A DNA stretch of 64,000 nt. It comes from Cytophagales bacterium. GTDB taxonomy: Bacteria > Bacteroidota > Bacteroidia > Cytophagales > JAAEPT01. The DNA lies in the NCBI GenBank assembly GCA_965230415.1, contig CBDDKZ010000005.1, positions 2,415,060 to 2,479,059 of the forward strand, given 5' to 3'. Below are positions 1 through 64,000 of the stretch, one piece after another. A program made the translations under genes and the position numbers. Each line of letters opens with the position of its first letter. The stretch's first letter is position 1. The notes below the pieces were generated by a model that saw only the letters and a program-made list of their open reading frames with translations, did not search any database and was not told where the DNA came from.

Positions 1-168
1 AACAACGAATCTGAAAAAGAAGTAAAGTTGGTGAGCGTTGAAGAGAATTTTATAGAAGTAAAAGAATTAATGAAAACTAAAAACCCTAAAATCAGACAGT
101 TTAAACAAAAAACTACCAGTATTGATTTTAGTGATATAAAAATGTCAAAGGTTATAATAACATGTTAA
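1..168 (+). CDS. 3' end of the upstream gene, probably ribosome maturation factor RimP (partial, C-terminal 55 codons)
   Basis: Frame 1 is open from the window edge to TAA at 166-168 and sits immediately upstream of nusA. The rimP-nusA-infB order is conserved. Only a fragment is visible. Confidence 0.35.
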   Translation, partial: NNESEKEVKLVSVEENFIEVKELMKTKNPKIRQFKQKTTSIDFSDIKMSKVIITC

Positions 169-174
169 GAAACC

Positions 175-1452
175 ATGGATAGTTCAGTATTAATTGAGTC
201 GTTTGCAGAATTTGCGAAATTCAAAAACATAGATCGTCCTACCATGATCAGGATACTGGAAGATGTCTTCCGTACAATGATCAGAAGAAAGTATACTACA
301 GATGAAAACTTTGATGTGATCATCAATGTAGATAAAGGTGATTTGGAGATTTGGCGTTATAGAGAAATAGTGCCAGATAATGCAGACGTATTCGACCCTA
401 ATGATAAAGATGATGATTTTGAGTTCGATGAGAACCTTCATATAAAAATATCTGATGCAAAGAAGATTGAAGATGACTTTGAAATAGGTGAGGAAGTAGC
501 CGAAGAAGTTAAGCTGATTGACTTTGGTCGACGTGTGGTGATGACAGCCAGACAAACACTGATACAAAAGGTGAAAGACCTGGAAAAAGATATTTTGTTC
601 CAACAGTACAAAGAACTTGTTGGCGAGATCATTACGGCTGAGGTTTATCAGATATTGAGCAGGGAAATTTTGTTGGTAGATGACGAAGGCAATGAACTTA
701 TTCTACCTAAGAACGAACAAATTTCGAAAGACCGTTTTAGAAAAGGTGATGCGGTACGCGCTATCGTTCATCGTGTGGAAATGAACAATGGAAATCCTAG
801 AATAATCATGTCACGTACTTCCCCTGAATTTTTGGAGAGACTCTTTGAGAGTGAGGTGCCGGAAGTATATGATGGTCTTATCAATATCAGAAAGGTTGTG
901 AGAGAGCCTGGTGAACGTGCTAAAGTTGCAGTAGAATCTTTTGATGACAGAGTGGATCCTGTTGGCGCATGTGTAGGAATGAAAGGGTCCCGAATTCATA
1001 GCATTGTTCGTGAATTAGAGAACGAAAATATAGATGTAATTAATTATACTGATAACCTCGAGTTATATATTGCCCGTGCTTTAAGTCCGGCAAAAATATC
1101 ATCTATAAAGATGGACGGCGATAACGGCCGTGTTTCCGTATACCTAAAACCAGATCAGGTTTCTTTAGCAATAGGAAAAGGTGGGCAGAATATCAAATTG
1201 GCCAGTAGACTTATAGGTATGGAAATAGATGTGTATCGCGAACTAGCTGAATTTGAACAAGAGGAAGATGTGAATCTTGATGAATTCGTAGATGAAATAG
1301 AAGACTGGGTCATTGATGAATTGAAGCGAATTGGTTTGGATACCGCAAAGAGTGTACTTGCGTTGACCGCAGAAGATCTCGTACGTAGAACGGAGCTTGA
1401 AGAAGGTACCGTTGAAGAAGTATTTGAAGTTTTGAAACAAGAATTTGAATAA
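175..1452 (+). CDS. nusA: Transcription termination/antitermination factor NusA
   Basis: 425 aa. The N-terminal NusA domain (MDSSVLIESFAEF...), S1 and KH regions (GACVGMKGSRI, GKGGQNIKL) are recognisable, and the gene is followed directly by infB. Confidence 0.95.
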   Translation: MDSSVLIESFAEFAKFKNIDRPTMIRILEDVFRTMIRRKYTTDENFDVIINVDKGDLEIWRYREIVPDNADVFDPNDKDDDFEFDENLHIKISDAKKIEDDFEIGEEVAEEVKLIDFGRRVVMTARQTLIQKVKDLEKDILFQQYKELVGEIITAEVYQILSREILLVDDEGNELILPKNEQISKDRFRKGDAVRAIVHRVEMNNGNPRIIMSRTSPEFLERLFESEVPEVYDGLINIRKVVREPGERAKVAVESFDDRVDPVGACVGMKGSRIHSIVRELENENIDVINYTDNLELYIARALSPAKISSIKMDGDNGRVSVYLKPDQVSLAIGKGGQNIKLASRLIGMEIDVYRELAEFEQEEDVNLDEFVDEIEDWVIDELKRIGLDTAKSVLALTAEDLVRRTELEEGTVEEVFEVLKQEFE

Positions 1453-1493
1453 ATAAGATAAAAAGTCAATTTTCGTAATTAGAAAAGGATCGT

Positions 1494-4415
1494 ATGGCAG
1501 AATACAAAGAAATGCGACTAAGTCAGTTGGCCAGAAAACTAAATGTAGGCACCTCTACAATTGTTGAACATCTGGGTGGCAAGGGCTTTGAAGTCGATAA
1601 TAAACCAAATACAAAGATTACCTCAGAGCAAGTACAGCTTCTCATGCGCGAATTTCAGGATTCGGCAATGGATAAAGAAGAGGCGTCTGAATTGACTATT
1701 GGAAAAAGTCACGTAAAAAACGTAGTGATCGATTCTGAAAATGCCAACGATCCGATCGATGAAACTGCTGTGGTCAGTGACAATGTTGCAGAGGTGCCTG
1801 TAACCAATAAGACTGAAGAATACGCCGAAACTGAAAAGCCGAAACTGCAAGGTATAAAGGTTGTAGGTAAGATTGATCTGGAGAATAAAAAAGCTAAAGA
1901 TCAAGAAGAAACCAAACAAGAGGAACCCGAAGAGCCTAAGGCCGAGCCTGTAAAGGAAAAGGAGCCTGTGAAGGAAGAGGTTGTAGAACAAAAGGTAGAA
2001 AAAGAAAAAGCACCTGTTCAGAAACCAAAACCTGAAGTTAAAAAGGAAGCAGTTAAAGAAATCAAAGAAGAAACTCCGAAGGCGAAGAGCGAGCAGAAAG
2101 AGAAAGAGGTAAAACCTCAAATAGCACCACAGGTAAAGAAGGTGGAGGATAAACCTAAAAAAGAGGAAGCTCCGGTGGTAGTTAAGAAGAAAGAAGAGAA
2201 GAAGGAAGAAGTCAAGAAAGATAATTCCGTTATAAAAGCTGAGGCCGAGTCGCTCAAAGGATTGACTGTTCTGGGAAAAATAGAACTGCCACAAACAAAG
2301 AAAAAAGACAAACCTGTTGCTTCTTCAGATAAAGGAGATGCCAACAAAAAGCGTAAGCGTAAACGCGTTCGTATCGAAAATCGTGTTGACGTAAATAAAG
2401 AAACTCATAAGAAGGGTGGACAAGGTAATCAGGGACAACAGCGCCACGGTGGAAAAGGCGGGCCGAAGAGAGGACAGAAGAGGGCTGAACCTGAAAAGCA
2501 GGAAATTTCTTCTAAAGAAATACAAGATAAAATTAAGGCTACAATGGCCCGCATGGAAGGGCAGCATAAGTCTTCAAAAAGGTCTAAGTACAGAAAAGAA
2601 AAACGTGCCGCTCACGCAGAAGCTTCTGAAGAAGAAAGAATGCGTCAGGAGGAGGAATCAAAAGTACTTCGCGTAACGGAATTCGTTTCTGCAAATGATT
2701 TGGCGTCCTTAATGGAAACAAGTGTTAATGAGGTAATATCTATGTGTATGGGATTAGGCATGTTTGTGTCTATCAACCAACGCCTCGATGCGGAAACCAT
2801 CACAATAATAGCCGATGAATTTGGCTATGAAGTACAGTTTACCACAGCTGAGGAAGAACAGGAAACCAATCTTTTGGAAATTGAAGACGATCCTGAAGAT
2901 TTACAGGAACGCGCTCCAATTGTAACTATCATGGGACACGTTGATCATGGTAAAACGTCTTTACTCGATTATATTCGCGACGCAAAGGTCGTTGATAGCG
3001 AGGCCGGTGGTATCACCCAGCATATTGGGGCATACAGCGTGAAAACAGACAGTGGCAAGAAAATAGCATTTCTCGATACACCTGGTCACGAAGCTTTTAC
3101 AGCGATGCGTGCACGTGGAGCGAAATTAACGGATATAGTAATCTTGGTTGTTGCTGCCGATGATCGTGTAATGCCACAAACGAAGGAAGCAATAAACCAT
3201 GCGCAGGTAGCAGGCGTTCCAATTATTATCGCGATAAATAAAGTGGATAAGTCCACCGCAAATCCAGAAAAAATTAAAGAAGAACTTTCACATGAAAATA
3301 TTCTTGTAGAAGACTGGGGAGGTAAATATCAGTGTCAACATGTATCAGCAAAATCAGGTGAAGGTATCGATGATTTACTTGAGAAGATTTTGCTAGAAGC
3401 TGAAGTGATGGAACTTCAGGCTAACCCGGATCGTACGGCAATTGGTACAGTGGTTGAAGCTTCTCTGGATAAAGGTAGGGGTTATGTGACCAACATTTTG
3501 GTGCAAACAGGGACCTTGAAAATTGGTGATATTATTGTTGCAGGTGCACACTACGGACGTGTTAAAGCGATGCACGACCATAAAGGTAAAAACCTCAAAG
3601 TAGCAGGCCCTTCTACTCCTGTACAGATATTGGGTATGGATGGCGCACCACAAGCAGGTGATAAATTTGTCATCGCCACAACAGACCGGGAAGCACGTGA
3701 AGTTACAAGCAAACGAGCTCAATTGCTGCGTGAACAGGCAGTACGTACTAAGAAACACCTTACCCTGGACGAAATTGGCCGTCGTTTGGCAATAGGAAAC
3801 TTTAAAGAGCTGAACTTAATTGTTAAAGGTGATGTGGACGGATCTGTGGAAGCATTGACAGATTCACTATTGAAGCTATCTACAGAAGAGGTTCAGGTAA
3901 ATATTATTCACAAAGCCGTAGGACAAATTACAGAATCAGATGTGTTGTTGGCAACAGCTTCAGACGCCATTATTCTTGGGTTCCAGGTGAGACCTGCTGC
4001 CGGTGCGAAGAAACTAGCGGAAAATGAAGAAATTGAAATCAGACATTATTCGGTAATCTATAAGGCTATCGAGGAAATGAAAGATGCATTAGAAGGATTA
4101 CTTGAGCCAACAGTGGAAGAAGTGATTACTGCTAATGTAGAAATAAGAGAAGTATTTAAGATTTCTAAGATTGGTACTGTAGCAGGTTGTTATGTACTTG
4201 ATGGTACCATCAAAAGATCTGATAATATCCGTTTGATACGTGAAGGAATCGTAATTTATTCAGGAGCTATTGGGGCCTTGAAGCGTTTTAAAGACGATGT
4301 TTCAGAAGTGAAATTTGGTTACGAATGTGGTTTGAGTATTCAAAACTTTAATGACCTCAAAACAGGCGATATAATCGAAGCTTACGAAGAACGTGAGATT
4401 AAGCGTAAACTTTAA
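1494..4415 (+). CDS. infB: Translation initiation factor IF-2, with a Lys/Glu-rich low-complexity N-terminal linker
   Basis: 973 aa. GTPase G1 motif [20 protein letters not shown] and NKVDK are present, and the C-terminal IF2 beta-barrels are conserved. A KE-rich repeat region lies at about 1900-2350. Confidence 0.97.
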
Positions 4416-4443
4416 GTGCTTTTGCAGTAAAGTATAAAAATGA

Positions 4444-4482
4444 AAGTCGGTCTTATTTCAAGGTCGACTTTTTTTTTTTTGG
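4444..4482 (+). terminator. Rho-independent terminator downstream of infB
   Basis: A 9-bp stem (aagtcggtc / ggtcgactt, two G-U wobbles) is followed by a 12-nt T-run at 4471-4482. Confidence 0.6.
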
Positions 4483-5676
4483 CTATTCGATTCTTAATGC
4501 CTTTAATAAACTAGGTTTACCATTTACTTGACAGGCAATCAAATAAAATACTCCTCCGTCTTTTAGCTGGTATTTTTTCTTGAGCTGCTCTGGTGAAAGT
4601 GGGTGGTTTCTGCTAATAACGTTGGCCTTATGGCCATCAAAGGCAGTTTTAATTTTCTTTTTATTAGGAGCTAACTCTTGTTTGACCTCAAAAGCACGTC
4701 CGGGAAAGCTTTCAACTAAATCATTACTGGTATATAAATGAGTATTGTGGTCGAGTTTATTTAGCTTAAAACGTTTGGCAAGGGTTTTATAAGCGCCGGC
4801 TTTCATTAGGCTACTATTGGGTTCATATAAATAGTTGCCAATAGAGGATTTAATCTGTATAGTACACTCCGATTCTTCAGGGTAGTTAAATTTAAATGTT
4901 GATTGTGCTCCCGATTCATTTAAGTCAATGGCTTCTATTGTTGGTATATTGTTAAACTCGGAATTAATTTTGAAAAGTAATTCTTTGGTTTCGTTTTTGA
5001 AGCTTACGACAATCACGCGCTCGACATATTTTAGCTCACCGAGGCTTTTCTTTATATCTAACATTGGAGAGGCCTTTATAAACACACGTTTTGTAGACTT
5101 CAATAAAAGGTCCAGGTTGTTAACAACGTCCGGAGTACAATCAGTAAGGCTTACCATTTTACGGTTGTGAAGATCTCTGCGTGCAGGATCAACGTATATG
5201 AGGTCCCATTTTTGTGATGTGTTTTTAAGAAAATCTAAGGCGTTTGTATGGTGGCAGTTGATGTTTTTGGCTCCCAGTGCCAGGAAGTTATGCCTTGCTA
5301 TGTCAGTAAGGTCTGCATTTTGTTCCAGGTAGTCTGCGTGATCAAAATTTTTGGCTATAAAATAAGTGTCTACCCCAAGACCACCTGTTAGATCTAAAAA
5401 TGATTTGCCGTATAATAGCTGCTGTTTGTAACGAGCCGTGTATTCAGAAGAGCATTGCTCCATGGATAAAGAGGGTGGGAACCAAAGCCTTTTTAAATTA
5501 TACCAGCTAGGAATTTTTTTTGATGCAGTTTGCAGCCCTTTAATTTGATCAATTATAATCTTAAAATCGATATCAGGAAATGGGCATCGTTGTAGAGCGA
5601 GCTTATATACGTCCTTATTTCTATTCTCAAAAATATATTCCTGAATGTCCTGTCTATGAAGAATAGTATAATCCAT
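4483..5676 (-). CDS. Class I SAM-dependent methyltransferase (RNA/cap-guanine N2 methyltransferase-like)
   Basis: 397 aa. A SAM-binding motif LDLTGGLGVDT and an acidic DPARR motif are typical of this methyltransferase family. Confidence 0.55.
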   Translation of the reverse strand: MDYTILHRQDIQEYIFENRNKDVYKLALQRCPFPDIDFKIIIDQIKGLQTASKKIPSWYNLKRLWFPPSLSMEQCSSEYTARYKQQLLYGKSFLDLTGGLGVDTYFIAKNFDHADYLEQNADLTDIARHNFLALGAKNINCHHTNALDFLKNTSQKWDLIYVDPARRDLHNRKMVSLTDCTPDVVNNLDLLLKSTKRVFIKASPMLDIKKSLGELKYVERVIVVSFKNETKELLFKINSEFNNIPTIEAIDLNESGAQSTFKFNYPEESECTIQIKSSIGNYLYEPNSSLMKAGAYKTLAKRFKLNKLDHNTHLYTSNDLVESFPGRAFEVKQELAPNKKKIKTAFDGHKANVISRNHPLSPEQLKKKYQLKDGGVFYLIACQVNGKPSLLKALRIE

Positions 5677-5709
5677 AAAAAAAGGGGGCTGATTAAAGAA
5701 GCCCCCATT
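5677..5709 (-). terminator. Rho-independent terminator of asd, abutting the start of the downstream methyltransferase gene
   Basis: On the minus strand the hairpin is gggggct-(10 nt loop)-agccccc followed by TTTTTTTA. It lies 35 nt downstream of the asd stop. Confidence 0.55.
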
Positions 5710-5743
5710 TACATATATACTTTTAAGAGATGTAGCAACGCGA

Positions 5744-6751
5744 TTAAGCCTCTACTTCTGCTCCAACCAGTTTATTTTCGATTAAGAATTCAGCAATTTG
5801 AACCGCATTCGTTGCAGCGCCTTTTCTCAAATTGTCAGCGACACACCAGAAGTTAAGCCCATTTGCAATAGACTCATCGCGTCTGATTCTTCCAACAAAT
5901 ACCTCATTTTTACCATGTGCATCTTTTGGCATTGGATATATGTTATTTACAGGGTCATCTTGTACTACAATTCCTTTTGTATTTGCCAGAAGGTTCACCA
6001 CATCGGCCAAGTCATAGGCTTGTTCAAATTCCACGTTAATGGATTCGGAATGTCCACCCATTACCGGTAATCGAACTGTAGTGGACGTCAATGCAATAGA
6101 ATCATCAGAAAGAATTTTCTTGGTCTCATTAATCATTTTCATTTCCTCTTTGGTATATCCGTTTTCCTGAAAAACGTCGATATGAGGTAATACATTTAAA
6201 TCAATATCGTGAGGGTAAGCTTTTTCACCTTCTACACCCTTTCTTTCATTCATTAATTGATCAACAGCAGCTTTACCTGTACCTGTTACAGATTGATAAG
6301 TGGAAACAACTACCCTTTTAATTTTGTATTTGGCGTGTAATGGTGCCAAAGCCAATACCATTTGAATGGTAGAACAGTTAGGGTTAGCTATAATCTTATC
6401 GTTGGCAGTGAGCTCTGTTGCGTTAATCTCAGGAACTACTAATTTTTTTGTAGGATCCATACGCCATGCCGAGGAATTGTCAATAACAGTTATTCCTGCT
6501 TGTGCAAATTGGGGAGCCCATTCCAGTGAAGTACTTCCTCCCGCAGAGAAAATAGCTATGTCTGGCTTCATGTCAACCGCTTTTTCAAGTGTCGTAACCT
6601 CATATTCTTTACCCTTAAACAATACCTTTTTACCTGCAGATCGTGCAGAGGCTACAGGTATAAGTTCACTAACTGGGATATCGAATTCTGCCAAAACTTT
6701 CAGCATCTCACCACCAACAAGCCCGGTGGCTCCAACAACGGCTATTTTCAT
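5744..6751 (-). CDS. asd: Aspartate-semialdehyde dehydrogenase
   Basis: MKIAVVGATGLVGGEMLKVL is a Rossmann N-terminus, and the active-site region NPNCSTI is present. The listed ORF starts at 6922, but the conserved start is the internal ATG at 6751, giving 336 aa. Confidence 0.93.
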   Translation of the reverse strand: MKIAVVGATGLVGGEMLKVLAEFDIPVSELIPVASARSAGKKVLFKGKEYEVTTLEKAVDMKPDIAIFSAGGSTSLEWAPQFAQAGITVIDNSSAWRMDPTKKLVVPEINATELTANDKIIANPNCSTIQMVLALAPLHAKYKIKRVVVSTYQSVTGTGKAAVDQLMNERKGVEGEKAYPHDIDLNVLPHIDVFQENGYTKEEMKMINETKKILSDDSIALTSTTVRLPVMGGHSESINVEFEQAYDLADVVNLLANTKGIVVQDDPVNNIYPMPKDAHGKNEVFVGRIRRDESIANGLNFWCVADNLRKGAATNAVQIAEFLIENKLVGAEVEA

Positions 6752-7015
6752 TTTGTTATGTATTTTGTCAATTAGATTGCAAAGATACGTAAAAAATGTC
6801 AAAATTAGCCAAAATGACCTGTTGAGGGGGGAGAAAAGAATTTGAGAATTAATTTTTTTTCCAACATAATGAGCATTATGATAAAAAGCAGGACAAAAGA
6901 TTACGTGCAGGTAATGAAGCAATTACAAAATATTTCTATTTTTACGTTTTACAAGTCGCAACCTTTCCAATAATTGGAAGTAAATTAGATTTAAAGACCC
7001 TAATAAAATAAAGTC

Positions 7016-7402
7016 ATGAGTGAAGAAAGTAAACTGCGTTATTCCTCTGAAGAATTAAAGGAGTTCGAGGACTTATTACTTAAAAAGATTGATGTGGCAC
7101 AAAAAGAGCTTGAAGTATATAAAAATGCTTTGAGCAGAAAAAATGATTCAGGTACAGACAATACTACCGGCGCTCTTCATAGTCTTGAAAATGGTGCGGA
7201 TAGCTTGGAAAAAGAAAACCTCAATCAATTGGCTGCTCGACAAAGCAAGTACCTTAAAAACCTGGAAGATGCAATGGTTCGTATCAAAAATGGTACCTAT
7301 GGAGTTTGTAGTGTTACGGGGAAATTAATCTCCAAGGAAAGGTTAAGAGCAGTTCCCCATACAACACAGTCAATTGAAGCAAAGAAAAACCAAGGTAATT
7401 AA
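7016..7402 (+). CDS. TraR/DksA family transcriptional regulator (Bacteroidetes type)
   Basis: 128 aa with an N-terminal coiled coil and a C-terminal DksA/TraR-like segment. Only one Cys is visible, so a canonical C4 zinc finger is not supported. Confidence 0.65.
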   Translation: MSEESKLRYSSEELKEFEDLLLKKIDVAQKELEVYKNALSRKNDSGTDNTTGALHSLENGADSLEKENLNQLAARQSKYLKNLEDAMVRIKNGTYGVCSVTGKLISKERLRAVPHTTQSIEAKKNQGN

Positions 7403-7408
7403 TAGTAG

Positions 7409-7972
7409 ATGGATTTTCTCGTTAATCATGTGGAAAGTCTTATCTTCTGCGCAAATGATCCGATAAGTACTGATGATATACAAGAATGTTTGTCAGAAAT
7501 GTTCGATACAAAAGTACCCGAAGAAGATATTACGCAGGCAATTGAAACACTTGAGAAAAGGTATTCAGATGAACAATTTTCATTTTCTCTTGTAGAGATT
7601 GGAGGCGGAATGCAATTTTTGACCAAACCCGCATACCAGGCAAGTATTAGCATTTTATTGAAGCAAAAATCAAAAAAGAGACTCTCAACTTCGGCCCTGG
7701 AAACTTTGGCAATAATCGCCTATCGGCAGCCAATAACGAAACTCGAAGCGGAACAAATACGTGGTGTTAATTGTGACTATTCTATTCACAAGCTTTTGGA
7801 CAAGGAGTTAATAGAAATAAAAGGTAAAGCTGAAACGGTTGGGAAACCGCTCTTATACGGAACCAGTCAGAAGTTTATGGAATACTTTGGAATAAATAAG
7901 CTAGAAGAATTACCGCAGCTTAAGGATTTTGTGACGAACGAAAACGAAATAGGGGAAATTAATGATCAATAA
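7409..7972 (+). CDS. scpB: Segregation and condensation protein B (ScpB)
   Basis: 187 aa. The winged-helix motif ETLAIIAYRQPITKLEAEQIRGV is the ScpB signature. Confidence 0.85.
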   Translation: MDFLVNHVESLIFCANDPISTDDIQECLSEMFDTKVPEEDITQAIETLEKRYSDEQFSFSLVEIGGGMQFLTKPAYQASISILLKQKSKKRLSTSALETLAIIAYRQPITKLEAEQIRGVNCDYSIHKLLDKELIEIKGKAETVGKPLLYGTSQKFMEYFGINKLEELPQLKDFVTNENEIGEINDQ

Positions 7973-7989
7973 GACATTAAGAGATTTAG

Positions 7990-8802
7990 ATGAAGAAAGA
8001 TAACCAACGCCCAACAACAAATAATAAGAATAAGAAGCCACCGGTTTACGACCGTGAAGTGATGGAGCAGCGTACTTTTGAAGGTGATACGATGCGATTG
8101 AATAAGTTTATTGCTAAGTCAGGTGTATGTTCAAGACGCGAAGCAGATAAACTAATTGCGGAAGGGAAGATTAAAGTAAATGGTAAGGTGCTTACCGATT
8201 TGGGCGTTAAGATTAATATTAATGATAGCGTTGAGTATAATGGAAAACTTCTGAAAAAAGAGCAGTTTGTTTATATTTTATTAAACAAACCCAAGGATTT
8301 TATTACTACTGTAGATGATCCGCAAGATAGAAGGACCGTAATGGACTTGATTAAAGGTGCGGCCGAGGAACGAATTTTTCCGGTAGGAAGGCTCGATAGA
8401 CATACCACAGGCTTACTTTTGTTAACTAATGACGGCCAGCTGGCCGACAGGCTCGCTCATCCGTCAAACAATGTTCGCAAATTATATGAAGCTACGCTCG
8501 ATAAACCACTGGATCCTGATCATTTTCTTGCAATCAAAGAAGGGTTTGAACTGGATGACGGGCCTGTGAGGGTAGATGATATAGCCATTTCAGTTGAAGA
8601 TGATCGAAAAATTGGATTAGAAATTCATATTGGAAGAAATCGGATAGTAAGACGTATATTTGAGCACTTCGGTTATCATGTTATTAAACTTGACCGCGTA
8701 CTTTATGCCGGTTTGACTAAGAAAAATCTCGCAAGAGGACAATGGCGTTACCTTGAGGGACGTGAGTTAATAAGCCTGATGTCCAAAGGAAAAAAGAGGT
8801 AA
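7990..8802 (+). CDS. rluB: rRNA pseudouridine synthase (RluB/RsuA family)
   Basis: An S4 domain (RLNKFIAKSGVCSRREADKLI) is joined to the catalytic motif GRLDRHTTGLLLLTNDG. Confidence 0.85.
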   Translation: MKKDNQRPTTNNKNKKPPVYDREVMEQRTFEGDTMRLNKFIAKSGVCSRREADKLIAEGKIKVNGKVLTDLGVKININDSVEYNGKLLKKEQFVYILLNKPKDFITTVDDPQDRRTVMDLIKGAAEERIFPVGRLDRHTTGLLLLTNDGQLADRLAHPSNNVRKLYEATLDKPLDPDHFLAIKEGFELDDGPVRVDDIAISVEDDRKIGLEIHIGRNRIVRRIFEHFGYHVIKLDRVLYAGLTKKNLARGQWRYLEGRELISLMSKGKKR

Positions 8803-8985
8803 TTCCCTTTTATTACAATACGATTGCGTGTAAATTATAAAAAGTATTAATAGCTTACTTACCAAATTGATTGTCAAAGATTTGTTACAGAAAAGGTTTT
8901 TGGTCTCGATTAATGCCTATAAACAAAAAACAAAAGTTTGCGTTAATAAAAAAGGCTCCTGTGTCGAACAGAAGCCTCTAAGGAG

Positions 8986-9058
8986 TGGTGCTGAGTGGAT
9001 TCGAACCACCGACTCACGGATTTTCAGTCCGATGCTCTACCAACTGAGCTACAGCACC
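8986..9058 (-). tRNA. tRNA-Phe (anticodon GAA)
   Basis: Reverse complement folds as a 73-nt cloverleaf. Acceptor stem GGTGCTG/CAGCACC is 7 bp, the D-arm is GCTC..GAGC, the anticodon loop CTGAAAA gives GAA, and the T-arm is GGTGG-TTCGAAT-CCACT. The discriminator is A and CCA is not encoded. Confidence 0.85.
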
Positions 9059-9072
9059 CTCAAATGGGAGTG

Positions 9073-9102
9073 CAAACATATGACAATAAAATTAAAAAGC
9101 AA
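9073..9102 (-). promoter_or_regulatory. Candidate Bacteroidetes sigma-A promoter for tRNA-Phe
   Basis: On the minus strand a -33 TTG lies 19 nt upstream of the -7 element TATGTTTG (consensus TAnnTTTG), which ends 14 nt before the mature tRNA 5' end. Confidence 0.35.
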
Positions 9103-9110
9103 AAAATAAT

Positions 9111-10406
9111 ATGCAGTTTTTGTCACAAGTCGTTTTTTTTGTGCTACTATGTACAGCCGTAGTGTTATTCTTTCGTAGCTCCAAAAGAATTTGGAATAAT
9201 ATCAAACTTGGAAAACCATTTGACAGATCTGATAATAAATCAGCACGATGGAAGACCATGTTGCTGGTAGCTTTTGGGCAACGAAAAATGTTTAAAAGAC
9301 CGGTTCCGGCATTTTTACACTTGTTGGTTTATAGTGGGTTCTTACTCGTAAATATTGAACTCTTAGAAATTGTATTGGATGGTATATTAGGAACACATCG
9401 TTTATTTGAAAAACCATTAGGCGCTTTTTACGTTTTTCTTATTAATTTTTTCGAATTTTTCGCTGTTGCAGTATTGGTTTCCTGTGCCATCTTTTTTGTA
9501 AGAAGGAACTTTATCAAAATTCGACGTTTCCATTTAAAGGAAATGACAAAATGGCCTAAATTGGATGGAAACCTCATTTTAGTTTTCGAAATAGTACTTA
9601 TGTTGTTTTTGCTTAATATGAATGCAGCAGATACAGCGTTACGCAAATCAGACGGTTTTTTCTTTAGTAACCTCTTCCTGCCAATTTATGATGACGTATC
9701 ACCTGCCAGTCTTCACACCGTTGAACGGTTTTATTGGTGGGCACACATCATCGGTATATTCTTTTTTGCCAATTATGTTCCTTATTCAAAGCATCTGCAT
9801 ATATTTCTGGCCTTTCCAAACACCTATTTCTCAAACCTGAATCCAAAAGGGAAAATAGATAACATGGACAGCGTAACTAAGGAAGTGAAATTAATGTTGG
9901 GTTTACCTGTGGAGCAAACAGAGCAAGCTGCTGAAATAGCACGCTTTGGAGCCAAAGATGTACTTGATTTAAGCCAGAAAAATATTCTCGATGCCTATAC
10001 CTGTACGGAATGCGGGCGCTGTTCGTCCAATTGTCCTGCCAATATAACCGGTAAAAAGCTATCTCCACGTAAAATTATGATGGATACAAGAGACCGGGCA
10101 GAGGAATTGGGTAATTTGAAAAGAAAAAATGGAGGTGAAGCCCTTGACGATAAATCGCTCTTGGGAGATTATATCAGTGAGGAAGAAATTTTTGCCTGTA
10201 CATCATGCAATGCCTGTACAGAGGCTTGCCCCGTTAATATCGATCCATTAAATATCATCTTGCAGTTAAGAAGGTATAAGGTAATGGAAGAAGCACAGGG
10301 TCCACAAGAGTGGAATGGCCTGTACCAAAATATAGAAACGAGCTTTAATCCCTGGAAATTTCCGCCAACGGATCGTTCTAAGTGGACGGAAGCTTTGAAT
10401 AAATAA
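9111..10406 (+). CDS. Membrane-anchored (Fe-S)-binding oxidoreductase subunit (N-terminal polytopic His-rich domain plus 2x[4Fe-4S] ferredoxin domain)
   Basis: 431 aa. There are four or five N-terminal TM helices with conserved His residues, then the cluster motifs CTECGRCSSNCP and CTSCNACTEACP. Confidence 0.7.
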   Translation: MQFLSQVVFFVLLCTAVVLFFRSSKRIWNNIKLGKPFDRSDNKSARWKTMLLVAFGQRKMFKRPVPAFLHLLVYSGFLLVNIELLEIVLDGILGTHRLFEKPLGAFYVFLINFFEFFAVAVLVSCAIFFVRRNFIKIRRFHLKEMTKWPKLDGNLILVFEIVLMLFLLNMNAADTALRKSDGFFFSNLFLPIYDDVSPASLHTVERFYWWAHIIGIFFFANYVPYSKHLHIFLAFPNTYFSNLNPKGKIDNMDSVTKEVKLMLGLPVEQTEQAAEIARFGAKDVLDLSQKNILDAYTCTECGRCSSNCPANITGKKLSPRKIMMDTRDRAEELGNLKRKNGGEALDDKSLLGDYISEEEIFACTSCNACTEACPVNIDPLNIILQLRRYKVMEEAQGPQEWNGLYQNIETSFNPWKFPPTDRSKWTEALNK

Positions 10407-10422
10407 TAATTAGAGGATTTAG

Positions 10423-11217
10423 ATGGAGTATAAAGTGCCAACCATGGCCGAAATGGCCGCCGCCGGTAAAGTACCTGACGTATTGTTTTGGGTAGGCTGT
10501 GCAGGATCTTACGATGAAAGGTATAAGCGAGTAACAGTAGCTTTTTCGCAAATACTTCTTGAGTTAGGAATAGACTTTGCCATTTTGGCCGATGAAGAAA
10601 CTTGTACGGGAGATCCCGCAAGACGCGCAGGAAACGAGTTCTTATTCCAGATGCAGGCGATGGCCAATATACAGGTGCTGGATGCCTATGGTATTGGTAA
10701 AATAGTGACGGCATGCCCTCATTGCTTCAATACCATGAAGAACGAATACCCGGATCTGGGAGGAAATTATGATGTGGTACACCACGCAAGTTTTCTGCAA
10801 GAGTTAATAGATAGCGGAAAGCTCAAAATAAGTGGTGGAGCCTATAAAGGAAAGAAGATCACTTATCATGATTCTTGTTACCTCGGACGTGCCAATAATG
10901 TGTATGAAGCTCCTCGTAATGTAGTAGAGGCCCTGGATGCCGATCTCGTTGAGATGAAAAGCTGTCGTACCAAAGGTTTATGTTGTGGAGCCGGAGGTGC
11001 TCAGATGTTTAAAGAACCGGAAAAAGGAGAAGAAGATATCAATGTTGCCCGAACAGAGGAGGTAGTAGATTCTGGTGCTGAAGTGGTTGCGTCGGCTTGC
11101 CCGTTTTGCATGACTATGCTTACCGATGGTGTAAAAGTCAAAGAAAAGGAAGCACAAATTAAAGTATTAGATATAGCCGAATTGGTACGTGAATCTCTTA
11201 ATAAGGATAAGCATTGA
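10423..11217 (+). CDS. (Fe-S)-binding protein with two CCG cysteine-rich domains (HdrD C-terminal / LutA / GlpC-like)
   Basis: 264 aa with two CCG-type motifs (CPHCFNTM...CYLGR and CCGAGG...CPFC). It is probably co-transcribed with the previous gene. Confidence 0.7.
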   Translation: MEYKVPTMAEMAAAGKVPDVLFWVGCAGSYDERYKRVTVAFSQILLELGIDFAILADEETCTGDPARRAGNEFLFQMQAMANIQVLDAYGIGKIVTACPHCFNTMKNEYPDLGGNYDVVHHASFLQELIDSGKLKISGGAYKGKKITYHDSCYLGRANNVYEAPRNVVEALDADLVEMKSCRTKGLCCGAGGAQMFKEPEKGEEDINVARTEEVVDSGAEVVASACPFCMTMLTDGVKVKEKEAQIKVLDIAELVRESLNKDKH

Positions 11218-11329
11218 GGCGAACAATCATAAAAACTTGAAAAATTCTTTTTTGATGTCTTGTATATCCTCATTATTAGTTACATTAGACCATATAAAAC
11301 TTTATCCGAGCATTAGCTGTTATTAGCGT

Positions 11330-11809
11330 ATGATTTCTACCCATTTAGATATAAATAAATCCAGAGTTTGGATATATCAGTCTTCCCGCACATTTACTGA
11401 TGATGAAGTGAGTAAAATTGAACTTATGTTACAGGACTTTGTCAGAAATTGGTTAAGTCACGGGGCTCCGGTACACGGCAACTTTGAAGTTAAAAAGAAT
11501 CGATTTATCGTTTTAATGGCCGACGAGTCAGACGATCGACTTGGTGGTTGTTCTATAGACAGCTCTACGCATATTATTAAAACTATAGAACAGGAAATTC
11601 AAATCAGTTTGTTAGATAAAAGTCTGCTGGCATTTTTGGTTAATGACGAAATAAAAACAATTCCACTAATTGATATAAAGAAAAGTGTAGAAAAAGCAGA
11701 AATTAGTGAGGATACACTCTATTTTAATAATTCCATTACCAGCTTGAAAGAATATGGAGAGTCCTGGCTTACGTCGGCTTCGCAAACATGGTTATCTCGC
11801 TACTTTTAA
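11330..11809 (+). CDS. Conserved hypothetical cytoplasmic protein
   Basis: 159-aa ORF with coding-like composition. I recognise no domain with confidence. Confidence 0.45.
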   Translation: MISTHLDINKSRVWIYQSSRTFTDDEVSKIELMLQDFVRNWLSHGAPVHGNFEVKKNRFIVLMADESDDRLGGCSIDSSTHIIKTIEQEIQISLLDKSLLAFLVNDEIKTIPLIDIKKSVEKAEISEDTLYFNNSITSLKEYGESWLTSASQTWLSRYF

Positions 11810-11901
11810 TGCTCAAAATCAAATATTAGAGCATTTTTGTACGTTGAATTAGAAATGACATAAAATTTACTTAAATTCCTATTCGATTCATTTTAGGGCG
11901 T

Positions 11902-14115
11902 ATGAGATTTATATTTCCATTTATTCTGTTGGTTTTACTTTGCTCCTCGTGCGTAGATAAGGCTACGTCTTATTTGCAAAAAGGAAAATTGGAATTTAAC
12001 AGGGCAGAATATGAACCGGCCATAGAGCACCTAAAAGAAGCATTGGAGCATGGAAAAAAGCAAAATGTTTCAAGGAGTTTCATCGCTGATGCAAACTTTC
12101 ATATTGCCGAATCTTATCGTCGGTCTAATCGAATTAACGAGTCTGAATACTTTTATAAAGACGCTGTTAAAAATGGATACATAGATGAGCATGCCGATTT
12201 TTGGGTGGCTTACGCTATGAAAGTGAATGGCAAATATGAAAGTGCACGTGTTCAGTTTCGGCGTTACATCAAAATGGGCACTAACGATGCCTACGTTGAA
12301 CGGGCAAAGCATGAGCTTAAAAACTTGGATGAACTGGCTAAGATCTATTATAAGAGAGCACAGTTTAAGGTGAAAAATATGGCAGAGCTAAACACCGATG
12401 GCGTCGAATATTCACCTATGATGTACAACGACCGCACCATGTATTTTACTTCTTCACGCGGTGAAGGGCCTGTTTATCAAGGGCACGGAACTCGTTTTAC
12501 CGATATTTTTGAGTGGCGATTCGATGGTGCAACATCGACTTCTGGCGTTGATGTTCCTCTTAATATATTGGTGAATGATCCGAAAAGACATGAAGCGACG
12601 GTGACCTTTTCGCCGGATAAGCAAACAATGATATTTTCCAGAAGCTCCAATGGAAAAGCAAATGACATCACACAAGAAATAGACCTATTCGAATCAAAAC
12701 TAATAAATGGTGATTGGTCAGAACCTAAGCGCCTGCGCTTTTCATTGAGCAATTATTGGGATTCTAATCCTTTTTTAAGTCCTGATGGCAAAACACTTTA
12801 TTTTGCTTCGAACAGACCAGATGGCTATGGGGGGGACGATCTTTGGAAGGTAAGCCGGGAATCGGACGGAACGTGGGGCGAAGTCAAGAATTTGGGCAAA
12901 AATATCAATACCGAAGGCGATGAACAATTTCCGTATCTGGATAGGCGCGGGAATTTTTACTTTGCTTCCGATGGACACCCGAGTTTTGGGGGGCTCGATA
13001 TATTTGTCTATGAAAAGGATGAAGAAGGACATCGACATGTTCGAAATATTGGTTTATCGGTGAACTCTAAATGGGATGATTTTGGCATTATTTTTACAAA
13101 GCGTGATCAGGGATTTTTCTGTTCTAACAGACCGGAGGGCAAGGGAAATGACGACATTTATTACTTTGAGTACGACTTTGAGCCTAAATATTACCTGGAA
13201 GGATCGGTGAAAGGAAAAACCCTGGGTAAATACAATACGGTTACAAATACGTTGAAGATCCTCCCTAATAGTTTGATTATTCTTAAGGATGCAAGAGGTA
13301 TGGAACTGGAAACAGCAATATCCGATTCGCTGGGTTATTTTATCTTTGAAGTGGAACCTGAGAAAAATTATAACCTGCACGCGGAGCATGAAGGTTACCT
13401 GGCTCGTGATCAGATTTTTTCAACAATGGGAAAATCAGTTGCTTCGTCACATAATGATGACGTTTTTTTCGAAACGGAATTAATATTAGACCCGATTGGT
13501 GAAAACGTTGTGGTGGAGTTTCCTCCTATATTTTACCCTTACAATAGCTGGGATATAACACCCAAGGCCGAGGAAGTACTCATGGAAATGGTAGATGTTA
13601 TGAAGAAGAACCCTACCATACTTGTGGAACTGGGTTCGCATACCGATGCCAGAGGTACCGCAGAATTTAATAAAAAATTATCGCAGAACAGAGCAGAGTC
13701 GGCTGTTGAGTGGATAATATCGAAAGGGATAGCTAAAGATCGACTCACAGCAAAAGGATATGGAGAACAAGAACCTCTCCGTTTGTTAAAAGATACCCTC
13801 ATGTTTACACAGGGTATGGTTTTAACGGAGCTTTATCTGGATTCATTGCTACAGGTGGGGGATACGCTAATAGCCGAAACCGGGCATCAATTAAATCGAA
13901 GGTCAGAATTTAAGATTGTCGGACAAATTGAAAAACCGGTAGACCTGGAAAATATTGAAGTAATTGATTCGGGGAAGAAAGAAGCTATTATAGAAAAGCA
14001 AAAACTCAAATATGAACAAGTGATAATGAACAGGTACCTGCAAAAAAACAAGATTTTGGAAAACGAAGCTGACGCAGGTGAACCTGTTAATGATGAATTG
14101 CAAGCTCCGGATTAA
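11902..14115 (+). CDS. OmpA-family outer-membrane lipoprotein with N-terminal TPR repeats and a TolB-like WD40/beta-propeller region
   Basis: A lipoprotein signal (LLCSSC) is followed by TPR and then repeated propeller blades (YFTSSRGEG, YFASNRPDGYGGDDLW, YFASDGHPSFGGLDIF, FFCSNRPEGKGNDDIY). The C-terminal OmpA domain has LGSHTDARGTAEFNKKLSQNRAESAV. Confidence 0.8.
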   Translation: MRFIFPFILLVLLCSSCVDKATSYLQKGKLEFNRAEYEPAIEHLKEALEHGKKQNVSRSFIADANFHIAESYRRSNRINESEYFYKDAVKNGYIDEHADFWVAYAMKVNGKYESARVQFRRYIKMGTNDAYVERAKHELKNLDELAKIYYKRAQFKVKNMAELNTDGVEYSPMMYNDRTMYFTSSRGEGPVYQGHGTRFTDIFEWRFDGATSTSGVDVPLNILVNDPKRHEATVTFSPDKQTMIFSRSSNGKANDITQEIDLFESKLINGDWSEPKRLRFSLSNYWDSNPFLSPDGKTLYFASNRPDGYGGDDLWKVSRESDGTWGEVKNLGKNINTEGDEQFPYLDRRGNFYFASDGHPSFGGLDIFVYEKDEEGHRHVRNIGLSVNSKWDDFGIIFTKRDQGFFCSNRPEGKGNDDIYYFEYDFEPKYYLEGSVKGKTLGKYNTVTNTLKILPNSLIILKDARGMELETAISDSLGYFIFEVEPEKNYNLHAEHEGYLARDQIFSTMGKSVASSHNDDVFFETELILDPIGENVVVEFPPIFYPYNSWDITPKAEEVLMEMVDVMKKNPTILVELGSHTDARGTAEFNKKLSQNRAESAVEWIISKGIAKDRLTAKGYGEQEPLRLLKDTLMFTQGMVLTELYLDSLLQVGDTLIAETGHQLNRRSEFKIVGQIEKPVDLENIEVIDSGKKEAIIEKQKLKYEQVIMNRYLQKNKILENEADAGEPVNDELQAPD

Positions 14116-14120
14116 TAATT

Positions 14121-14492
14121 ATGGCTTATGACGAATACCTGGTGGAGCGAATTACCAGGGTTTTACAAGATAGAAAGGCAAATTTTTTTTCTAAGAACAT
14201 GATGGGCGGCCATGTATTCATGGTTGACGATAAGATGCTTTGCGGAACACACCTGGATAAAAAGTACGGAGCAAGTCTATTAATGGCGCGTATTGGTGAA
14301 GCTGCTTATGAAGAAGAAATTGAGCGTCAGGAATGCCTGCCTATGGACTTTACCGGCAGACCAATGAGAGGTTACATTTATATTACACCAGATGGTTTCG
14401 ATATGGATGAAGATCTTGAATATTGGATTGATAAGTGTTTGCACTTTAACCCCTTGGCTAAGGCCAATAAAAAGCGAAACCCTAAGAAATAA
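14121..14492 (+). CDS. TfoX/Sxy N-terminal domain protein
   Basis: 123 aa. MAYDEYLVERITRVL...MMGGHVFMVDDKMLCG resembles the TfoX N-terminal domain. Confidence 0.65.
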   Translation: MAYDEYLVERITRVLQDRKANFFSKNMMGGHVFMVDDKMLCGTHLDKKYGASLLMARIGEAAYEEEIERQECLPMDFTGRPMRGYIYITPDGFDMDEDLEYWIDKCLHFNPLAKANKKRNPKK

Positions 14493-14707
14493 ATCCTAAT
14501 TTCAGAATAAATAGTAGGGAGAAGACCAAAAAAAAGATGCCCCCGCGAAGGAAGGCATCCATATTACAACCCCAAAAAATCTACTTATGAAATAATTTGA
14601 ATCATTAAGAGACCTATTACCCATTAAGAGGATACACTTAAATGATTCATTCCAACTAAGTATTACTCTATCATCGGAAAAACGGTACTGCGGTATACAG
14701 GTGATAC

Positions 14708-14741
14708 AAAAAAAAACGAGTTGTTTATTAAACAACTCGTA
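14708..14741 (-). terminator. Rho-independent terminator downstream of the small minus-strand gene at 14786..15001
   Basis: A perfect 11-bp stem (acgagttgttt / aaacaactcgt) with a 4-nt loop. On the minus strand it is followed by a 9-nt U-run (the A-run at 14708-14716 on the + strand). Confidence 0.5.
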
Positions 14742-14785
14742 CTGCTACTCTGGATAATTGGTGATTTTTGGGTTTAATATTTGGG

Positions 14786-15001
14786 TTAGCAGAGTAGTTC
14801 AGGTTTGTATTCAACTCCCAGTTTATGTCTATACCATTTGTAAGCTTCCTCGGTTTCTTTTTGATTGGGCTTCTTTAGGTTTTTTTGAGTTTCATTGGCT
14901 TGTTTTATGTGCTTATTATTCGTAGCACCCGATGTTTTTGAGTTGTTGGCCAGGCAGTTGAAAGAAACGAATAGGGTTAGGGCTACGATTAGTGGTTTCA
15001 T
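14786..15001 (-). CDS. Small secreted hypothetical protein
   Basis: 71 aa with an N-terminal signal peptide (MKPLIVALTLFVSFNCLA) and its own terminator. Confidence 0.4.
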   Translation of the reverse strand: MKPLIVALTLFVSFNCLANNSKTSGATNNKHIKQANETQKNLKKPNQKETEEAYKWYRHKLGVEYKPELLC

Positions 15002-15262
15002 TATATGATTATTTTAATGTGATGTTATATTATTTTACGGGAGAAGAAAGGGTGGGTTAGTGTTCAAATGACAAAAAAAGCTGAGTGTGTCAAAAAAGTA
15101 GTTGAATCATAAGGAAAACCAGATGAAATTGACTCTGAACGTTATCAAAGCTTTTTAAGGGTTGAATACTGACTTTTGTCATGGTATACTATATATATTT
15201 ATATAATCTTATAGAAAATAGTTGCGGCTTTTCTGCAATATTTTTTTAAGATTCAGTATTTA

Positions 15263-15766
15263 ATGGGGGAATTAAAGTTAAGGTTACGCTTTGATGTTGA
15301 TGTTGAAATGAACATTGCTGACGTACGTAGTTTATTAAAAGCTCGTTTAACGAATAAAGTTGATCAGATTCACGGACACGTTTCAAACAATCATTGTACT
15401 ATTAAATTACCGCTGCAAGACAGAAGTTTTTGGTCTCCACAATTAGAATTGTCTTTGTACGAGCACGATGGTAGAACGAACATTAAAGGCGTATTTGGTC
15501 CACAGACCAATTTGTGGTTGTTATTTATGTTTTGTTACATGGTATGTTCTTGTGTATTACTATTTGGGCTCACCATAGGCTTTAGTCAGTTGACTATAGG
15601 TAAGAGCCCTTATGGTTTTTTGGGCATAATAGTATCATTGGTCAGTATTATGACGCTTCATCTGACTTCAAAGTATGGACAAACCAAAACCAGGCATCAA
15701 ATTGACGACTTGATGTTTTTTTTAAAGAATGCCCTGTCGTTAAGAGATATTAGTGCGCCGGAATAG
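15263..15766 (+). CDS. Hypothetical membrane protein
   Basis: 167 aa with two or three predicted TM helices in the middle region. Confidence 0.45.
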   Translation: MGELKLRLRFDVDVEMNIADVRSLLKARLTNKVDQIHGHVSNNHCTIKLPLQDRSFWSPQLELSLYEHDGRTNIKGVFGPQTNLWLLFMFCYMVCSCVLLFGLTIGFSQLTIGKSPYGFLGIIVSLVSIMTLHLTSKYGQTKTRHQIDDLMFFLKNALSLRDISAPE

Positions 15767-15855
15767 TTTCTTGAACCCCGTAGACTGTGAAAATGTAGCT
15801 TAATAAAGCCTTTAATTTAATAACTGGTGAAATTTGCGCGTCTAACTTTTCCGTG

Positions 15856-16236
15856 CTATGCAACTGCACTAAAATCGAACTGATCTAACTTCGATGTGAG
15901 GTAGATGTTTCGAATACCTTCGAATTGAAGAGATCTAATGAGCTCATGCCCAATATCATCTGTACTATAAAGGATAATCGGAAAACGCAATAAAACTATT
16001 TCCATTAATAGATCTGATACACCCATTCCAGGAATTCCAGCGTTTATTAAGAGTAAGTTTGGTTGTTTATTTTTAATGTTTTCAAGTACCTCTTCTTCAT
16101 TGTCAAAATAAGACATGTTATCAAAACTGAATTTCTGCAATTTGCCCCATGTATTATCGTCAATGCTGTTTTGATCGATAACAAAAACTGATTTCATCAT
16201 AAATATACGTTTAGTAATATCTTGTCGGTTGCCCAA
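15856..16236 (-). CDS. Stand-alone receiver-like (REC) domain protein, probably a pseudo-receiver
   Basis: (beta/alpha)5-like pattern MMKSVFVIDQ...LLLINAGIPGMGVSDLL...ILYSTDD...YLTSK. The phospho-acceptor position appears to be N/A rather than D. The real start is probably the internal ATG near 16200. Confidence 0.45.
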   Translation of the reverse strand: MGNRQDITKRIFMMKSVFVIDQNSIDDNTWGKLQKFSFDNMSYFDNEEEVLENIKNKQPNLLLINAGIPGMGVSDLLMEIVLLRFPIILYSTDDIGHELIRSLQFEGIRNIYLTSKLDQFDFSAVA

Positions 16237-16281
16237 AAAGAGCAGGCTAATATGTATTTTACGTAAATAAGTGAGCGGGAG

Positions 16282-16737
16282 TTATTGGTCATTTCTTAGT
16301 GCGTTAAAAAATGTTTGTATTATCTGCTCACATTCTCTTGCCATTATACCCGATTCTACCTGGGTTTTGGGGTGTAAAAGGTGTTTTCCTATTTTTGAGT
16401 ACCCTCGTTTTTCATCCGAAGCACCGTAGACGAGTTTTCCGAGCTGAGCCCAATATAAAGCACCTGCACACATGTTACAAGGTTCTAACGTAACGTAGAG
16501 CGTGCAATCGTTTAGGTATTTACCATTTAGGAAGTTTGCTCCGGCTGTTATCGCAATCATTTCTGCATGAGCAGTAACATCGGTCAGTCTTTGAGTTTGG
16601 TTGTGAGCACGGGCAATTATTCTGTTTTTGGAAACAAGGACAGCGCCTACGGGGACCTCTCCTTCTTCCAAAGCCTTGTGCGCTTCGTTAATAGCTTGCT
16701 TCATAAAATGGTCGTCGCTATAAACAGAAAGTTCCAT
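16282..16737 (-). CDS. tadA: tRNA-specific adenosine deaminase TadA
   Basis: CDA-fold zinc motifs HAEMIAI and PCNMCAGAL are present in a 151-aa protein. Confidence 0.85.
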   Translation of the reverse strand: MELSVYSDDHFMKQAINEAHKALEEGEVPVGAVLVSKNRIIARAHNQTQRLTDVTAHAEMIAITAGANFLNGKYLNDCTLYVTLEPCNMCAGALYWAQLGKLVYGASDEKRGYSKIGKHLLHPKTQVESGIMARECEQIIQTFFNALRNDQ

Positions 16738-17009
16738 TAATCTACTTCTTCATACTCAACGTATTCTCCCCCTTTGTAATCGTTTGCTGTTTTACCAGCT
16801 CCTTTTCTACCCTTCGGGCGAAAACTTATATAAATATTACCAATACGGGTGCCACGCTCTCGTTGATCGTTACTTTGGTAACTATTAGTGTTGCGTTTTT
16901 GTTGGTTACTGGCAGCCTCATTACCAGTCAGTGTCTTATAAAAAAACTTAAAGACTCTGGTAATGAGGAAATAACCAATTATTACTACTAAGAGGAATTT
17001 TAACCACAT
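16737..17009 (-). CDS. Small membrane protein (DUF4834-like)
   Basis: 90 aa with an N-terminal TM helix and a basic/acidic tail ending EYVEYEEVD. It is wedged between carB and tadA. Confidence 0.45.
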   Translation of the reverse strand: MWLKFLLVVIIGYFLITRVFKFFYKTLTGNEAASNQQKRNTNSYQSNDQRERGTRIGNIYISFRPKGRKGAGKTANDYKGGEYVEYEEVD

Positions 17010-17011
17010 AA

Positions 17012-19825
17012 TTATCTACTCAGATAAAGGTTTCTTTTACTATAAATGTCCAAGAAGAACTCATCCTGCAGATCATCTATGAAATAGATTGCCTCACCGG
17101 TAGACTTCATTTCCGGCCCCAATTCTTTGTTTACGTTAGGGAATTTATTAAAAGAAAATACCGGAATTTTGATAGCGTATCCCTTCTTTACAGGGTTAAA
17201 TTCAAAATCACCTACTTTCTTTTCTCCCAGCATAACTTTGGTGGCGTAGTTCACATATGGTTCTTGGTACGCTTTTCCTATAAATGGAACAGTTCTGGAG
17301 GCCCTTGGGTTCGCTTCGATGATATAAACTTTATCGTTTTTAATTGCGAATTGAATATTAATTAAACCAACGGTATTTAGGGCCACCGCTATTTTTTCAG
17401 TATAGGTTTCTATTTGTTCCATTACAATGGCTCCCAAGCTATAAGGAGGTAATACAGCGTATGAATCACCAGAATGTATTCCTGCCGGTTCTATGTGCTC
17501 CATTATTCCTAAAATTTGTACACTTTCCCCGTCGCAAAGTGCATCAGCTTCAGCTTCAATAGCTCCATCGAGGAAGTGATCTAACAATATTTTGTTTCCG
17601 GGGATATCTTTGAAGATGTTAACAACGTGCTCTTCAAGTTCCTTGTCATTAATAACAATTTTCATGCCTTGCCCTCCAAGTACGTATGAAGGTCTAACCA
17701 GCATCGGGTACCCAATTTTACTGCTGATTTCCAGCGCCTCATCAGCCGTTTCAATAGCGCCATATTCCGGATATGGAATTTCGAGCTCTTTTAGCAAGTC
17801 CGAAAATCTACCCCTGTCTTCGGCTAAGTCCAAAGAATCAAAGCTTGTTCCAATTATTTTTATGCCGTACTTATCCAGTTTTTCAGCCAATTTCAAAGCC
17901 GTTTGACCACCCAGCTGAACAATTACACCTTCTGGTTTTTCATTAAGTATAATGTCGTAAATATGTTCCCAGAAAACAGGTTCGAAGTATAATTTGTCAG
18001 CGGTATCAAAATCTGTGGATACTGTTTCAGGATTACAGTTGATCATCACAGTTTCGTAGCCACATTCTTTAGCAGCTAGAACACCATGTACGCAGGAATA
18101 ATCGAACTCAATACCTTGGCCAATGCGATTAGGTCCTGAGCCTAATACTAAGATTTTTTTCTTGTCACTTCTTATGGATTCATTTTCACCGTCAAAGGTT
18201 GAGTAGTAGTAGGGAGTTTTAGCTTCAAATTCAGCCGCACAGGTGTCTACCAATTTGAAGACCCTTTTTATCCCTAATTCGTGACGGCGATTGAAGACTT
18301 CGCTTTCCCAGCAGTTGACCAAATGTGCTATTTGGCGGTCTGCGTATCCTTTTTGTTTCGCTTCTCGAAAGAGATCTTCAGGCAGATCTTTGATCGTGTA
18401 ATTGGAGATTTCTCTCTCCAACATCACTAACTCTTCCAGTTGGTTCAAAAACCAAGGGTCGATTTTAGTGATATTTTGAACAGTTTTTGTGGGAATGCCC
18501 AAAGCAAGCGCATCACGCAAATGAAACAATCTGTTCCATGTTGGATTGGCCAGGCTTTCAAGAATTTGTTCTTGATTGCGCAATTCTTTTCCATCTGCAC
18601 CAATTCCATTTCGTTTGATTTCTAGAGACTGACATGCCTTTTGAAGTGCTTCCTGGAAATTGCGGCCTATACCCATTACCTCACCTACAGCCTTCATTTG
18701 AAGACCTAAACGCTTATCAGAACCTGGGAATTTATCGAAGTTCCAACGTGGAATCTTCACAATTACATAATCCAATGTTGGTTCAAAAAATGCAGATGTG
18801 TTTTTTGTGATCTGGTTTTTCAACTCATCTAAGGTGTAGCCGATAGCCAATTTAGCGGCAACTTTTGCGATAGGATACCCGGTTGCTTTTGATGCCAGTG
18901 CCGAAGAACGTGATACCCTCGGGTTAATTTCAATAACTATGATCGACTCATCTTCCGGGTTAACAGCGAACTGAATATTACATCCTCCCGCGAATTCACC
19001 AACCGAGTTTACTATTTGTATTGCCTGATCACGCATTCTTTGGAAGCATGTATCAGAAAGTGTCATTGCCGGAGCAACAGTAATGGAATCACCAGTGTGA
19101 ATCCCCATTGGATCGAAATTCTCAACGGTACAAACGATGATAAAGTTTCCTAAATCATCACGCATCAATTCGAATTCATATTCTTTCCAGCCCAGAATAC
19201 TTTGTTCGATCAATACCTCGTGAACAGGAGATTTATGCAGTCCATTATTTAATGCTTTGTCGAATTCTTCGGGTTTATTAACAAACGCGCCACCTGCTCC
19301 ACCAAGAGTATAAGACGCTCTGATAATCAACGGGAATCCGATTTCCTGGGCAATCTCTTTACCCTGCAAAAATGATGTTGCCGTTTTTCCTTTACAAACA
19401 CCTAGTCCTTTTTCAATCATCAGCTGCCTAAATACTTCGCGATCTTCAGCTGTTTCGATGGCTTTAGTGTCTACACCTATCATGCGGACATTGTATTTTT
19501 CCCAAATACCCGCTTTTTCACAGTCCATGGCAAGATTGAGTGCCGTTTGCCCGCCCATAGTCGGCAAAACAGCATCAATTTGATGCTTTTCAAGTACTTC
19601 TATAATCGACTTCTTTTCCAAGGGTCTAAGGTAAACATTATCTGCTGTGACCGGATCGGTCATAATTGTCGCTGGATTGGAGTTAATCAGCGTAACCTCA
19701 ATTCCTTCTTCCCTCAAGCTTCTTGATGCTTGTGATCCGGAGTAATCAAACTCACAAGCCTGGCCAATTACAATTGGGCCACTTCCTATAATTAATACTG
19801 ATTTTATGCTATTGTCTCTAGGCAT
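17012..19825 (-). CDS. carB: Carbamoyl-phosphate synthase large subunit
   Basis: 937 aa with duplicated ATP-grasp halves (MPRDNSIKSVLIIGSGPIVIGQACEFDYSG... and ...KKILVLGSGPNRIGQGIEFDY) and a C-terminal MGS-like domain. Confidence 0.97.
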   Translation of the reverse strand: MPRDNSIKSVLIIGSGPIVIGQACEFDYSGSQASRSLREEGIEVTLINSNPATIMTDPVTADNVYLRPLEKKSIIEVLEKHQIDAVLPTMGGQTALNLAMDCEKAGIWEKYNVRMIGVDTKAIETAEDREVFRQLMIEKGLGVCKGKTATSFLQGKEIAQEIGFPLIIRASYTLGGAGGAFVNKPEEFDKALNNGLHKSPVHEVLIEQSILGWKEYEFELMRDDLGNFIIVCTVENFDPMGIHTGDSITVAPAMTLSDTCFQRMRDQAIQIVNSVGEFAGGCNIQFAVNPEDESIIVIEINPRVSRSSALASKATGYPIAKVAAKLAIGYTLDELKNQITKNTSAFFEPTLDYVIVKIPRWNFDKFPGSDKRLGLQMKAVGEVMGIGRNFQEALQKACQSLEIKRNGIGADGKELRNQEQILESLANPTWNRLFHLRDALALGIPTKTVQNITKIDPWFLNQLEELVMLEREISNYTIKDLPEDLFREAKQKGYADRQIAHLVNCWESEVFNRRHELGIKRVFKLVDTCAAEFEAKTPYYYSTFDGENESIRSDKKKILVLGSGPNRIGQGIEFDYSCVHGVLAAKECGYETVMINCNPETVSTDFDTADKLYFEPVFWEHIYDIILNEKPEGVIVQLGGQTALKLAEKLDKYGIKIIGTSFDSLDLAEDRGRFSDLLKELEIPYPEYGAIETADEALEISSKIGYPMLVRPSYVLGGQGMKIVINDKELEEHVVNIFKDIPGNKILLDHFLDGAIEAEADALCDGESVQILGIMEHIEPAGIHSGDSYAVLPPYSLGAIVMEQIETYTEKIAVALNTVGLINIQFAIKNDKVYIIEANPRASRTVPFIGKAYQEPYVNYATKVMLGEKKVGDFEFNPVKKGYAIKIPVFSFNKFPNVNKELGPEMKSTGEAIYFIDDLQDEFFLDIYSKRNLYLSR

Positions 19826-19983
19826 TTGCGCTCACCAAATTTTTGAAGTTCAAAATTCCACAAAGATAGATGGTCCAGCTGTTTTATGCAAAATCTTTAT
19901 GCTGATTGATTAAATAAAACGTAAAGGCTCCCCTGAGGAATTAATTACAGACCTTTTTTTAAAAAATGGGCTTTACGAAAATG

Positions 19984-20280
19984 TTAATTTAGTGAGAATT
20001 GAGGGATGTTCACATTTACCCCATCATGGAATGCCAACGGAAATATCTCGAATTCAATATGGTTGAATATGGGCAATTTTAATAAGTGCTCTACCACATC
20101 TTCTTCCGTTTCGGCGTAGTATACAATCCAAAGCTTACTACGATCTTCGGCAAGAGTGTAGTTCAATATCAGCCCTAGTTGCATTTGTTTTTCAACTTCC
20201 TTTCGTTGTTCCGGAATAAGCGATTCCAAAGCCTCGTCAATTTCTAAAGGCAAGTTGATGTCTACCATAAATTCGTACAT
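19984..20280 (-). CDS. Muconolactone delta-isomerase family protein (dimeric alpha+beta barrel)
   Basis: 98 aa. The pattern LW..YYAE...V.EHLLKLPIF..IEFEIFPL parallels the MIase motif LWR..G.Y..VFDV.S.E.LH..L..LPLFPYMDIDV.PL. The alignment is from memory. Confidence 0.45.
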   Translation of the reverse strand: MYEFMVDINLPLEIDEALESLIPEQRKEVEKQMQLGLILNYTLAEDRSKLWIVYYAETEEDVVEHLLKLPIFNHIEFEIFPLAFHDGVNVNIPQFSLN

Positions 20281-20435
20281 AGAAAGATGATTTTTGGTGT
20301 AATGTTACTGCTGCAAATTAAAAATAAGGACGATTGATCAAAGAATATCTTAGAAATTTTACCTAACAAGTTATCTACATTTTTATGTGATTAACCTGCC
20401 TTAGTATTTTAAGTTGTAGGTAAATCGTTGATAAT

Positions 20436-21301
20436 CTACATTTTGTATGATATTTTGTAGTAATCTTTGTTGCTGTCCGGAATCTGGACGACCGTATCAA
20501 CTTTAAGAATATAATACGCATTATAAAAATTTCTTACCACAAATTCCTCTCCACCTTCCAGTTTTGAGCTTGTCCCGGCTACAAGAACCCCTTTATTAAA
20601 AGCGTCTTTCACATCGAATTTTCTTTCTACACTGTCGTAACTAATTCCTGGTGTCCTTAATTCTGAACCAGGCATTGGGGCTATTTTTTGAAACCAGTTT
20701 TCACCAGTGGCGATGAGGGTATCAATGCCGATATCGTAAATTTCAGCGACTAAAGTATCTGTTAAATCTTTCGTAAGCCCCAGATCCAGATCGAGCGCTC
20801 CTGTATCGGCAATGATAGTATCTCCGGAGTTATAAAGTACGGCCGAAAATAGCTCTGCAGCCTCAATCTCAAATTTAAGAAGCACACCAATAGTTTGATT
20901 GTTTTCATCGCTTATATTTATTTCCAGATCATCACAGTAATTTCAGATTGCATGATGAAGTAGAATAGGTATTCCCCTGATTCAAATATGCCGGTAGCGT
21001 TTCCAATTACAGGAGTCAGTGAGGAGTCCAGAATACGATTAGCTAATTCCTCTGAATTGTTGATTTTGAATTGAATCGAACTTATGGGGTAGTTACCTTT
21101 ATTTATACTGAAAGTGAAAGCCACTGTGTCTTCCGGCTCTCCTACTATAACACCATTTTCCATGTCTGCGGTAACTTCTATTCCAGGACCAAGAGGCGAG
21201 GCATCGTCTTTGTCTTGTGGCGTACAATTGTCTAGAAAGATGAGTACGGAAAAGGCACAAAAAAGTAGCAGAATAGGTCTCAAAATGGTTTGATTACTCA
21301 T
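20436..21301 (-). pseudogene. Frameshift-split paralogue of the lipoprotein at 21418..22263 (ORFs 20918..21301 and 20436..20885)
   Basis: The upstream ORF carries the lipoprotein signal and an Ig-like N-domain. The downstream ORF carries the C-terminal domain (GTSSKLEGGEEFVVRNF...ILKVDTVV), which matches the neighbour's GATSKLTGGEVFVVKNS...LIEIDDVV. The two ORFs are in different frames and 32 nt apart. Confidence 0.4.
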
Positions 21302-21358
21302 ACAGTAAAATTACAAAGAATCACCTAAATAAATGCATCTTTAGTTTAGCCAATTTAT

Positions 21359-21395
21359 AAAAAAGAGGCTGACCTTTTCGGACAGCCTCTTTTTA
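21359..21395. terminator. Bidirectional rho-independent terminator
   Basis: aaaaAGAGGCTGacc-ttttc-ggaCAGCCTCTtttt is a hairpin flanked by an A-run and a T-run, just downstream of the minus-strand lipoprotein gene. Confidence 0.5.
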
Positions 21396-21417
21396 TAGAA
21401 TGGAATAATTTTGATAA

Positions 21418-22263
21418 TTATTGCTTGATATTAATTACATATTGGTCGGCGTTGTCAGTTGTAGTTACAACTACATCGTCGATTTCTATTAAGAAGAACT
21501 CGCCACCTGAATTCTTTACAACAAAGACTTCACCACCAGTTAATTTACTTGTAGCTCCACTAATTGCAGTACCATTATTAAATGCTTCTTCAATCGCCTC
21601 TTTAGTGCTTACGCTTGCGTAAGTTACTGTTGTTGACTTTAGTTCTGCTCCATTGATTGCTGAAATCATTTGTTTCCAGTTTGTTGCATCTGGCTCTCCA
21701 GCGTCAATACCTTCATCCTTAAGTTCAGATCCTGCCTCGCTTGAACCCGTTCCAGTACCGCTATTTAAATCGATACCCCCCGTTCCAGCAGGACCGGCAG
21801 AGTTAAGTAATGCTCCATCAATCTCAGTAACGGCAGTACCTGCTTCTTTGACTTCCACCGTAAATTCGATGCTTGTACTTAAATCATCTTTGTCGAATGC
21901 ACCGATTGTGTAGTTATAACTGCCTTCCGTAGTTGGTACCTCAATAACCACATCAATGATGTCATTAGAAGTAACTTCATACTCACTCTGTCCGGCAATG
22001 TCAGTACCATCCATCGTTAATTCACGGCCATCAATAATATTTCCGTTTTCACGTAGAGTAACATGAGTTAATTTTTTATCTCCCTGACGAACATCAACAG
22101 TTACAGTGATTTTAGATCCAGGTGTTACTGTAGTGTCAATTCCTGCGAAGTCACTGGTAATACTTGGTCCTACCGGTGCCGGATCATCTTCGGTACTACA
22201 GCTTGTGAAAAATACAGCCGAAGCAACAAATAATGTAAGTAATAAAAACGATAACTTTTTCAT
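21418..22263 (-). CDS. Secreted lipoprotein with Ig-like fold region, a Gly/Thr-rich linker and a conserved C-terminal beta-rich domain
   Basis: The start was chosen at the internal ATG (MKKLSFLLLTLFVASAVFFTSC lipobox). The listed ORF extends to 22341. A terminator lies downstream. Confidence 0.6.
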   Translation of the reverse strand: MKKLSFLLLTLFVASAVFFTSCSTEDDPAPVGPSITSDFAGIDTTVTPGSKITVTVDVRQGDKKLTHVTLRENGNIIDGRELTMDGTDIAGQSEYEVTSNDIIDVVIEVPTTEGSYNYTIGAFDKDDLSTSIEFTVEVKEAGTAVTEIDGALLNSAGPAGTGGIDLNSGTGTGSSEAGSELKDEGIDAGEPDATNWKQMISAINGAELKSTTVTYASVSTKEAIEEAFNNGTAISGATSKLTGGEVFVVKNSGGEFFLIEIDDVVVTTTDNADQYVINIKQ

Positions 22264-22546
22264 TTTGTGTTTAATTATAATTGTAATAAATAATTCAGTT
22301 CGAGAATATTTTAGTAGCAAAAATCGTTTATGATCTAACAATAATACGTTTTTTTCTAATTCTTAACAAGCTTCTTGTACGAAGTACACTATTGTAAAGT
22401 TGCCACGTTTCTTAGATGAACGCAAATGAATTGTATCATATTGTCCAGTGTTCAATTTATTATGTATTTATAAAGTTTTACTTTTAACAATTCAATTCGA
22501 AATTTGTTGAATAGCTGCATAAACATAGTTCTAATTAAAATTAATC

Positions 22547-24775
22547 ATGTTAAAGATTAACAGTCAAAAAATAACACGCTTCTACGTCCTCATAGTCTTT
22601 ATGATAAATTCATGTTTTTTGGGAGTAGCAAGCGATTCTATAAGTAACACCATTGATTTGGCCGATATTTGGCTCAATTATAATTTCTATGGTAAACATG
22701 TGCAACAAATCAATTGGTTGAACGAAGGGGCTCATTTTACGAGCCTTTCAAAAGTGAAGGGAACACGAAGCAATGTCTTAATCAGAAGGGATCTTGCACT
22801 AGATCAAGTTACAGATACCTTGGTTCCTATTATTGATGATCCATTTACAAATCAGATAGATTCGCTGGTATTTGACAGTTATCAGTTTAATAAAGAGGAA
22901 ACCAAACTGTTATTGTCTACAGGAAGGGAGATGCTATTTCGGCGCTCAAGTATAGCCAATTATGTGTTGTACGATTTAAAAGATCAATCGGCTAAAATAT
23001 TATCGGCTAACGGAAAAGTTTCCAGCCCAACTTTTTCTCCTGATGGATCGAAAGTAGCATTTGTAAGGGCAAATAACCTCTATGTCGTGGATATTGCCAG
23101 CGGTGAAGAACGGAGAATTACCAATGATGGTAAAACTAATTTTATTATTAACGGATTGGCAGATTGGGTCTACGAAGAAGAGTTTTCATTTACAAAAGCA
23201 TTTTTTTGGTCTCCGGATAGTAAACAAATTGCTTATTATCGTTTTGACGAATCCAAAGTTCCTATGTATGAAATGCAATTATGGGGCAATGGTTTATATC
23301 CTCAAAACAATTCATTTAAGTACCCCAAGGCAGGAGAAGACAATGCCAATGTTCAGGTGAAAACGGTAAATCTGGAAACGGGAAAAGAAGATTTAGTGGT
23401 TGAAGTAAACGGTAAGACAGATTATGTCCCCAGGATTAAATGGACAAAATCCAGGCACCTGTTATCATTTATTAAAATGAATCGACATCAGAATCTGCTG
23501 GAATTATATCACTATGACCTACTTTCAGGTAAAGATAGATTGGTGCTTAAAGAAGAGTCAGAGTCATATATTGATATTACAGATAACCTTACTTATTTCG
23601 ATAATGGTAAGCATTTTCTGTTTACAAGTGAGAAGGACGGTTATAATCATATTTACATGTATAAGCTCAATGGTAAACTGGTACGCCAGTTAACAAAAGG
23701 AAATTGGGAAGTAAAGGAATTATTGGGATTAGATGAGGAGAAAAAGAAAATCTATTACAGTTCAAACGAGGGAAGTCCTTTCAATGTACTTGTTTATGAA
23801 GTGACCATCAAAACCGGTGTGAAAAGGCTTGTAAGTGCTTCAGATGGTTTTAATAAAATTCAATTCAGCAATAAATTTGATTATTATATTCAAAACACAT
23901 CAAAATTCGATGAACCTAATGTTTATACTTTGCATTCAATAGATGGTAAGTTAATACGTACATTACAGGACAATGAGGAACTAACTAATCAACTGGATAG
24001 TATCTCACTGGGAGCTAATGAATTTTTTAGTTTCACCACCGGCGATCAGGTTGAATTGAATGGATGGATGATAAAACCACCAGGATTTGATGAAAGCAAG
24101 AAATACCCTGTTCTCATGTATGTTTATGGAGGTCCGGGTTATCAAACTGTGCAGAACAATTGGAAAAGCTTGTATTACGCCTGGTTTCAACTATTAGCAC
24201 AAAAAGGGTATATCGTGGTTTCCGTTGATGGAAGAGGTACGGGAGGTCGGGGAAGTGCGTTCAAAAAGTCTACTTATGGCAAGCTCGGTGAACTGGAAAC
24301 AAAAGATCAAATAGCCGCCGCCGAGTTTCTGGCTCAACAAACTTACGTTGACGCTCAAAGAATTGGAATATTTGGTTGGAGTTTTGGTGGCTACCTGTCG
24401 TCTTTGTGTATCACCAAAGGGGCTCATATTTTTAAGTCGGCCATCGCCGTGGCACCAGTAACTAATTGGCGTTTTTACGATACCATTTATACGGAAAGAT
24501 ACCTGAAAACCCCGCAGGAGAATGCCAAGGGGTATGACGAAAACTCTCCGGTAAATTTTGCCAATTTGCTCAAAGGTAATTTCTTGCTTGTACATGGTAC
24601 AGGTGACGATAATGTACATGTGCAAAACAGTTTTTTGCTCCAGAATGCCTTGATTAAAGCCGGAAAGCAATTTGATTCGTTTTATTACCCTGATAAAAAT
24701 CATGGTATTTATGGCGGAAATACGCGTTTTCATTTGTTTACTTTGATGACCAACTTTATCCTGGAGAAACTGTAA
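22547..24775 (+). CDS. Dipeptidyl-peptidase IV (S9B family prolyl dipeptidyl aminopeptidase)
   Basis: 742 aa. An N-terminal DPP-IV propeller region (DIWLNYNF...) precedes the C-terminal alpha/beta hydrolase with nucleophile motif GWSFGGY and the downstream D and H. Confidence 0.88.
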   Translation: MLKINSQKITRFYVLIVFMINSCFLGVASDSISNTIDLADIWLNYNFYGKHVQQINWLNEGAHFTSLSKVKGTRSNVLIRRDLALDQVTDTLVPIIDDPFTNQIDSLVFDSYQFNKEETKLLLSTGREMLFRRSSIANYVLYDLKDQSAKILSANGKVSSPTFSPDGSKVAFVRANNLYVVDIASGEERRITNDGKTNFIINGLADWVYEEEFSFTKAFFWSPDSKQIAYYRFDESKVPMYEMQLWGNGLYPQNNSFKYPKAGEDNANVQVKTVNLETGKEDLVVEVNGKTDYVPRIKWTKSRHLLSFIKMNRHQNLLELYHYDLLSGKDRLVLKEESESYIDITDNLTYFDNGKHFLFTSEKDGYNHIYMYKLNGKLVRQLTKGNWEVKELLGLDEEKKKIYYSSNEGSPFNVLVYEVTIKTGVKRLVSASDGFNKIQFSNKFDYYIQNTSKFDEPNVYTLHSIDGKLIRTLQDNEELTNQLDSISLGANEFFSFTTGDQVELNGWMIKPPGFDESKKYPVLMYVYGGPGYQTVQNNWKSLYYAWFQLLAQKGYIVVSVDGRGTGGRGSAFKKSTYGKLGELETKDQIAAAEFLAQQTYVDAQRIGIFGWSFGGYLSSLCITKGAHIFKSAIAVAPVTNWRFYDTIYTERYLKTPQENAKGYDENSPVNFANLLKGNFLLVHGTGDDNVHVQNSFLLQNALIKAGKQFDSFYYPDKNHGIYGGNTRFHLFTLMTNFILEKL

Positions 24776-24785
24776 ATGACAAAAT

Positions 24786-25304
24786 ATGATTAAGAAACCT
24801 ATAAATTTTCGTAAGTGGATTGATGATAATCGCCATTTGTTGAAACCTCCTGTTGGGAATCAACAGGTATATTTACAGAATGATGATTTTATAGTTATGG
24901 TTGTTGGTGGCCCTAATAAAAGAAAAGACTATCATTATAACGAGGGGGAAGAACTGTTTTATCAGGTGGAAGGAGGTATTGTCTTGAAAATAATCGAAGA
25001 TGGCAAACCGGTCGATATTCCGATCAATGAAGGAGAAATGTTCTTGTTGCCTCCAAAAGTACCGCACTCTCCACAACGACCTGCGAATACTGTCGGTCTC
25101 GTCATAGAGCGGTATAGAAATGAGCACGAAAAAGACGGGTTTCAGTGGTATTGCGAAAATTGTAATCATAAACTATACGAAGAGTATTTCGAATTAACAG
25201 ATATTGTAAAACAACTTCCTGTAGTAATGGAGAAATATTATAATTCTAAAGCATTAAGGACATGTGATAATTGTGGGCATGTTATGGACGATCCGAGGAA
25301 TTGA
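24786..25304 (+). CDS. nbaC: 3-hydroxyanthranilate 3,4-dioxygenase
   Basis: 172-aa cupin with the HAAO motifs (HYNEGEELFYQVEGG, PPKVPHSPQR) and a C-terminal rubredoxin-like site (CENC...CDNCGH). Confidence 0.88.
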   Translation: MIKKPINFRKWIDDNRHLLKPPVGNQQVYLQNDDFIVMVVGGPNKRKDYHYNEGEELFYQVEGGIVLKIIEDGKPVDIPINEGEMFLLPPKVPHSPQRPANTVGLVIERYRNEHEKDGFQWYCENCNHKLYEEYFELTDIVKQLPVVMEKYYNSKALRTCDNCGHVMDDPRN

Positions 25305-26557
25305 TGGAGCTGGAAAAAGCAAATAGGTATGATCAGGAAGATGCGTTAAGCGACTTGAGGCAAGCGTTTTTTATCCCAAAAGTTGATGAGGAAGAGTTGG
25401 TGTACCTCAGCGGTAATTCCTTAGGGCTCCAGTGTAGAAGTACAAGTGAATTTGTTCAGGCTGAACTCGATGCATGGGCTAAGTACGGAGTAGAAGGGCA
25501 TTTTACTGGGGCAAAACCCTGGGTTAGCTATCATGAACAATTCTCAGTGCCACTGTCGCGCTTGACCGGCGCAAAACCAGTAGAGGTTGTTGCCATGAAT
25601 AGTTTGACAGTGAACCTGCATCTGGCTTTAAGCTCCTTTTACAAACCAAAAGGTAAAAAATCAAAAATCTTGATTGAAAGAAGTGCTTTTGGCTCTGACA
25701 TTTATGCAGTGAAATCACAGATAAAATGGCACGGGCTCAATCCGGAAGAAGAATTACTGTTTTTGGAGGAGGACAGTCAGCAACTGCTAAGTACGGTTCA
25801 CATTTGTGATGTCATTGCACGGTCCAAAGAAGAAATAGCATTAGTACTTTTAGGAGGAGTAAATTACCTAAGTGGGCAGTGTTATGAAATGGAAGAAATT
25901 GCTCGCTGTGCACACGAAAACGACTGTTTTTTTGGAGTAGACCTGGCTCATGCGATTGGTAATGTGCATGTTCCTCTTTCTTTAAATAAATGGGGGGTGG
26001 ATTTTGCTGTTTGGTGTAGTTATAAATACCTGAATTCGGGACCCGGTGGCGTAGGAGGGCTGTATATACACGAAAATCATCATGGGCAAGACCTTACACG
26101 CTTAGAAGGATGGTGGGGGACTCAACCGAAAAATCGTTTCAAAATGGGACCAGACTTTGATCCTATTCCCACTGTCGAAGCCTGGCAACTAAGCAATGCA
26201 CCTGTTTTATCAATGGCTGCTCTTGCGGCTTCTCTGGCCCTATTTGACAGTGTTGACCTCGAAGCTTTGCGCGCCAAGAGTATTCGTTTGACTACGATGC
26301 TCTTTGAAGGATTAAGCAACAATCCGAAAATTAAGATTATAACGCCACAGGATTTTGGACAGCGAGGAGCGCAATTATCTTTATTTATTCCGGGTACCGA
26401 TGAATCTCTGATTCGGGAATTAAGAAACAGAGGTGTAGTGGCCGACTGGCGGAGCTTTAGTAGCGGTGGTATTTTGAGAATGGCCCCTGTGCCTCTTTAT
26501 AATTCCTTTAGCGATGTAAAATATGCTGTGGAGTGTTTAAATGATCTGGTAAAATGA
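25304..26557 (+). CDS. kynU: Kynureninase
   Basis: PLP-dependent fold with a kynureninase-like N-terminus (LRQAFFIP, YLSGNSLG) and SGPGGVGGL. The start ATG overlaps the nbaC stop (TGATG). The listed ORF begins 33 nt earlier. Confidence 0.9.
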   Translation: MELEKANRYDQEDALSDLRQAFFIPKVDEEELVYLSGNSLGLQCRSTSEFVQAELDAWAKYGVEGHFTGAKPWVSYHEQFSVPLSRLTGAKPVEVVAMNSLTVNLHLALSSFYKPKGKKSKILIERSAFGSDIYAVKSQIKWHGLNPEEELLFLEEDSQQLLSTVHICDVIARSKEEIALVLLGGVNYLSGQCYEMEEIARCAHENDCFFGVDLAHAIGNVHVPLSLNKWGVDFAVWCSYKYLNSGPGGVGGLYIHENHHGQDLTRLEGWWGTQPKNRFKMGPDFDPIPTVEAWQLSNAPVLSMAALAASLALFDSVDLEALRAKSIRLTTMLFEGLSNNPKIKIITPQDFGQRGAQLSLFIPGTDESLIRELRNRGVVADWRSFSSGGILRMAPVPLYNSFSDVKYAVECLNDLVK

Positions 26558-27852
26558 AGCATGTTGGGATTATTGGCGCCGGACTCGTAGGAAGTTTATT
26601 GGCGAATTTGTTGAGTAAAAAAGGATTTCGTGTCACCCTTTTCGAGAAACGTTACAATCCACTGAAAACACAGGTTTATGCGGGTCGCTCTATAAATCTG
26701 GCATTGAGTGAACGCGGATTGAAGGCATTACGTTTGCTAGGGCTTGACCAGGAGCTCCTGAAACTGGCCATTCCAATGAAGGCGCGCGTAATTCATAGCC
26801 CTTCCGGTGAAATAAGCCTGCACCCTTATCATCCTGATGCAAAGGCTATCTATTCCATTTCGCGTGGTGAACTCAATTTGTACTTATTAAAAAAGCTCAA
26901 TCAGCAAGTTGCGTTAAAATTTAACCATGACCTTACTACCTGGGACTTTCAATCGGCGACCTTTAGTACTCCGCAGGGTATGTGCAGCTACGAACTCGAT
27001 TACCTGATTGGTTGCGACGGTGGTTTTTCGGCGGTGCGCGATTTTATAGAAAAAGATAATTTTGACCGTCGTCCACTTACACATAGTTATAAAGAGCTTG
27101 CCATTCCTCAGGATGCTTCGGGTAATTTGGTTTTTCCTAATGAAGGTCTGCATATCTGGCCGCGCAAAAGCTTTATGTTTATTGCACTTCCAAATTTAGA
27201 TAATACATTTACAGGAACACTTTTTTTAGCCAAAGAGGGAGCGCCTTCATTTAACTCCTTCAATGAATACGAAAAATTTGATACCTTTTTTAAAAAGGAG
27301 TTCCCTGATGCCTATAAGGTGATACCTGAGTTGGAAATGGAGTATTCCGCAAATCCTGTGTCGAGTTTGTCCACTACCATTACAAAAAAGTGGTCCAAAG
27401 GTAATACGATGGTGATAGGAGATGCGGCTCATGCAATTGTGCCTTTTTATGGCCAGGGGATGAACGCAGGTTTTGAAGATTGTTATATTTTAGATCAGAT
27501 GCTGGATAAATCAAACGGTCAGTTAACGCTTGTATTTGAAGAATTTGCTGCAAAGCGAAAGAAAGATGGCGTAGCTATTGCTGAAATGGCACTTGCGAAT
27601 TTTATTGAAATGCGCGACCTGATAACTGATCCTGCCTTTTTGCTGAAAAGAACTATAGACAATTACCTTTATGCGCATCATCCCGACAAATGGATGTCTC
27701 AATATGCGATGGTAACGTTTGAAGATGTAAGCTACAGCTATGCCTGGCAAAAGGGTAAAGAACAGGATGATTTATTAAATAATATTATAGCAAACTATGG
27801 CGAAGGCTGGCGTAATAACCTACAAGACATACGCACATATTTAGCGCTATGA
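26554..27852 (+). CDS. kmo: Kynurenine 3-monooxygenase (FAD-dependent)
   Basis: FAD-binding GIIGAGLVGSLLANLL is present, with a KMO-like C-terminus. The start overlaps the kynU stop (ATGA). Confidence 0.88.
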   Translation: MKHVGIIGAGLVGSLLANLLSKKGFRVTLFEKRYNPLKTQVYAGRSINLALSERGLKALRLLGLDQELLKLAIPMKARVIHSPSGEISLHPYHPDAKAIYSISRGELNLYLLKKLNQQVALKFNHDLTTWDFQSATFSTPQGMCSYELDYLIGCDGGFSAVRDFIEKDNFDRRPLTHSYKELAIPQDASGNLVFPNEGLHIWPRKSFMFIALPNLDNTFTGTLFLAKEGAPSFNSFNEYEKFDTFFKKEFPDAYKVIPELEMEYSANPVSSLSTTITKKWSKGNTMVIGDAAHAIVPFYGQGMNAGFEDCYILDQMLDKSNGQLTLVFEEFAAKRKKDGVAIAEMALANFIEMRDLITDPAFLLKRTIDNYLYAHHPDKWMSQYAMVTFEDVSYSYAWQKGKEQDDLLNNIIANYGEGWRNNLQDIRTYLAL

Positions 27853-27867
27853 GTGAATTTATTTCAA

Positions 27868-28644
27868 CTATTTTTTCTTTTTGAGCAGGCTTCTTAGTGC
27901 CTCCATTTCCTCTTCCAGTTTGTCAAGCCGCTGCTCCATTAAAGAGGCGGGTTCCAATTGTTTGGTGAAACGCCCTACCACAAGCCAGCATTCTTTAATT
28001 TCGGAATCATCGAATTTGAGCGTCTGAAAGTTATTATTGTCGGCCTGCCACTCAATGCTTTTTCCTTTGATACTGGCGCGACGGCATAATAGCTGCTTCT
28101 CTGTTATAAGGATATAAGACTGGTGGTTCTTAATCTTTTTGTAAGTGGTTTGCTCACCTATCAGGGTGTCGCCCTCCTGAATCCCGGCGTTTCCACTTGT
28201 CATGGCGGGGTCTATTATTTCAAAAGCACGGTGTTGTGGTGCGTGAAATGCTGACATGACAAGCCGAGGCTGTACTGCCATAAAGTCTTTGTTCTGAAAA
28301 TGTGTCAGGTATTCAATGACTTTGGCATTTTTGATATGGGCAATGCCTTCCTTAATCGTCTTTTTCGGTGTACTGGTCAATTGCTTCTTTCCGGCCTGAT
28401 CGATCTCTTTGAAAAGGTCGAAATGGTACAATTCATTGATAGTTAAGTCTTTGGTTAATAGCGTGTCAACCGATATGCCAAAATAATTGGCAATTTGAAT
28501 AATAGTGTCAACTTTGGGCTCGGCTCTTTCTTCTTCATAAGCACCCACACTGGTTCGGGATAGCTTAAATAGCTCTGAAAAAGCAGCTTGAGACAGTTTT
28601 TTAACTGTTCTGATCTTTTTTATATTTTTACCTATCAAAGACAT
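27868..28644 (-). CDS. XRE-family HTH transcriptional regulator fused to an S24 (LexA/CI-like) peptidase domain
   Basis: N-terminal HTH (IKKIRTVKKLSQAAFSELFKLSRTSVGAYEEERAEP) and a C-terminal S24-like beta-domain. It is transcribed divergently from the PspA-flotillin cluster. Confidence 0.75.
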   Translation of the reverse strand: MSLIGKNIKKIRTVKKLSQAAFSELFKLSRTSVGAYEEERAEPKVDTIIQIANYFGISVDTLLTKDLTINELYHFDLFKEIDQAGKKQLTSTPKKTIKEGIAHIKNAKVIEYLTHFQNKDFMAVQPRLVMSAFHAPQHRAFEIIDPAMTSGNAGIQEGDTLIGEQTTYKKIKNHQSYILITEKQLLCRRASIKGKSIEWQADNNNFQTLKFDDSEIKECWLVVGRFTKQLEPASLMEQRLDKLEEEMEALRSLLKKKK

Positions 28645-28866
28645 TTTTCGGAAATAATTGCCAATAATTTTGGAGTTTCTAATATTTTTGGTATAATTGT
28701 TGTATGGTATTTAAGTAAAGACAGCAATTATGAAGTATCAAACATACAATAGTCAACCTCCATAGCCAAAATAATTGGCGATAAGTATATGAAAAGTATT
28801 CGATTTAATTAAATTTACTACGAATCTTTTAAGGAGTTTTTCGACTACAATAAACAACAAAATAAA

Positions 28867-29259
28867 ATGAACGAACAATTCATCAAAGTTAGAGACTACG
28901 TCCTGGAACTGGGATATAACATTGCATCAGAGAGTGAAGAAGACGGTATCATCATCGTAGAAAACGAAGAAGCCGGTATTATTAATTTAGTATTATTGGT
29001 AGCAGATCCAATCCTACTTTTTGAGCAGTATTTGTTTGATGTACCGGCAGAATCAGCCAGCATATACAAAAGCCTTTTACAAAAGAACAGAGATATCATT
29101 CACGGAGCTTTCGTGTTGGATGAAACGGGCAATAGAGTGATTTTCAGAGATGCATTGCAACTTGAAAATTTAGACCTCAACGAAGTAGAAGGGTCATTCA
29201 ACTCACTTAAATTATTGCTTGGTGAGTATAGTGAAGAATTAATTGAGTTTTCAAAATAA
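28867..29259 (+). CDS. YbjN-like (putative sensory-transduction/chaperone-like) domain protein
   Basis: 130-aa acidic cytoplasmic protein whose pattern resembles the YbjN family. It is the first gene of the + strand cluster. Confidence 0.45.
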   Translation: MNEQFIKVRDYVLELGYNIASESEEDGIIIVENEEAGIINLVLLVADPILLFEQYLFDVPAESASIYKSLLQKNRDIIHGAFVLDETGNRVIFRDALQLENLDLNEVEGSFNSLKLLLGEYSEELIEFSK

Positions 29260-29270
29260 AAGTATTAAAC

Positions 29271-29996
29271 ATGAGTATTTTCAAAAGATTATTTAAAATA
29301 GGACAATCGGAGGCACATTCTGCTATCGATAAATTAGAAGATCCAATCAAATTAACCGAACAAGGTATCAGAGATCTTAAAAAAGACCTTGACAAAGCCT
29401 TACACGCTTTGGCAGAAGTGAAAGCGTTGGCAATACGTTCAAGAAACGAAGGTGAGACTGAATCGGCCAAGGCAAAAGATTACGAGAAAAAGGCCATGCT
29501 TTTATTGCAAAAAGCAGAAAAAGGGGAGATTGCTCCCGAAGATGCCGATCGTTTAGCCAGTGAAGCACTTGTTAAAAAGAGCGAAGCAGAGCAACAGGCT
29601 GCACGTGCAAAAGCCGATCAGGATAAATTTGACAAAAACGTCGCTCAGCTTGATGTAAACGTGAAGAGTTTGAGAACAAATATTTCCAAATACGAAAACG
29701 AATTACGTACGCTTAAGGCACGAGTGAAAGTAAGCGATGCCACTAAGAAAATCAATAAACAAATGGCTCAAATAGATGCTACCAGTACCGTTTCCATGTT
29801 GGAGCGTATGAAAGAAAAAGTAGCTCAGGAAGAAGCCTTAGCTGAATCTTATGGAGACATTGCCAATGAGAGCAAAAGTGTGGACGATGAGATCGATAAG
29901 GCCCTAAATACCGGAACAGCACAAACAGCTGCTTCAGACGACCTTGCGGCTCTTAAAGCCAAAATGGGTATTAACAAAAGCGACTCTGCTGAGTAA
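29271..29996 (+). CDS. pspA: PspA/IM30 (phage-shock protein A / Vipp1 / ESCRT-III-like) family protein
   Basis: 241 aa. The N-terminal amphipathic helix MSIFKRLFKIGQSEAHSAIDKLEDPIKLTEQGIRDLKKDL aligns with PspA [28 protein letters not shown]..., and a long coiled coil follows. Confidence 0.85.
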   Translation: MSIFKRLFKIGQSEAHSAIDKLEDPIKLTEQGIRDLKKDLDKALHALAEVKALAIRSRNEGETESAKAKDYEKKAMLLLQKAEKGEIAPEDADRLASEALVKKSEAEQQAARAKADQDKFDKNVAQLDVNVKSLRTNISKYENELRTLKARVKVSDATKKINKQMAQIDATSTVSMLERMKEKVAQEEALAESYGDIANESKSVDDEIDKALNTGTAQTAASDDLAALKAKMGINKSDSAE

Positions 29997-30095
29997 GCTC
30001 GTTCTAAATGGTCTTTGAGCCTTTGGATTAAGCATAAATTCGCCGGTAGCAATTTTGCTACCGGTACCTAACCTAAACAACTATTATTACCATCA

Positions 30096-30788
30096 ATGAT
30101 TATATTATCTGTAAGCCAAGTTATTCAAGAATCCTTCTCTGCTGTAAATATTGTACCTACTACCATGCTCTGCCTGGCAGTGGTCTACTGGTTTACAGTA
30201 ATTTTAGGTGCACTGGATATGGGCTTTCTCGATTTTGATCTTGATGTGGATTATGAAGCTGACGTCGATATCCAGGTAGATGTAGATGCCGAAGTCAGTG
30301 CTGATGTAGATGGTGGTGCAGAGCCATCTATGTTTATTAAATTACTATCTTTCTTTAACCTGGGGAAAGTCCCTTTCATGGTGGTCTTCACAGCCGTTGC
30401 TATTCCTATGTGGTTTATAGCTACAACAACAAATAGCTGGTTAGGTATTCATCATCTAGGAATTGCATTACTGCTTACCATTCCTTATTTGTTTGTCAGT
30501 CTACTGCTTAGCAAAGTAGTAACACAGCCACTGGCAAAACTCTTTCACAAAATGGAAAAAGATGAAGTACATGATACAGATCTTATAGGTAAAATTTGCC
30601 GCGTAAAATATGGTATAAACGATGAACGAACCAGTCAGGCAGAAGTAGATTATGATGGACGTTCTTACCTTATTAATGCCAAGGCTACCAGTAATAAATC
30701 ACTAGCCAGGGGCGAAACAGGTCTACTCATCGATTACATCAAAGAAGATGATTATTACCTGGTAGAACCCTATGCTAACCCTACTTAA
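30096..30788 (+). CDS. NfeD-like / YqiJ-like inner-membrane protein (TM helices, acidic DxD repeat loop, C-terminal OB-fold)
   Basis: 230 aa with three or four TM segments, the loop DFDLDVDYEADVDIQVDVDAEVSADVDG, and a C-terminal NfeD-type beta domain (GKICRVKY...GETGLLIDY). It is immediately upstream of a flotillin, as in yqiJK. Confidence 0.6.
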   Translation: MIILSVSQVIQESFSAVNIVPTTMLCLAVVYWFTVILGALDMGFLDFDLDVDYEADVDIQVDVDAEVSADVDGGAEPSMFIKLLSFFNLGKVPFMVVFTAVAIPMWFIATTTNSWLGIHHLGIALLLTIPYLFVSLLLSKVVTQPLAKLFHKMEKDEVHDTDLIGKICRVKYGINDERTSQAEVDYDGRSYLINAKATSNKSLARGETGLLIDYIKEDDYYLVEPYANPT

Positions 30789-30863
30789 AAAACTGAACTA
30801 CTCTGAACACAAGCTAATTACTATTATTAATCTATTGTTTAATTCTAACAACCACAATTACAT

Positions 30864-33122
30864 ATGATAACAAAAACTATGATATTAGTTGGCATTATTG
30901 TCTTTGTGTCAATTGGCCTAGCGGCCATGATACTCAAAATGTACAAGAAGGCCATTCAAGGTTTTGCATTAGTGCGAACTGGTTTCGGAAACACCAAGGT
31001 ATCCTTTAGCGGGCTATTTGTAGTACCAATTATCCATAAAATGGAAACAATGGATACCACCGTTAAAACCATTATGATTGAACGTTCCGGGAAGGACGGC
31101 CTTGTTTGTAAAGACAACATGCGCGCCGATATTAAAGTGACCTTTTTCGTGCGCGTAAATCCTACTACCGAAGCAGTGGCCAAAGTGGCTCAATCCCTTG
31201 GTTGTTCTCGTGCGTCCGATCAACGCGCCCTGGAAGATCTCTTCGATGCGAAATTTTCGGAGGCCCTTAAAACAGTCGGTAAGCATTTCGATTTCGTAGA
31301 GCTATACAACTCACGTGCCGCATTCAACGACCGGATTGTAGAAGAAATAGGTAAAGACCTCAATGGTTATGTGCTCGACGATTGTGCGATTGACTACCTG
31401 GAGCAAACACCGCTCAACAACCTGGATGAAAAGAATATCCTCGATGCGGTAGGTATCAAGAAAATTATTGAGCTTACCTCAGACGAAAAAATTAAGTCCA
31501 ACCTCATTGAGAAAGAAAAGGAAAAAGTAATCACAAAACAGAATGTGGAGGCTCGCGAAACGGTGCTTGAACTCGAAAAGCAACTTGCCGAAAAAGAGGC
31601 CAAGCAGAGGCGTGAGATCGAAACCATTCGTTATACAGAGAATGCCGAGATTGACCGGGTGAGAGAAGAGGAGCGTGAAAAAGCGGAGCGTGCACGCATA
31701 CAGGTGGAAGAAGAGCTTGAAGTGGCCGAACAGAATAAATTGCGACAGGTAATTGTTGCCAAAAAGAACAAGGAAAGAACCGATGCCATAGAAACGGAAC
31801 GTGTGTTGAAAGACAAGGAGCTTGAAGCTACCGAACGTCAACGGGTGGTAGAGCTTGCTCAGATTGAAAAAGAAAAGGCACTTGAAGAGGAGCGTAAAAA
31901 CATTCAGGATGTGATTCGCGAACGTGTGTCTGTAGAAAAGGCAGTGGTAGAAGAAGAAGAGAAAATCAAGGATACGAAGGCGATAGCTGAGGCAGATCGT
32001 GAGAAGACGGTCGCAATTACCAATGCCGAAATGGAGGCCGAAGAAGCTTTGGTAAAAGAGATCAAAGCTGCCGAGGCACGCAAACAAGCTGCCGAACACA
32101 ATGCACAACAAATGAACATCGTTGCCGAAGCGGAGCAACAAGCTTCCGTAAAACGTGCCGAGGCTAAAAAGATTATGGCCGAAGCAGCCGCAGCTGAGGT
32201 GGCTTCTCGTGGTATGGGTGAAGCACAGGTGATTGAAGCGAAGGCCGAGGCGATGCAGAAACAAGGTGAATCTGAGGCTCAGGTCATTGAAATGAAAGCA
32301 AGGGCAGAGGCCAAAGGCTATGAAGAGCAGGGTTTGAGTGAGGCTAAAGTGATACAAGAAAAAGCGGTTGCCATAGAAACACGCGGTAAATCGGAAGCAG
32401 CAGTTATCGCTGAGAAGCACGCCGCAGAAGCCAAAGGTATTGAACTTAAGGCTGTGTCGGAAGCTAAAGGCTTAGAAGAACAAGGGTTAAGCGAAGCCCG
32501 TGTCATTCAGGAAAAAGCATCGGCGGAAGAAGCTCGTGGTATGGCCGAAGCGAAAGTTACTCAGGAGAAACTCGCTGCAGAAGCCAAAGGTATCGAAGAG
32601 AAAGCGGAAGCGATGCAGAAACTCGATGGCGTTGGTCGTGAGCACGAAGAGTTTAAGCTACGCCTTGAAAAAGATAAGGAAATCGAGCTGGCGAAAATTA
32701 GTATACATGAGGTGGTTGCCCAAGCACAGGCGCAGGTAATTGCCGAAGGATTGAAAGCTGCCAAAATAGATATCGTAGGTGGTGAAACCATGTTCTTCGA
32801 TCAAATTGTAGGTTCTATCGCAAATGGTAAGAAAATTGATCGAATGGTCGATAACAGCCATGTACTGGAACAGGTAAAAGACACTTTCTTCGGTGGCGAC
32901 GGCAACAACGGCGATTTTAAAGAAAACCTGCGCAACTTTGTCGATCAGTTTGGTATTAGCATGCAAGATATTAAAGATCTCAGCGTAGCAAACCTACTGA
33001 ACAAAATGGCAGGTCAGACAACTGACAAGTCGATGCTCGCCAAAATTGGGCAGCTGCTCGGTGTTGCAAACCTGACAGGAGTAGCCGATAAAGGTATCGA
33101 CTCATTAGGTATCTTCAAATAA
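30864..33122 (+). CDS. Flotillin-like SPFH/band-7 protein (YqiK/FloA-like) with an extended Ala/Glu-rich coiled-coil repeat region
   Basis: 752 aa. An N-terminal TM helix and SPFH domain (ALVRTGFGNTKVSFSGLFVVPIIHKMETMDTTVKTI) are followed by about 400 aa of E/A/K-rich heptad repeats, then a conserved flotillin C-terminus. Confidence 0.85.
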   Translation: MITKTMILVGIIVFVSIGLAAMILKMYKKAIQGFALVRTGFGNTKVSFSGLFVVPIIHKMETMDTTVKTIMIERSGKDGLVCKDNMRADIKVTFFVRVNPTTEAVAKVAQSLGCSRASDQRALEDLFDAKFSEALKTVGKHFDFVELYNSRAAFNDRIVEEIGKDLNGYVLDDCAIDYLEQTPLNNLDEKNILDAVGIKKIIELTSDEKIKSNLIEKEKEKVITKQNVEARETVLELEKQLAEKEAKQRREIETIRYTENAEIDRVREEEREKAERARIQVEEELEVAEQNKLRQVIVAKKNKERTDAIETERVLKDKELEATERQRVVELAQIEKEKALEEERKNIQDVIRERVSVEKAVVEEEEKIKDTKAIAEADREKTVAITNAEMEAEEALVKEIKAAEARKQAAEHNAQQMNIVAEAEQQASVKRAEAKKIMAEAAAAEVASRGMGEAQVIEAKAEAMQKQGESEAQVIEMKARAEAKGYEEQGLSEAKVIQEKAVAIETRGKSEAAVIAEKHAAEAKGIELKAVSEAKGLEEQGLSEARVIQEKASAEEARGMAEAKVTQEKLAAEAKGIEEKAEAMQKLDGVGREHEEFKLRLEKDKEIELAKISIHEVVAQAQAQVIAEGLKAAKIDIVGGETMFFDQIVGSIANGKKIDRMVDNSHVLEQVKDTFFGGDGNNGDFKENLRNFVDQFGISMQDIKDLSVANLLNKMAGQTTDKSMLAKIGQLLGVANLTGVADKGIDSLGIFK
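32205..32625 (+). repeat. In-frame degenerate tandem repeats (about 20 codons each) encoding the E-A-K-V-I-Q-E-K-A coiled-coil units of the flotillin
   Basis: Repeated peptide units (...SEAQVIEMKARAEAKGYEEQGLSEAKVIQEKAVA..., ...GLEEQGLSEARVIQEKASAEEARG...). The matching nucleotide-level repeats explain the long antisense ORF at 31479..32420. Confidence 0.5.
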
Positions 33123-33161
33123 ACACGTATTTAACTAAAATTAAACTTAATCTGTGAATCC

Positions 33162-33192
33162 ATTTTGTTGACTTAATCATGGTCAACAAAAT
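33162..33192. promoter_or_regulatory. Perfect 11-bp inverted repeat (ATTTTGTTGAC-N9-GTCAACAAAAT) between the flotillin gene and the next gene
   Basis: Seen directly in the sequence. No U-tract follows it, so it could be an operator, an RNA processing or stability hairpin, or a weak intrinsic attenuator. Confidence 0.3.
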
Positions 33193-33292
33193 AGGATTAA
33201 CGGAAGCATAAAATTCATCAATTGCTGTAAACTTACGCTGATACCATATGCTCCTCAAAACGAGGATGACTAAAACTTAACGCAGTAAAAAG

Positions 33293-33853
33293 ATGAAAAA
33301 CTTAAAAGAATTTCCCAATACACCAAAAGACGTAACCGTGGAAGCAAAGAAAAATGGTTATGTATTTACCATTGATGAACGAAAACCCTTGTGGGCGCTG
33401 ATGCATTTTGCCTTATTTCTGTTTGCAATTGCTATAGTGGTCAACTGGGTACTGTCCGATGAATCTTTCCCTACCAGTCAGTTAATACTGATGAGCATTG
33501 CCTCTCTTTTTGGCTTATATGCCGGGTTTAGATTTGTGCACTTTTTTACCAAACGAACTATTGTGATTTTAAATGCAAATGAAATGATAAGTTATATCCG
33601 GTCGGTACTGAAATTTCAAAAAAGAAAAGTGGATTTAAGTGCTATAAAAGGAGTGCATATTACTCGGAAAACAGGGCAGGGAAGCGTAAGTGAAGTTGGG
33701 GCCGAGAGAAATTATATACGAGAAATCCTGGAAGTAGATTTAGGGACTCGTCGTTTTGCATTAGCGAAAGATGCGTCGTCTCATGCGCGTTATTTTCTCA
33801 AAGCCAGCCTCAATAATTACAGATATCGAAACAATCAACAACTAGCGGCTTAA
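33293..33853 (+). CDS. Small membrane protein (two TM helices plus a cytoplasmic domain, possibly bacterial PH-like)
   Basis: 186 aa. It has a hydrophobic hairpin (LWALMHFALFLFAIAIVVNWVL ... LILMSIASLFGLYAGF) and a basic cytoplasmic tail. Its stop lies 7 nt before the giant ORF. Confidence 0.5.
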   Translation: MKNLKEFPNTPKDVTVEAKKNGYVFTIDERKPLWALMHFALFLFAIAIVVNWVLSDESFPTSQLILMSIASLFGLYAGFRFVHFFTKRTIVILNANEMISYIRSVLKFQKRKVDLSAIKGVHITRKTGQGSVSEVGAERNYIREILEVDLGTRRFALAKDASSHARYFLKASLNNYRYRNNQQLAA

Positions 33854-33859
33854 TTAACT

Positions 33860-36800
33860 ATGCAGGAACACCAAGATAAAGAAATAAAACTGGAAGGAGA
33901 TACCTATGAGGTGCTTCGCGGACGATTACTCAAACATATTGACGATTTACAAAAACGTCTTGGTAATTTAAATAAAGCGAGAAAAGAAGTCTTTGGTTCT
34001 ATAGAGACCAGCCTCTTATCTACAGAGCGCATTACCACCGGAAATAACTGTGTTTCCAGGGACATGATACCCATAGGGAATTCTTTTATTCTTGGTTATA
34101 ATGTGCATATTGGACTACGCATGGAAACTAATATTGCCGATGTTTTCAGCATTTATAAATATGAAAACCATCAGTTTCATGCGCAGGATCTTACACTCGT
34201 TAATGACGCCCGGTTTGAAGAAGACTTCAAAAATCTTTATAAATACTACAAACAAACAGAGTTTGTGAAGTTTGCACGTGTCGGTACGTTTTTATACATG
34301 GTGTTTCGTATTGGTAAGAGTGTGAACGATATTAAGGTTTTTAAATGGGCGATTAATGAGGACAAGCTCGTTTATGTAGATGCGCGAAGTGAACACGAAT
34401 TCAAGTATCCGGAACAGCATCAATTTGAATGGAAACGTGTAACCCGGGACATGCAGCGCGACGGGGCTAATGCACATTTTAGTATTGAAGATTTGGTCTT
34501 TGTCGAAACAATTGGTGGCGACCTTACTATTAAAGTCGAAGATAACACTGACACGGGACAGGGTATTTATAGCGAGCCTGTTGAACAAGCCGATCAAACA
34601 CTCGATGATGCTGAAATACATTATGCCATTCTGGGTAACATTATCCTGCTAAAAGTTAAGCCCTATCAGGAACGTGATTTCAGGTATATCGTATTTAACT
34701 CAAAAATTCAGGAAGCAAGGCGCATAGACGCCATAGAAAATGCCTGCGTTCTACTACCAGATGATCACGGGCTCATATTTCCCGACGGCTATTACCTGCA
34801 AACGGGAGAATTCAAATTATTCGATCACGACCTGAAAGACCTTCTTTATGAACGTCGTCTCCTGTCTCCGAATGGAGAAGACTACTTGTATGTATTTTTC
34901 AACAGAGCAGAAGGAATCTACTTGTTACTGTCTTATAACTTAATAGAGCAAACAGTCGATACTCCTGTGATCTGTTCGGGTTATTCCATTTTTGAAAATG
35001 GAGAGATGTGCTATTTCAAATCGGATGGAGAACCTAAAAAGCACCATATAGTGCAAATTTGGCAAACCCCTTACGTAGGGCCTGATTATGAAATTCAGTC
35101 TGTAAAAGATGACTTTTTATATAAAATAGGAAATAAAGACATCGTGAGAGCTATGGCGGGATGTCATGAAATAATGTACCTCATGCACAAAGGGGAAGGT
35201 TATGCCGGGCTGTATTTGGAGATCATGAAAAAGTCGAGCGACTTGTTAGATACCTACTATTGGTTGGATAAAGAAGAAACCTATGAATTGCAGATACCTA
35301 TTCTGGCTATCAAAGAAACAGCATCACTGGCAATCGATGAGTATGAGAAAGTCCGGAATATTAAAAGTAGTACGCGTCAGCAACTAAATTTAGTTAAGCA
35401 AAAGAAAGAAGACCTTACCAAGCAGATAGGTAGGCAGAAACCGAAGTCGGTCAATGAATTTGTGAAGTACCTGGCCGACTTACGTATACTTCGTGGAGAG
35501 ACAATTTCGCTTAAAGAGTTGCGCTACATAAACCTGGAAAGTGTTGAGTCGCTGGAAGCGGAAATTGAAGCTATCAACGATGAGATGGCGCGCGACTGTG
35601 TTAAGTACCTCGTCAAAAAAGAATCGTTAAACCCTTATGAGCAAAGAGTTCGTGACATCGAAGCATCGATTGATGGCCTTAAGAAAGTAGTTGATGCCAA
35701 CAAAGTAGAGGAGCAGATCGACCAGACTTCATTAGAGCTGGAAATGCTTATCGAAATAGTGAGTAATTTGAAGATAGAAGATGCCACGCAAACAACCCAA
35801 ATAATAGATCATATATCGGCCATTTATTCGAGCTTTAACCAAATCAAAGTGGCGCTTAAACGAAAGCGCAAAGATTTATTGGCAGTAGAAGGAACAGCGG
35901 AGTTTAATGCACAAATTAAACTAATAAGTCAGGGGCTTATTAACTACCTCGACATGGTTACTACTCCAGAGAAATGTGACGAGTTTTTGGCGAAGCTGAT
36001 GGTACAGCTGGAGGAATTGGAAGGTAAATTTGCCGAGTTTGATGACTTTATCGAAAAAATTTCTTTGAAACGTGAAGAGATTTATAGCGCTTTTGAAAGT
36101 AAAAAAGTAGCACTGTTGGAGGCGCGAAACAAAAGGGCTAATACCTTACAGGCCTCTGCCGATCGTATTATAAAAGCCAGCCAGGGACGGGCGTCCAAAT
36201 TCGATTCTGTAAATGAAATCAATGGTTACTTCGCTGCCGATATCATGATCGAAAAGGCACGAAATATAATTGATGAGCTTATAGAAATGGGTGATACGGT
36301 TAAAGCTGATGACATCCAAAGTAGGCTCAAGACTGTAAAAGAAGAAGCAATAAGGCAACTAAAAGACAAAAGTGAGCTCTTTGTCGACGGCGAAAACACC
36401 ATTAAACTGGGTAATTATTCCTTTTTGGTGAACACACAGGCGCTGCAATTAACAATCGTCAATAAAGACGATGACCTGTATTTCCATTTAACCGGCACCA
36501 ACTTTTTCGAACTCATTCGCGATCAGAAAATGAATGACTATCAGCGTTTTTGGGATAGGCCACTGGTGTCTGAAAGCAAAGAAGTTTACAGAGCAGAATA
36601 TTTGGCCTATAAGTTTTGGCATTATATTAATAATGCGGAGTCCGATACGCGCCAAAAAGGGGAAGAGATCGCTTTGATGTCTCTTGAGCATATACAGGAG
36701 CAGGTTTCAGAATTTATGGCTCAGCGCTTTGATGAAGGTTATGTCAAAGGTGTTCACGATTACGATGCATCGCTTATCTTCAGCAAGCTCAATGCGATGG

Positions 36801-39385
36801 TTCACGGAACCGATCTGTTACGTTTTAGCTCTTCAGCAAGAGCAATGGCGGCTTATTTTTGGCAGGTATGGCTGGATGAAGACTTGCAAGCAGACCTTGA
36901 AAAGCGTTTAAAAGGTGCAGGTATGATTCTTAAAGTTTTTCCAAAAACCAAAGAGTTTCATGGTCTCAAGCTGGAACTGGTGCAAGCTATAAGCAATTTT
37001 CAGAAAGAGTCAGGCCTGTTTAGTGATGAATTAGTAGAAGAAGCAGGAGCCTATTTATTTATTGAAAAATCGAGGGGAGACCACTTTATTATCGATGGGG
37101 AGGCAGAAGTATTGTATAAAGGATTTCTTGAATTCCTCAAAAAATCTAAATCCCACAGTGGTTTTCGAACTTCCGTCGATGGTTTAAACAAGTCGGCTGC
37201 CTTTAAATTGATTTTGAGCTGGTTACATGCTTATGAAGAGCAACAGGAGCAAACGTTTAAACCTTACCTGGAAGAAGCGGCATTATTGATTCTAAATGAA
37301 AATTATGTGGCCAATCATGTGCTGCGCACTAGTCTTAAATCAAAAATAAGTGATTTGAGGGGGGCTCACAGCAGTATAAAAGAACAACAGTTCAATTTTG
37401 ATCTCAATGAATTTATGCTCCGTTTGCACCATTTTGACTCTTATGAAGTTCCTGCTTATAGAGATTATACCATTTATAAAAAGAAGCTTGCGGAGCAGTT
37501 TAGCGATGAGTTACGATTGGGAGAGTTTAAACCACAAGTCATGAATTCATTCGTCCGTAACGAGTTGATAAATAAGGTTTATTTGTCATTGATAGGTGCA
37601 AATTTGGCCAAACAAATTGGTGCCGCTGGAGAGGGGAAAAGAACCGATTTAATGGGGATGTTATTACTGGTTTCACCTCCAGGTTATGGTAAGACCACTT
37701 TGATGGAATATGTGGCCAATCGATTGGGGCTTATTTTTATGAAAATAAATGGTCCGGCTATAGGTCACGAAGTTACATCAGTAGATCCTGCTCAAGCTAC
37801 AAATGCCAGTTCGAGGGAGGAACTTGAAAAATTGAATCTTGCCTTTGAAATGGGTGACAATGTGATGATCTATGTGGATGATATTCAGCATACGAATCCG
37901 GAGTTTCTGCAAAAGTTTATTTCCCTTTGTGATGCACAACGCAAGATTGAAGGTGTTTACAAGGGACGAAGTAAAACCTACGACTTCAAAGGAAAAAAGG
38001 TGTGTGTGGTAATGGCGGGTAATCCGTATACAGAAAGTGGTGCCCGTTTTCAAATTCCTGATATGCTGGCCAACCGTGCCGATATTTACAATCTTGGTGA
38101 TATCATCGGTGATCAGGCCGATGTATTTAAGCTAAGTTATATTCAAAACTGCGCTACCTCAAATGCCGTTTTGAGCCAACTTGCGGGAAAAAGCCAAAAA
38201 GATGTGCTTACCTTAATAAAAGTGGCCGAAACCGGCAATCGAGATGAACTTTCATTTGAAGCGAACCATGCTGTAGAGGAAATTAATGAGTATGTGTCTG
38301 TTCTTGGCAAGATATTAAAAGTGCGTGATGTCGTGCTTAAAGTAAACGAGCAGTATATTCTCTCAGCAGGACAGGCTGAAGAATATCGAACCGAACCTGC
38401 TTTTAAGCTACAGGGGTCATACCGTAATATGAATAAAATTGCAGAAAAGATTGTGCCGGTAATGAACGATGCAGAGCTGGACGTACTTATTGATTCACAT
38501 TACGAAAATGAAGCACAAACCCTTACTAAAGGTGCTGAGGCCAATTTGTTGAAATTCAAGGAAATGATAGGTGCGCTCTCCGATGAGGATGCTGAGCGTT
38601 GGGAACAAATCAGGCAAACATTTCAAAGAAATAATAAATTGAAAGGGCTCGGTGGTAATGAGATGGGGCATGTACTTGCTCAAATGGAGTCTATAACAGA
38701 AGGGCTTTTTGGGATTAAACAAGCCTTGTCACCAACTGTTGGCGATAATGTGCCTGCTAAGGTAAATACGCTGCCTGCCAAAGAGCAGGTAGCGCCGCAA
38801 GCTGCTGTTACGAATAGTGGAAATGATTGGAAACAATATGGAGACAGACTCGATGAAGTGCTGAGAGCTTTGGCAGACAATCAGTCTAAAATCATCACAG
38901 AACTGAGGTTGCAGCAAAAAACAGATCGCGCATTGCTCGATGCCGAAAATGAGCGTGAACGCCTGGCAAAAGAAGAACAAAAACGCCAACAAGAACTAGT
39001 GGCCAAAGCAAAAAAGAAGAAAGAAGAGGAAGTACGCCAAATGCGTGAGCAGGTGGAGGTAGCAGTGATGGAGAAAGGTTTTTTGGAAGAAGATGGCAAT
39101 GCTTATATCACATTTAAGTTTGCTTTTCAGAGCAAAGTTGAAGAAGTTATAACAGCCTTTACCGGCATGCTTGAGTTCAAGGATCAGTTCGAGAGTCCAA
39201 TACACTCCATTAATATATCATATGAGGATGGTATCCAGCCCAACGAATTGATTACATGGCCTGCTCAAATATTCTATAATCAATTTTTGGAGAAAGACAT
39301 TGCACTAAGAGAACTAAATCTGGAACAGCTGAGAGTGACCTGGGTTCCGCAGAAAGTGATGCTCGGAAAACAAGCTAGTAAGTAA
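33860..39385 (+). CDS. Giant (1841 aa) cytoplasmic protein with an embedded MoxR/AAA_5-like P-loop ATPase module and a C-terminal coiled coil
   Basis: One uninterrupted ORF with no TM helix or signal peptide. Walker A LLLVSPPGYGKTTL is near aa 1276 (nt about 37684). Walker B MIYVDDIQH is near aa 1340. A sensor-1-like CVVMAGNPYTESG and an Arg-containing segment FQIPDMLANRADIY (compare MoxR ATQNP..LPEAQLDRF) follow. A basic/acidic coiled coil KRQQELVAKAKKKKEEEVRQMREQ lies near the C-terminus. Confidence 0.8.
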   Translation: MQEHQDKEIKLEGDTYEVLRGRLLKHIDDLQKRLGNLNKARKEVFGSIETSLLSTERITTGNNCVSRDMIPIGNSFILGYNVHIGLRMETNIADVFSIYKYENHQFHAQDLTLVNDARFEEDFKNLYKYYKQTEFVKFARVGTFLYMVFRIGKSVNDIKVFKWAINEDKLVYVDARSEHEFKYPEQHQFEWKRVTRDMQRDGANAHFSIEDLVFVETIGGDLTIKVEDNTDTGQGIYSEPVEQADQTLDDAEIHYAILGNIILLKVKPYQERDFRYIVFNSKIQEARRIDAIENACVLLPDDHGLIFPDGYYLQTGEFKLFDHDLKDLLYERRLLSPNGEDYLYVFFNRAEGIYLLLSYNLIEQTVDTPVICSGYSIFENGEMCYFKSDGEPKKHHIVQIWQTPYVGPDYEIQSVKDDFLYKIGNKDIVRAMAGCHEIMYLMHKGEGYAGLYLEIMKKSSDLLDTYYWLDKEETYELQIPILAIKETASLAIDEYEKVRNIKSSTRQQLNLVKQKKEDLTKQIGRQKPKSVNEFVKYLADLRILRGETISLKELRYINLESVESLEAEIEAINDEMARDCVKYLVKKESLNPYEQRVRDIEASIDGLKKVVDANKVEEQIDQTSLELEMLIEIVSNLKIEDATQTTQIIDHISAIYSSFNQIKVALKRKRKDLLAVEGTAEFNAQIKLISQGLINYLDMVTTPEKCDEFLAKLMVQLEELEGKFAEFDDFIEKISLKREEIYSAFESKKVALLEARNKRANTLQASADRIIKASQGRASKFDSVNEINGYFAADIMIEKARNIIDELIEMGDTVKADDIQSRLKTVKEEAIRQLKDKSELFVDGENTIKLGNYSFLVNTQALQLTIVNKDDDLYFHLTGTNFFELIRDQKMNDYQRFWDRPLVSESKEVYRAEYLAYKFWHYINNAESDTRQKGEEIALMSLEHIQEQVSEFMAQRFDEGYVKGVHDYDASLIFSKLNAMVHGTDLLRFSSSARAMAAYFWQVWLDEDLQADLEKRLKGAGMILKVFPKTKEFHGLKLELVQAISNFQKESGLFSDELVEEAGAYLFIEKSRGDHFIIDGEAEVLYKGFLEFLKKSKSHSGFRTSVDGLNKSAAFKLILSWLHAYEEQQEQTFKPYLEEAALLILNENYVANHVLRTSLKSKISDLRGAHSSIKEQQFNFDLNEFMLRLHHFDSYEVPAYRDYTIYKKKLAEQFSDELRLGEFKPQVMNSFVRNELINKVYLSLIGANLAKQIGAAGEGKRTDLMGMLLLVSPPGYGKTTLMEYVANRLGLIFMKINGPAIGHEVTSVDPAQATNASSREELEKLNLAFEMGDNVMIYVDDIQHTNPEFLQKFISLCDAQRKIEGVYKGRSKTYDFKGKKVCVVMAGNPYTESGARFQIPDMLANRADIYNLGDIIGDQADVFKLSYIQNCATSNAVLSQLAGKSQKDVLTLIKVAETGNRDELSFEANHAVEEINEYVSVLGKILKVRDVVLKVNEQYILSAGQAEEYRTEPAFKLQGSYRNMNKIAEKIVPVMNDAELDVLIDSHYENEAQTLTKGAEANLLKFKEMIGALSDEDAERWEQIRQTFQRNNKLKGLGGNEMGHVLAQMESITEGLFGIKQALSPTVGDNVPAKVNTLPAKEQVAPQAAVTNSGNDWKQYGDRLDEVLRALADNQSKIITELRLQQKTDRALLDAENERERLAKEEQKRQQELVAKAKKKKEEEVRQMREQVEVAVMEKGFLEEDGNAYITFKFAFQSKVEEVITAFTGMLEFKDQFESPIHSINISYEDGIQPNELITWPAQIFYNQFLEKDIALRELNLEQLRVTWVPQKVMLGKQASK

Positions 39386-39482
39386 AAGGTAGGAATTAAG
39401 TGATAATTTGTGCGGTATAATGCATTATTGAGCTTGTTTTGAAATTAATTTGTAGTTTTGCAGACCAAATAAAAATAGTCGT

Positions 39483-40361
39483 ATGTTAAAATCCATGACG
39501 GGATACGGCGTTTCCCGCTTCGAAAACGATCTCTTAAGAGTTGTCGTAGAAATTAAAACACTAAATTCTAAATTTTTAGACGCTAATGTTCGTCTTCCCA
39601 AGGCCTTTAACAGTCGTGAAGTAGAAATTAGAAACGAGCTGACCAATAAACTTGAGCGGGGAAAGATAAGCCTGACCCTCGAATATGAGTATTTGGGTGA
39701 AAAGCCACCCAAGGCCGTTGTTAATAAAGAACTGATAAAGAAATACTACATTCAGCTCAAAGAAGCAGCAGAGTTTGTTGGTGTCAATGAACCCGATCTT
39801 TTTAAAATAGCCCTTGGCATGCCTATGGCTGTCGAAAACCTCAGCGATGATGGTGATTATGACGAGGAATGGAATATCATTAAAGAGGTGGTTGCAACAG
39901 CTATTTCAAAATGTGATAATTTCAGAACTCAGGAAGGAGCTAAGTTACAAGAGAAGCTGACTTCATATATCCAGGAAATTGACAAATTGCTCGAAGAGGT
40001 TAAGAAAAGAGATCCGGAACGTTTGAAAATGGTAAAAGAACGTATTAAAGCGCATGTCAGTGAAAACATCGCCGAGGATGTTATCGATCAAAATAGGTTG
40101 GAACAAGAGCTTATCTATTATGTGGAAAAACTCGATATTGCTGAGGAGACGGTGCGACTGAAAAGCCATCTGGATTACTACATTGAAATCCTTAAATCGT
40201 CAAATAGCAGTGGTAAAAAATTAGGTTTCGTTAGTCAAGAGATTGGTCGGGAGATAAATACAATTGGTTCAAAAGCAAACGATGCCGTATTGCAACAATT
40301 GGTCGTGAAAATGAAGGAGGAAAACGAGAAGCTAAAAGAACAGATTCTAAATATTATTTAA
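39483..40361 (+). CDS. yicC: YicC-family stress-induced protein
   Basis: 292 aa. The YicC N-domain (MLKSMTGYGVSRFENDLLRVVVEIKTLNSKFLD) and the C-terminal DUF1732 region (SQEIGREINTIGSKAND) are both present. Confidence 0.85.
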   Translation: MLKSMTGYGVSRFENDLLRVVVEIKTLNSKFLDANVRLPKAFNSREVEIRNELTNKLERGKISLTLEYEYLGEKPPKAVVNKELIKKYYIQLKEAAEFVGVNEPDLFKIALGMPMAVENLSDDGDYDEEWNIIKEVVATAISKCDNFRTQEGAKLQEKLTSYIQEIDKLLEEVKKRDPERLKMVKERIKAHVSENIAEDVIDQNRLEQELIYYVEKLDIAEETVRLKSHLDYYIEILKSSNSSGKKLGFVSQEIGREINTIGSKANDAVLQQLVVKMKEENEKLKEQILNII

Positions 40362-40929
40362 AGGTGCTGTTTTCTCCTTTTCGGAAAAAGTACAATCGGA
40401 AATGACTTTATTGAGGTTTACGTCGATAAATTACATGAATTAAACTTTAAAATTCTGTTTGCTTCGAATAAATTCCGTGGATGAATTCTATTTGCAGACA
40501 ATGCATAATACAAGTTCGTTATATCTATGTGTTCTTTTTGATAAGATTTGTTGATTTATTACATAAATAAGTGTGTTAAATGGGTGCTTTTGTGATGGTG
40601 TAAATCCGTGTTTTTTAGGACTTGTAGCGGAGTTAAAGACCACTCCAAAAGGTGAAATTAACGCACTTTATATTATTTTGAATGAGCTTATTAATCGATT
40701 AATGATTCATTTATTTATACGAACCTATTGAATAATTCTATGAATATATGATGGTGTTTTTATGGATATCCCTCTATACGAATTATTTTTTTGGGAATAC
40801 GCAATAAATTTTTCCAAAAATCGTTTTATCGTACTTTTTTATTCCTTTCCTTTGTCATGGTAGAACACTGGGACTGTTTATTTACTTTTATTTTGCATTT
40901 GAAAAACAACATTCTAAATCCAATTAATC

Positions 40930-42876
40930 ATGAAAAAGCTATTATTGGCTATAGGATTTACTATATGCCTTAATTTAACTTCAGCTTATGCCACTACCCC
41001 GCATAGTGAGCAAAAATTTAAAGCTTCTTGTGACGAGACCGGCCCTAATGGCGAGTATACAATTGCCCTGCAGGAAAATGCCAGCGAACTTGTTATAGAC
41101 TGGGATGCCCTTATAAGTAATGCCGGAAATGGCTTTACCTATCTGGATTACTGGGTGAACGGTTCTTATAAGGGATCATACCCCGCATCGATAAATTATG
41201 ATGAGCGTATATTCGGTATAAACAACATTAGTGATGGCGATGTTATAGAATTCTTTTTTAAATATGATCGTCCTGGAGGTCAGTACATTGGCTCCAGAAA
41301 TGATCACAGACACGTATTCGGAAGTTGCACAGCAGATCAGGACGCTGATGGAGATGGCTTTACTGCCGACGAAGACTGTGATGATAATGATGCTTCTGTT
41401 AATCCTGATGCCGTTGAAATTTGCGATGGTATTGATAATAACTGCGACGGTCAAATAGACGAAGGTTTGCTTTCGGAGTTTTTTGTGGACGAAGACGGCG
41501 ATGGATATGGTGATACCGACCAACCTGTAATGGCTTGCGAATTAGGCGACGGTTTAGCATCGGTAGGTGGAGATTGCCAGGATCGTGACAGTAAAGTGAA
41601 TCCGGGAGCAGAGGAACGTTGCGATGGCTTTGATAACAACTGTGATGGTCAGATTGACGAATCGGGAGATCCTAAAACATGGTATGCCGATAATGATTTT
41701 GATGGATACGGAGATCCTGACAATTCAGAGTTTACCTGTAGACCTCCATCTCAATTCCATATTACATTTGGAGGTGATTGCGATGATAACAATAATTCAA
41801 TTAATCCGGGAGCATCGGAAGTTTGTGATGAACTGGATAATGATTGTAATGACCAAATTGATGATGGTTTGCCAACACAAACGTTTTATGCAGATGAAGA
41901 CGGAGACGGCTTTGGTAAATCTGATGATGTAGGGGCGGTGCAGTCTTGTCTGCCGGAATTAGACGGTCATGTTTTAAACGATGATGATTGTAATGATGCT
42001 TCTGCCGCTATAAACCCTGATGCAGAAGAAGTTTGTGATGAGCTGGATAACAATTGCGATGGTCAAATAGATGAAGGTGTACAAACACAGTTTTGGATAG
42101 ATGAAGACCGTGATGGTTGGGGTGGCTCTGACCAATGGGTATGGGCTTGTGAAAATCCGTCTACCACTGGTTCATTGGTAGATCGAACTGGTGATTGCAA
42201 TGATGACAATGAATTTATTAATCCGGATATGGATGAAATTCTTGGAAATGGAATTGATGATAATTGTAATGGTGAAGTTGACGAAGGTAGCGATTGTGTA
42301 GTGGAGAACCCAAATGGCGAATACACACTCACTTTTTCAGAACTTGGCAATTTGTTAATTATTGACTGGGATGCACTTATTCCAAATGCCGGTAATGGCT
42401 TTACCTATCTTGATTATTGGGTAAATGGTACTTATCAGGGATCTTATCCGGCTACTGTTAACTATGCTGACCGCGTTTTTGGTATTAATAATTTAAATAT
42501 GGGAGATGTAGTAGAGTTTTTCTTTAAGTATGATCGTCCTGGAGGTCAATATATCGGAGTACAGGGTGATCATACATATACTATGGGGAGTTGTGTTCCG
42601 AACGTTGCGAAAAATAGGTGGGAAGAAGGTTTTGTAGAGGACTTGACTAATACCAGACTTTGGCCTAACCCTGTAACTGAAGTATTATATGTTGAAACTG
42701 ATTCGAAATTGATTAGTAACATATCAATAATCAGCAATACAGGAGTAGAGAGTATAATGGAAACTATCAACTCAGTAGCTGCTTCAGTTGATGTGAGTGC
42801 ACTTCCGGAAGGAGTTTATACAGTAAAAGTTGAAACAAATTTCGGAGTTCACATGGCGAAATTTGTCAAGCAGTAA
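40930..42876 (+). CDS. T9SS-secreted cargo protein with five Cys/Asp-rich 'putative metal-binding motif' repeats between two copies of a duplicated ~95-aa domain, and a C-terminal Por sorting domain
   Basis: Signal peptide present. The domain NGEYT...IDWDALI.NAGNGFTYLDYWVNG.Y.GSYPA..NY..R.FGINN...GDV.EFFFKYDRPGGQYIG occurs at aa about 40-130 and again at about 460-550. Between them are five repeats of D.DGDG.G..D....C....D.CDDN...VNP.A.E.CDG.DNNCDGQIDEG. The C-terminus LWPNPVTEVLYVE...YTVKVETNFGVHMAKFV resembles the T9SS CTD. Confidence 0.75.
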   Translation: MKKLLLAIGFTICLNLTSAYATTPHSEQKFKASCDETGPNGEYTIALQENASELVIDWDALISNAGNGFTYLDYWVNGSYKGSYPASINYDERIFGINNISDGDVIEFFFKYDRPGGQYIGSRNDHRHVFGSCTADQDADGDGFTADEDCDDNDASVNPDAVEICDGIDNNCDGQIDEGLLSEFFVDEDGDGYGDTDQPVMACELGDGLASVGGDCQDRDSKVNPGAEERCDGFDNNCDGQIDESGDPKTWYADNDFDGYGDPDNSEFTCRPPSQFHITFGGDCDDNNNSINPGASEVCDELDNDCNDQIDDGLPTQTFYADEDGDGFGKSDDVGAVQSCLPELDGHVLNDDDCNDASAAINPDAEEVCDELDNNCDGQIDEGVQTQFWIDEDRDGWGGSDQWVWACENPSTTGSLVDRTGDCNDDNEFINPDMDEILGNGIDDNCNGEVDEGSDCVVENPNGEYTLTFSELGNLLIIDWDALIPNAGNGFTYLDYWVNGTYQGSYPATVNYADRVFGINNLNMGDVVEFFFKYDRPGGQYIGVQGDHTYTMGSCVPNVAKNRWEEGFVEDLTNTRLWPNPVTEVLYVETDSKLISNISIISNTGVESIMETINSVAASVDVSALPEGVYTVKVETNFGVHMAKFVKQ

Positions 42877-42884
42877 TGATAATG

Positions 42885-42912
42885 AAAAAGGGAGGGATGC
42901 CCCTCCCTTTTT
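42885..42912. terminator. Bidirectional rho-independent terminator between convergent genes
   Basis: aaaaAGGGAGGG-atgc-CCCTCCCTttttt is a perfect 8-bp GC-rich stem flanked by an A-run and a T-run. Confidence 0.6.
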
Positions 42913-42913
42913 A

Positions 42914-43561
42914 CTAGTTAAGGTGGTAAGCCTTGAGTCGCGATTGCAGGTATATTTTGTCCGTTTTAGCCAACTTAGCTTCATTAAATACCATACCTAC
43001 TCCTTTTCCGAAATATTGGTGGATATAATTAGGCTTGTTAATGGCAGGATTCTCAGGGTCGGTAAAAACTTCACCCCTCATATCAATGACTTCAAACGTG
43101 CCTGCTTCGTTGGTGTATTTTTCATCCAGGCAAATTGCCTGAACTTCTGTCCAGATGCTGAATTCAGGATCACTGTGACCGGTGTCAACTCTTACAATCT
43201 CATTAAATAAGCTTGTGGAAAGTATTATTTTACCCTGATGATCAACGATATAATCAAGCGAGTCTCTCCAAATATATTTAATCTTATCGAAAGGGTAGTA
43301 ACTTCCTTCCAATACGTAATACTCATTATCGTTAAGCATAGTATCTGAAACGACTTCAATTGTATCTGTTCGTCTGTATTCTTCTGTCGAATCAGTTACA
43401 TAATAACCATCGTAAACCCAGTAGTTGCCAACCTTTAGAGGAAGATGTGAGTTTGTTGATTCGGAAGTTTGTTTCAAATCAGGGGCTTTTTCGGGGTTGT
43501 CATTCTTTTCACATGAATACAAAATCGAAATTACCATTAAGTGTACAATGAACTTTTTCAT
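42914..43561 (-). CDS. Lipoprotein, conserved hypothetical (paralogue of the gene at 43772..44416)
   Basis: 215 aa with lipobox LYSC. It shares HLPLKVGNYWVY.GYYV...WRDSLDY...G.I..STS.F......ENP......HQYF.KGVG.VF.E with its neighbour. Confidence 0.6.
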   Translation of the reverse strand: MKKFIVHLMVISILYSCEKNDNPEKAPDLKQTSESTNSHLPLKVGNYWVYDGYYVTDSTEEYRRTDTIEVVSDTMLNDNEYYVLEGSYYPFDKIKYIWRDSLDYIVDHQGKIILSTSLFNEIVRVDTGHSDPEFSIWTEVQAICLDEKYTNEAGTFEVIDMRGEVFTDPENPAINKPNYIHQYFGKGVGMVFNEAKLAKTDKIYLQSRLKAYHLN

Positions 43562-43771
43562 TTTATTAAAGTTTAGTTAAGAAAATGTATCATTTGGTCA
43601 TAAGAATAATTTTGTGTTTTTGAAGTGGATCGTTAAGGTTACCGTCTGCAATTGTCACTTTATGTATCAGTTGTCAACAAATAAATACATGTGATTTTTA
43701 ATCAGAATTTTTAAAATTGGACTAATAGACTTCAAGAGATGTCTCATTAATAAGCGATCGTGATTAATTGC

Positions 43772-44416
43772 TTACTCTAAATGATAATCAATCAGGTGCG
43801 ATTGAATGAGTAATTCGTCATCGCTCAAATATTGGCTTTCTTTAAATACAATACCTACATCTTTTGCGAAGTATTCATGTAAAAAACGAACTTCTTTATT
43901 ATGAGGATTTTCGGGTATTTGAAATACTTGTTTCTCCATATTAATAATGTTGTTGTAAACAGTCCCATTATTTGAATACGAAGCTTCCAATTCTCGGGCT
44001 CTTGTGACATACCATGCGCTCAGATTTTGCTTCTGCATGCCTCCATATTGTTCCAATATATGATCGAAATCACTCGTGGAAACAATAATACGTCCCTCAC
44101 TATTTATTACGTAGTCGAGTGAATCCCTCCAATAATATTGATAAGTACGTTTTCTGCTTTCATGCGGAAAGTAATTACCTTCTAGTATGAAGTAGATCCT
44201 ATTGTTAATAGTGGTGTCTCCAGTTACTTTTAACGTATCCGTATTTCGATAAATATCATTGCTATTTCTAACATAATAACCCTCATAAACCCAAAAATTA
44301 CCCACTTTGAGTGGTAAATGAGTATTGAGTTGACGAGTGGGTGATTCAGTTATTTCATCTTTTTTGCAAGCGCAAAAAAATGAAAACGTCATTAGATATA
44401 CTAAGGACTTTTTCAT
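43772..44416 (-). CDS. Lipoprotein, conserved hypothetical (tandem paralogue)
   Basis: 214 aa with lipobox FFCAC. It shares the same domain organisation as 42914..43561 at roughly 35-40% identity, judged by eye. Confidence 0.6.
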   Translation of the reverse strand: MKKSLVYLMTFSFFCACKKDEITESPTRQLNTHLPLKVGNFWVYEGYYVRNSNDIYRNTDTLKVTGDTTINNRIYFILEGNYFPHESRKRTYQYYWRDSLDYVINSEGRIIVSTSDFDHILEQYGGMQKQNLSAWYVTRARELEASYSNNGTVYNNIINMEKQVFQIPENPHNKEVRFLHEYFAKDVGIVFKESQYLSDDELLIQSHLIDYHLE

Positions 44417-44767
44417 TTATGTGAAGTTTAGTAAAACAAAAAAGTACCGATGTTAGCATAGATTTATTTTTTAGGTTCTAAAGATTGTAACGAAATAAGG
44501 ATATGTTTATTGTATCAATTGGCTTTTGGCTGTGAAATCGCCTATTTTCAATAAGTGACACGTCACATCAAAAACTGCGGCTTAAGATGCAGTATGAAAG
44601 GTTTTCGGTTGGAAACCAAGTATTTACTTAGTTTTTTGTAATAGGATCTCTTACTCAAAAACAAGGAATTTACTCAGCTGGATTTAAGGATTTTGCATAA
44701 AATCTTACGGTTTGTATATAGTAAATTGCAATAAATCAAATATGGTATCTACCTAATTCAGTTAGCT

Positions 44768-45199
44768 ATGGAAAAAGTTATACAAGTAAATGTTTGTTTG
44801 CTGGTCGGCCTCACCATTTTTTTAAGTCAACCCTTATTGGCTGGTAATGATGTTCAGTTTCTTGCAAAAGCCCAATGGGGCGATGGTTTGCTATTTGACA
44901 GATTATCTGAGATAATAGTAGACGGGCAAGTGGCTATTTCATTTATAGATGAAGATAGTAACTCACAAACAATCGAGTGTTTTGTAATACCACCTGCTTT
45001 TAGCAAGTTTGAAATTGCAAAATTTCAGTTAAAAATAGACAGAGAAACGATGAGGGTAATCAAATTATCTGCTGATAACTCTGCACGAAACAACAATCCA
45101 TTATTGTGGGAATATCAGGTAGTCTTTACAGCCGAAGAAATGCACGACATTGAACAAAATATTCCCTCTTTGACCAACTCTGAGTTGGAAGAGTATTAA
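44768..45199 (+). CDS. Secreted hypothetical protein
   Basis: 143 aa with signal peptide MEKVIQVNVCLLVGLTIFLSQPLLA. A long imperfect hairpin plus T-run follows at about 45211-45280. Confidence 0.45.
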   Translation: MEKVIQVNVCLLVGLTIFLSQPLLAGNDVQFLAKAQWGDGLLFDRLSEIIVDGQVAISFIDEDSNSQTIECFVIPPAFSKFEIAKFQLKIDRETMRVIKLSADNSARNNNPLLWEYQVVFTAEEMHDIEQNIPSLTNSELEEY

Positions 45200-45488
45200 A
45201 TTCTTATATATTGGATGAACGCAAAAGGTGATGTCAAATAGCTATTTTTTTAAGAATATTTGATTATCACCTTTATTTTTCTGGTCAAGGTGGCGCATCT
45301 CAGACTTTTCCTCTTATTGCGGTATTACCCTGTTTGTGCAGGTATTTTAATTTTGTAACTTAGTCTTGTTAAGAGTTTAGCTCATATGGTTTTCCTACTG
45401 AAGAAATGAAAGCTGGTTTTACACCTTACAAATAGATTTCCGAAATAGAGATGATCACAAATAAATTTATTGCAGGTAATGAAATAAA

Positions 45489-45935
45489 GTGAAGATTAAC
45501 AAACTTTTATTAGCAGGTTTACTCACGCTTCTGGCTTCTTTGTTACACGTGGCCATAATAATTGGCGGGGCAGATTGGTATCGTTTTTTTGGTGCCGGAG
45601 AGGGTATGGCTTATTTGGAAGAAATAGGTAGCCCTGAACCAGCAATAGTTACTTCTTTCATTGCGCTTATGTTGTTATTTTGGGCATTGTATGCATTTTC
45701 TGCCCTTGGTCGATTTCCGAAATTGCCTTTTACAAAAATAGTCTTGCACCTTATAGCGTTTGTCTTTCTTGGGCGTGGTGTACTAGGTGTTCCTCTCGTT
45801 TATTTAATTGATGCTCCTTATTTATTGGAACTAAGAGCAAGACCGGTATTTATGGTCAATAGTTCTTTGTTTTGTCTGTTTTTAGCTTGGCTCTATTTTA
45901 TAGGAATCAGGCAATATTCAAAAACGACTAAATAG
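45489..45935 (+). CDS. Hypothetical polytopic membrane protein
   Basis: 148 aa with four predicted TM helices. Confidence 0.45.
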   Translation: MKINKLLLAGLLTLLASLLHVAIIIGGADWYRFFGAGEGMAYLEEIGSPEPAIVTSFIALMLLFWALYAFSALGRFPKLPFTKIVLHLIAFVFLGRGVLGVPLVYLIDAPYLLELRARPVFMVNSSLFCLFLAWLYFIGIRQYSKTTK

Positions 45936-45980
45936 TGGTTAGCACCCTAAATATGGTCCACAGTACATAAGTGAAGAAAA

Positions 45981-46121
45981 CTATTTCACGCGGTATTTTT
46001 CCTCTACCTTTTTCTTTGACCACGGACTACTTGTGCGTCGCATAAAGTCGAGTGTTAATAAAAGCACAATGGCAATGAAGACTATGAATGCGATTTTGAA
46101 AATTTTTTTCTGACGGTTCAT
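45981..46121 (-). CDS. 46-aa single-TM micro-protein encoded downstream of (and co-directional with) the MBOAT gene
   Basis: ATG at 46121 (rc) to TAG at 45981 encodes MNRQKKIFKIAFIVFIAIVLLLTLDFMRRTSSPWSKKKVEEKYRVK. It is not in the supplied ORF track because it is shorter than 60 aa. Confidence 0.3.
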   Translation of the reverse strand: MNRQKKIFKIAFIVFIAIVLLLTLDFMRRTSSPWSKKKVEEKYRVK

Positions 46122-46177
46122 TTACTTCCTGTTAATAAAAGGCTCTGATCTAAAATTAGAAAAAACTACAAAATACA

Positions 46178-48127
46178 TCAAAACTGAAAGTAAATAAATG
46201 GTTGCGCACCTGCCACCTTAAATTGGTATAACACTAGAATCACAGTAGCAATTAAAAGTGCCTTTATAGGATCTGGGAGTGCCGCAAAGAATTGTAACCA
46301 GGCGGACTTTACAGGCTTACCTATCCAGTGTATACCAAACCCAAGCATCAACAGGAAGCATATGAGGTTATAACCATCAAAAATCTCATAGCGCTTACCT
46401 AGGAACACTAAAACAGCAAAGGGAATAGCTGTCAACAGAAATGTTCTGAATGCTTTTGTGCCTTCAGTGCTACTTAAAGTTCGGCGCAATTTAACTTTGA
46501 AACGCTTATTGAGCATTCTGAAAACAATGAAAATAGCAGTAATACTCAAAAATGATCCCGCAAGAAAAGGGAAGGCCGGTACCATTTTTGTGATAGCCCC
46601 TCCTTTGAAGTTGTAGTAAATTTGGTGTATAACATGCGTTACAATGCTTACATTCCCGGCTCTGAAAAACAACCAGCAAAAAATTACGAAATGAAATGTA
46701 AACAGTTTTGAAGCCCAATTATAAAGAAAAGGTTGATTGTTTTTGAGAGTCAATTTTAGAAGCATATCGATAAACCACGCAAGAAGCATTATTGCTAATA
46801 CTATTTTAATTCCCAAATCGAAAATTACTATCGTATCAAAAAATTCCGAATGGCGCTGTTCTTTGCTCAGGGACAAGGTTCCAAAGTGAATTAAAATGAT
46901 GGTACCCAGTATAGCATAATAAGAAGTGAAAATCCCAAAAACAGACCAGGCTCTTTTGACATAATTTTGATTTTTTAGTGCCTGCCACCATTTGTGATAG
47001 GCAAGAGCTGTTCCGTGAAGACCTCCCCATATGATGAATTTTAAGTGTGCCCCATGCCATAGCCCTCCCAGAAGCATGGTAAGAAAAAGATTAAGGTAGG
47101 TCCTTATAACACCTTTTCGATTGCCACCCAGGGGTATGTATAAATAATCTCGAAGCCACGATGAGAGCGATATGTGCCATCTGCGCCAAAAATCGGTGAT
47201 GTTCGCAGCAATATAAGGTGAACGAAAGTTTTCCGGTAAGCGAAAGCCCAGTAAAAGAGCAACACCTATAGCAATATCACTATACGCGGAAAAATCGCAA
47301 TAAATCTGAATGGTGTAGCCATATACACCCATTAGGTTTTCAAAACCGCTATAACGTAACGGGTCCTCAAAAACACGGTCTACAATATTTACCGATATGT
47401 AGTCTGAAATGAGAATTTTTTTTATCAATCCTATCAAAATCAGAAATAAAGCACGGTTGTAGCTGACCTTGTTTAACTGGTATTCTTCATAAATTTGGGG
47501 AATAAACTCAGAAGCTCTTACTATTGGTCCTGCCACAAGCTGTGGGAAGAAGCTGACGTAAAAAGCAAAATCCAGGATATTATTCACTGGTGTTACATGT
47601 TTCCGGTATAAATCGATGGAATAGCTGATAGTTTGAAAAGTGTAAAAGGAAATACCGACAGGCAGAAATATTCCCGAAACATCAAATGACGTTCCTATGA
47701 TCATGTTTGAAAGGTCAGCAAATAGGTCATATGCTTCGAAGTTAGTACCAAGTGTTTCGTTAATCAGGCCTGTAATGAAAAAAGTGTATTTGTAATAAGC
47801 AAGCATGCCAAGGTTTACGGTGACACTTAATGCGACCAGTAGCTTTTTAACCAAGCGGTCTTGCGATTGATATATTGCCGCGCCGATGAAATAATCAACT
47901 ACCGTCGAGAACAACAATAAGAAAAAATACCACCCGCTCGATTTGTAATAAAAGAACAAACTAAAAACCAATAGAAACATGTTTCTAACAATGATCTTGG
48001 TTTTTTTGCCTTTGAGAAATTGTATAAGTTGTAGAACGAATAAAACTGCTGCAAACAAATACCAGAATAGTGCAACTGAAAAATTCAGCGGTGTATTGTA
48101 GGTAAATATGTCTTTTAAACTAAGCAT
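46178..48127 (-). CDS. MBOAT-family membrane-bound O-acyltransferase (AlgI/DltB/PatA-like)
   Basis: 649 aa and polytopic. The MBOAT core, including the conserved His region (WRRWHISLSSWLRDYLYIPLGGNR...GGLWHGA), is present, and an extra C-terminal membrane extension follows. Confidence 0.85.
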   Translation of the reverse strand: MLSLKDIFTYNTPLNFSVALFWYLFAAVLFVLQLIQFLKGKKTKIIVRNMFLLVFSLFFYYKSSGWYFFLLLFSTVVDYFIGAAIYQSQDRLVKKLLVALSVTVNLGMLAYYKYTFFITGLINETLGTNFEAYDLFADLSNMIIGTSFDVSGIFLPVGISFYTFQTISYSIDLYRKHVTPVNNILDFAFYVSFFPQLVAGPIVRASEFIPQIYEEYQLNKVSYNRALFLILIGLIKKILISDYISVNIVDRVFEDPLRYSGFENLMGVYGYTIQIYCDFSAYSDIAIGVALLLGFRLPENFRSPYIAANITDFWRRWHISLSSWLRDYLYIPLGGNRKGVIRTYLNLFLTMLLGGLWHGAHLKFIIWGGLHGTALAYHKWWQALKNQNYVKRAWSVFGIFTSYYAILGTIILIHFGTLSLSKEQRHSEFFDTIVIFDLGIKIVLAIMLLAWFIDMLLKLTLKNNQPFLYNWASKLFTFHFVIFCWLFFRAGNVSIVTHVIHQIYYNFKGGAITKMVPAFPFLAGSFLSITAIFIVFRMLNKRFKVKLRRTLSSTEGTKAFRTFLLTAIPFAVLVFLGKRYEIFDGYNLICFLLMLGFGIHWIGKPVKSAWLQFFAALPDPIKALLIATVILVLYQFKVAGAQPFIYFQF

Positions 48128-48128
48128 A

Positions 48129-49406
48129 TTAGTTTCCGGTACTAATTATTTTTTGATACTCACCAAAATATTTATCTAGTATAAGTGCGTTAAAGAGCAA
48201 TTCTCCCTGAAGTCGATAGCCAAGGCTGGTGAGGTGGATGTAATCACGTTTTCCTAAACCGTATTCTCGCCACTTTTTCATGGAGTTGAGTCCTCCCATA
48301 ATGTTATAAAAATCCCAAAGGGCAAATTTGTTTTTCTGGGCTATTCGCCCGAGTTCCCTGACAACCTTGATATTATCGTTATTTGTGTAACGTCTCCTGC
48401 GTAAATTGTCTCCAGGAGTGGTGATAAGTACTGAAGTGTTTGGTGCTGCCTCTTTTATCCAAGACACAATTTTTTGTACGTGCTGTTTAAACTCTTCGAC
48501 GTTAAAAGGACTGTTGTAGGCATCATTAGTGCCTAGTGATAAAACAATTAAATCCGGATTTAATGATTTAAGGTGGTCTATAAATCGCCCGCATTTGAGA
48601 TAGGAATCATATTTTGCTCCATTAACCCCAATCGATGAATAAATAATACCAGGGTCATTATTGTAAAAAGATAAGCCCTGAATCAGGAAGTGATTCTGAT
48701 AGGGTTTCGTTTTGAGCAATTTGAAATTAAATTCTTCATAATTGCTGTCTAGTTGAAAGGTGACAAACCCATTTGAATCAGGGATGCCTTGTTGCAGGCG
48801 ATCCTCTACCAATAAGCGAAGCTCATAGCTCGTACTGTCTTCTGTAGGATAATAAACACGTACTTCTCTCGCCTCGTAAAACTGATGGCTATCCTTGAGG
48901 CCATTGAGTTTAATGGTGAACTTTGCGGAAGGATCATAAGTAAGAGCTGTAACTCCGGCCAATCCCCAATCACTTTTGTATTTATTTAAAGAATTACGGA
49001 AACCGGTCCATTTACCCCGGGATAAACTAATGTAATTAGAAGGGTTATTGGTTTTTGCGACTGAATAAGGGAATAAGAACCCCCTGCCTCCGTTCCCAAA
49101 ATAAGGTACATCTATCAACTTATCTCGTACATGATTTGTGAAAAAATCTGCCTGAATATGTGAATCACCAATATGTACTACATGTACTTTGTTTTGTTTT
49201 CCATGCGCAAGTCCGTCCAGAGCCTGAAAGAAGTGCTCCAGCGCGGCGGGTGAGTTCATGATGATTTTGTTCTTGTTGTAAGAAACGAAATTATAATAAT
49301 CGGGCTCGAATATGCCATCCGGTATGTTTTGTGATTTTAAAACGGAAAGACCGCTAATACATATGATTAACAGACTACAAATTTTTCTTATAGACTCCAT
49401 ATTCAT
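48129..49406 (-). CDS. Secreted SGNH/GDSL-like hydrolase-fold protein (probable O-acetyltransferase/esterase partner of MBOAT, AlgJ/AlgX/PatB-like)
   Basis: The start is set at an internal ATG that gives the signal peptide MNMESIRKICSLLIICISGLSVLKS. The listed ORF starts at 49484. An SGNH-like block VVHIGDSHIQAD and a C-terminal GTNDAYN..DYIHLT-type motif are present. Confidence 0.6.
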   Translation of the reverse strand: MNMESIRKICSLLIICISGLSVLKSQNIPDGIFEPDYYNFVSYNKNKIIMNSPAALEHFFQALDGLAHGKQNKVHVVHIGDSHIQADFFTNHVRDKLIDVPYFGNGGRGFLFPYSVAKTNNPSNYISLSRGKWTGFRNSLNKYKSDWGLAGVTALTYDPSAKFTIKLNGLKDSHQFYEAREVRVYYPTEDSTSYELRLLVEDRLQQGIPDSNGFVTFQLDSNYEEFNFKLLKTKPYQNHFLIQGLSFYNNDPGIIYSSIGVNGAKYDSYLKCGRFIDHLKSLNPDLIVLSLGTNDAYNSPFNVEEFKQHVQKIVSWIKEAAPNTSVLITTPGDNLRRRRYTNNDNIKVVRELGRIAQKNKFALWDFYNIMGGLNSMKKWREYGLGKRDYIHLTSLGYRLQGELLFNALILDKYFGEYQKIISTGN

Positions 49407-50895
49407 GCATAATAGCGTTAAACAACAATTCAGCCACGAAGCCGGCTCCTTTATTAGTGAAATGTGTATAGTCCTTTCCCGCAAGGGCCGGAGAGTGGTT
49501 GACCCAGCTTACCATAGCATTATGCCCGCCCATCACTTCATAAAGATCCCAAAATGCACAACCGGTTTCGAAGGCAGCTTCTTTTTGGGCGTCTCTTATC
49601 ATTTCAATGTTTCCGTAACTTTCATAGTGATCTTCTACCAGCTTTGACATGTCTGAAACCCCTACTACTAAAATATCCAGATCCGGCATCAAAGACTTAA
49701 GAAATTTGAGTTGCTGAATGTACCTCCTTTTCAAGAAAGCATAATTTTCAAGCTCTCCAGGTACTACATTCACTCCAAACTGAAAAATGATCAATCGAGG
49801 GTTTAGTTTTCGAAATTGTTGTGCCAGTATATTGCCATTCATACGCGTAAATTCGGTGCCCGAACTACCCCTTAAACCTATATTGTCAACAGCAATACCT
49901 TCGTTACAATCAAGGGCTACGCCATAGAATTGCGGACTCTCCTTAGCTTCGAAGTGAAAATGTAATTCGTCAAATTCTCCTTCAAAATTTGTGTTGTTGA
50001 GTCTAAACGCATTTGAAGGCCTTAATTGAGTGCTTTTAAGGGTGTCTTCGCCAGAAACCAATGTAAACAAGGTTTCACGGGCAGTCGGTCCATATAGTAA
50101 TTTGATGCTTTGAAAGGTCTTTTTTTGTCTGTATTTTTTGTAAGGCCTTTTAAGGGTAAAAAAGGCCTTGTAGAGAGTGGTGTCAACAATTAAACTATCA
50201 TTTACTACCAGGCTGTCAGTTACATGCGGAATGGTGTCATTGATCGTTAAAGGTGTAAAAGCAAAATAACTTCCCAAGAGACTGAATTTTCGATCGAACT
50301 TTTTTTCATATTTTGGCCCATAAACAGGGTAGCGTGTCCAGTTACCGTCCTGTTCACTAAATAGTGTACGTCTAATATTTGTAGGTTCAAAAACAGGAAC
50401 TATTCCCACTCCGCATCCTCCAAAACGACTCTGAAATTTATTTCTAAGGTAAGAAGTTATTCGGTCTCCTTCGAGTTGAGAGTCACCATAATGAAAAATG
50501 CGTACAAGGCCTTGTGCCGTTTCGTTATTTAGGCTTAAGAAAAAATTTGCAAGTGCTGTGCTATTATTTTCAGGGTATTGAATTCTGAAATTTTCGTGAA
50601 GAACTTCTTCTAAAGATTTAATCTCCGGTTCTTTTTCAATAACAGTCGAATCTAAAGATGTCGTGGAGTCAGCTTCCAAATGTGGGAAGTCCTGCAATTG
50701 TTCTACAGTGGACAGCACCTTGGAAATATCCTTCTTTACTACCTTTTTTTGTTTAAAAACATCAGTGTAGTTGAATTTTTTCCACGTACTTCCCGCTATG
50801 ATCTCTACTTCGTTTTGAGGGTAAAGTATCATAATTACACCTAAAACGGCGAAAATGTAAACAAGGATAAGTAAAGGCCGATAGGGCTTTATCAT
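49375..50895 (-). CDS. Membrane-anchored SGNH-like hydrolase-fold protein (second MBOAT partner)
   Basis: 506 aa with an N-terminal TM anchor (LLILVYIFAVLGVIMIL). IFHYGDSQLEGD and a C-terminal DYTHFT-type motif are present. It is the first gene of the minus-strand operon. Confidence 0.6.
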   Translation of the reverse strand: MIKPYRPLLILVYIFAVLGVIMILYPQNEVEIIAGSTWKKFNYTDVFKQKKVVKKDISKVLSTVEQLQDFPHLEADSTTSLDSTVIEKEPEIKSLEEVLHENFRIQYPENNSTALANFFLSLNNETAQGLVRIFHYGDSQLEGDRITSYLRNKFQSRFGGCGVGIVPVFEPTNIRRTLFSEQDGNWTRYPVYGPKYEKKFDRKFSLLGSYFAFTPLTINDTIPHVTDSLVVNDSLIVDTTLYKAFFTLKRPYKKYRQKKTFQSIKLLYGPTARETLFTLVSGEDTLKSTQLRPSNAFRLNNTNFEGEFDELHFHFEAKESPQFYGVALDCNEGIAVDNIGLRGSSGTEFTRMNGNILAQQFRKLNPRLIIFQFGVNVVPGELENYAFLKRRYIQQLKFLKSLMPDLDILVVGVSDMSKLVEDHYESYGNIEMIRDAQKEAAFETGCAFWDLYEVMGGHNAMVSWVNHSPALAGKDYTHFTNKGAGFVAELLFNAIMHEYGVYKKNL

Positions 50896-51067
50896 ATTAA
50901 TTAAAGAAGAACGTGCTAATTTAAATGAATATGATCAATCATAAAAATCGATAAGCAGGGGAAATGGAAAATAAATCTGATTGTGCGTGTGCCGTTGGCA
51001 CTTAAATTAATCATATTGCGCATGGTTTTCTTACAGTTAAATAGCTATATTGGGATATACTTTTGAA

Positions 51068-51673
51068 ATGCAGGAGAAAAGAAAAATACCTTATTACTGT
51101 TTTTTTGTACTTATATTTCTATTGGCAGGATGTTTTTCACCTGTCACCACCGAAAATGAATTTCAGAATCAGGGTTCGGAAAATGATCCATTGTTGTTAA
51201 GAACATTTGATGAATATGATGAGCGCCTTCAGAAAGTGCTGCTAAACTCTACTGATTTTTTTAGAGGTATTACCCCCGGTATGTCCAAAGCCGATGTTCG
51301 TGGAATGGAGAAGGCGCAATTCGAAGAATTAGAACTGGACTCGCTGGGAAAAGAGATCTTAAGATATTCACTAAATTTTAATTTGAGAGAGAATGCGGAT
51401 ATAGAGTACTTTTTCGGACTTGGCGACAGCTTGAGTCTTATTCAAACAGTGATGTATTTTAGTGCTCAGGAGACACGAGATTCTGTTCAAAACGATTTTA
51501 TAGAGTACTTTGATAATCAGTATGATATTGTAAGCGAAGACCATAAAATCAGACAATGGCAGATCGATTCCGTCTTAAATTTGGTTATATACTCAGAAGG
51601 TGATTTACAGCACCCCAATTTGGTGTTGAAAATTGGCGCTGAGAATGAGTTAATTGCCTCTCAGATGTACTGA
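51068..51673 (+). CDS. Hypothetical lipoprotein
   Basis: Start chosen at MQEKRKIPYYCFFVLIFLLAGC (lipobox). The listed ORF begins 18 nt earlier. Confidence 0.45.
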   Translation: MQEKRKIPYYCFFVLIFLLAGCFSPVTTENEFQNQGSENDPLLLRTFDEYDERLQKVLLNSTDFFRGITPGMSKADVRGMEKAQFEELELDSLGKEILRYSLNFNLRENADIEYFFGLGDSLSLIQTVMYFSAQETRDSVQNDFIEYFDNQYDIVSEDHKIRQWQIDSVLNLVIYSEGDLQHPNLVLKIGAENELIASQMY

Positions 51674-51743
51674 TAAACTAAAAGTGAAATTGGTTTCTAA
51701 AAACTGAGGGGCTATATTTGGGATAAATAAAAACAGAGATACA

Positions 51744-53138
51744 ATGTCAGCAAAATACGATGTAATTGTAATAGGCAGCGGTCCTGGTGGATACGTAGCC
51801 GCTATTCGTGCCTCGCAATTGGGGAAAAAAGTGGGAGTGGTAGAAAAAGCCGAGCTGGGAGGTATTTGCCTTAACTGGGGCTGTATTCCTACGAAAGCTT
51901 TGTTGAAAAGTGCTCAGGTATTTGAATATATTCAACATGCTGAAGATTATGGGATTGCTGTTTCGAAGCCTAAAGCCAATATTGGTGATATGGTAAAAAG
52001 AAGCCGCGATGTAGCGGCCGGTATGAGTAAAGGTATTCAGTTTCTTTTTAAGAAAAATAAAATTGACCACATTCAGGGCTTTGGTAAGTTAGCTGGTTCT
52101 AAGAAAGTACATGTTACCGATGAAGAAGGGACAATGACGGAGTACACCGCCGAACATATAATCATAGCAACGGGAGGAAGATCACGTGAACTACCAAATT
52201 TACCAATAGACGGTAAAAAAATTATTGGTTATCGCGAAGCACTTGTACTCGATAAGCAGCCAAAAGAAATGGTCATTGTTGGTTCAGGAGCAATAGGTGT
52301 AGAGTTTGCTTATTTTTATGCCGCAATAGGTACGAAAGTTACTGTCGTCGAATATTTGCCAAATATTGTACCTAATGAAGACTTGGATGTTTCGAAGGCG
52401 CTGGAAAGAAATTTCAAGAAGCAGGGAATTGAGGTCATGACTAATGCTTCTGTGGAATCTGTAGATACAAAAGGTAAGCGTTGCAAAGTGAATGTTAAAA
52501 CAGCCAAAGGAGATGTAACCTTAGATGCAGACGTGGTACTTTCAGCAGTAGGTGTTTCAACAAACATTGAAGGTATAGGCCTTGAAGACGTTGGAATTGC
52601 CACAGACAAAGGAAAAGTGCTGGTAGACGATTATTATCAAACGAATATACCCGGAGTATATGCTATTGGTGATATAGTACATGGTCCTGCACTGGCACAT
52701 GTTGCTTCTGCCGAAGGAATTATCTGTGTGGAAAAATTCTGCGGAGAGAATCCTGGGCCATTAAACTACGGAAATATTCCTGGTTGTACTTACTGTAGTC
52801 CTGAAATAGCCTCAGTAGGTCTAACGGAGCAAAAGGCCAAAGAGGAAGGTTACGAAGTGAAAGTAGGTAAGTTTCCGTTCTCGGCATCAGGTAAAGCGAG
52901 CGCTGCCGGTGCAAAAGACGGATTTATAAAAGTAATATTTGATGCGAAGTATGGTGAGTGGTTAGGTGCTCATATGATTGGTGCAAATGTCACTGAAATG
53001 ATTGCTGAAGTCGTTGTTGCCAGAAACCTTGAAACTACTGGGCACGAAATAATTAAATCGGTTCATCCGCATCCAACCATGTCAGAGGCAGTGATGGAAG
53101 CTGCAGCCGCTGCATACGATGAAGTTATTCACATATAG
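51744..53138 (+). CDS. lpdA: Dihydrolipoyl dehydrogenase (E3 component)
   Basis: 464 aa with FAD motif VIVIGSGPGGYVAA, redox disulfide GGICLNWGCIPTKAL, and a C-terminal dimerisation domain with HPHPT.SE. Confidence 0.93.
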   Translation: MSAKYDVIVIGSGPGGYVAAIRASQLGKKVGVVEKAELGGICLNWGCIPTKALLKSAQVFEYIQHAEDYGIAVSKPKANIGDMVKRSRDVAAGMSKGIQFLFKKNKIDHIQGFGKLAGSKKVHVTDEEGTMTEYTAEHIIIATGGRSRELPNLPIDGKKIIGYREALVLDKQPKEMVIVGSGAIGVEFAYFYAAIGTKVTVVEYLPNIVPNEDLDVSKALERNFKKQGIEVMTNASVESVDTKGKRCKVNVKTAKGDVTLDADVVLSAVGVSTNIEGIGLEDVGIATDKGKVLVDDYYQTNIPGVYAIGDIVHGPALAHVASAEGIICVEKFCGENPGPLNYGNIPGCTYCSPEIASVGLTEQKAKEEGYEVKVGKFPFSASGKASAAGAKDGFIKVIFDAKYGEWLGAHMIGANVTEMIAEVVVARNLETTGHEIIKSVHPHPTMSEAVMEAAAAAYDEVIHI

Positions 53139-53161
53139 TTACTCTATTAAAACAATCATTA

Positions 53162-53199
53162 AAACCTTTCGTTTTCTTATTGAACGAAAGGTTTTTTTT
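53162..53199 (+). terminator. Rho-independent terminator of lpdA
   Basis: A perfect 12-bp stem (aaacctttcgtt / aacgaaaggttt) with a 9-nt loop is followed by an 8-nt T-run. Confidence 0.65.
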
Positions 53200-53229
53200 A
53201 TATATTTCTGAAAATAAAACATCCTTTAA

Positions 53230-54567
53230 ATGACACCACGCAAAAAAAAGGTTCAGCGTATATTTGTTTTAGACACGTCTGTAATTTTACATGATCATAA
53301 CGCTTTTCAGGCGTTTGAGGAACACGATGTTGTTATTCCCATATCTGTTCTTGAAGAGTTAGATACTTTCAAAAAAGGGAACGACACAATCAACTTTGAG
53401 GCGCGTGAATTTTCGAGGAAACTCGACGCTTTTTCCGAGGGAGCAACTTTGCACGAATGGATGCCTATCGACGGGGACAAGCTTGGTAACTTTAAAGTAG
53501 AAATGAACGAATCTGCTGACCCGAATGCATGTGAAGTATTTGGCGAAGATAAAGCAGACCATCGGATTTTAAATGTAGCACTTCAACTAAAAATTGATTA
53601 TCCGAAAAAAGAAATTCGATTAATATCTAAGGATATCAATCTGCGAATTAAAGCAAAGTCACTCAATATTAAATCCGACGATTACAGAAAGGGGAAAATC
53701 AAAGACGTTTCTTCTTTATATAAAGGCAAATCGGAGGAAAATAACGTGAACAACGACATCATAGATAAAATCTATGATAATGGATCGGTGCCTTATCAGG
53801 AAGTTTTTGAAGAACAACCTGTACCTAATCACTACTATATTATCAAAAATGGCAAATCATCTGTACTTACAACCTATAATCACGAGGAAGGTAGTGTGGA
53901 ACGAGTGGAGAAACGTAGTGCTTATGGAATAAAACCAAGAAATGCGGAGCAGGTCTTTGCTATGCATGCCATACTTGATCCCAAAATTAAATTGGTTACA
54001 CTCTCCGGGGTAGCGGGTACAGGAAAGACGTTATTGGCATTATCAGGTGCTATTGAGCAAAAATCTAATTTTAGACAGATCTATTTGGCACGTCCAATTG
54101 TGCCTTTAAGTAATAAAGATATTGGTTATTTACCAGGTGATATCAAATCCAAGTTAAATCCCTATATGGAACCCTTGTGGGATAACCTGAAAATGATTCA
54201 GAGTCAATTCAAGGAAACTGACAGGGATTACAAAAAAATCACCGATATGGTAGAGCAGGAGAAATTGGTTATAACTCCTTTGGCATACATTCGCGGTAGA
54301 AGCCTTTCGAATATTATTTTCATAGTGGATGAAGCGCAAAACTTAACACCACATGAGATAAAGACGATTATTACTCGTGCGGGTGAGAATACTAAAATAA
54401 TATTCACCGGCGATATATTTCAAATAGATTCCCCCTACCTTGACTCTCAAAGCAATGGCTTATCTTATTTGATCGATCGTATTAATAAGCATGAGTTACA
54501 TGCTCACGTTACCCTTGAAAAAGGTGAACGTTCAGAATTGGCGAATATCGCTAATGACCTATTATAA
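53230..54567 (+). CDS. PhoH-like ATPase with N-terminal PIN domain (YlaK family)
   Basis: 445 aa. An N-terminal PIN (IFVLDTSVILHD) precedes the PhoH P-loop LSGVAGTGKTLLAL and Walker B IIFIVDEAQN. Confidence 0.85.
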   Translation: MTPRKKKVQRIFVLDTSVILHDHNAFQAFEEHDVVIPISVLEELDTFKKGNDTINFEAREFSRKLDAFSEGATLHEWMPIDGDKLGNFKVEMNESADPNACEVFGEDKADHRILNVALQLKIDYPKKEIRLISKDINLRIKAKSLNIKSDDYRKGKIKDVSSLYKGKSEENNVNNDIIDKIYDNGSVPYQEVFEEQPVPNHYYIIKNGKSSVLTTYNHEEGSVERVEKRSAYGIKPRNAEQVFAMHAILDPKIKLVTLSGVAGTGKTLLALSGAIEQKSNFRQIYLARPIVPLSNKDIGYLPGDIKSKLNPYMEPLWDNLKMIQSQFKETDRDYKKITDMVEQEKLVITPLAYIRGRSLSNIIFIVDEAQNLTPHEIKTIITRAGENTKIIFTGDIFQIDSPYLDSQSNGLSYLIDRINKHELHAHVTLEKGERSELANIANDLL

Positions 54568-54590
54568 AATCTAAATTCGTTCTGTACATA

Positions 54591-55040
54591 ATGAACAATT
54601 ACCTATACCCCGTTCTACTATTGTTATTGGTAGTCTCAGCGAAAGTGCATGCTCAGAATAATGATTCGAGAAGTGTATTAATAAGTAAACTTAACTATTG
54701 TTCACAGGAAGTTGAAGAGTTGGAAGGGAAAGTACAGAAATATAAACAGTTTTTAGACCTTCAAACTAAAGAGGTGCAGCACCTCAAGCAACAGCTTCTG
54801 GAAAAAGAAGAAGAGAAAACCAAAGTTGAAATTGAGAAAAAAGAACTCGTTGAGATCTCTCTTGATATTTTGGAGTTAGCTAAAAAATTTGAGCGTTCAG
54901 GGCAACCCGAAGCAGCGCTGGAAGTGTATAAACTCTTGATTAAAGTTTATCCTTCCAGCTTGGAAGCTGCCTCGTCTCGTTTAAAAGTAGATGAGATAAA
55001 TGAACGTAATAAGATGTCTTCTACCGGAAAGAAAAAATAA
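54591..55040 (+). CDS. Secreted coiled-coil hypothetical protein
   Basis: 149 aa with a signal peptide and a heptad-rich middle region. Confidence 0.45.
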   Translation: MNNYLYPVLLLLLVVSAKVHAQNNDSRSVLISKLNYCSQEVEELEGKVQKYKQFLDLQTKEVQHLKQQLLEKEEEKTKVEIEKKELVEISLDILELAKKFERSGQPEAALEVYKLLIKVYPSSLEAASSRLKVDEINERNKMSSTGKKK

Positions 55041-55477
55041 TGCCGCTAAAGTTAGCATTACCACCCGTTAAACCTCTTTTTACCACTAAAATACGTGTCA
55101 GAGTTTCGGAAGTAAACTATGGAGCTCATGTTGGAAATGAGTCTTACCTGGTATATGCTCAGGAAATCAGAGTGCGGTTTTTGGAGTCTTTTGATTGTAA
55201 AGAGACGAATATTGGCAATCAGCTTGGGCTTATCATGTCCGACGCACAACTCGTTTATAAGTCTGAATCTTTCTTGGGAAATGAACTTGAGGTAAGTCTT
55301 TATGCAGATGAGGTTTCTAAATTTGGATTTAACTTTTTCTATCGAATCTTCAATTTAACTACAAGCAAAGATGCCGCAATAATAGCCACCGGGATGATTT
55401 GTTTCAATTACGAAAAGAGAAAAGTTGTTTCATTACCTGAAGCATTTGCTATTAAGTTGAAAAGCAACGATTTGTAG
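55040..55477 (+). CDS. Hotdog-fold acyl-CoA thioesterase (4HBT-like)
   Basis: 145 aa. IRVRVSEVNYGAHVGNESYLVYAQE is typical of 4HBT-family thioesterases. The start is coupled to the upstream stop (TAATG). Confidence 0.65.
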   Translation: MPLKLALPPVKPLFTTKIRVRVSEVNYGAHVGNESYLVYAQEIRVRFLESFDCKETNIGNQLGLIMSDAQLVYKSESFLGNELEVSLYADEVSKFGFNFFYRIFNLTTSKDAAIIATGMICFNYEKRKVVSLPEAFAIKLKSNDL

Positions 55478-55557
55478 GGAATTGGATAGTGCTTATCTGG
55501 AATTTTTAATTAAACGGCGTTGTCAAGTCGAGCAAAATAAAGCCTAAAGAGTAATGA

Positions 55558-56355
55558 TTAGTATTTGGTTCTTGCGTGTTCCGGGCGGTGGAATTTGTAT
55601 TCTACGCCAACAGCCACAGCCATTGTTGTATTGTGCGAACCTTTTCTACTATCGTTACCTTCCAGGTTATAGGCACCCAAATCACCGAAACTACCGATGT
55701 CTTCTACAGAACTAACACTCCAGTCACTTCGTGCTATTACATAAAAATTGAACCATTTGGTATATTTGAAATCTAAACCAAAACCCAGACTTGCGTCAAA
55801 TAAATACTTTTTCCAATAACTGTCGTCTGCTACAGGAAGGTCATAAAAGTCGTGATCTGATCTTTTTTCCCATGATACAATTCCACCATCTGCTTTAATG
55901 AGGTAACTCAATTGAGGACCGGCAAATACAATGAAATTGATGTGGCGTTGAATTGGCATACTATATTCAGCACTTACAGCAAGTTTTCCATAAGTTAGGC
56001 GCTTTTTACCTTCATGTTCACCAAATTTCCCTCCTGGTATTCGGTATCTGGATTTGAATTTTTGGTTATGAGCTGAATAAATAAGGTCTCCACGTATTCC
56101 GAAACGAGGCTTGGAGTCTTTTAAGGTAAAACCATACCGCATACGATTACCCGTACGATTACCATTAAAAAAATGCACTATAAATATTCCTGCTCCTCCG
56201 GACATCGTTGGCACGTGCTGATAAATTTCGTCATTTCGATTTTCCTTATTATGAATAGATGTTACTTGTGGAAAACCGTATATTCCAATCTCTTGCCCTA
56301 GAACAAAGAATGAAGAGCAAAACAATAATATAGCTGAGATCAATAATCTATACAT
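55558..56355 (-). CDS. Outer-membrane beta-barrel (porin-like) hypothetical protein
   Basis: 265 aa with a signal peptide, alternating aromatic/hydrophilic beta-strand pattern and a C-terminal aromatic residue. Confidence 0.5.
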   Translation of the reverse strand: MYRLLISAILLFCSSFFVLGQEIGIYGFPQVTSIHNKENRNDEIYQHVPTMSGGAGIFIVHFFNGNRTGNRMRYGFTLKDSKPRFGIRGDLIYSAHNQKFKSRYRIPGGKFGEHEGKKRLTYGKLAVSAEYSMPIQRHINFIVFAGPQLSYLIKADGGIVSWEKRSDHDFYDLPVADDSYWKKYLFDASLGFGLDFKYTKWFNFYVIARSDWSVSSVEDIGSFGDLGAYNLEGNDSRKGSHNTTMAVAVGVEYKFHRPEHARTKY

Positions 56356-56488
56356 GACTTCTTTTACGTTTATAAAGATTCAGAAGTTTGCCTTAAGCTC
56401 TGAAATTTATCAACAATTAATTACAAATAAAAGCGCTAATTGAATTGTTTTACTCTCAGATGTTCTGGAGATAACAATTCGGTGATGT

Positions 56489-57403
56489 CTAATAGTCGAG
56501 AACATGAGGAACAATAAGCCGATTCGGTTCTTCATATTTAAGTAATTCCTTGTAATCGTTTCTGGCCGAACGATAATCTTTAATATTCATATAAGTGCGG
56601 GCTCTCATTTTATAGGCATGATAATCAGGGTTTAGTTCGATAGAAGCATTAAAGTCGCGAAGTGCATCATGATACCTGAATAACTCGAAATGAAGTATTC
56701 CTCTGTTTAACCAGGCGTCTGCATTATTGGGGTTTAATTCAATAGCTCTGTTATAGTCGCGCATGGCAGCAATATTTTCAAATTCGAAATAATGACAAAT
56801 ACCTCTGATACTATAAGCTTCATCTGAGTTCTCCTCTATCGTTAATGCCTTATTACAACTTTTGATGGCCTTTTTATATTGTTCGAGACGCAAATGTACC
56901 TGGGCTTTGGCCAGATAAGCTTCAACAAAGCCAGGTTCAAGTTCTATGGCTCTGGAAAAGTCCTTAATGGCTGCGTTTAACATAAAAATCTGGTATTTGT
57001 AATCCCCTCTTTCCTTATAATAGGTGGCATTGTTTTCACTTAATGAGATGGCCTTATCCATATAAGATATTGCATCTGCATACATACCAAATTTGCTCAA
57101 TATTTGAGCGTTTTTATAAAAATATTGAGGTTTATTTGGGCTCAGAGAAATTGCTTTTTCGCAACATTCAATAGCATTATTATTTTCACCGTCTGAATAG
57201 TAGAGCACCGCCAACTTGTAATGCAATTGCGAATTGTTAGGGTCTGACTTCAACTTTTCAATGATAAGGTTTATTTCTTGTTTGTTATTGGAGCAGACCT
57301 TACCGTTATTCTGTGCCAGAGACTTGTTTGTAATCAATGCGAGACAAAGCAGAAGAGTAAAGCATACCTTTAACGTTTTCGGATATTTGAGTTTAGTATT
57401 CAT
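56489..57403 (-). CDS. Tetratricopeptide-repeat lipoprotein
   Basis: 304 aa with a signal peptide and at least six TPR units (A..Y.RA.EL.P....A). Confidence 0.7.
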   Translation of the reverse strand: MNTKLKYPKTLKVCFTLLLCLALITNKSLAQNNGKVCSNNKQEINLIIEKLKSDPNNSQLHYKLAVLYYSDGENNNAIECCEKAISLSPNKPQYFYKNAQILSKFGMYADAISYMDKAISLSENNATYYKERGDYKYQIFMLNAAIKDFSRAIELEPGFVEAYLAKAQVHLRLEQYKKAIKSCNKALTIEENSDEAYSIRGICHYFEFENIAAMRDYNRAIELNPNNADAWLNRGILHFELFRYHDALRDFNASIELNPDYHAYKMRARTYMNIKDYRSARNDYKELLKYEEPNRLIVPHVLDY

Positions 57404-57571
57404 AATTGACTGGTGATAAGATACGATTGTTCAGTTCGGAAGGGTTGGTATCTTAAGCGCAAGATAAGAAATAAATATAAATTTTCCAGATATAGCGTCA
57501 TACGGGATAACACCTTGTGCTTTATTGGTTTTTATTCAAAGAATACTGTTTCATTTTGTATTTTTGTTGCT

Positions 57572-58615
57572 ATGCAAAAGAAGGACATCAGGAAATTGGA
57601 CCTGGAAGATATAAAGGTGTTTCTTATTGAAAACAAAGAGAAGGCATTTCGAGCTAAACAAATAATGGAATGGCTATGGAAGAAATCTGCCGTTTCTTTT
57701 GAGGAAATGACCAATTTATCATTGGCTACAAGAGAACTTTTGTCCCGGCATTTTGAAATTTTGCCTGTACAATTAGGAAATCAGCAGCAGAGTGACGACG
57801 GAACAATTAAATACCTATTTGATCTACACGATCAAAATCAGGTCGAAGGGGTGCTTATTCCTACTCCTGACAGAGTTACTGCTTGCATATCGTCGCAAGT
57901 GGGGTGTTCGTTATCGTGTAAATTTTGTGCAACCGGTTACCTGGACCGTAAAAGGAACCTGGACGGTGCAGAAATTTACGACCAGGTGGTACGTCTGAGA
58001 AATCAATCTTTGGAACATTACCAGATGCCCCTTACCAATATTGTGTATATGGGTATGGGCGAACCTTTACTTAATTACAAGAATGTACTCGATTCGATAA
58101 AGTATATTACTTCTGAAGTAGGATTGAATATGTCCCCTAAACGCATCACAGTTTCTACTGCCGGCATCTCAAAAATGATTAAAAAGTTGGGAGACGATGA
58201 AGTGAAGTTTGGACTCGCCCTGTCTTTGCATGCGGCAAACGATGAAAAAAGAAATCAGATTATGCCCATAAATGAGACTAATAGTCTCGAAGTATTGAAA
58301 GAGGCATTGAAATACTTTTACCAAAAAACCAAAAATAGCATCACCCTCGAATACATTGTTTTTAATGGTTTCAATGATAAAATAGAGGATGCACGCGAGT
58401 TGTATGATTTCGCAAAGCACGTCCCCTGTAAAATTAATATCATTGAATACAACCCGATTAGCAATGCGGAATTTTTGAACGCTGAAGACGATGCCATTGA
58501 CCTGTTTAAAGAATTTTTGGAACATAAAAAGCTTACCGTGAATGTTCGTAGAAGTAGAGGGAAAGATATAGATGCTGCCTGTGGCCAACTGGCAGGGAAG
58601 AAAAAGACGGCTTAG
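57572..58615 (+). CDS. rlmN: 23S rRNA (adenine2503-C2)/tRNA methyltransferase RlmN (radical SAM)
   Basis: Radical-SAM motif CISSQVGCSLSCKFCATG and the C-terminal catalytic Cys (DIDAACGQL) are present. The start is set at the internal ATG MQKKDIRKLD. The listed ORF starts at 57413. Confidence 0.9.
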   Translation: MQKKDIRKLDLEDIKVFLIENKEKAFRAKQIMEWLWKKSAVSFEEMTNLSLATRELLSRHFEILPVQLGNQQQSDDGTIKYLFDLHDQNQVEGVLIPTPDRVTACISSQVGCSLSCKFCATGYLDRKRNLDGAEIYDQVVRLRNQSLEHYQMPLTNIVYMGMGEPLLNYKNVLDSIKYITSEVGLNMSPKRITVSTAGISKMIKKLGDDEVKFGLALSLHAANDEKRNQIMPINETNSLEVLKEALKYFYQKTKNSITLEYIVFNGFNDKIEDARELYDFAKHVPCKINIIEYNPISNAEFLNAEDDAIDLFKEFLEHKKLTVNVRRSRGKDIDAACGQLAGKKKTA

Positions 58616-59139
58616 CCTGTAAGGTAAGCAATTAGTTTTAGGATTCTTTTGGCCTTCGTTTCATCTCTTTTCGCAGCATCTATTGACCGGATGAATTCGT
58701 TTTTGGCTGAGGATGGTAAATTTTCAAATTTTTCGAGTGTATCCTGATTAACATCAGCCAGACATTCTTTGATGTATTTTGGTGTTTTCAGTGTGGTGTA
58801 ATCATCATATAATACAATAGATACGGTGTCACCAGCCTCTTTTAGTATGCTTTTCCTTATAGCACTCTTAACGGGTAAAAATAAGTGGCCGTTTCCCATA
58901 GGCATAAGCTTATATTGTTTGAGCGAATAGGAGTCAATGTTTCCCATCACCTGTCTCCAACCGAATGGATTATTGTTATCTGAAGTAACTCCTGGTAGTT
59001 GAGCGTACGTCCAGCCTCCTTTGCCCGGGAATTTCTCCAGCAAAAATTCTCCTTTAATTATGGGTTCTGTTTGTGATTTCATCCGATGCAAGATAAAAAA
59101 TATCTGAGAAGTGCAACCTGTACATTTTTTCTTTGTCAT
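58612..59139 (-). CDS. DUF1905 / YdeI-OmpD-associated family protein
   Basis: 175 aa with a pattern like that family. It is convergent with rlmN and overlaps it by 4 nt. Confidence 0.5.
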   Translation of the reverse strand: MTKKKCTGCTSQIFFILHRMKSQTEPIIKGEFLLEKFPGKGGWTYAQLPGVTSDNNNPFGWRQVMGNIDSYSLKQYKLMPMGNGHLFLPVKSAIRKSILKEAGDTVSIVLYDDYTTLKTPKYIKECLADVNQDTLEKFENLPSSAKNEFIRSIDAAKRDETKAKRILKLIAYLTG

Positions 59140-59876
59140 TGAAGAAAAAACACCATAAGATCATGAAAAAATTAGTATTATTAACAACACTTCCGGCAGC
59201 ACTTTTTTTCAGCTCATGTGAGAAAGACCGTTCGTGCGAAAAAGGAGATGGCCCTATTGAAACAGCCGAATTGAACATAGCTGATTTTCATTCCTTTTCT
59301 TTAGAATTACCAGCAACAGTCTTTTTGACCCAGGGTAGTGAGCAGAGGGTGCTTGTTGAAGCACAGTCTAATGTTATAAACGACCTCGAAGTAGATGTTC
59401 GTAACGGTCACTGGGAAATTGAGCTCGACGAATGTTACAGAAAGTACAAAGACGTTGTTTTCTATATCACCATTCCCGAAATAGAAAAAATAGGCGTGGC
59501 TGGAAGCGGAGAGGTGATAGGTGAAAATACCATTTCAGAAGACAATGTTGAATTAAGCATTGCCGGAAGTGGTGATATTGATTTGTCACTACACGTTGAA
59601 AGACTTGAAACCAAAATTTCAGGTTCCGGGGATATGAAGCTGGAAGGCAGCACCGATTTTCATGAAGCAGCAATATCCGGGTCTGGCGACATAAGTGCCT
59701 ATGATTTGGAAAGTGAAGTTACTGACGCTAGTATCGCAGGCTCCGGTAGCTGTCGAGTTCATGTTAATGATGCTTTGGATGTGACAATTTCTGGTAGTGG
59801 TGATGTCTATTACAAAGGAGATCCTTCTGTGAATTCCGTTATTTCCGGTAGCGGCGACATACACAAAATAGATTAA
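59133..59876 (+). CDS. Putative adhesin, head GIN domain (DUF2807/DUF4097) lipoprotein
   Basis: 247 aa with lipobox FFSSC and repeated beta-solenoid rungs (GSGDIDL, SGSGDMKLEG, ISGSGDISAY, IAGSGSCRVHV, ISGSGDVYYKG, ISGSGDIHKID). Confidence 0.65.
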   Translation: MSLKKKHHKIMKKLVLLTTLPAALFFSSCEKDRSCEKGDGPIETAELNIADFHSFSLELPATVFLTQGSEQRVLVEAQSNVINDLEVDVRNGHWEIELDECYRKYKDVVFYITIPEIEKIGVAGSGEVIGENTISEDNVELSIAGSGDIDLSLHVERLETKISGSGDMKLEGSTDFHEAAISGSGDISAYDLESEVTDASIAGSGSCRVHVNDALDVTISGSGDVYYKGDPSVNSVISGSGDIHKID

Positions 59877-60037
59877 GTTTCGGTTATACAATAATTCCCA
59901 TGAGTAAAATAAAGAGTCTGCTCTTCCCTTTGTGACATATTTGTTAACAAAGTCAAATAAACGTAATCACCAGTAAAAAGTACTTGTTTGGCAGTAAGGG
60001 GATTACATGGTGTGAACAGAGTGGAAGAGTAGCTCTT

Positions 60038-61558
60038 TTATAGGTAGGCGCCTTTTTCTACCTCCGGAAAAATTTCCGACATTTGCATAGACCTGTTATT
60101 TTCACCCGACCACTGATAGATAGCGTCACGTCCCAGCTGATCAAAGTCGGTTAAGCCCATTGCAGCAACTATTTCTACCGCAGATTTAATGGTGTTTTTG
60201 TGATAATTATATACTCGTGAAGATTTGTGCTCTACATGCAGCCCCTTTGCCAGATGCCTGTTTTGTGTGGCTATGCCCGTCGGGCAGCTATTGTTATGAC
60301 AGCGCAGTGATTGAATACATCCAATAGCGAACATCATCGCTCGGGCAGCGTTACAAAGGTCGGCACCAACAGCGATGGCACGTACAATATCAAAACCGGA
60401 AACTACCTTTCCGCTATAAACAACTTTTATCTGGCCCCTTATATTAAACCCATTTAAAACATCGTGTACATAAGCTATAGCCTCGTGGCCAGGCATGCCA
60501 ATATGGTTAGAAAACTCAAGAGGAGCCGCCCCTGTTCCTCCCTCCGATCCGTCTATGCAGATGAAATCAGGGCATATTCCTTGTATTGACATTTGTTTGC
60601 TCATGTCGTAAAACTCTTTCTTGCTTCCTATGCACATTTTTATACCAACGGGCTTGCCTCCACTCAATTCCCTAAGTGTTTGTATGAAATGTAATAGCTC
60701 TTCGGAATTTTTAAATGCCGAGTGGTAGGGAGGTGAGTGTATTGTTGTGTGAGGTTCTATACCTCTTACTTCCGCTATTTTGGGTGTGTTTTTGATAGCT
60801 GGCAGTATTCCCCCGTGTCCTGGCTTTGCTCCCTGCGAGAGTTTTATTTCTATCATCTTAACAGCTTCTGCGCTGGCTTTTTCAGCAAAGGTATCAGCGT
60901 CAAACTGACCGTCGCTGGTTCTGCAACCAAAATAGCCGGTTCCGATCTGCCAGATTATATCGCCGCCGTGTTTCAGGTGGTATTTGGAAATAGCTCCCTC
61001 CCCGGTATTATGAGAAAAATGTCCTAAGGCAGCTCCTTTATTTAAGGCCATAATGGCATTTGAACTTAGAGAACCATAACTCATACCAGAAATATTTAAT
61101 AGAGAGGAACTATAAGGTTTTTGGCAAGAATCACTTCCAATTAATACTCTTGGGCTAATTTTTGAGGCTATAGTAGGGAATTGAGAATGAGAAACCCATT
61201 CATGCCCGTCTTTATAAATGTCCATTTCCGTGCCGAAAGGATGATTTTCATTTTTCAGATTTGCCCGTGAGTTGATGAGGTCTATCTCGTTTTTATTGAA
61301 GGGCTTGCCATCGGTGTTATCTTCCACAAAGTACTGATGTATTTCAGGAGCAATTTCTTTCATTATATACCGAAAATGTCCCACAAGAGGATAGTTTCTC
61401 AGAATACTGTTTTTGACTTGAAGCATGTCGTAAAGCCCCAGGAAGCCAAATACTCCGAGTATTCCCAGAAACCAGTAAAAGGCATATTGATAAGTATTGT
61501 GAAAAAGCGCACCCAGTGTTAACAGGCTTACTATGATGAGAATAATGTTTCGTCGCAT
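60038..61558 (-). CDS. FMN-binding glutamate synthase (GltS domain 2)-family protein, membrane-anchored
   Basis: 506 aa with N-terminal TM helices followed by a GltB FMN/Fe-S-domain-like core (GAALGHFSHNTGEG, ICIDGSEGGTGAAP). Confidence 0.8.
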   Translation of the reverse strand: MRRNIILIIVSLLTLGALFHNTYQYAFYWFLGILGVFGFLGLYDMLQVKNSILRNYPLVGHFRYIMKEIAPEIHQYFVEDNTDGKPFNKNEIDLINSRANLKNENHPFGTEMDIYKDGHEWVSHSQFPTIASKISPRVLIGSDSCQKPYSSSLLNISGMSYGSLSSNAIMALNKGAALGHFSHNTGEGAISKYHLKHGGDIIWQIGTGYFGCRTSDGQFDADTFAEKASAEAVKMIEIKLSQGAKPGHGGILPAIKNTPKIAEVRGIEPHTTIHSPPYHSAFKNSEELLHFIQTLRELSGGKPVGIKMCIGSKKEFYDMSKQMSIQGICPDFICIDGSEGGTGAAPLEFSNHIGMPGHEAIAYVHDVLNGFNIRGQIKVVYSGKVVSGFDIVRAIAVGADLCNAARAMMFAIGCIQSLRCHNNSCPTGIATQNRHLAKGLHVEHKSSRVYNYHKNTIKSAVEIVAAMGLTDFDQLGRDAIYQWSGENNRSMQMSEIFPEVEKGAYL

Positions 61559-61639
61559 TCCGATTACTTTTCGATAAAAAAGATTTCTCTTTTAAATTAA
61601 TCAAAAAAGGAAGCGCAACGAACTTATCTATAAAATATA

Positions 61640-62638
61640 TTACAGTTTCATGATTTTGAGTAGACCGCCAATGAAACGTTGATAATATACAGCCAGGAAA
61701 TAGATCAGCACAAGTGCGATGAAAGCAGTAATATAAGATGGTATGCCGGGTAAAAGAGTCAACCCGATCTCAAAAACCAGTGTGTGCAACAGATATACCG
61801 AAAAAGAAATTTTCCCGGTAAACAAAAAGAAGTTATTTATGGGTTTTAGATTAAGTTGATAGATCCAAATGGCCAGGCACGAATAACCGATTAATGCAGG
61901 GATGTCATTAACAACCTTACCCACATCTTTACCAATAAAAGCAAAAGCGGCATAGATTACGCAGTTTACAAGACCAATAATTAAAATATAGATAGATTTA
62001 ATGGGGATGGTCGCATCGCCATTCTTTTTGAATATGATTTTAGCAATTATCATTCCCAGAACAAATTCCCAGAGGTATTGTATAAAACAGCTATTCCATA
62101 CACGTAATAGCTCTTTGTTCATTGCAATAACCACAAAAGCCCAGCTTAAAGAAATTATTACTGACAGTATCAATGCAAGCCTGTCTCCCAGTTTTTCCAG
62201 ACAAAAGGCAAGGACAAGAAATACAAAATAAAATTGGAGAATCATTGAAATAAACCATAAAGGGTATCCATAGGATCCAATGATAGATTCATCGAACATT
62301 TTGTAAAGAAACAAATGTCCTCCGAGTGCATACAAGGATTGATCAAAAAGTGGGAGCATAAAAGATAGGAGAGCAGAAATAAGCACTATAATAATATAGG
62401 GAACATATATTTTGGCAACTCGCTTTTTAATAAAAGGCAGAAAGGTCAACGCTTTTTTCTGATGTGATAAATAGAGGCCAAGACCAGATAAAAGCACAAA
62501 AAGATGAACCCCCGTTCCTCCAAAGCTAATTAAATGATTGAATGGATATGGTAATCCAATAACCTGTAGGAAGTGAAAGATAATTATCGTAAAAATCGCG
62601 TAACCCTTTAGAAATTCAATAATTTCAAGACGATTCAT
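61640..62638 (-). CDS. Acyltransferase family 3 (integral membrane O-acyltransferase)
   Basis: 332 aa with about ten TM helices and the family-typical N-terminus MNRLEIIEFLKGYAIFTIIIFHF. Confidence 0.75.
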   Translation of the reverse strand: MNRLEIIEFLKGYAIFTIIIFHFLQVIGLPYPFNHLISFGGTGVHLFVLLSGLGLYLSHQKKALTFLPFIKKRVAKIYVPYIIIVLISALLSFMLPLFDQSLYALGGHLFLYKMFDESIIGSYGYPLWFISMILQFYFVFLVLAFCLEKLGDRLALILSVIISLSWAFVVIAMNKELLRVWNSCFIQYLWEFVLGMIIAKIIFKKNGDATIPIKSIYILIIGLVNCVIYAAFAFIGKDVGKVVNDIPALIGYSCLAIWIYQLNLKPINNFFLFTGKISFSVYLLHTLVFEIGLTLLPGIPSYITAFIALVLIYFLAVYYQRFIGGLLKIMKL

Positions 62639-62902
62639 AATAAAGGTTTAAGCAGCTATTAAGCTTTATTCAAAAAGGGGTTTTACCAGTGAACTGACCA
62701 TAGTCAGAAATTCAAGGCAATATAAGTTCATTTTAAATGTTGGCCAAATCACGTATGTGTTTTTTGCGTCTATTGTTTTACGTAAAAAATGGAGTTGAAG
62801 GCGTTTTTTATATCCAATTGTTTTAAAAAATCTATTCACTAAATTTGTGATGTTTGTCGTATTTTGATCAAATAGTTTCTGGAACCCAAAAAGTTATTCC
62901 CC

Positions 62903-64000
62903 ATGAATAAGATTATGCTCTTTGTTTGCTTGGCACTAGGTGTATCTGTGTCAGGCGTTTCACAAAATTTTAAGGTCCTCGTTTTTTCTAAGACTACCGG
63001 TTGGAGGCACAACTCAATACCGGCAGGTATAAGTATGGTTCAGCAGTTGGGTAATGAAAACAATTTTGAAGTACATCTTACCGAAGACGCAAATCAATTT
63101 AATACCAGTAACCTGGCTCAATATGCCGTAGTTATATTTTTAAGTACTACCGGCGATATTCTTGATAATAACCAGCAAGCCGCGTTTGAGTTATACATTC
63201 AGAATGGCGGAGGGTTTGTTGGTATTCATTCGGCTTCCGATACCGAATATGATTGGCCCTGGTATGAGGATTTGGTAGGGGCTTATTTCCTTGACCACCC
63301 CAGTGGAACATGGAATGCAGATATTATGGTGTCAGATCACATCCATCCATCTACAGCAAATTTACCTTCTATATGGAATAGAACAGATGAGTGGTATAAC
63401 TTTCGTACAAATCCAAGGAGCGATGTACATGTCCTGGCAACTTTAGAAGAGCGCGACTATACAGGAGGTACATTAGGGTGGGATCACCCGATAATCTGGT
63501 GTCATGAATACGATGGTGGTCGTGCCTGGTACACCGCCGGAGGGCATACCAATGAGGCTTTTTCCGAACCATTATTTCGCGCACATGTATTGGGAGGGAT
63601 TCATTACGCGGCAGGCCTGGTTGAGGGTGATTTTGATGCTACTGTCGATGCTAACTTTATCGTCGATGAGATGGCTGCCAACTTAAAGCAACCAAGAGCA
63701 TTGGCAATCTTGCCAAATTTAGACGTAGTCCTCGCCGAAAAAGAAGGGGAGATTTTATTAATTGATGCGCAAACGCACCAAAAACAATTGCTTGGTTGCC
63801 TGGATGTTTATTCTCAGGATCAATTCGGTCTTTTGGGGCTGGCCATACATCCTGATTTCGAAAATAATAACCTTGCATACTTATGTTACTCACCAGCGGG
63901 TGACAATGAAATAATCAGAGTATCTGAATTTAATCTACAGCACAACTATATTGATTTAAAAAACGAGCATGTCTTGTTGGAAATACCATTTGACAGATCA
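62903..64000 (+). CDS. ThuA-like class-I glutamine-amidotransferase-fold domain fused to a PQQ-dependent soluble sugar (glucose/sorbosone) dehydrogenase beta-propeller (3' partial)
   Basis: The frame is open from ATG 62903 to the window end. After a signal peptide come ThuA motifs (VLVFSKTTGWRH, GGGFVGIHSASD, WCHEYDGGRAWYTAGGH), then an sGDH-like LGLAIHPDF. Confidence 0.6.
   Translation, partial: MNKIMLFVCLALGVSVSGVSQNFKVLVFSKTTGWRHNSIPAGISMVQQLGNENNFEVHLTEDANQFNTSNLAQYAVVIFLSTTGDILDNNQQAAFELYIQNGGGFVGIHSASDTEYDWPWYEDLVGAYFLDHPSGTWNADIMVSDHIHPSTANLPSIWNRTDEWYNFRTNPRSDVHVLATLEERDYTGGTLGWDHPIIWCHEYDGGRAWYTAGGHTNEAFSEPLFRAHVLGGIHYAAGLVEGDFDATVDANFIVDEMAANLKQPRALAILPNLDVVLAEKEGEILLIDAQTHQKQLLGCLDVYSQDQFGLLGLAIHPDFENNNLAYLCYSPAGDNEIIRVSEFNLQHNYIDLKNEHVLLEIPFDRS

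Follow-up and report, generated by a model that had tools for sequence, protein, structure and literature searches.

A conserved flotillin, YqiJ and giant ATPase operon with CesT-like and PspA genes in a Cytophagales bacterium: a catalogued system with a putative role in membrane maintenance

The 64 000 nucleotides of Cytophagales bacterium DNA analysed here (GenBank accession number CBDDKZ010000005.1; positions 2415060 to 2479059), hereafter the window, carry a conserved unit of six genes at window coordinates 27868 to 39385, in which a divergently transcribed regulator gene is followed by genes for a CesT-like protein, PspA, a YqiJ-like membrane protein, a flotillin-family protein and a giant ATPase of 1841 aa. 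The operon is a known system and not a new one, as it was catalogued in a comparative-genomics paper (Ravi et al. 2024, mSystems, PMC11237479). On balance, it is probably a chromosomal membrane-maintenance or envelope-stress operon of this kind already catalogued in silico, with the giant serving as an ATP-driven remodeller of flotillin/PspA assemblies at the inner membrane.

An earlier note on this DNA had read eight open reading frames between 27868 and 40361 as one membrane-associated locus, and all eight were found at the coordinates and on the strands it gave. The conservation of the arrangement was examined in 80 loci encoding a relative of the giant, which represent at least six phyla. 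Flotillin and YqiJ-like genes were counted in the 60 loci with at least 3.2 kb of sequence upstream of the giant gene, and the PspA, CesT-like and regulator genes in the 58 loci with at least 6.5 kb. A flotillin gene was located upstream of the giant gene in 56 of the 60 loci and a YqiJ-like gene in 54, and where these genes were present they were always co-directional, with YqiJ first, then flotillin, then giant; the giant gene had no flotillin gene nearby in four loci. Among the 58 assessable loci, PspA was encoded in 25, and the CesT-like protein and divergent regulator in 23 each. The full arrangement, with the regulator gene divergent from CesT-like, PspA, YqiJ, flotillin and giant genes in that order, was found in 23 loci, all from Bacteroidota, and is also present in the two nearest relatives. 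Loci carrying the core triad of YqiJ, flotillin and giant came from Bacteroidota, Planctomycetota, Verrucomicrobiota, Desulfobacterota, Omnitrophota, Kiritimatiellota and Clostridia. The synteny of the giant gene with SPFH, NfeD and PspA genes, a test set beforehand, was therefore strongly positive, and the reading of these genes as one conserved membrane-associated locus was upheld.

Across the loci, the constant partners of the giant are flotillin and YqiJ, not PspA. As the association of the giant with flotillin is far tighter than that with PspA, flotillin is more likely to be its primary partner, and PspA, missing from over half of the loci, cannot be a universal substrate. In Pseudomonas fluorescens pQBR103, genes for PspA, DUF2491, DUF350, DUF1190, a glutathionylspermidine synthase, a 217-aa hypothetical protein in the YqiJ position, an SPFH protein and the giant lie on one strand, a second and different link between PspA and the giant. 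The intergenic gaps in the window, from the CesT-like gene to the giant gene, are 11, 99, 75, 170 and 6 bp, and this spacing together with the synteny suggests that the genes are a single operon. A promoter and terminator scan returned no more sites than in shuffled sequence, using models of sigma-70 promoters that are ill-suited to Bacteroidota.

Two of the eight genes do not belong to the conserved unit. The 292-aa protein was identified as YicC using Pfam, and the other (coordinates 33293 to 33853, + strand) is an orphan encoding a 186-aa protein with two hydrophobic segments, located in a variable slot between the flotillin and giant genes. As neither a YicC counterpart nor a homologue of the 186-aa protein was found in any of the 80 loci, the conserved unit ends at 39385 and not at 40361; the six conserved genes of the earlier locus stand, and YicC and the 2-TM protein were rejected as components. 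The 186-aa protein matched only itself among 5.8 billion proteins in a word-indexed search and, bar one weak partial match at 1.1e-5, only itself among 1.84 billion cluster representatives in a full HMMER scan, and its gene is lineage-specific. In 41 of 68 loci the slot between flotillin and giant genes is shorter than 250 bp; in the remainder it is filled by unrelated ORFs, including a GIY-YIG gene in locus L081. All-against-all clustering identified no conserved genes downstream of the giant gene, with only local synteny among close relatives. The genes around the operon are housekeeping genes, and no mobile-element genes were present among the flanking genes scanned. A T9SS sorting domain is also encoded near the operon and, like the nearest relatives, is in keeping with an origin in Bacteroidota.

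The giant (coordinates 33860 to 39385, + strand) is a soluble protein that matched DUF3686 (5.5e-190), DUF7902 and AAA/AAA_5 in Pfam. An N-terminal helix is followed by a beta-propeller (approximately aa 51-402; DUF3686), a helical/coiled-coil region (aa 419-837) that includes DUF7902, a small beta unit (aa 847-885), a helical domain (aa 911-1146), a MoxR-class AAA+ module (approximately aa 1265-1420) with its lid, and a clade-specific C-terminal extension (aa 1600-1841) with a beta domain at aa 1732-1836. AlphaFold2 models contained the N-terminal propeller, which was matched structurally, the long helical region and the MoxR-class AAA+ module, and the last of these dominated the match lists when whole models were searched. 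Two properties described previously, a MoxR/AAA_5-like ATPase module and the lack of a TM segment, were borne out by the Pfam and structural matches and by a hydropathy scan, respectively. The AAA+ fold is nearest to MoxR, midasin or dynein-type modules, with the MoxR-family ATPases NorQ, CbbQ and RavA as the best structural matches; the motif MAGNP...PDMLANRA, in our reading, resembles the NP...LxDRF signature of MoxR. However, the giant is 6-7 times larger than MoxR-family proteins and has the additional propeller and helical domains. The VWA partner typical of MoxR ATPases was not detected by Pfam in the eight proteins of the locus, and there is no other conserved neighbour. The nucleotide-binding motifs are invariant in 79 giants; the Walker B motif is Asp-Asp (hDDIQH) in all 79 instead of the usual Asp-Glu, thus ATP hydrolysis may be slow or regulated.

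The flotillin-family protein of 752 aa (coordinates 30864 to 33122, + strand) has an N-terminal TM segment, the only one predicted by a hydropathy scan (aa 6-24), followed by a divergent SPFH domain, a long coiled coil rich in Glu, Ala and Lys, and a conserved C-terminal region. The protein itself had no sequence match in Pfam, NCBIfam, PADLOC or the PDB (phmmer), and as direct identification failed, its assignment as a probable flotillin was made via homologues. Band_7 was detected in 2 of 31 homologues (best 2.5e-12), the names given to homologues are 'flotillin family protein' (NCBI) and 'YqiK' (JGI), and a profile of the family matched the SPFH protein QmcA at 2.1e-3. A database copy (P0122) is 100% identical but 747 aa long, starting five codons later. 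The 230-aa YqiJ/YuaF (NfeD-like) membrane protein (coordinates 30096 to 30788, + strand) has three hydrophobic segments in a hydropathy scan, an acidic loop and a soluble C-terminal domain. It matched YqiJ_N at 1.4e-3, below the Pfam cut-off, and among 28 homologues YqiJ_N was found in 13 and NfeD in three. NfeD proteins partner with SPFH proteins.

The first gene of the operon (coordinates 28867 to 29259, + strand) encodes a CesT/Tir-like chaperone-fold protein of 130 aa. It had previously been called YbjN-like, and though it does belong to the YbjN clan, its match to YbjN (1.5e-4) is far weaker than that to CesT_Tir_1 (1.1e-51). In all 23 loci that include it, the CesT-like gene is directly upstream of the PspA gene, and the two form a dyad separated by 11 bp in the window. 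The 241-aa product of the second gene (coordinates 29271 to 29996, + strand) had been annotated correctly as PspA (PspA_IM30, 2.5e-43, in Pfam), with NCBIfam matches to PspA (6.2e-14) and LiaH (1.1e-10) that are both under their cut-offs. PspA is a member of the ESCRT-III superfamily.

The gene for the regulator (258 aa; coordinates 27868 to 28644, - strand) lies in divergent orientation in each of the 23 loci with the CesT-PspA pair. An XRE-type HTH (aa 5-65; HTH_19, 2.3e-11) is followed by a degenerate S24/LexA-like C-terminal domain (Peptidase_S24, 4.7e-6, above the Pfam cut-off) and a short conserved C-terminal helical tail, and the regulator thus has the LexA/CI-type layout of an N-terminal DNA-binding domain and an S24-fold C-terminal domain. 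The earlier note had raised SOS-like control by this S24 regulator as conceivable. However, when the regulator was aligned with Escherichia coli LexA using hhalign (probability 81%, E 1.2e-5), the catalytic S119 and K156 of LexA were aligned to T149 and C188, respectively. The first of these positions reads T, Q, E, S, D, F, V or L across the regulator family and the second is hydrophobic, and the LexA Ser/Lys pair was not found in the S24-like domain in either the family alignment or the hhalign alignment. A profile of the regulator family matched the LexA C-terminal domain weakly (0.012-0.05). The linker, in which LexA/CI-type repressors have a conserved Ala-Gly-type cleavage site, is not conserved across 24 regulators, and a single AG at aa 84-85 of the window protein is absent from the others. 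As the S24-like domain does not include the LexA Ser/Lys pair, SOS-style self-cleavage is predicted to be unlikely.

The 222 bp control region between the divergent genes (coordinates 28645 to 28866) holds a 17-nt inverted repeat, identified using a repeat search, with arms ATTGCCAATAATTTTGG (28657-28673) and CCAAAATAATTGGCGAT (28766-28782) that are 88% complementary and separated by 92 nt. The repeat is a candidate operator pair. The motif TT[ATG]GC[ATC]A[AT], a pattern picked after viewing the data, occurs 65 times in 24 orthologous intergenic regions versus 5.3 +/- 2.8 in shuffles, with copies recurring at set positions near the start codon of the regulator gene, and it may overlap Bacteroidota promoter elements.

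Ravi et al. (2024, PMC11237479) described a CesT/Tir-PspA operon that includes genes for band-7/flotillin and YqiJ/YuaF proteins and a beta-propeller-coiled-coil-AAA+ ATPase, and their Table S3 lists a neighbourhood from Dokdonia donghaensis (ANH61663.1) with a divergent '<-cHTH+Protease' regulator. The earlier view that the system was undescribed was therefore incorrect. The two operons consist of the same genes in the same order and orientation, divergent regulator included, and each component was confirmed in the window by domain, structure or homologue evidence: CesT directly upstream of PspA, a YqiJ/YuaF-type 3-TM protein, a TM-anchored flotillin-type protein (band-7 via homologues), a propeller/coiled-coil/AAA+ ATPase and the divergent regulator. 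They differ in that the orphan 2-TM gene between the flotillin and giant genes is a feature of the window, whereas D. donghaensis has PadR, PspC and Toastrack genes listed upstream that the window copy does not. The C-terminal extension of the window giant, 240 aa long, is otherwise known from only five relatives, and the regulator domain labelled 'Protease' by Ravi et al. (2024) is missing its catalytic pair in the window protein. A literature search for experimental work on any member of the system found none, only two in-silico surveys.

Parts of the arrangement resemble other membrane systems. In the E. coli YqiJ-YqiK and Bacillus subtilis YuaF-FloT pairs, as in the window, the gene for an NfeD/YqiJ-type membrane protein immediately precedes that for a flotillin-type SPFH protein. 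However, the window flotillin is approximately 200 aa longer than YqiK or FloT and too divergent for its own Pfam Band_7 match, and we know of no giant ATPase, CesT-like gene or PspA linked to either pair. The B. subtilis pspA-ydjGHI (samGHI) operon likewise combines PspA and an SPFH protein in a membrane-stress operon, but it has other partners, YdjG and the TPM-domain protein YdjH, its SPFH protein is located in the cytosol and no AAA+ ATPase is encoded. AAA+ machines are paired with membrane cages made of SPFH proteins, for example FtsH with HflK/C and m-AAA proteases with prohibitins. These scaffold and AAA+ pairs at the membrane are a working analogy for the window system, although unlike FtsH and the m-AAA proteases the giant has no protease domain or TM segment and its AAA+ module is MoxR-class and not of the classical clade. 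Like Vps4 with ESCRT-III (Snf7/CdvB), the giant is an AAA+ ATPase encoded with an ESCRT-III-superfamily protein, PspA, but the Vps4-type features, an N-terminal MIT domain and a classical-clade AAA module, were not found in it. Ravi et al. (2024, PMC11237479) drew the Vps4 parallel for PspA-linked ATPases in general.

The core of the system across many phyla comprises a YqiJ/NfeD-like membrane protein, a long one-TM flotillin-type scaffold and a soluble propeller/helical/MoxR-class ATPase of approximately 1650-1850 aa, to which Bacteroidota add a CesT-like chaperone and PspA ahead of the core and the divergent HTH regulator. Flotillin and YqiJ proteins would oligomerise at the cytoplasmic side of the inner membrane into a scaffold to which the giant would bind, probably via the propeller or the helical region. 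Working as an AAA+ ring, the giant would spend ATP on assembling, remodelling or dismantling flotillin/PspA polymers or clients that they hold, and the CesT-like protein may keep PspA in a controlled state. The regulator would repress both promoters via AT-rich TTnGCnAA sites and, because the catalytic pair is gone from the S24-like domain, would be released by a signal other than RecA-stimulated self-cleavage. A more specific form of this mechanism, in our view rather unlikely, is that the giant is the dedicated motor of a flotillin cage, a non-proteolytic counterpart of FtsH inside HflK/C, and where PspA is co-encoded perhaps also the factor, so far missing, that disassembles bacterial ESCRT-III polymers as Vps4 does; the dead S24 domain and conserved helical tail of the regulator would then respond to free PspA or CesT, by a partner switch similar to that of PspA and PspF, and not to DNA damage.

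Other functions for the locus were considered. The giant may instead be a MoxR-type maturation chaperone on a flotillin platform that inserts a cofactor into, or assembles, another membrane complex and does not remodel the flotillin/PspA scaffolds, an unlikely reading that nonetheless has appreciable probability. NorQ and CbbQ, the nearest relatives of the giant by structure, mature or activate other enzymes, and Ravi et al. (2024, PMC11237479) favour a chaperone-like role in building membrane-linked complexes. However, neither a candidate client enzyme nor a VWA adaptor is conserved beside the triad, and the only universally linked genes are those of the scaffold proteins themselves. Both Pfam ('ATPase involved in DNA repair' for DUF3686) and NCBI ('DNA repair ATPase') point to a DNA-repair enzyme for which the membrane neighbours would be incidental, and RuvB_N and RuvB were matched weakly, with RuvB also among the structural matches. 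This is very improbable, as the RuvB similarity covers approximately 50 residues around the P-loop and is under cut-offs, MoxR-class proteins match better, no nucleic-acid-binding domain was found in the giant, and the giant is tied to flotillin and YqiJ in over 90% of loci. Literature searches for DUF3686 and PF12458 found no paper mentioning either, and the name 'DNA repair ATPase' appears to be without support.

An anti-phage abortive-infection or defence module that DNA damage or infection would turn on via the S24 regulator, a reading raised in the earlier note, is improbable and was rejected on PADLOC matches, phage and plasmid records and genomic context. PspA was first discovered as a phage-induced protein, XRE-type regulators like that in the window occur in defence loci, and the operon includes a variable insertion slot. 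However, there was no meaningful match in PADLOC 2.0 beyond the generic HTH of the regulator, which gave weak HTH, RmrA and capH matches in its HTH part only. The best matches of the giant were in the P-loop region (mad8, 8.3e-4; TRIP13, 7e-3), PspA gave three weak matches to long coiled-coil models (JetC, 9.5e-5 and 3.1e-4; LmuB, 7.6e-3), and the CesT-like, YqiJ-like, flotillin and 2-TM proteins gave none. No copies were found in 50 697 phage records, and only 13 of 72 556 plasmid records, several of which are the size of a chromosome, had one. The housekeeping flanks, the gene order fixed across phyla and the loss of self-cleavage residues from the regulator also argue against defence. Chance juxtaposition of independent genes, which does account for the truly unrelated YicC and 2-TM genes, has a vanishingly small probability and is refuted for the six conserved genes by the same order and strand across at least six phyla.

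The favoured membrane-maintenance reading is not a new idea, as the association was already flagged by Ravi et al. (2024, PMC11237479), who reached the membrane reading independently via comparative genomics. The present analysis adds the counts that identify flotillin and YqiJ, not PspA, as the constant partners of the giant, together with the lost catalytic residues of the regulator, a candidate operator motif and the finding that YicC and the 2-TM gene lie outside the system. Bacterial flotillins and PspA have both attracted much study, and the operon bears on two questions about them, the role of flotillin scaffolds and how PspA polymers are disassembled without Vps4. Flotillin and PspA are hard-wired to a very large ATPase with an invariant nucleotide site in many phyla, and hosts amenable to genetics include Flavobacterium, Hymenobacter, Pontibacter, P. 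fluorescens pQBR103 and Proteus, making the system a good experimental entry point to these questions.

All eight ORFs assigned by the earlier note to a membrane-associated system at 27868-40361 were found, with position and strand in agreement. The 258-aa regulator, encoded on the minus strand (27868-28644), includes an XRE-type HTH (HTH_19, 2.3e-11) and a Peptidase_S24 domain (4.7e-6), and its gene is separated by a 222 bp divergent region from seven plus-strand genes spaced by 11, 99, 75, 170, 6 and 97 bp. The first of these encodes a 130-aa protein (28867-29259) described previously as YbjN-like, a match that was marginal (1.5e-4), with CesT_Tir_1 far stronger (1.1e-51). It is followed by genes for PspA (241 aa; 29271-29996; PspA_IM30, 2.5e-43), a 230-aa YqiJ-like protein (30096-30788) with three hydrophobic segments and a sub-threshold match to YqiJ_N (1.4e-3), a 752-aa flotillin (30864-33122), a 186-aa protein with two hydrophobic segments and no family match (2-TM protein; 33293-33853), the 1841-aa giant ATPase (33860-39385; DUF3686, 5.5e-190; DUF7902; AAA/AAA_5), which was confirmed to have no TM segment, and a YicC family member (292 aa; 39483-40361).

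The 752-aa protein, a single N-terminal TM segment followed by a long Glu/Ala/Lys-rich region, is too divergent for Pfam and matched no family itself. Band_7 was matched by two of 31 homologues sharing 51-64% identity with it (best 2.5e-12), source annotations name its homologues 'flotillin family protein' or 'YqiK', and the family profile reached the SPFH protein QmcA weakly (2.1e-3). YqiJ homologues matched YqiJ_N in 13 of 28 cases and the NfeD C-terminal domain in three of 28. Sequence records include exact matches to the 2-TM protein (P0121) and the flotillin (P0122), and the list of giant homologues contains no 100% match. A 37-kb ENA metagenome contig (L083) has the 2-TM gene and the first part of the giant gene, followed by different genes.

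The giant family is large, with 5627 of the candidates scored reaching E <= 1e-10, and its closest member shares only 57% identity with the window giant. Six-frame ORFs of 80 fetched loci encoding giant relatives, from Bacteroidota, Planctomycetota, Verrucomicrobiota, Desulfobacterota, Omnitrophota, Kiritimatiellota and two Clostridia, were queried with the window proteins as well as profiles derived from the hits of a first round. Where at least 3.2 kb was available upstream of the giant, a flotillin gene was present in 56/60 loci and a YqiJ gene in 54/60, and the order YqiJ > flotillin > giant on a single strand was repeated nearly everywhere. Where at least 6.5 kb was available, PspA was found in 25/58 loci, and the CesT-like gene and the divergent regulator in 23/58 each. 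Giant genes are thus syntenic with flotillin, NfeD-like and PspA genes, and the refuting test for chance juxtaposition set by the earlier note supports a real cluster. The 23 loci with both regulator and CesT-like gene were all from Bacteroidota and matched the window arrangement exactly, and this arrangement was likewise present around the two closest relatives of the window giant. Four loci had no flotillin gene near the giant, and in one of these the giant gene was broken. Neither YicC nor the 186-aa gene, two of the eight parts proposed, was found in any of the 80 loci, and 3' of the giant no gene was conserved beyond local synteny among close relatives. In the window, the conserved unit thus spans 27868-39385. 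It consists of a three-gene core (YqiJ, flotillin, giant) fixed across phyla and a Bacteroidota extension of CesT-PspA and the divergent regulator.

Of 68 loci, 41 had less than 250 bp between flotillin and giant; in the other 27 the gap measured 270-2360 bp and contained unrelated small ORFs. The gap behaves as an insertion slot. In the window the slot (33123-33859) holds the orphan 2-TM gene, and in L081, the locus of a close giant relative, a GIY-YIG gene (9546-9851). The 186-aa protein had no match but itself among 5.8 billion clustered proteins, and one more, weak and partial, came from a full HMMER scan of 1.84 billion representatives. This sole non-self match (P0242; 1.1e-5, 30% identity) is a 1514-aa protein in which a unit resembling aa 112-175 is repeated six times.

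The locus had been put forward as a candidate undescribed system. However, an operon including a YqiJ/YuaF 3-TM protein was described by Ravi et al. 2024 (PMC11237479), who found PspA-less shortened forms to be more widespread, and the window locus, regulator included, is this operon. Every membership feature that could be tested was found in the window copy, and the only differences are lineage-specific extras, the orphan gene and a C-terminal extension of the giant. Band-7 proteins adjoin pspA in Bacteroidota and other phyla, pspA generally tends to adjoin HTH-regulator genes, and NfeD is a pspA-neighbourhood partner in Acidobacteriota (Popp et al. 2022, PMC9239133). The literature yielded no experimental study of any operon member. 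The window locus is therefore a further example of a system known in silico and experimentally uncharacterised, not a discovery.

AlphaFold2 models of the giant (aa 1-1150, mean pLDDT 82.2; aa 1151-1841, 77.6) predict an N-terminal helix (aa 13-45), a beta-rich domain (51-402) whose PDB matches were beta-propellers only, long helices (419-837), a small beta unit (847-885), a helical domain (911-1146), an AAA+ module (about 1265-1420, plus lid) and a C-terminal extension (about 1600-1841; window 38660-39382 for aa 1601-1841). The modelled architecture is propeller-helical-AAA+. The extension, common only to the window giant and its five closest relatives (P0001-P0005), comprises a low-confidence linker (1624-1658), a helix of ~70 residues (1658-1729) and a beta domain (1732-1836; pLDDT about 95). 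Walker A (SPPGYGKTT), Walker B (hDDIQH) and MAGNP were present in 79/79 family members examined and PDML[AST]NRA in 74/79; judged by these motifs, the nucleotide-binding site is intact and invariant. Walker B is Asp-Asp rather than Asp-Glu in all 79 (window 37877-37882; aa 1340-1341), and ATP hydrolysis may consequently be slow or regulated.

Among 24 regulator orthologues, conservation is strong in the HTH, much weaker in the C-terminal domain, and evident again in a short helical tail. Profile alignment with E. coli LexA (probability 81%, E 1.2e-5) placed LexA Ser119 opposite Thr149 (family column T/Q/E/S/D/F/V/L) and Lys156 opposite Cys188 (family column hydrophobic). As the self-cleavage pair is not conserved, the SOS-like control suggested earlier is unlikely. 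A 17-nt inverted repeat (arms 28657-28673 and 28766-28782) lies in the control region. The pattern TT[ATG]GC[ATC]A[AT], picked post hoc from the same data and possibly overlapping promoter elements, occurs 65 times in the 24 orthologous control regions against 5.3 +/- 2.8 in shuffled sequence, an about twelve-fold enrichment, with sites at set distances from the regulator start codon, and is a candidate operator.

The window is ordinary chromosome, with nusA-infB, asd, scpB, carB, YicC, PIN-PhoH (a 445-aa fusion of a PIN domain and a PhoH-like ATPase; 53230-54567) and rlmN as neighbours. A 648-aa protein (40930-42876) combines a CBM_56 stretch with five copper-binding motifs of the MopE type and has a T9SS sorting domain at its C-terminus, which is indicative of a Bacteroidota source. 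Immediately upstream of the regulator, and behind a DPP-IV-type peptidase gene (22547-24775), are genes for 3-hydroxyanthranilate dioxygenase, kynureninase and an FAD monooxygenase (24786-27852); these kynurenine-pathway genes stand where the nearest relatives have polyamine genes. In the two closest relatives, AdoMet decarboxylase, DUF4178 and spermine synthase genes lie directly behind the regulator, with DUF350 too in L081. Of 72,556 plasmid records, 13 contain the giant, and several of the 13 are chromosome-sized. In one of the 13, P. fluorescens pQBR103, it is preceded by an SPFH gene and, in the YqiJ position, a gene for a 217-aa hypothetical protein, upstream of which are PspA and polyamine-linked DUF2491, DUF350, DUF1190 and glutathionylspermidine synthase. 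Over the nearest relatives and pQBR103 (L081 1268-4059 and 21992-25444; L082 1-4531; L084 1-4110) the polyamine-linked set beside the operon comprises AdoMet decarboxylase, DUF4178, DUF350, spermine/glutathionylspermidine synthase and amine oxidase, corresponding to the further PspA-linked modules described by Ravi et al. The PspA/polyamine tie therefore recurs in different forms.

In the proposed mechanism, flotillin and YqiJ would assemble into a scaffold at the cytoplasmic side of the inner membrane, to which the soluble giant would be recruited. As an AAA+ ring, the giant would use ATP to assemble, remodel or dismantle flotillin/PspA polymers, or clients on them. The CesT-like protein would control PspA, and the regulator would repress the divergent promoters and respond to a signal other than self-cleavage. 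In HflK/C-FtsH, SPFH cages pair with AAA+ machines, an analogy for the proposed pairing of flotillin and giant. As the giant tracks flotillin far better than PspA, flotillin is more likely to be its primary partner.

This general mechanism, an ATP-driven giant acting on flotillin/PspA assemblies at a YqiJ-flotillin membrane scaffold, is the one we lean towards. The main rival, that the giant is a MoxR-style maturation factor for some other membrane complex, is considered doubtful. Three further readings are poorly supported. The defence or abortive-infection module raised by the earlier note appears improbable: PADLOC returned only generic HTH matches, weak coiled-coil-model matches to PspA and weak P-loop matches for the locus proteins, no mobile-element or defence genes were detected among the window ORFs scanned, and the giant, so rare on plasmids, matched none of 50,697 phage records. 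A role in DNA repair, reflected in the usual NCBI name for giant-family proteins, 'DNA repair ATPase', is highly improbable, and chance juxtaposition is scarcely credible given the recurrent gene order. The operon is a reasonable experimental target for open questions on bacterial flotillins and PspA disassembly.

Follow-up and report, generated by a model that had tools for sequence, protein, structure and literature searches.

Genes at the locus

The window, by which we mean the whole analysed stretch of 64 kb, contains a giant gene on the forward strand at 33860..39385 including the stop codon. The open reading frame and its Pfam matches identify the product as a giant soluble AAA+ ATPase of the DUF3686 family with 1841 aa. 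The frame had been reported in the earlier note, and we confirm that it is uninterrupted and starts with ATG. A fusion of two genes, which the note had deemed unlikely, is ruled out because the same architecture runs unbroken through 76 full-length orthologues of many phyla. A transmembrane segment is absent, with a maximum 19-residue Kyte-Doolittle mean of 0.96, and the ATPase, of about 210 kDa, is soluble and cytoplasmic.

The protein had been labelled an orphan. This is contradicted by a match to PF12458 (DUF3686) at 632.1 bits against a cut-off of 25 (E=5.5e-190, profile positions 1-448 of 448) and by more than 5,600 homologues. PF25472 (DUF7902) is found at aa 589-671 with 98.7 bits (E=2.3e-28). 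In Pfam, the order of DUF3686, DUF7902 and a single C-terminal AAA+ module is the same as in other family members, and the same Pfam set occurs in 120 of the 120 best homologues listed out of the more than 5,600. Identity across phyla is 46-61% over about 1,620 aa. The ATPase of the window is an ordinary member of the widespread DUF3686 family, and neither its family nor its context makes it an orphan. Most homologues are named "DNA repair ATPase" in the databases, a name without support. In the literature we found no experimental work on any DUF3686-family member, and the sole mention is one comparative-genomics study.

Upstream, a divergent gene (27868..28644, -) encodes a regulator that combines HTH_XRE and Peptidase_S24 domains, as in autocleaving repressors of the LexA/CI-like type. 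Its Pfam matches are HTH_19 (E=2.3e-11), HTH_3 and Peptidase_S24 (E=4.6e-6), and 21 related loci encode a homologue that is likewise divergent and equally placed. CCAAWWWWWTTGG occurs three times, at 28478, 28661 and 28766 (28478..28778, without strand), in or beside the divergent promoter region. These are the only matches in the whole 64 kb, where 0.19 are expected, and 0 of 100 shuffles reached three. As an exact pattern, CCAAWWWWWTTGG is not conserved in other genera; the copies are candidate operator sites. Scans for sigma-70 promoters and terminators gave results no better than for shuffled sequence, with consensus patterns that may not suit the host organism. An Rfam scan of the window returned one tRNA only.

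On the forward strand follows the gene of a CesT/Tir-type (YbjN-like) chaperone-fold protein of 130 aa (28867..29259, +; Pfam CesT_Tir_1, E=1.1e-51), and then that of a PspA/IM30 protein of the bacterial ESCRT-III type with 241 aa (29271..29996, +; Pfam PspA_IM30, E=2.5e-43). PspA is encoded in 22 of 80 related loci, and the CesT/Tir gene upstream of it is kept in about 20. The adjacent YqiJ/YuaF-like (NfeD-type) membrane protein of 230 aa (30096..30788, +) matches YqiJ_N weakly (E=0.0014) and E. coli YqiJ with E=0.001 in BLASTP; its gene directly precedes the flotillin gene in 52 of the 80 loci, at a median distance of 13 nt. The flotillin itself (752 aa; 30864..33122, +) is of the YqiK type and shares 31% identity over 441 aa with E. 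coli YqiK (BLASTP, E=1e-44). It consists of an N-terminal transmembrane segment, an SPFH/Band_7 domain and a long Ala/Glu-rich coiled coil. The full-length sequence has no Pfam or NCBIfam match because its composition masked the Band_7 domain, which Pfam detects in an N-terminal fragment at aa 32-169 (E=9e-13). PDB sequence searches with flotillin and YqiJ gave no matches.

The space between the flotillin and ATPase genes is a variable slot. In the window it is occupied by a 186-aa ORF with two hydrophobic segments (33293..33853, +), which stops 6 nt short of the ATPase start. This ORF has no match in Pfam, NCBIfam or PADLOC and no homologue in the 80 loci. The gap exceeds 300 nt in 24 other loci, mostly with unrelated small ORFs, and the closest relatives carry a GIY-YIG ORF or nothing in this position.

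Conservation of the operon

Of 74 informative loci in other species, 69 have a flotillin gene immediately upstream of the ATPase gene and co-directional with it, and 5 have no adjacent flotillin gene. The median gap is 124 nt. The pairing is seen in nine phyla; it also occurs in Streptomyces, and the Pseudomonas megaplasmid pQBR103 carries it together with PspA. In Bacteroidota, the YqiJ-like, PspA and CesT/Tir genes join the pair. The order YqiJ-like, flotillin, ATPase is found in 27 loci, and the order divergent regulator (-), CesT/Tir, PspA, YqiJ-like, flotillin, ATPase in 17. No downstream partner gene of the ATPase is conserved among the 80 loci, nor is any further gene cluster around it. 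The ATPase gene closes a conserved envelope-stress operon composed of CesT/Tir, PspA, YqiJ-like, flotillin, a variable small ORF and the ATPase.

The genomic context had been called unusual, but the operon is not only conserved but also published. Ravi et al. 2024 (mSystems, PMC11237479) catalogued an operon with CesT/Tir, PspA, YqiJ/YuaF, Band-7/flotillin and a 'beta-propeller + coiled-coil + AAA+ ATPase', with Dokdonia donghaensis ANH61663.1 as an example. The divergent regulator is listed as 'cHTH+Protease' in their Table S3, and the authors propose roles of the operon in sub-membrane dynamics, in a description that is computational only. Gene content and order, including the divergent regulator, are identical to those of the window, and the ATPase has the same architecture. 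Compared to the published operon, the ATPase of the window adds a C-terminal coiled coil and a beta-sandwich, which are otherwise present in few Cytophagales-like relatives among the best 120 homologues, and a 186-aa membrane ORF, unique to this locus, sits ahead of it.

Domain architecture of the ATPase

The predicted architecture comprises an N-terminal helix, a propeller, a helical stalk of about 420 aa, a small beta plus helical domain, one AAA+ module and a C-terminal extension. DUF3686 (PF12458) spans aa 29-467 (33944..35260, +) and corresponds in the AlphaFold model to the N-terminal helix with a 6-7-bladed beta-propeller. The helix is modelled at aa 13-45 and about 26 strands at aa 51-402, with pLDDT mostly 85-93. 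The beta-rich N-terminal region described in the earlier note is therefore borne out as a predicted propeller at aa 51-402 within DUF3686. Foldseek with the N-terminal 1,200 aa retrieved nothing more specific than generic propellers (for example Elp1, clathrin terminal domain, CyRPA and PON1; E about 1e-5) and proteins that combine a propeller with helices, at TM-scores of about 0.1.

The propeller is followed by a long helical stalk or bundle (aa 468-838; 35261..36373, +), which includes DUF7902 (PF25472) at aa 589-671 and whose modelled helices reach 58 residues. A small beta domain (aa 847-885) and an all-helical domain (aa 911-1146) come next in the model (36398..37297, +). For the stalk and the helical domain, Foldseek gave no specific homologue. 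Column conservation is 0.82-0.89 in the ATPase core, higher than anywhere else in the protein, compared to 0.34-0.46 for aa 1001-1200. The beta plus helical region (aa 847-1146) is the least conserved part of the family core.

At the other end, homologue comparison and the model define a lineage-specific extension (38735..39382, +). It begins with a disordered linker (aa 1626-1657), continues as a charged coiled coil (aa 1658-1729) and ends in the beta-sandwich part at aa 1730-1841 (nt 39047-39382), in which the sandwich itself takes up about 105 aa (aa 1732-1836; pLDDT 92-96), in agreement with the charged coiled coil and the C-terminal domain of about 100 aa that had been read from the translation. 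Structure prediction, named in the earlier note as the way to identify the terminal folds, thus yields a beta-propeller at the N-terminus and a beta-sandwich at the C-terminus of the AlphaFold model. Among the best 120 of the more than 5,600 homologues, the extension is present only in P0001-P0005. No Pfam family matches the beta-sandwich, and no paralogue of it is found elsewhere in the window or in related loci. The module recurs in 457 representative clusters; most of these proteins are about 220 aa long and have an N-terminus that is hydrophobic or lipobox-like. Across the DUF3686 family, TPR, ankyrin, polybasic tails and the beta-sandwich are found at this position, and the C-terminus is a variable adaptor-like slot.

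Motifs of the AAA+ core

The AAA+ alpha/beta core covers aa 1256-1415 (37625..38104, +) and the lid with the post-AAA helical domain aa 1416-1625 (38105..38734, +), the latter delimited by conservation and by modelled helices with pLDDT 81-97. Pfam counts one AAA+ module per chain. Walker A, LLLVSPPGYGKTTL, is located at aa 1268-1281 with the core motif SPPGYGKTT and the P-loop at aa 1272-1279. Walker B, VMIYVDDIQH, follows 60 residues downstream of the P-loop at aa 1335-1344 and contains the acidic pair D1340/D1341. Sensor-1 is CVVMAGNP with N1388 as the Asn, and R1406 in IPDMLANRADIYNLG is the arginine finger candidate. The first reading of the translation had named Walker A, Walker B, sensor-1 and an arginine-containing helix, and all of them are present. 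Sites of the type hhhhD[DE] occur in the ATPase at aa 1336-1341, beside Walker A, and as a stray match at aa 490. For sensor-2, R1510 or R1522 in the lid and post-AAA domain are candidates, and the segment EYRTEPxFKLQGSYRNM is conserved in the post-AAA helical domain. Walker A, Walker B, a polar sensor-1 residue and an arginine finger thus occur in the order that characterises the AAA+ superfamily, on an alpha/beta core with a helical lid.

The Walker A Lys/Thr, the Walker B acidic pair, the sensor-1 Asn and R1406 are near-invariant across the family. In every family member, Walker B reads DD and not DE, and hydrolysis may therefore be slow or switch-like. The pore-loop region GPAIGHEV contains no aromatic residue, so that substrate threading is not indicated.

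Assignment of the AAA+ class

The core had been assigned to the MoxR/McrB-type AAA_5 class. Pfam reports AAA at aa 1268-1348 and AAA_5 at aa 1268-1391. AAA_5 (PF07728) passes marginally, with 24.5-25.4 bits against a cut-off of 22 and profile positions 2-125 of 139. PF00004 (AAA) scores higher, at 29.7-32.5 bits, yet covers only profile positions 1-73. RuvB_N matches weakly with 26-29 bits over the Walker A region, and NCBIfam gives weak RuvB matches only. The MoxR-specific AAA_3 profile (PF07726) and CbbQ_C do not match aa 1201-1640 even at E<=1. The profile check proposed in the earlier note is accordingly positive for AAA_5, if marginally, and negative for AAA_3. PDB sequence searches with the single protein and with a 96-sequence profile were set aside: their alignments to p97, RuvB and Rpt3 spanned no more than about 40-85 residues at Walker A, and no clade could be assigned from them. 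Sequence profiles by themselves do not separate the AAA+ subclasses.

A pre-sensor-1 beta-hairpin is modelled at aa 1362-1375 (strands 1362-1367 and 1370-1375, pLDDT about 76-82) just before the sensor-1 strand, as in MoxR proteins. The helix-2 insert, a hairpin between beta2 and alpha2, is absent from the model, where aa 1298-1315 form a short helix and a loop (pLDDT about 89). The closest solved structures are NorQ (PDB 9qh4) and CbbQ (PDB 6l1q), with a sequence identity to the DUF3686 ATPase of only 12-16%. In contrast to them, the DUF3686 ATPase lacks AAA_3 and CbbQ_C matches, a helix-2 hairpin and a VWA partner, has DD in Walker B, and embeds its module in a protein about 6 times larger. 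As the first reading had stated, no VWA gene is present in the operon, and none is conserved near the ATPase among the 80 loci. A MoxR gene, looked for in the related loci, was not found either.

On structural grounds, the core is rightly assigned to AAA+ and rightly read as MoxR/AAA_5-like. Full MoxR membership fails because there is no AAA_3 match, no VWA partner and no modelled helix-2 hairpin, and because Walker B is DD. Profiles and fold also place the P-loop in AAA+ and not in ABC or SMC, and no SMC, RecN or SbcC profile matches. Midasin and dynein, which are giant AAA_5 proteins, carry six concatenated AAA modules per chain compared to one in the DUF3686 ATPase.

Proposed function at flotillin and PspA scaffolds

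From the domains, motifs and synteny we infer how the ATPase may act. Gene order suggests physical contact with flotillin or PspA. We propose, at about even chances, that the DUF3686 ATPase is a ring-forming remodelling ATPase acting on flotillin/PspA membrane scaffolds. Assembly of the AAA+ modules into a ring is suggested because the arginine finger R1406 is invariant, and with a single module per chain any such ring must be homo-oligomeric. The ring would be a MoxR-style remodelling motor. In MoxR systems, the partner-binding adaptor is a separate VWA protein. Here, propeller, stalk and variable C-terminal module may provide this adaptor in cis. On the cytoplasmic side, the YqiJ/NfeD protein would hold a flotillin (SPFH) dome, to which the motor would be recruited and where it would spend ATP on assembling, opening or dismantling flotillin scaffolds, and PspA scaffolds where present, under membrane stress. 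Such an action would be analogous to that of Vps4 on ESCRT-III and to FtsH in its pair with HflK/C.

SPFH proteins form domes that are attached to the membrane, and HflK/C has the AAA+ protease FtsH as its partner. HflK/C-FtsH, QmcA-YbbJ and YqiK-YqiJ resemble the present operon in that an SPFH scaffold is functionally grouped with an NfeD-type membrane gene and/or an AAA+ ATPase, and the flotillin described here is a homologue of the YqiK of the SPFH-NfeD pair YqiK-YqiJ. FtsH is a membrane-anchored protease of the classic AAA clade, whereas the DUF3686 ATPase is soluble, MoxR-like and without a protease domain, and its association with flotillin is known from gene order alone. With Vps4/ESCRT-III and the AAA+ partners of PspA/Snf7, the operon shares an AAA+ ATPase that is encoded together with the ESCRT-III-superfamily protein PspA and a membrane scaffold; the shared logic would be ATP-driven scaffold turnover. 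Vps4 belongs to the classic AAA clade and has an MIT domain, which is not detected in the DUF3686 ATPase. Unlike in the Vps4/ESCRT-III pairing, PspA is encoded in only a subset of loci, while flotillin is near-constant.

Alternative functions

A flotillin platform could merely localise the ATPase, which would then be a chaperone- or disaggregase-like remodeller that does not act on the scaffold. Its substrates would be other clients at the membrane, such as membrane proteins that are unfolded or misassembled and kept within flotillin microdomains. The missing aromatic pore loop and the lack of a conserved client gene in the neighbourhood speak against this reading, which we consider rather unlikely.

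Another reading, which we regard as quite improbable, is a role in anti-phage defence or abortive infection: the protein would be the NTPase of such a system, sense infection via its variable C-terminal module and act at the membrane. The hypervariable C-terminal repeat modules and the small-ORF slot are reminiscent of defence NTPases, the gene is found on some megaplasmids, and there are weak PADLOC matches to mad8 (E=8e-4) and TRIP13 (E=7e-3). These matches, however, reflect generic AAA+ similarity; PADLOC-DB v2 assigned no defence system to the ATPase and its neighbours, and the neighbours had no match except coiled-coil noise for PspA. No phage matches, and 13 of 72,556 plasmid records do, mostly megaplasmids or chromids. 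A core that is 46-61% identical across phyla and a fixed synteny are unlike patchy, fast-evolving defence genes, and neither a nuclease, TIR domain or pore-former nor any other conserved effector is encoded alongside.

The database name implies a DNA repair ATPase of the SMC/RecN/SbcC-like coiled-coil type, a reading that is already disfavoured and to which we give a very small probability. NCBI and UniRef use the name, and the Pfam text for DUF3686 speaks of an "ATPase involved in DNA repair"; the divergent LexA-like XRE-S24 regulator, the polybasic tails of some relatives and the weak RuvB_N matches over Walker A would fit. No paper that we found in the literature supports the name, however. 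The P-loop belongs to a single contiguous AAA+ module with Walker A, Walker B, sensor-1 and Arg-finger, and there is no ABC-type head with split Walker A and signature plus Walker B around a coiled coil. RuvB similarity is confined to about 45-55 residues around Walker A, the Pfam and NCBIfam profiles detect no DNA-binding or nuclease domain, and in at least nine phyla the neighbours are membrane-stress genes.

A canonical MoxR-type chaperone with a VWA/MIDAS partner encoded elsewhere, serving metal-cofactor insertion or enzyme activation like NorQ/NorD and CbbQ/CbbO, is hardly credible, since the structural proximity to NorQ and CbbQ and the resemblance of the sensor-1 to Arg-finger segment NPYTESGARFQIPDMLANR to the MoxR motif given in the earlier note are set against the unmatched AAA_3 and CbbQ_C profiles, the missing VWA gene in the operon or conserved nearby among 80 loci, about 1,250 extra N-terminal residues, and a conserved partner that is a flotillin and not a metalloenzyme.

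Implications for the DUF3686 family

In the building and turnover of bacterial flotillin assemblies, the obvious candidate for a component that consumes energy is this giant AAA+ ATPase, which is extremely conserved and whose gene directly follows that of flotillin in nine phyla. To the published gene-neighbourhood record, in which the idea of a flotillin regulator is hinted at (Ravi et al. 2024, PMC11237479), our analysis adds the motor class, which is MoxR-like and has no VWA partner, the domain map, the variable C-terminal adaptor slot and the recognition that the name "DNA repair ATPase" is unsupported. Tentatively, and with some doubt, we suggest that bacterial flotillin assemblies may have their missing ATP-driven regulator in the DUF3686 ATPase. 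As a homo-hexameric MoxR-like ring of megadalton size, it would dock on the cytoplasmic flotillin dome via propeller, stalk and lineage-specific C-terminal adaptors, open or dismantle the dome, and cooperate with PspA/ESCRT-III in membrane repair. If this is true, the DUF3686 ATPase would be the bacterial counterpart of Vps4 or NSF for SPFH scaffolds.

The ATPase and its family

The gene at 33860..39385 (+) is a single ORF with an ATG start, and its 1841-aa translation contains all motifs quoted in the earlier note. Pfam assigns aa 29-467 to DUF3686, titled "ATPase involved in DNA repair" (E=5.5e-190), and aa 589-671 to DUF7902 (E=2.3e-28). It finds one AAA+ module, scored at aa 1268-1391 as AAA (29.7 bits) and AAA_5 (24.5 bits). 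In a 5.8-billion-protein collection, at least 5,627 homologues are found at E<=1e-5. The best 120 of these are 55-61% identical to the ATPase; most bear the name "DNA repair ATPase", and some are called "AAA family ATPase" or "MoxR-like ATPase". Given the DUF3686 match and this number of homologues, the protein is not the orphan it was first taken for. A gene-fusion artefact is ruled out by 76 full-length orthologues that share the continuous architecture.

At least 585 relatives were confirmed in species-representative genomes, from which 80 loci were kept for comparison. These come from Bacteroidota, Planctomycetota, Verrucomicrobiota, Desulfobacterota, Clostridia, Kiritimatiellota and Omnitrophota, with 46-61% identity over ~1,620 residues. 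Plasmid records searched with tblastn contain relatives of 35-42% identity in Pseudomonas, Proteus, Vibrio, Photobacterium, Halomonas, Streptomyces, Nonomuraea and Deinococcus. A set of 50,697 phage records contains no match.

Domain architecture

Two AlphaFold2 models on a 96-sequence alignment cover aa 1-1200 (mean pLDDT 83.8) and aa 1150-1841 (mean pLDDT 82.3). In these models, a helix (aa 13-45) precedes a beta-propeller of ~26 strands in six or seven blades (aa 51-402), followed by long helices, the longest of 58 residues, that contain DUF7902 (aa 419-838), a small beta unit (aa 847-885) and an all-helical domain (aa 911-1146). Strands and helices (aa 1160-1255) lead into the ATPase module with its AAA+ alpha/beta core (aa 1266-1415) and lid with helical extension (aa 1416-1625). 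Beyond a disordered linker (aa 1627-1657) lie a highly charged helix of 72 residues (aa 1658-1729; 26% Lys/Arg, 22% Asp/Glu) and a beta-sandwich with pLDDT 92-96 (aa 1732-1836). Foldseek searches with the N-terminal model return generic propellers only (Elp1, clathrin terminal domain, CyRPA, PON1, prolyl oligopeptidases; E ~1e-5, TM ~0.1 relative to the whole query). The Kyte-Doolittle mean of 19-residue windows peaks at 0.96, below the level of a TM helix, so the protein is soluble.

In the 76 orthologues, column conservation is highest for the ATPase core (0.82-0.89), is high in the propeller (0.6-0.78), reaches a minimum at aa 920-1200 (0.34-0.46) and collapses beyond ~aa 1625, where the family is hypervariable. 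Among the best 120 homologues, the last ~190 residues are common only to P0001-P0005 (1822-1848 aa). The window encodes a coiled coil and beta-sandwich here (38735-39382; aa 1626-1841), and other loci carry TPR (L014, L037, L038), ankyrin repeats (L016), polybasic tails (L021, L028) or long helical repeats (L055). As the module at this position differs from lineage to lineage, the C-terminus is a variable adaptor slot.

No Pfam family matches the beta-sandwich (aa 1730-1841; 39047-39382). It retrieves 457 representative clusters at E<=1e-3, including 64 at E<=1e-10. The clusters are mostly proteins of ~220 aa with a similar charged helix ahead of the domain and a signal, lipobox-like or TM N-terminus. 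A hydrophobic N-terminus is present in 102 of the best 150 matches and a lipobox-like motif in 53. Together with the preceding charged helix, the domain apparently represents an undescribed mobile module. One protein, P0121, contains two copies along with several hydrophobic segments. Its fusion to a cytoplasmic ATPase is a topological mismatch, as such a domain typically belongs to small proteins that are anchored or secreted.

AAA+ core

The active site is intact and extremely conserved, including a candidate trans-acting arginine (Arg1406 in IPDMLANRADIYNLG). In Walker A (LLLVSPPGYGKTTL; SPPGYGKT, 37673-37696, aa 1272-1279), Ser1272 replaces the first P-loop glycine. Its single Walker B-like partner site lies 60 residues downstream (VMIYVDDIQH) and carries Asp-Asp instead of Asp-Glu (37877-37882, aa 1340-1341). 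Both deviations are invariant in all alignments made. The sensor-1 motif CVVMAGNPYTESG contributes Asn1388.

Structure is more informative on the AAA+ clade than sequence methods, by which it is not decidable: Pfam AAA, RuvB_N, AAA_22 and AAA_5 all score 23-32 bits, and searches of the PDB by sequence or by profile yield alignments to p97, RuvB and Rpt3 that are limited to ~40-85 residues around Walker A. A beta-hairpin (aa 1362-1375) is modelled directly ahead of the sensor-1 strand. By this modelled hairpin the module belongs to the pre-sensor-1-hairpin superclade, and the classic, clamp-loader and initiator clades are excluded. Foldseek E-values put RuvB and NorQ on a par (5e-6 to 1e-5), and target-normalised TM-scores on full-length chains rank NorQ top with 0.56-0.63 vs 0.37-0.43 for full-length RuvB. 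Lower ranks in the structure comparison are taken by Skd3 and midasin (13.1), ClpA and dynein (12.7) and McrB (11.2).

The initial observation is accurate for the most part. Its MoxR/AAA_5-type assignment was a reasonable subclass guess, and judged from the modelled fold it is the best available description of the core's appearance. Membership in the MoxR family proper is not established, since the MoxR-specific profiles AAA_3 and CbbQ_C give no match even at E<=1, the model has a loop in the beta2-alpha2 segment and not the helix-2 hairpin of MoxR, Walker B is invariably DD, no VWA partner gene is found in the operon or conserved nearby, and the protein that houses the module is ~six times as large as a MoxR protein.

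Genomic context

In the window, the ATPase gene ends a cluster of co-directional genes, which also comprises a CesT_Tir_1 protein (28867-29259, +; E=1.1e-51), PspA/IM30 (29271-29996, +; E=2.5e-43), a YqiJ-like membrane protein (30096-30788, +) and the SPFH protein, here called flotillin (30864-33122, +; Band_7 E=9e-13 on the N-terminus). Over 441 aa, the flotillin shares 31% identity with E. coli YqiK (E=1e-44). With 752 aa vs 553 aa in E. coli YqiK it is unusually long, and the difference is made up by a repetitive Ala/Glu/Lys-rich coiled-coil segment (~aa 440-580), whose composition suppresses Pfam, NCBIfam and PDB matches of the full-length protein. A 186-aa ORF with two hydrophobic, putative TM segments (33293-33853, +), also part of the cluster, ends 6 nt ahead of the ATPase start and has no detectable relative. 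The corresponding gap exceeds 300 nt in 24 other loci and mostly holds unrelated small ORFs; in L082 it is occupied by a GIY-YIG ORF.

An HTH_XRE and Peptidase_S24 regulator gene is divergently transcribed (27868-28644, -). Across all 64 kb of the window there are three copies of the 13-mer CCAAWWWWWTTGG (28478, 28661, 28766; 0.19 expected), a count reached by 0 of 100 shuffled sequences. All of them map within or next to the divergent promoter region that separates the regulator and CesT/Tir genes (28478-28778) and are candidate operator sites of the S24-type repressor.

Flotillin lies directly upstream on the same strand in 69 of 80 loci, or 69 of 74 informative ones, as six of the other 11 had <300 nt of upstream sequence. 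It is genuinely absent at L001, L008, L017, L037 and L044. The commonest gene orders are YqiJ-flotillin-ATPase (27 loci) and regulator(-)-CesT-PspA-YqiJ-flotillin-ATPase (17 loci), with median gaps of 13 nt from YqiJ to flotillin and 124 nt from flotillin to ATPase. No conserved gene follows the ATPase among the 80 loci. The flotillin-ATPase pair is also present on a Streptomyces linear plasmid. On the Pseudomonas fluorescens SBW25 megaplasmid pQBR103 (L084, 85452-104608) it is appended to a yjfJ-type PspA cluster (PspA, rhomboid, DUF2491, DUF350, DUF1190, glutathionylspermidine-synthase-like), so the PspA link recurs outside Bacteroidota.

The closest relatives with the same C-terminal extension, P0001 and P0003, are encoded in the same operon as in the window. 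Directly upstream of their operons (L083 and L082, respectively), beyond the regulator gene, lies a polyamine-linked cluster of AdoMet decarboxylase, DUF4178 and spermine-synthase-like genes, with DUF350 in L082. The window has at this position a three-gene kynurenine/NAD-pathway-like cluster (24786-27852) of 3-hydroxyanthranilate dioxygenase (3-HAO, E=1.7e-64), kynureninase and an FAD-dependent monooxygenase. Elsewhere, 40930-42876 encodes a 648-aa protein with five putative metal-binding repeats of the MopE type. Its N- and C-terminal halves are internally duplicated, with a weak CBM_56-like match in the second, and its T9SS C-terminal sorting domain is consistent with Bacteroidota origin.

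The operon in exactly this form was described by Ravi et al. 2024 (mSystems, PMC11237479), who report abbreviated flotillin-YqiJ(-ATPase) operons as more widespread and include the divergent cHTH+protease gene in the Dokdonia entry of Table S3. With this description and the flotillin adjacency, the context cannot be called unusual, as had been claimed. The searched literature contains no mention of DUF3686, PF12458 or DUF7902, no link between "DNA repair ATPase" and SPFH, and no experimental study of the protein. The ATPase is a further member of a known, widespread and computationally described family with a minor lineage-specific C-terminal variant, and the present finding itself adds little new.

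Possible function

Chances are about even that the ATPase acts as a ring on flotillin scaffolds, and on PspA where present. This proposal builds on the MoxR-like fold, the soluble multi-domain body with propeller and stalk, and the near-obligate adjacency to a YqiK-type flotillin and its NfeD-type partner, to which PspA and CesT/Tir are recurrently added. The ATPase would form a homo-oligomeric ring in which propeller, stalk and C-terminal module stand in for the VWA adaptor found in MoxR systems. Such a ring may act on the cytoplasmic flotillin dome, and also on PspA polymers, in scaffold assembly, opening or recycling under envelope stress. SPFH proteins are described as forming membrane-attached domes, and HflK/C as pairing with the AAA+ protease FtsH; by this analogy an SPFH-plus-AAA+ partnership is plausible. 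The DD Walker B, the lack of an aromatic pore loop and the five loci without flotillin are caveats.

A chaperone that remodels other clients and is merely localised by flotillin seems rather unlikely, and a defence system is improbable. A canonical MoxR-VWA chaperone, suggested by the fold and opposed by the missing VWA partner, has very little probability. Equally slight is that of a DNA repair ATPase: the label appears to derive only from the Pfam family title, and neither domain content nor neighbourhood supports it. The family itself is well suited to experiments on the regulation of bacterial flotillin scaffolds.
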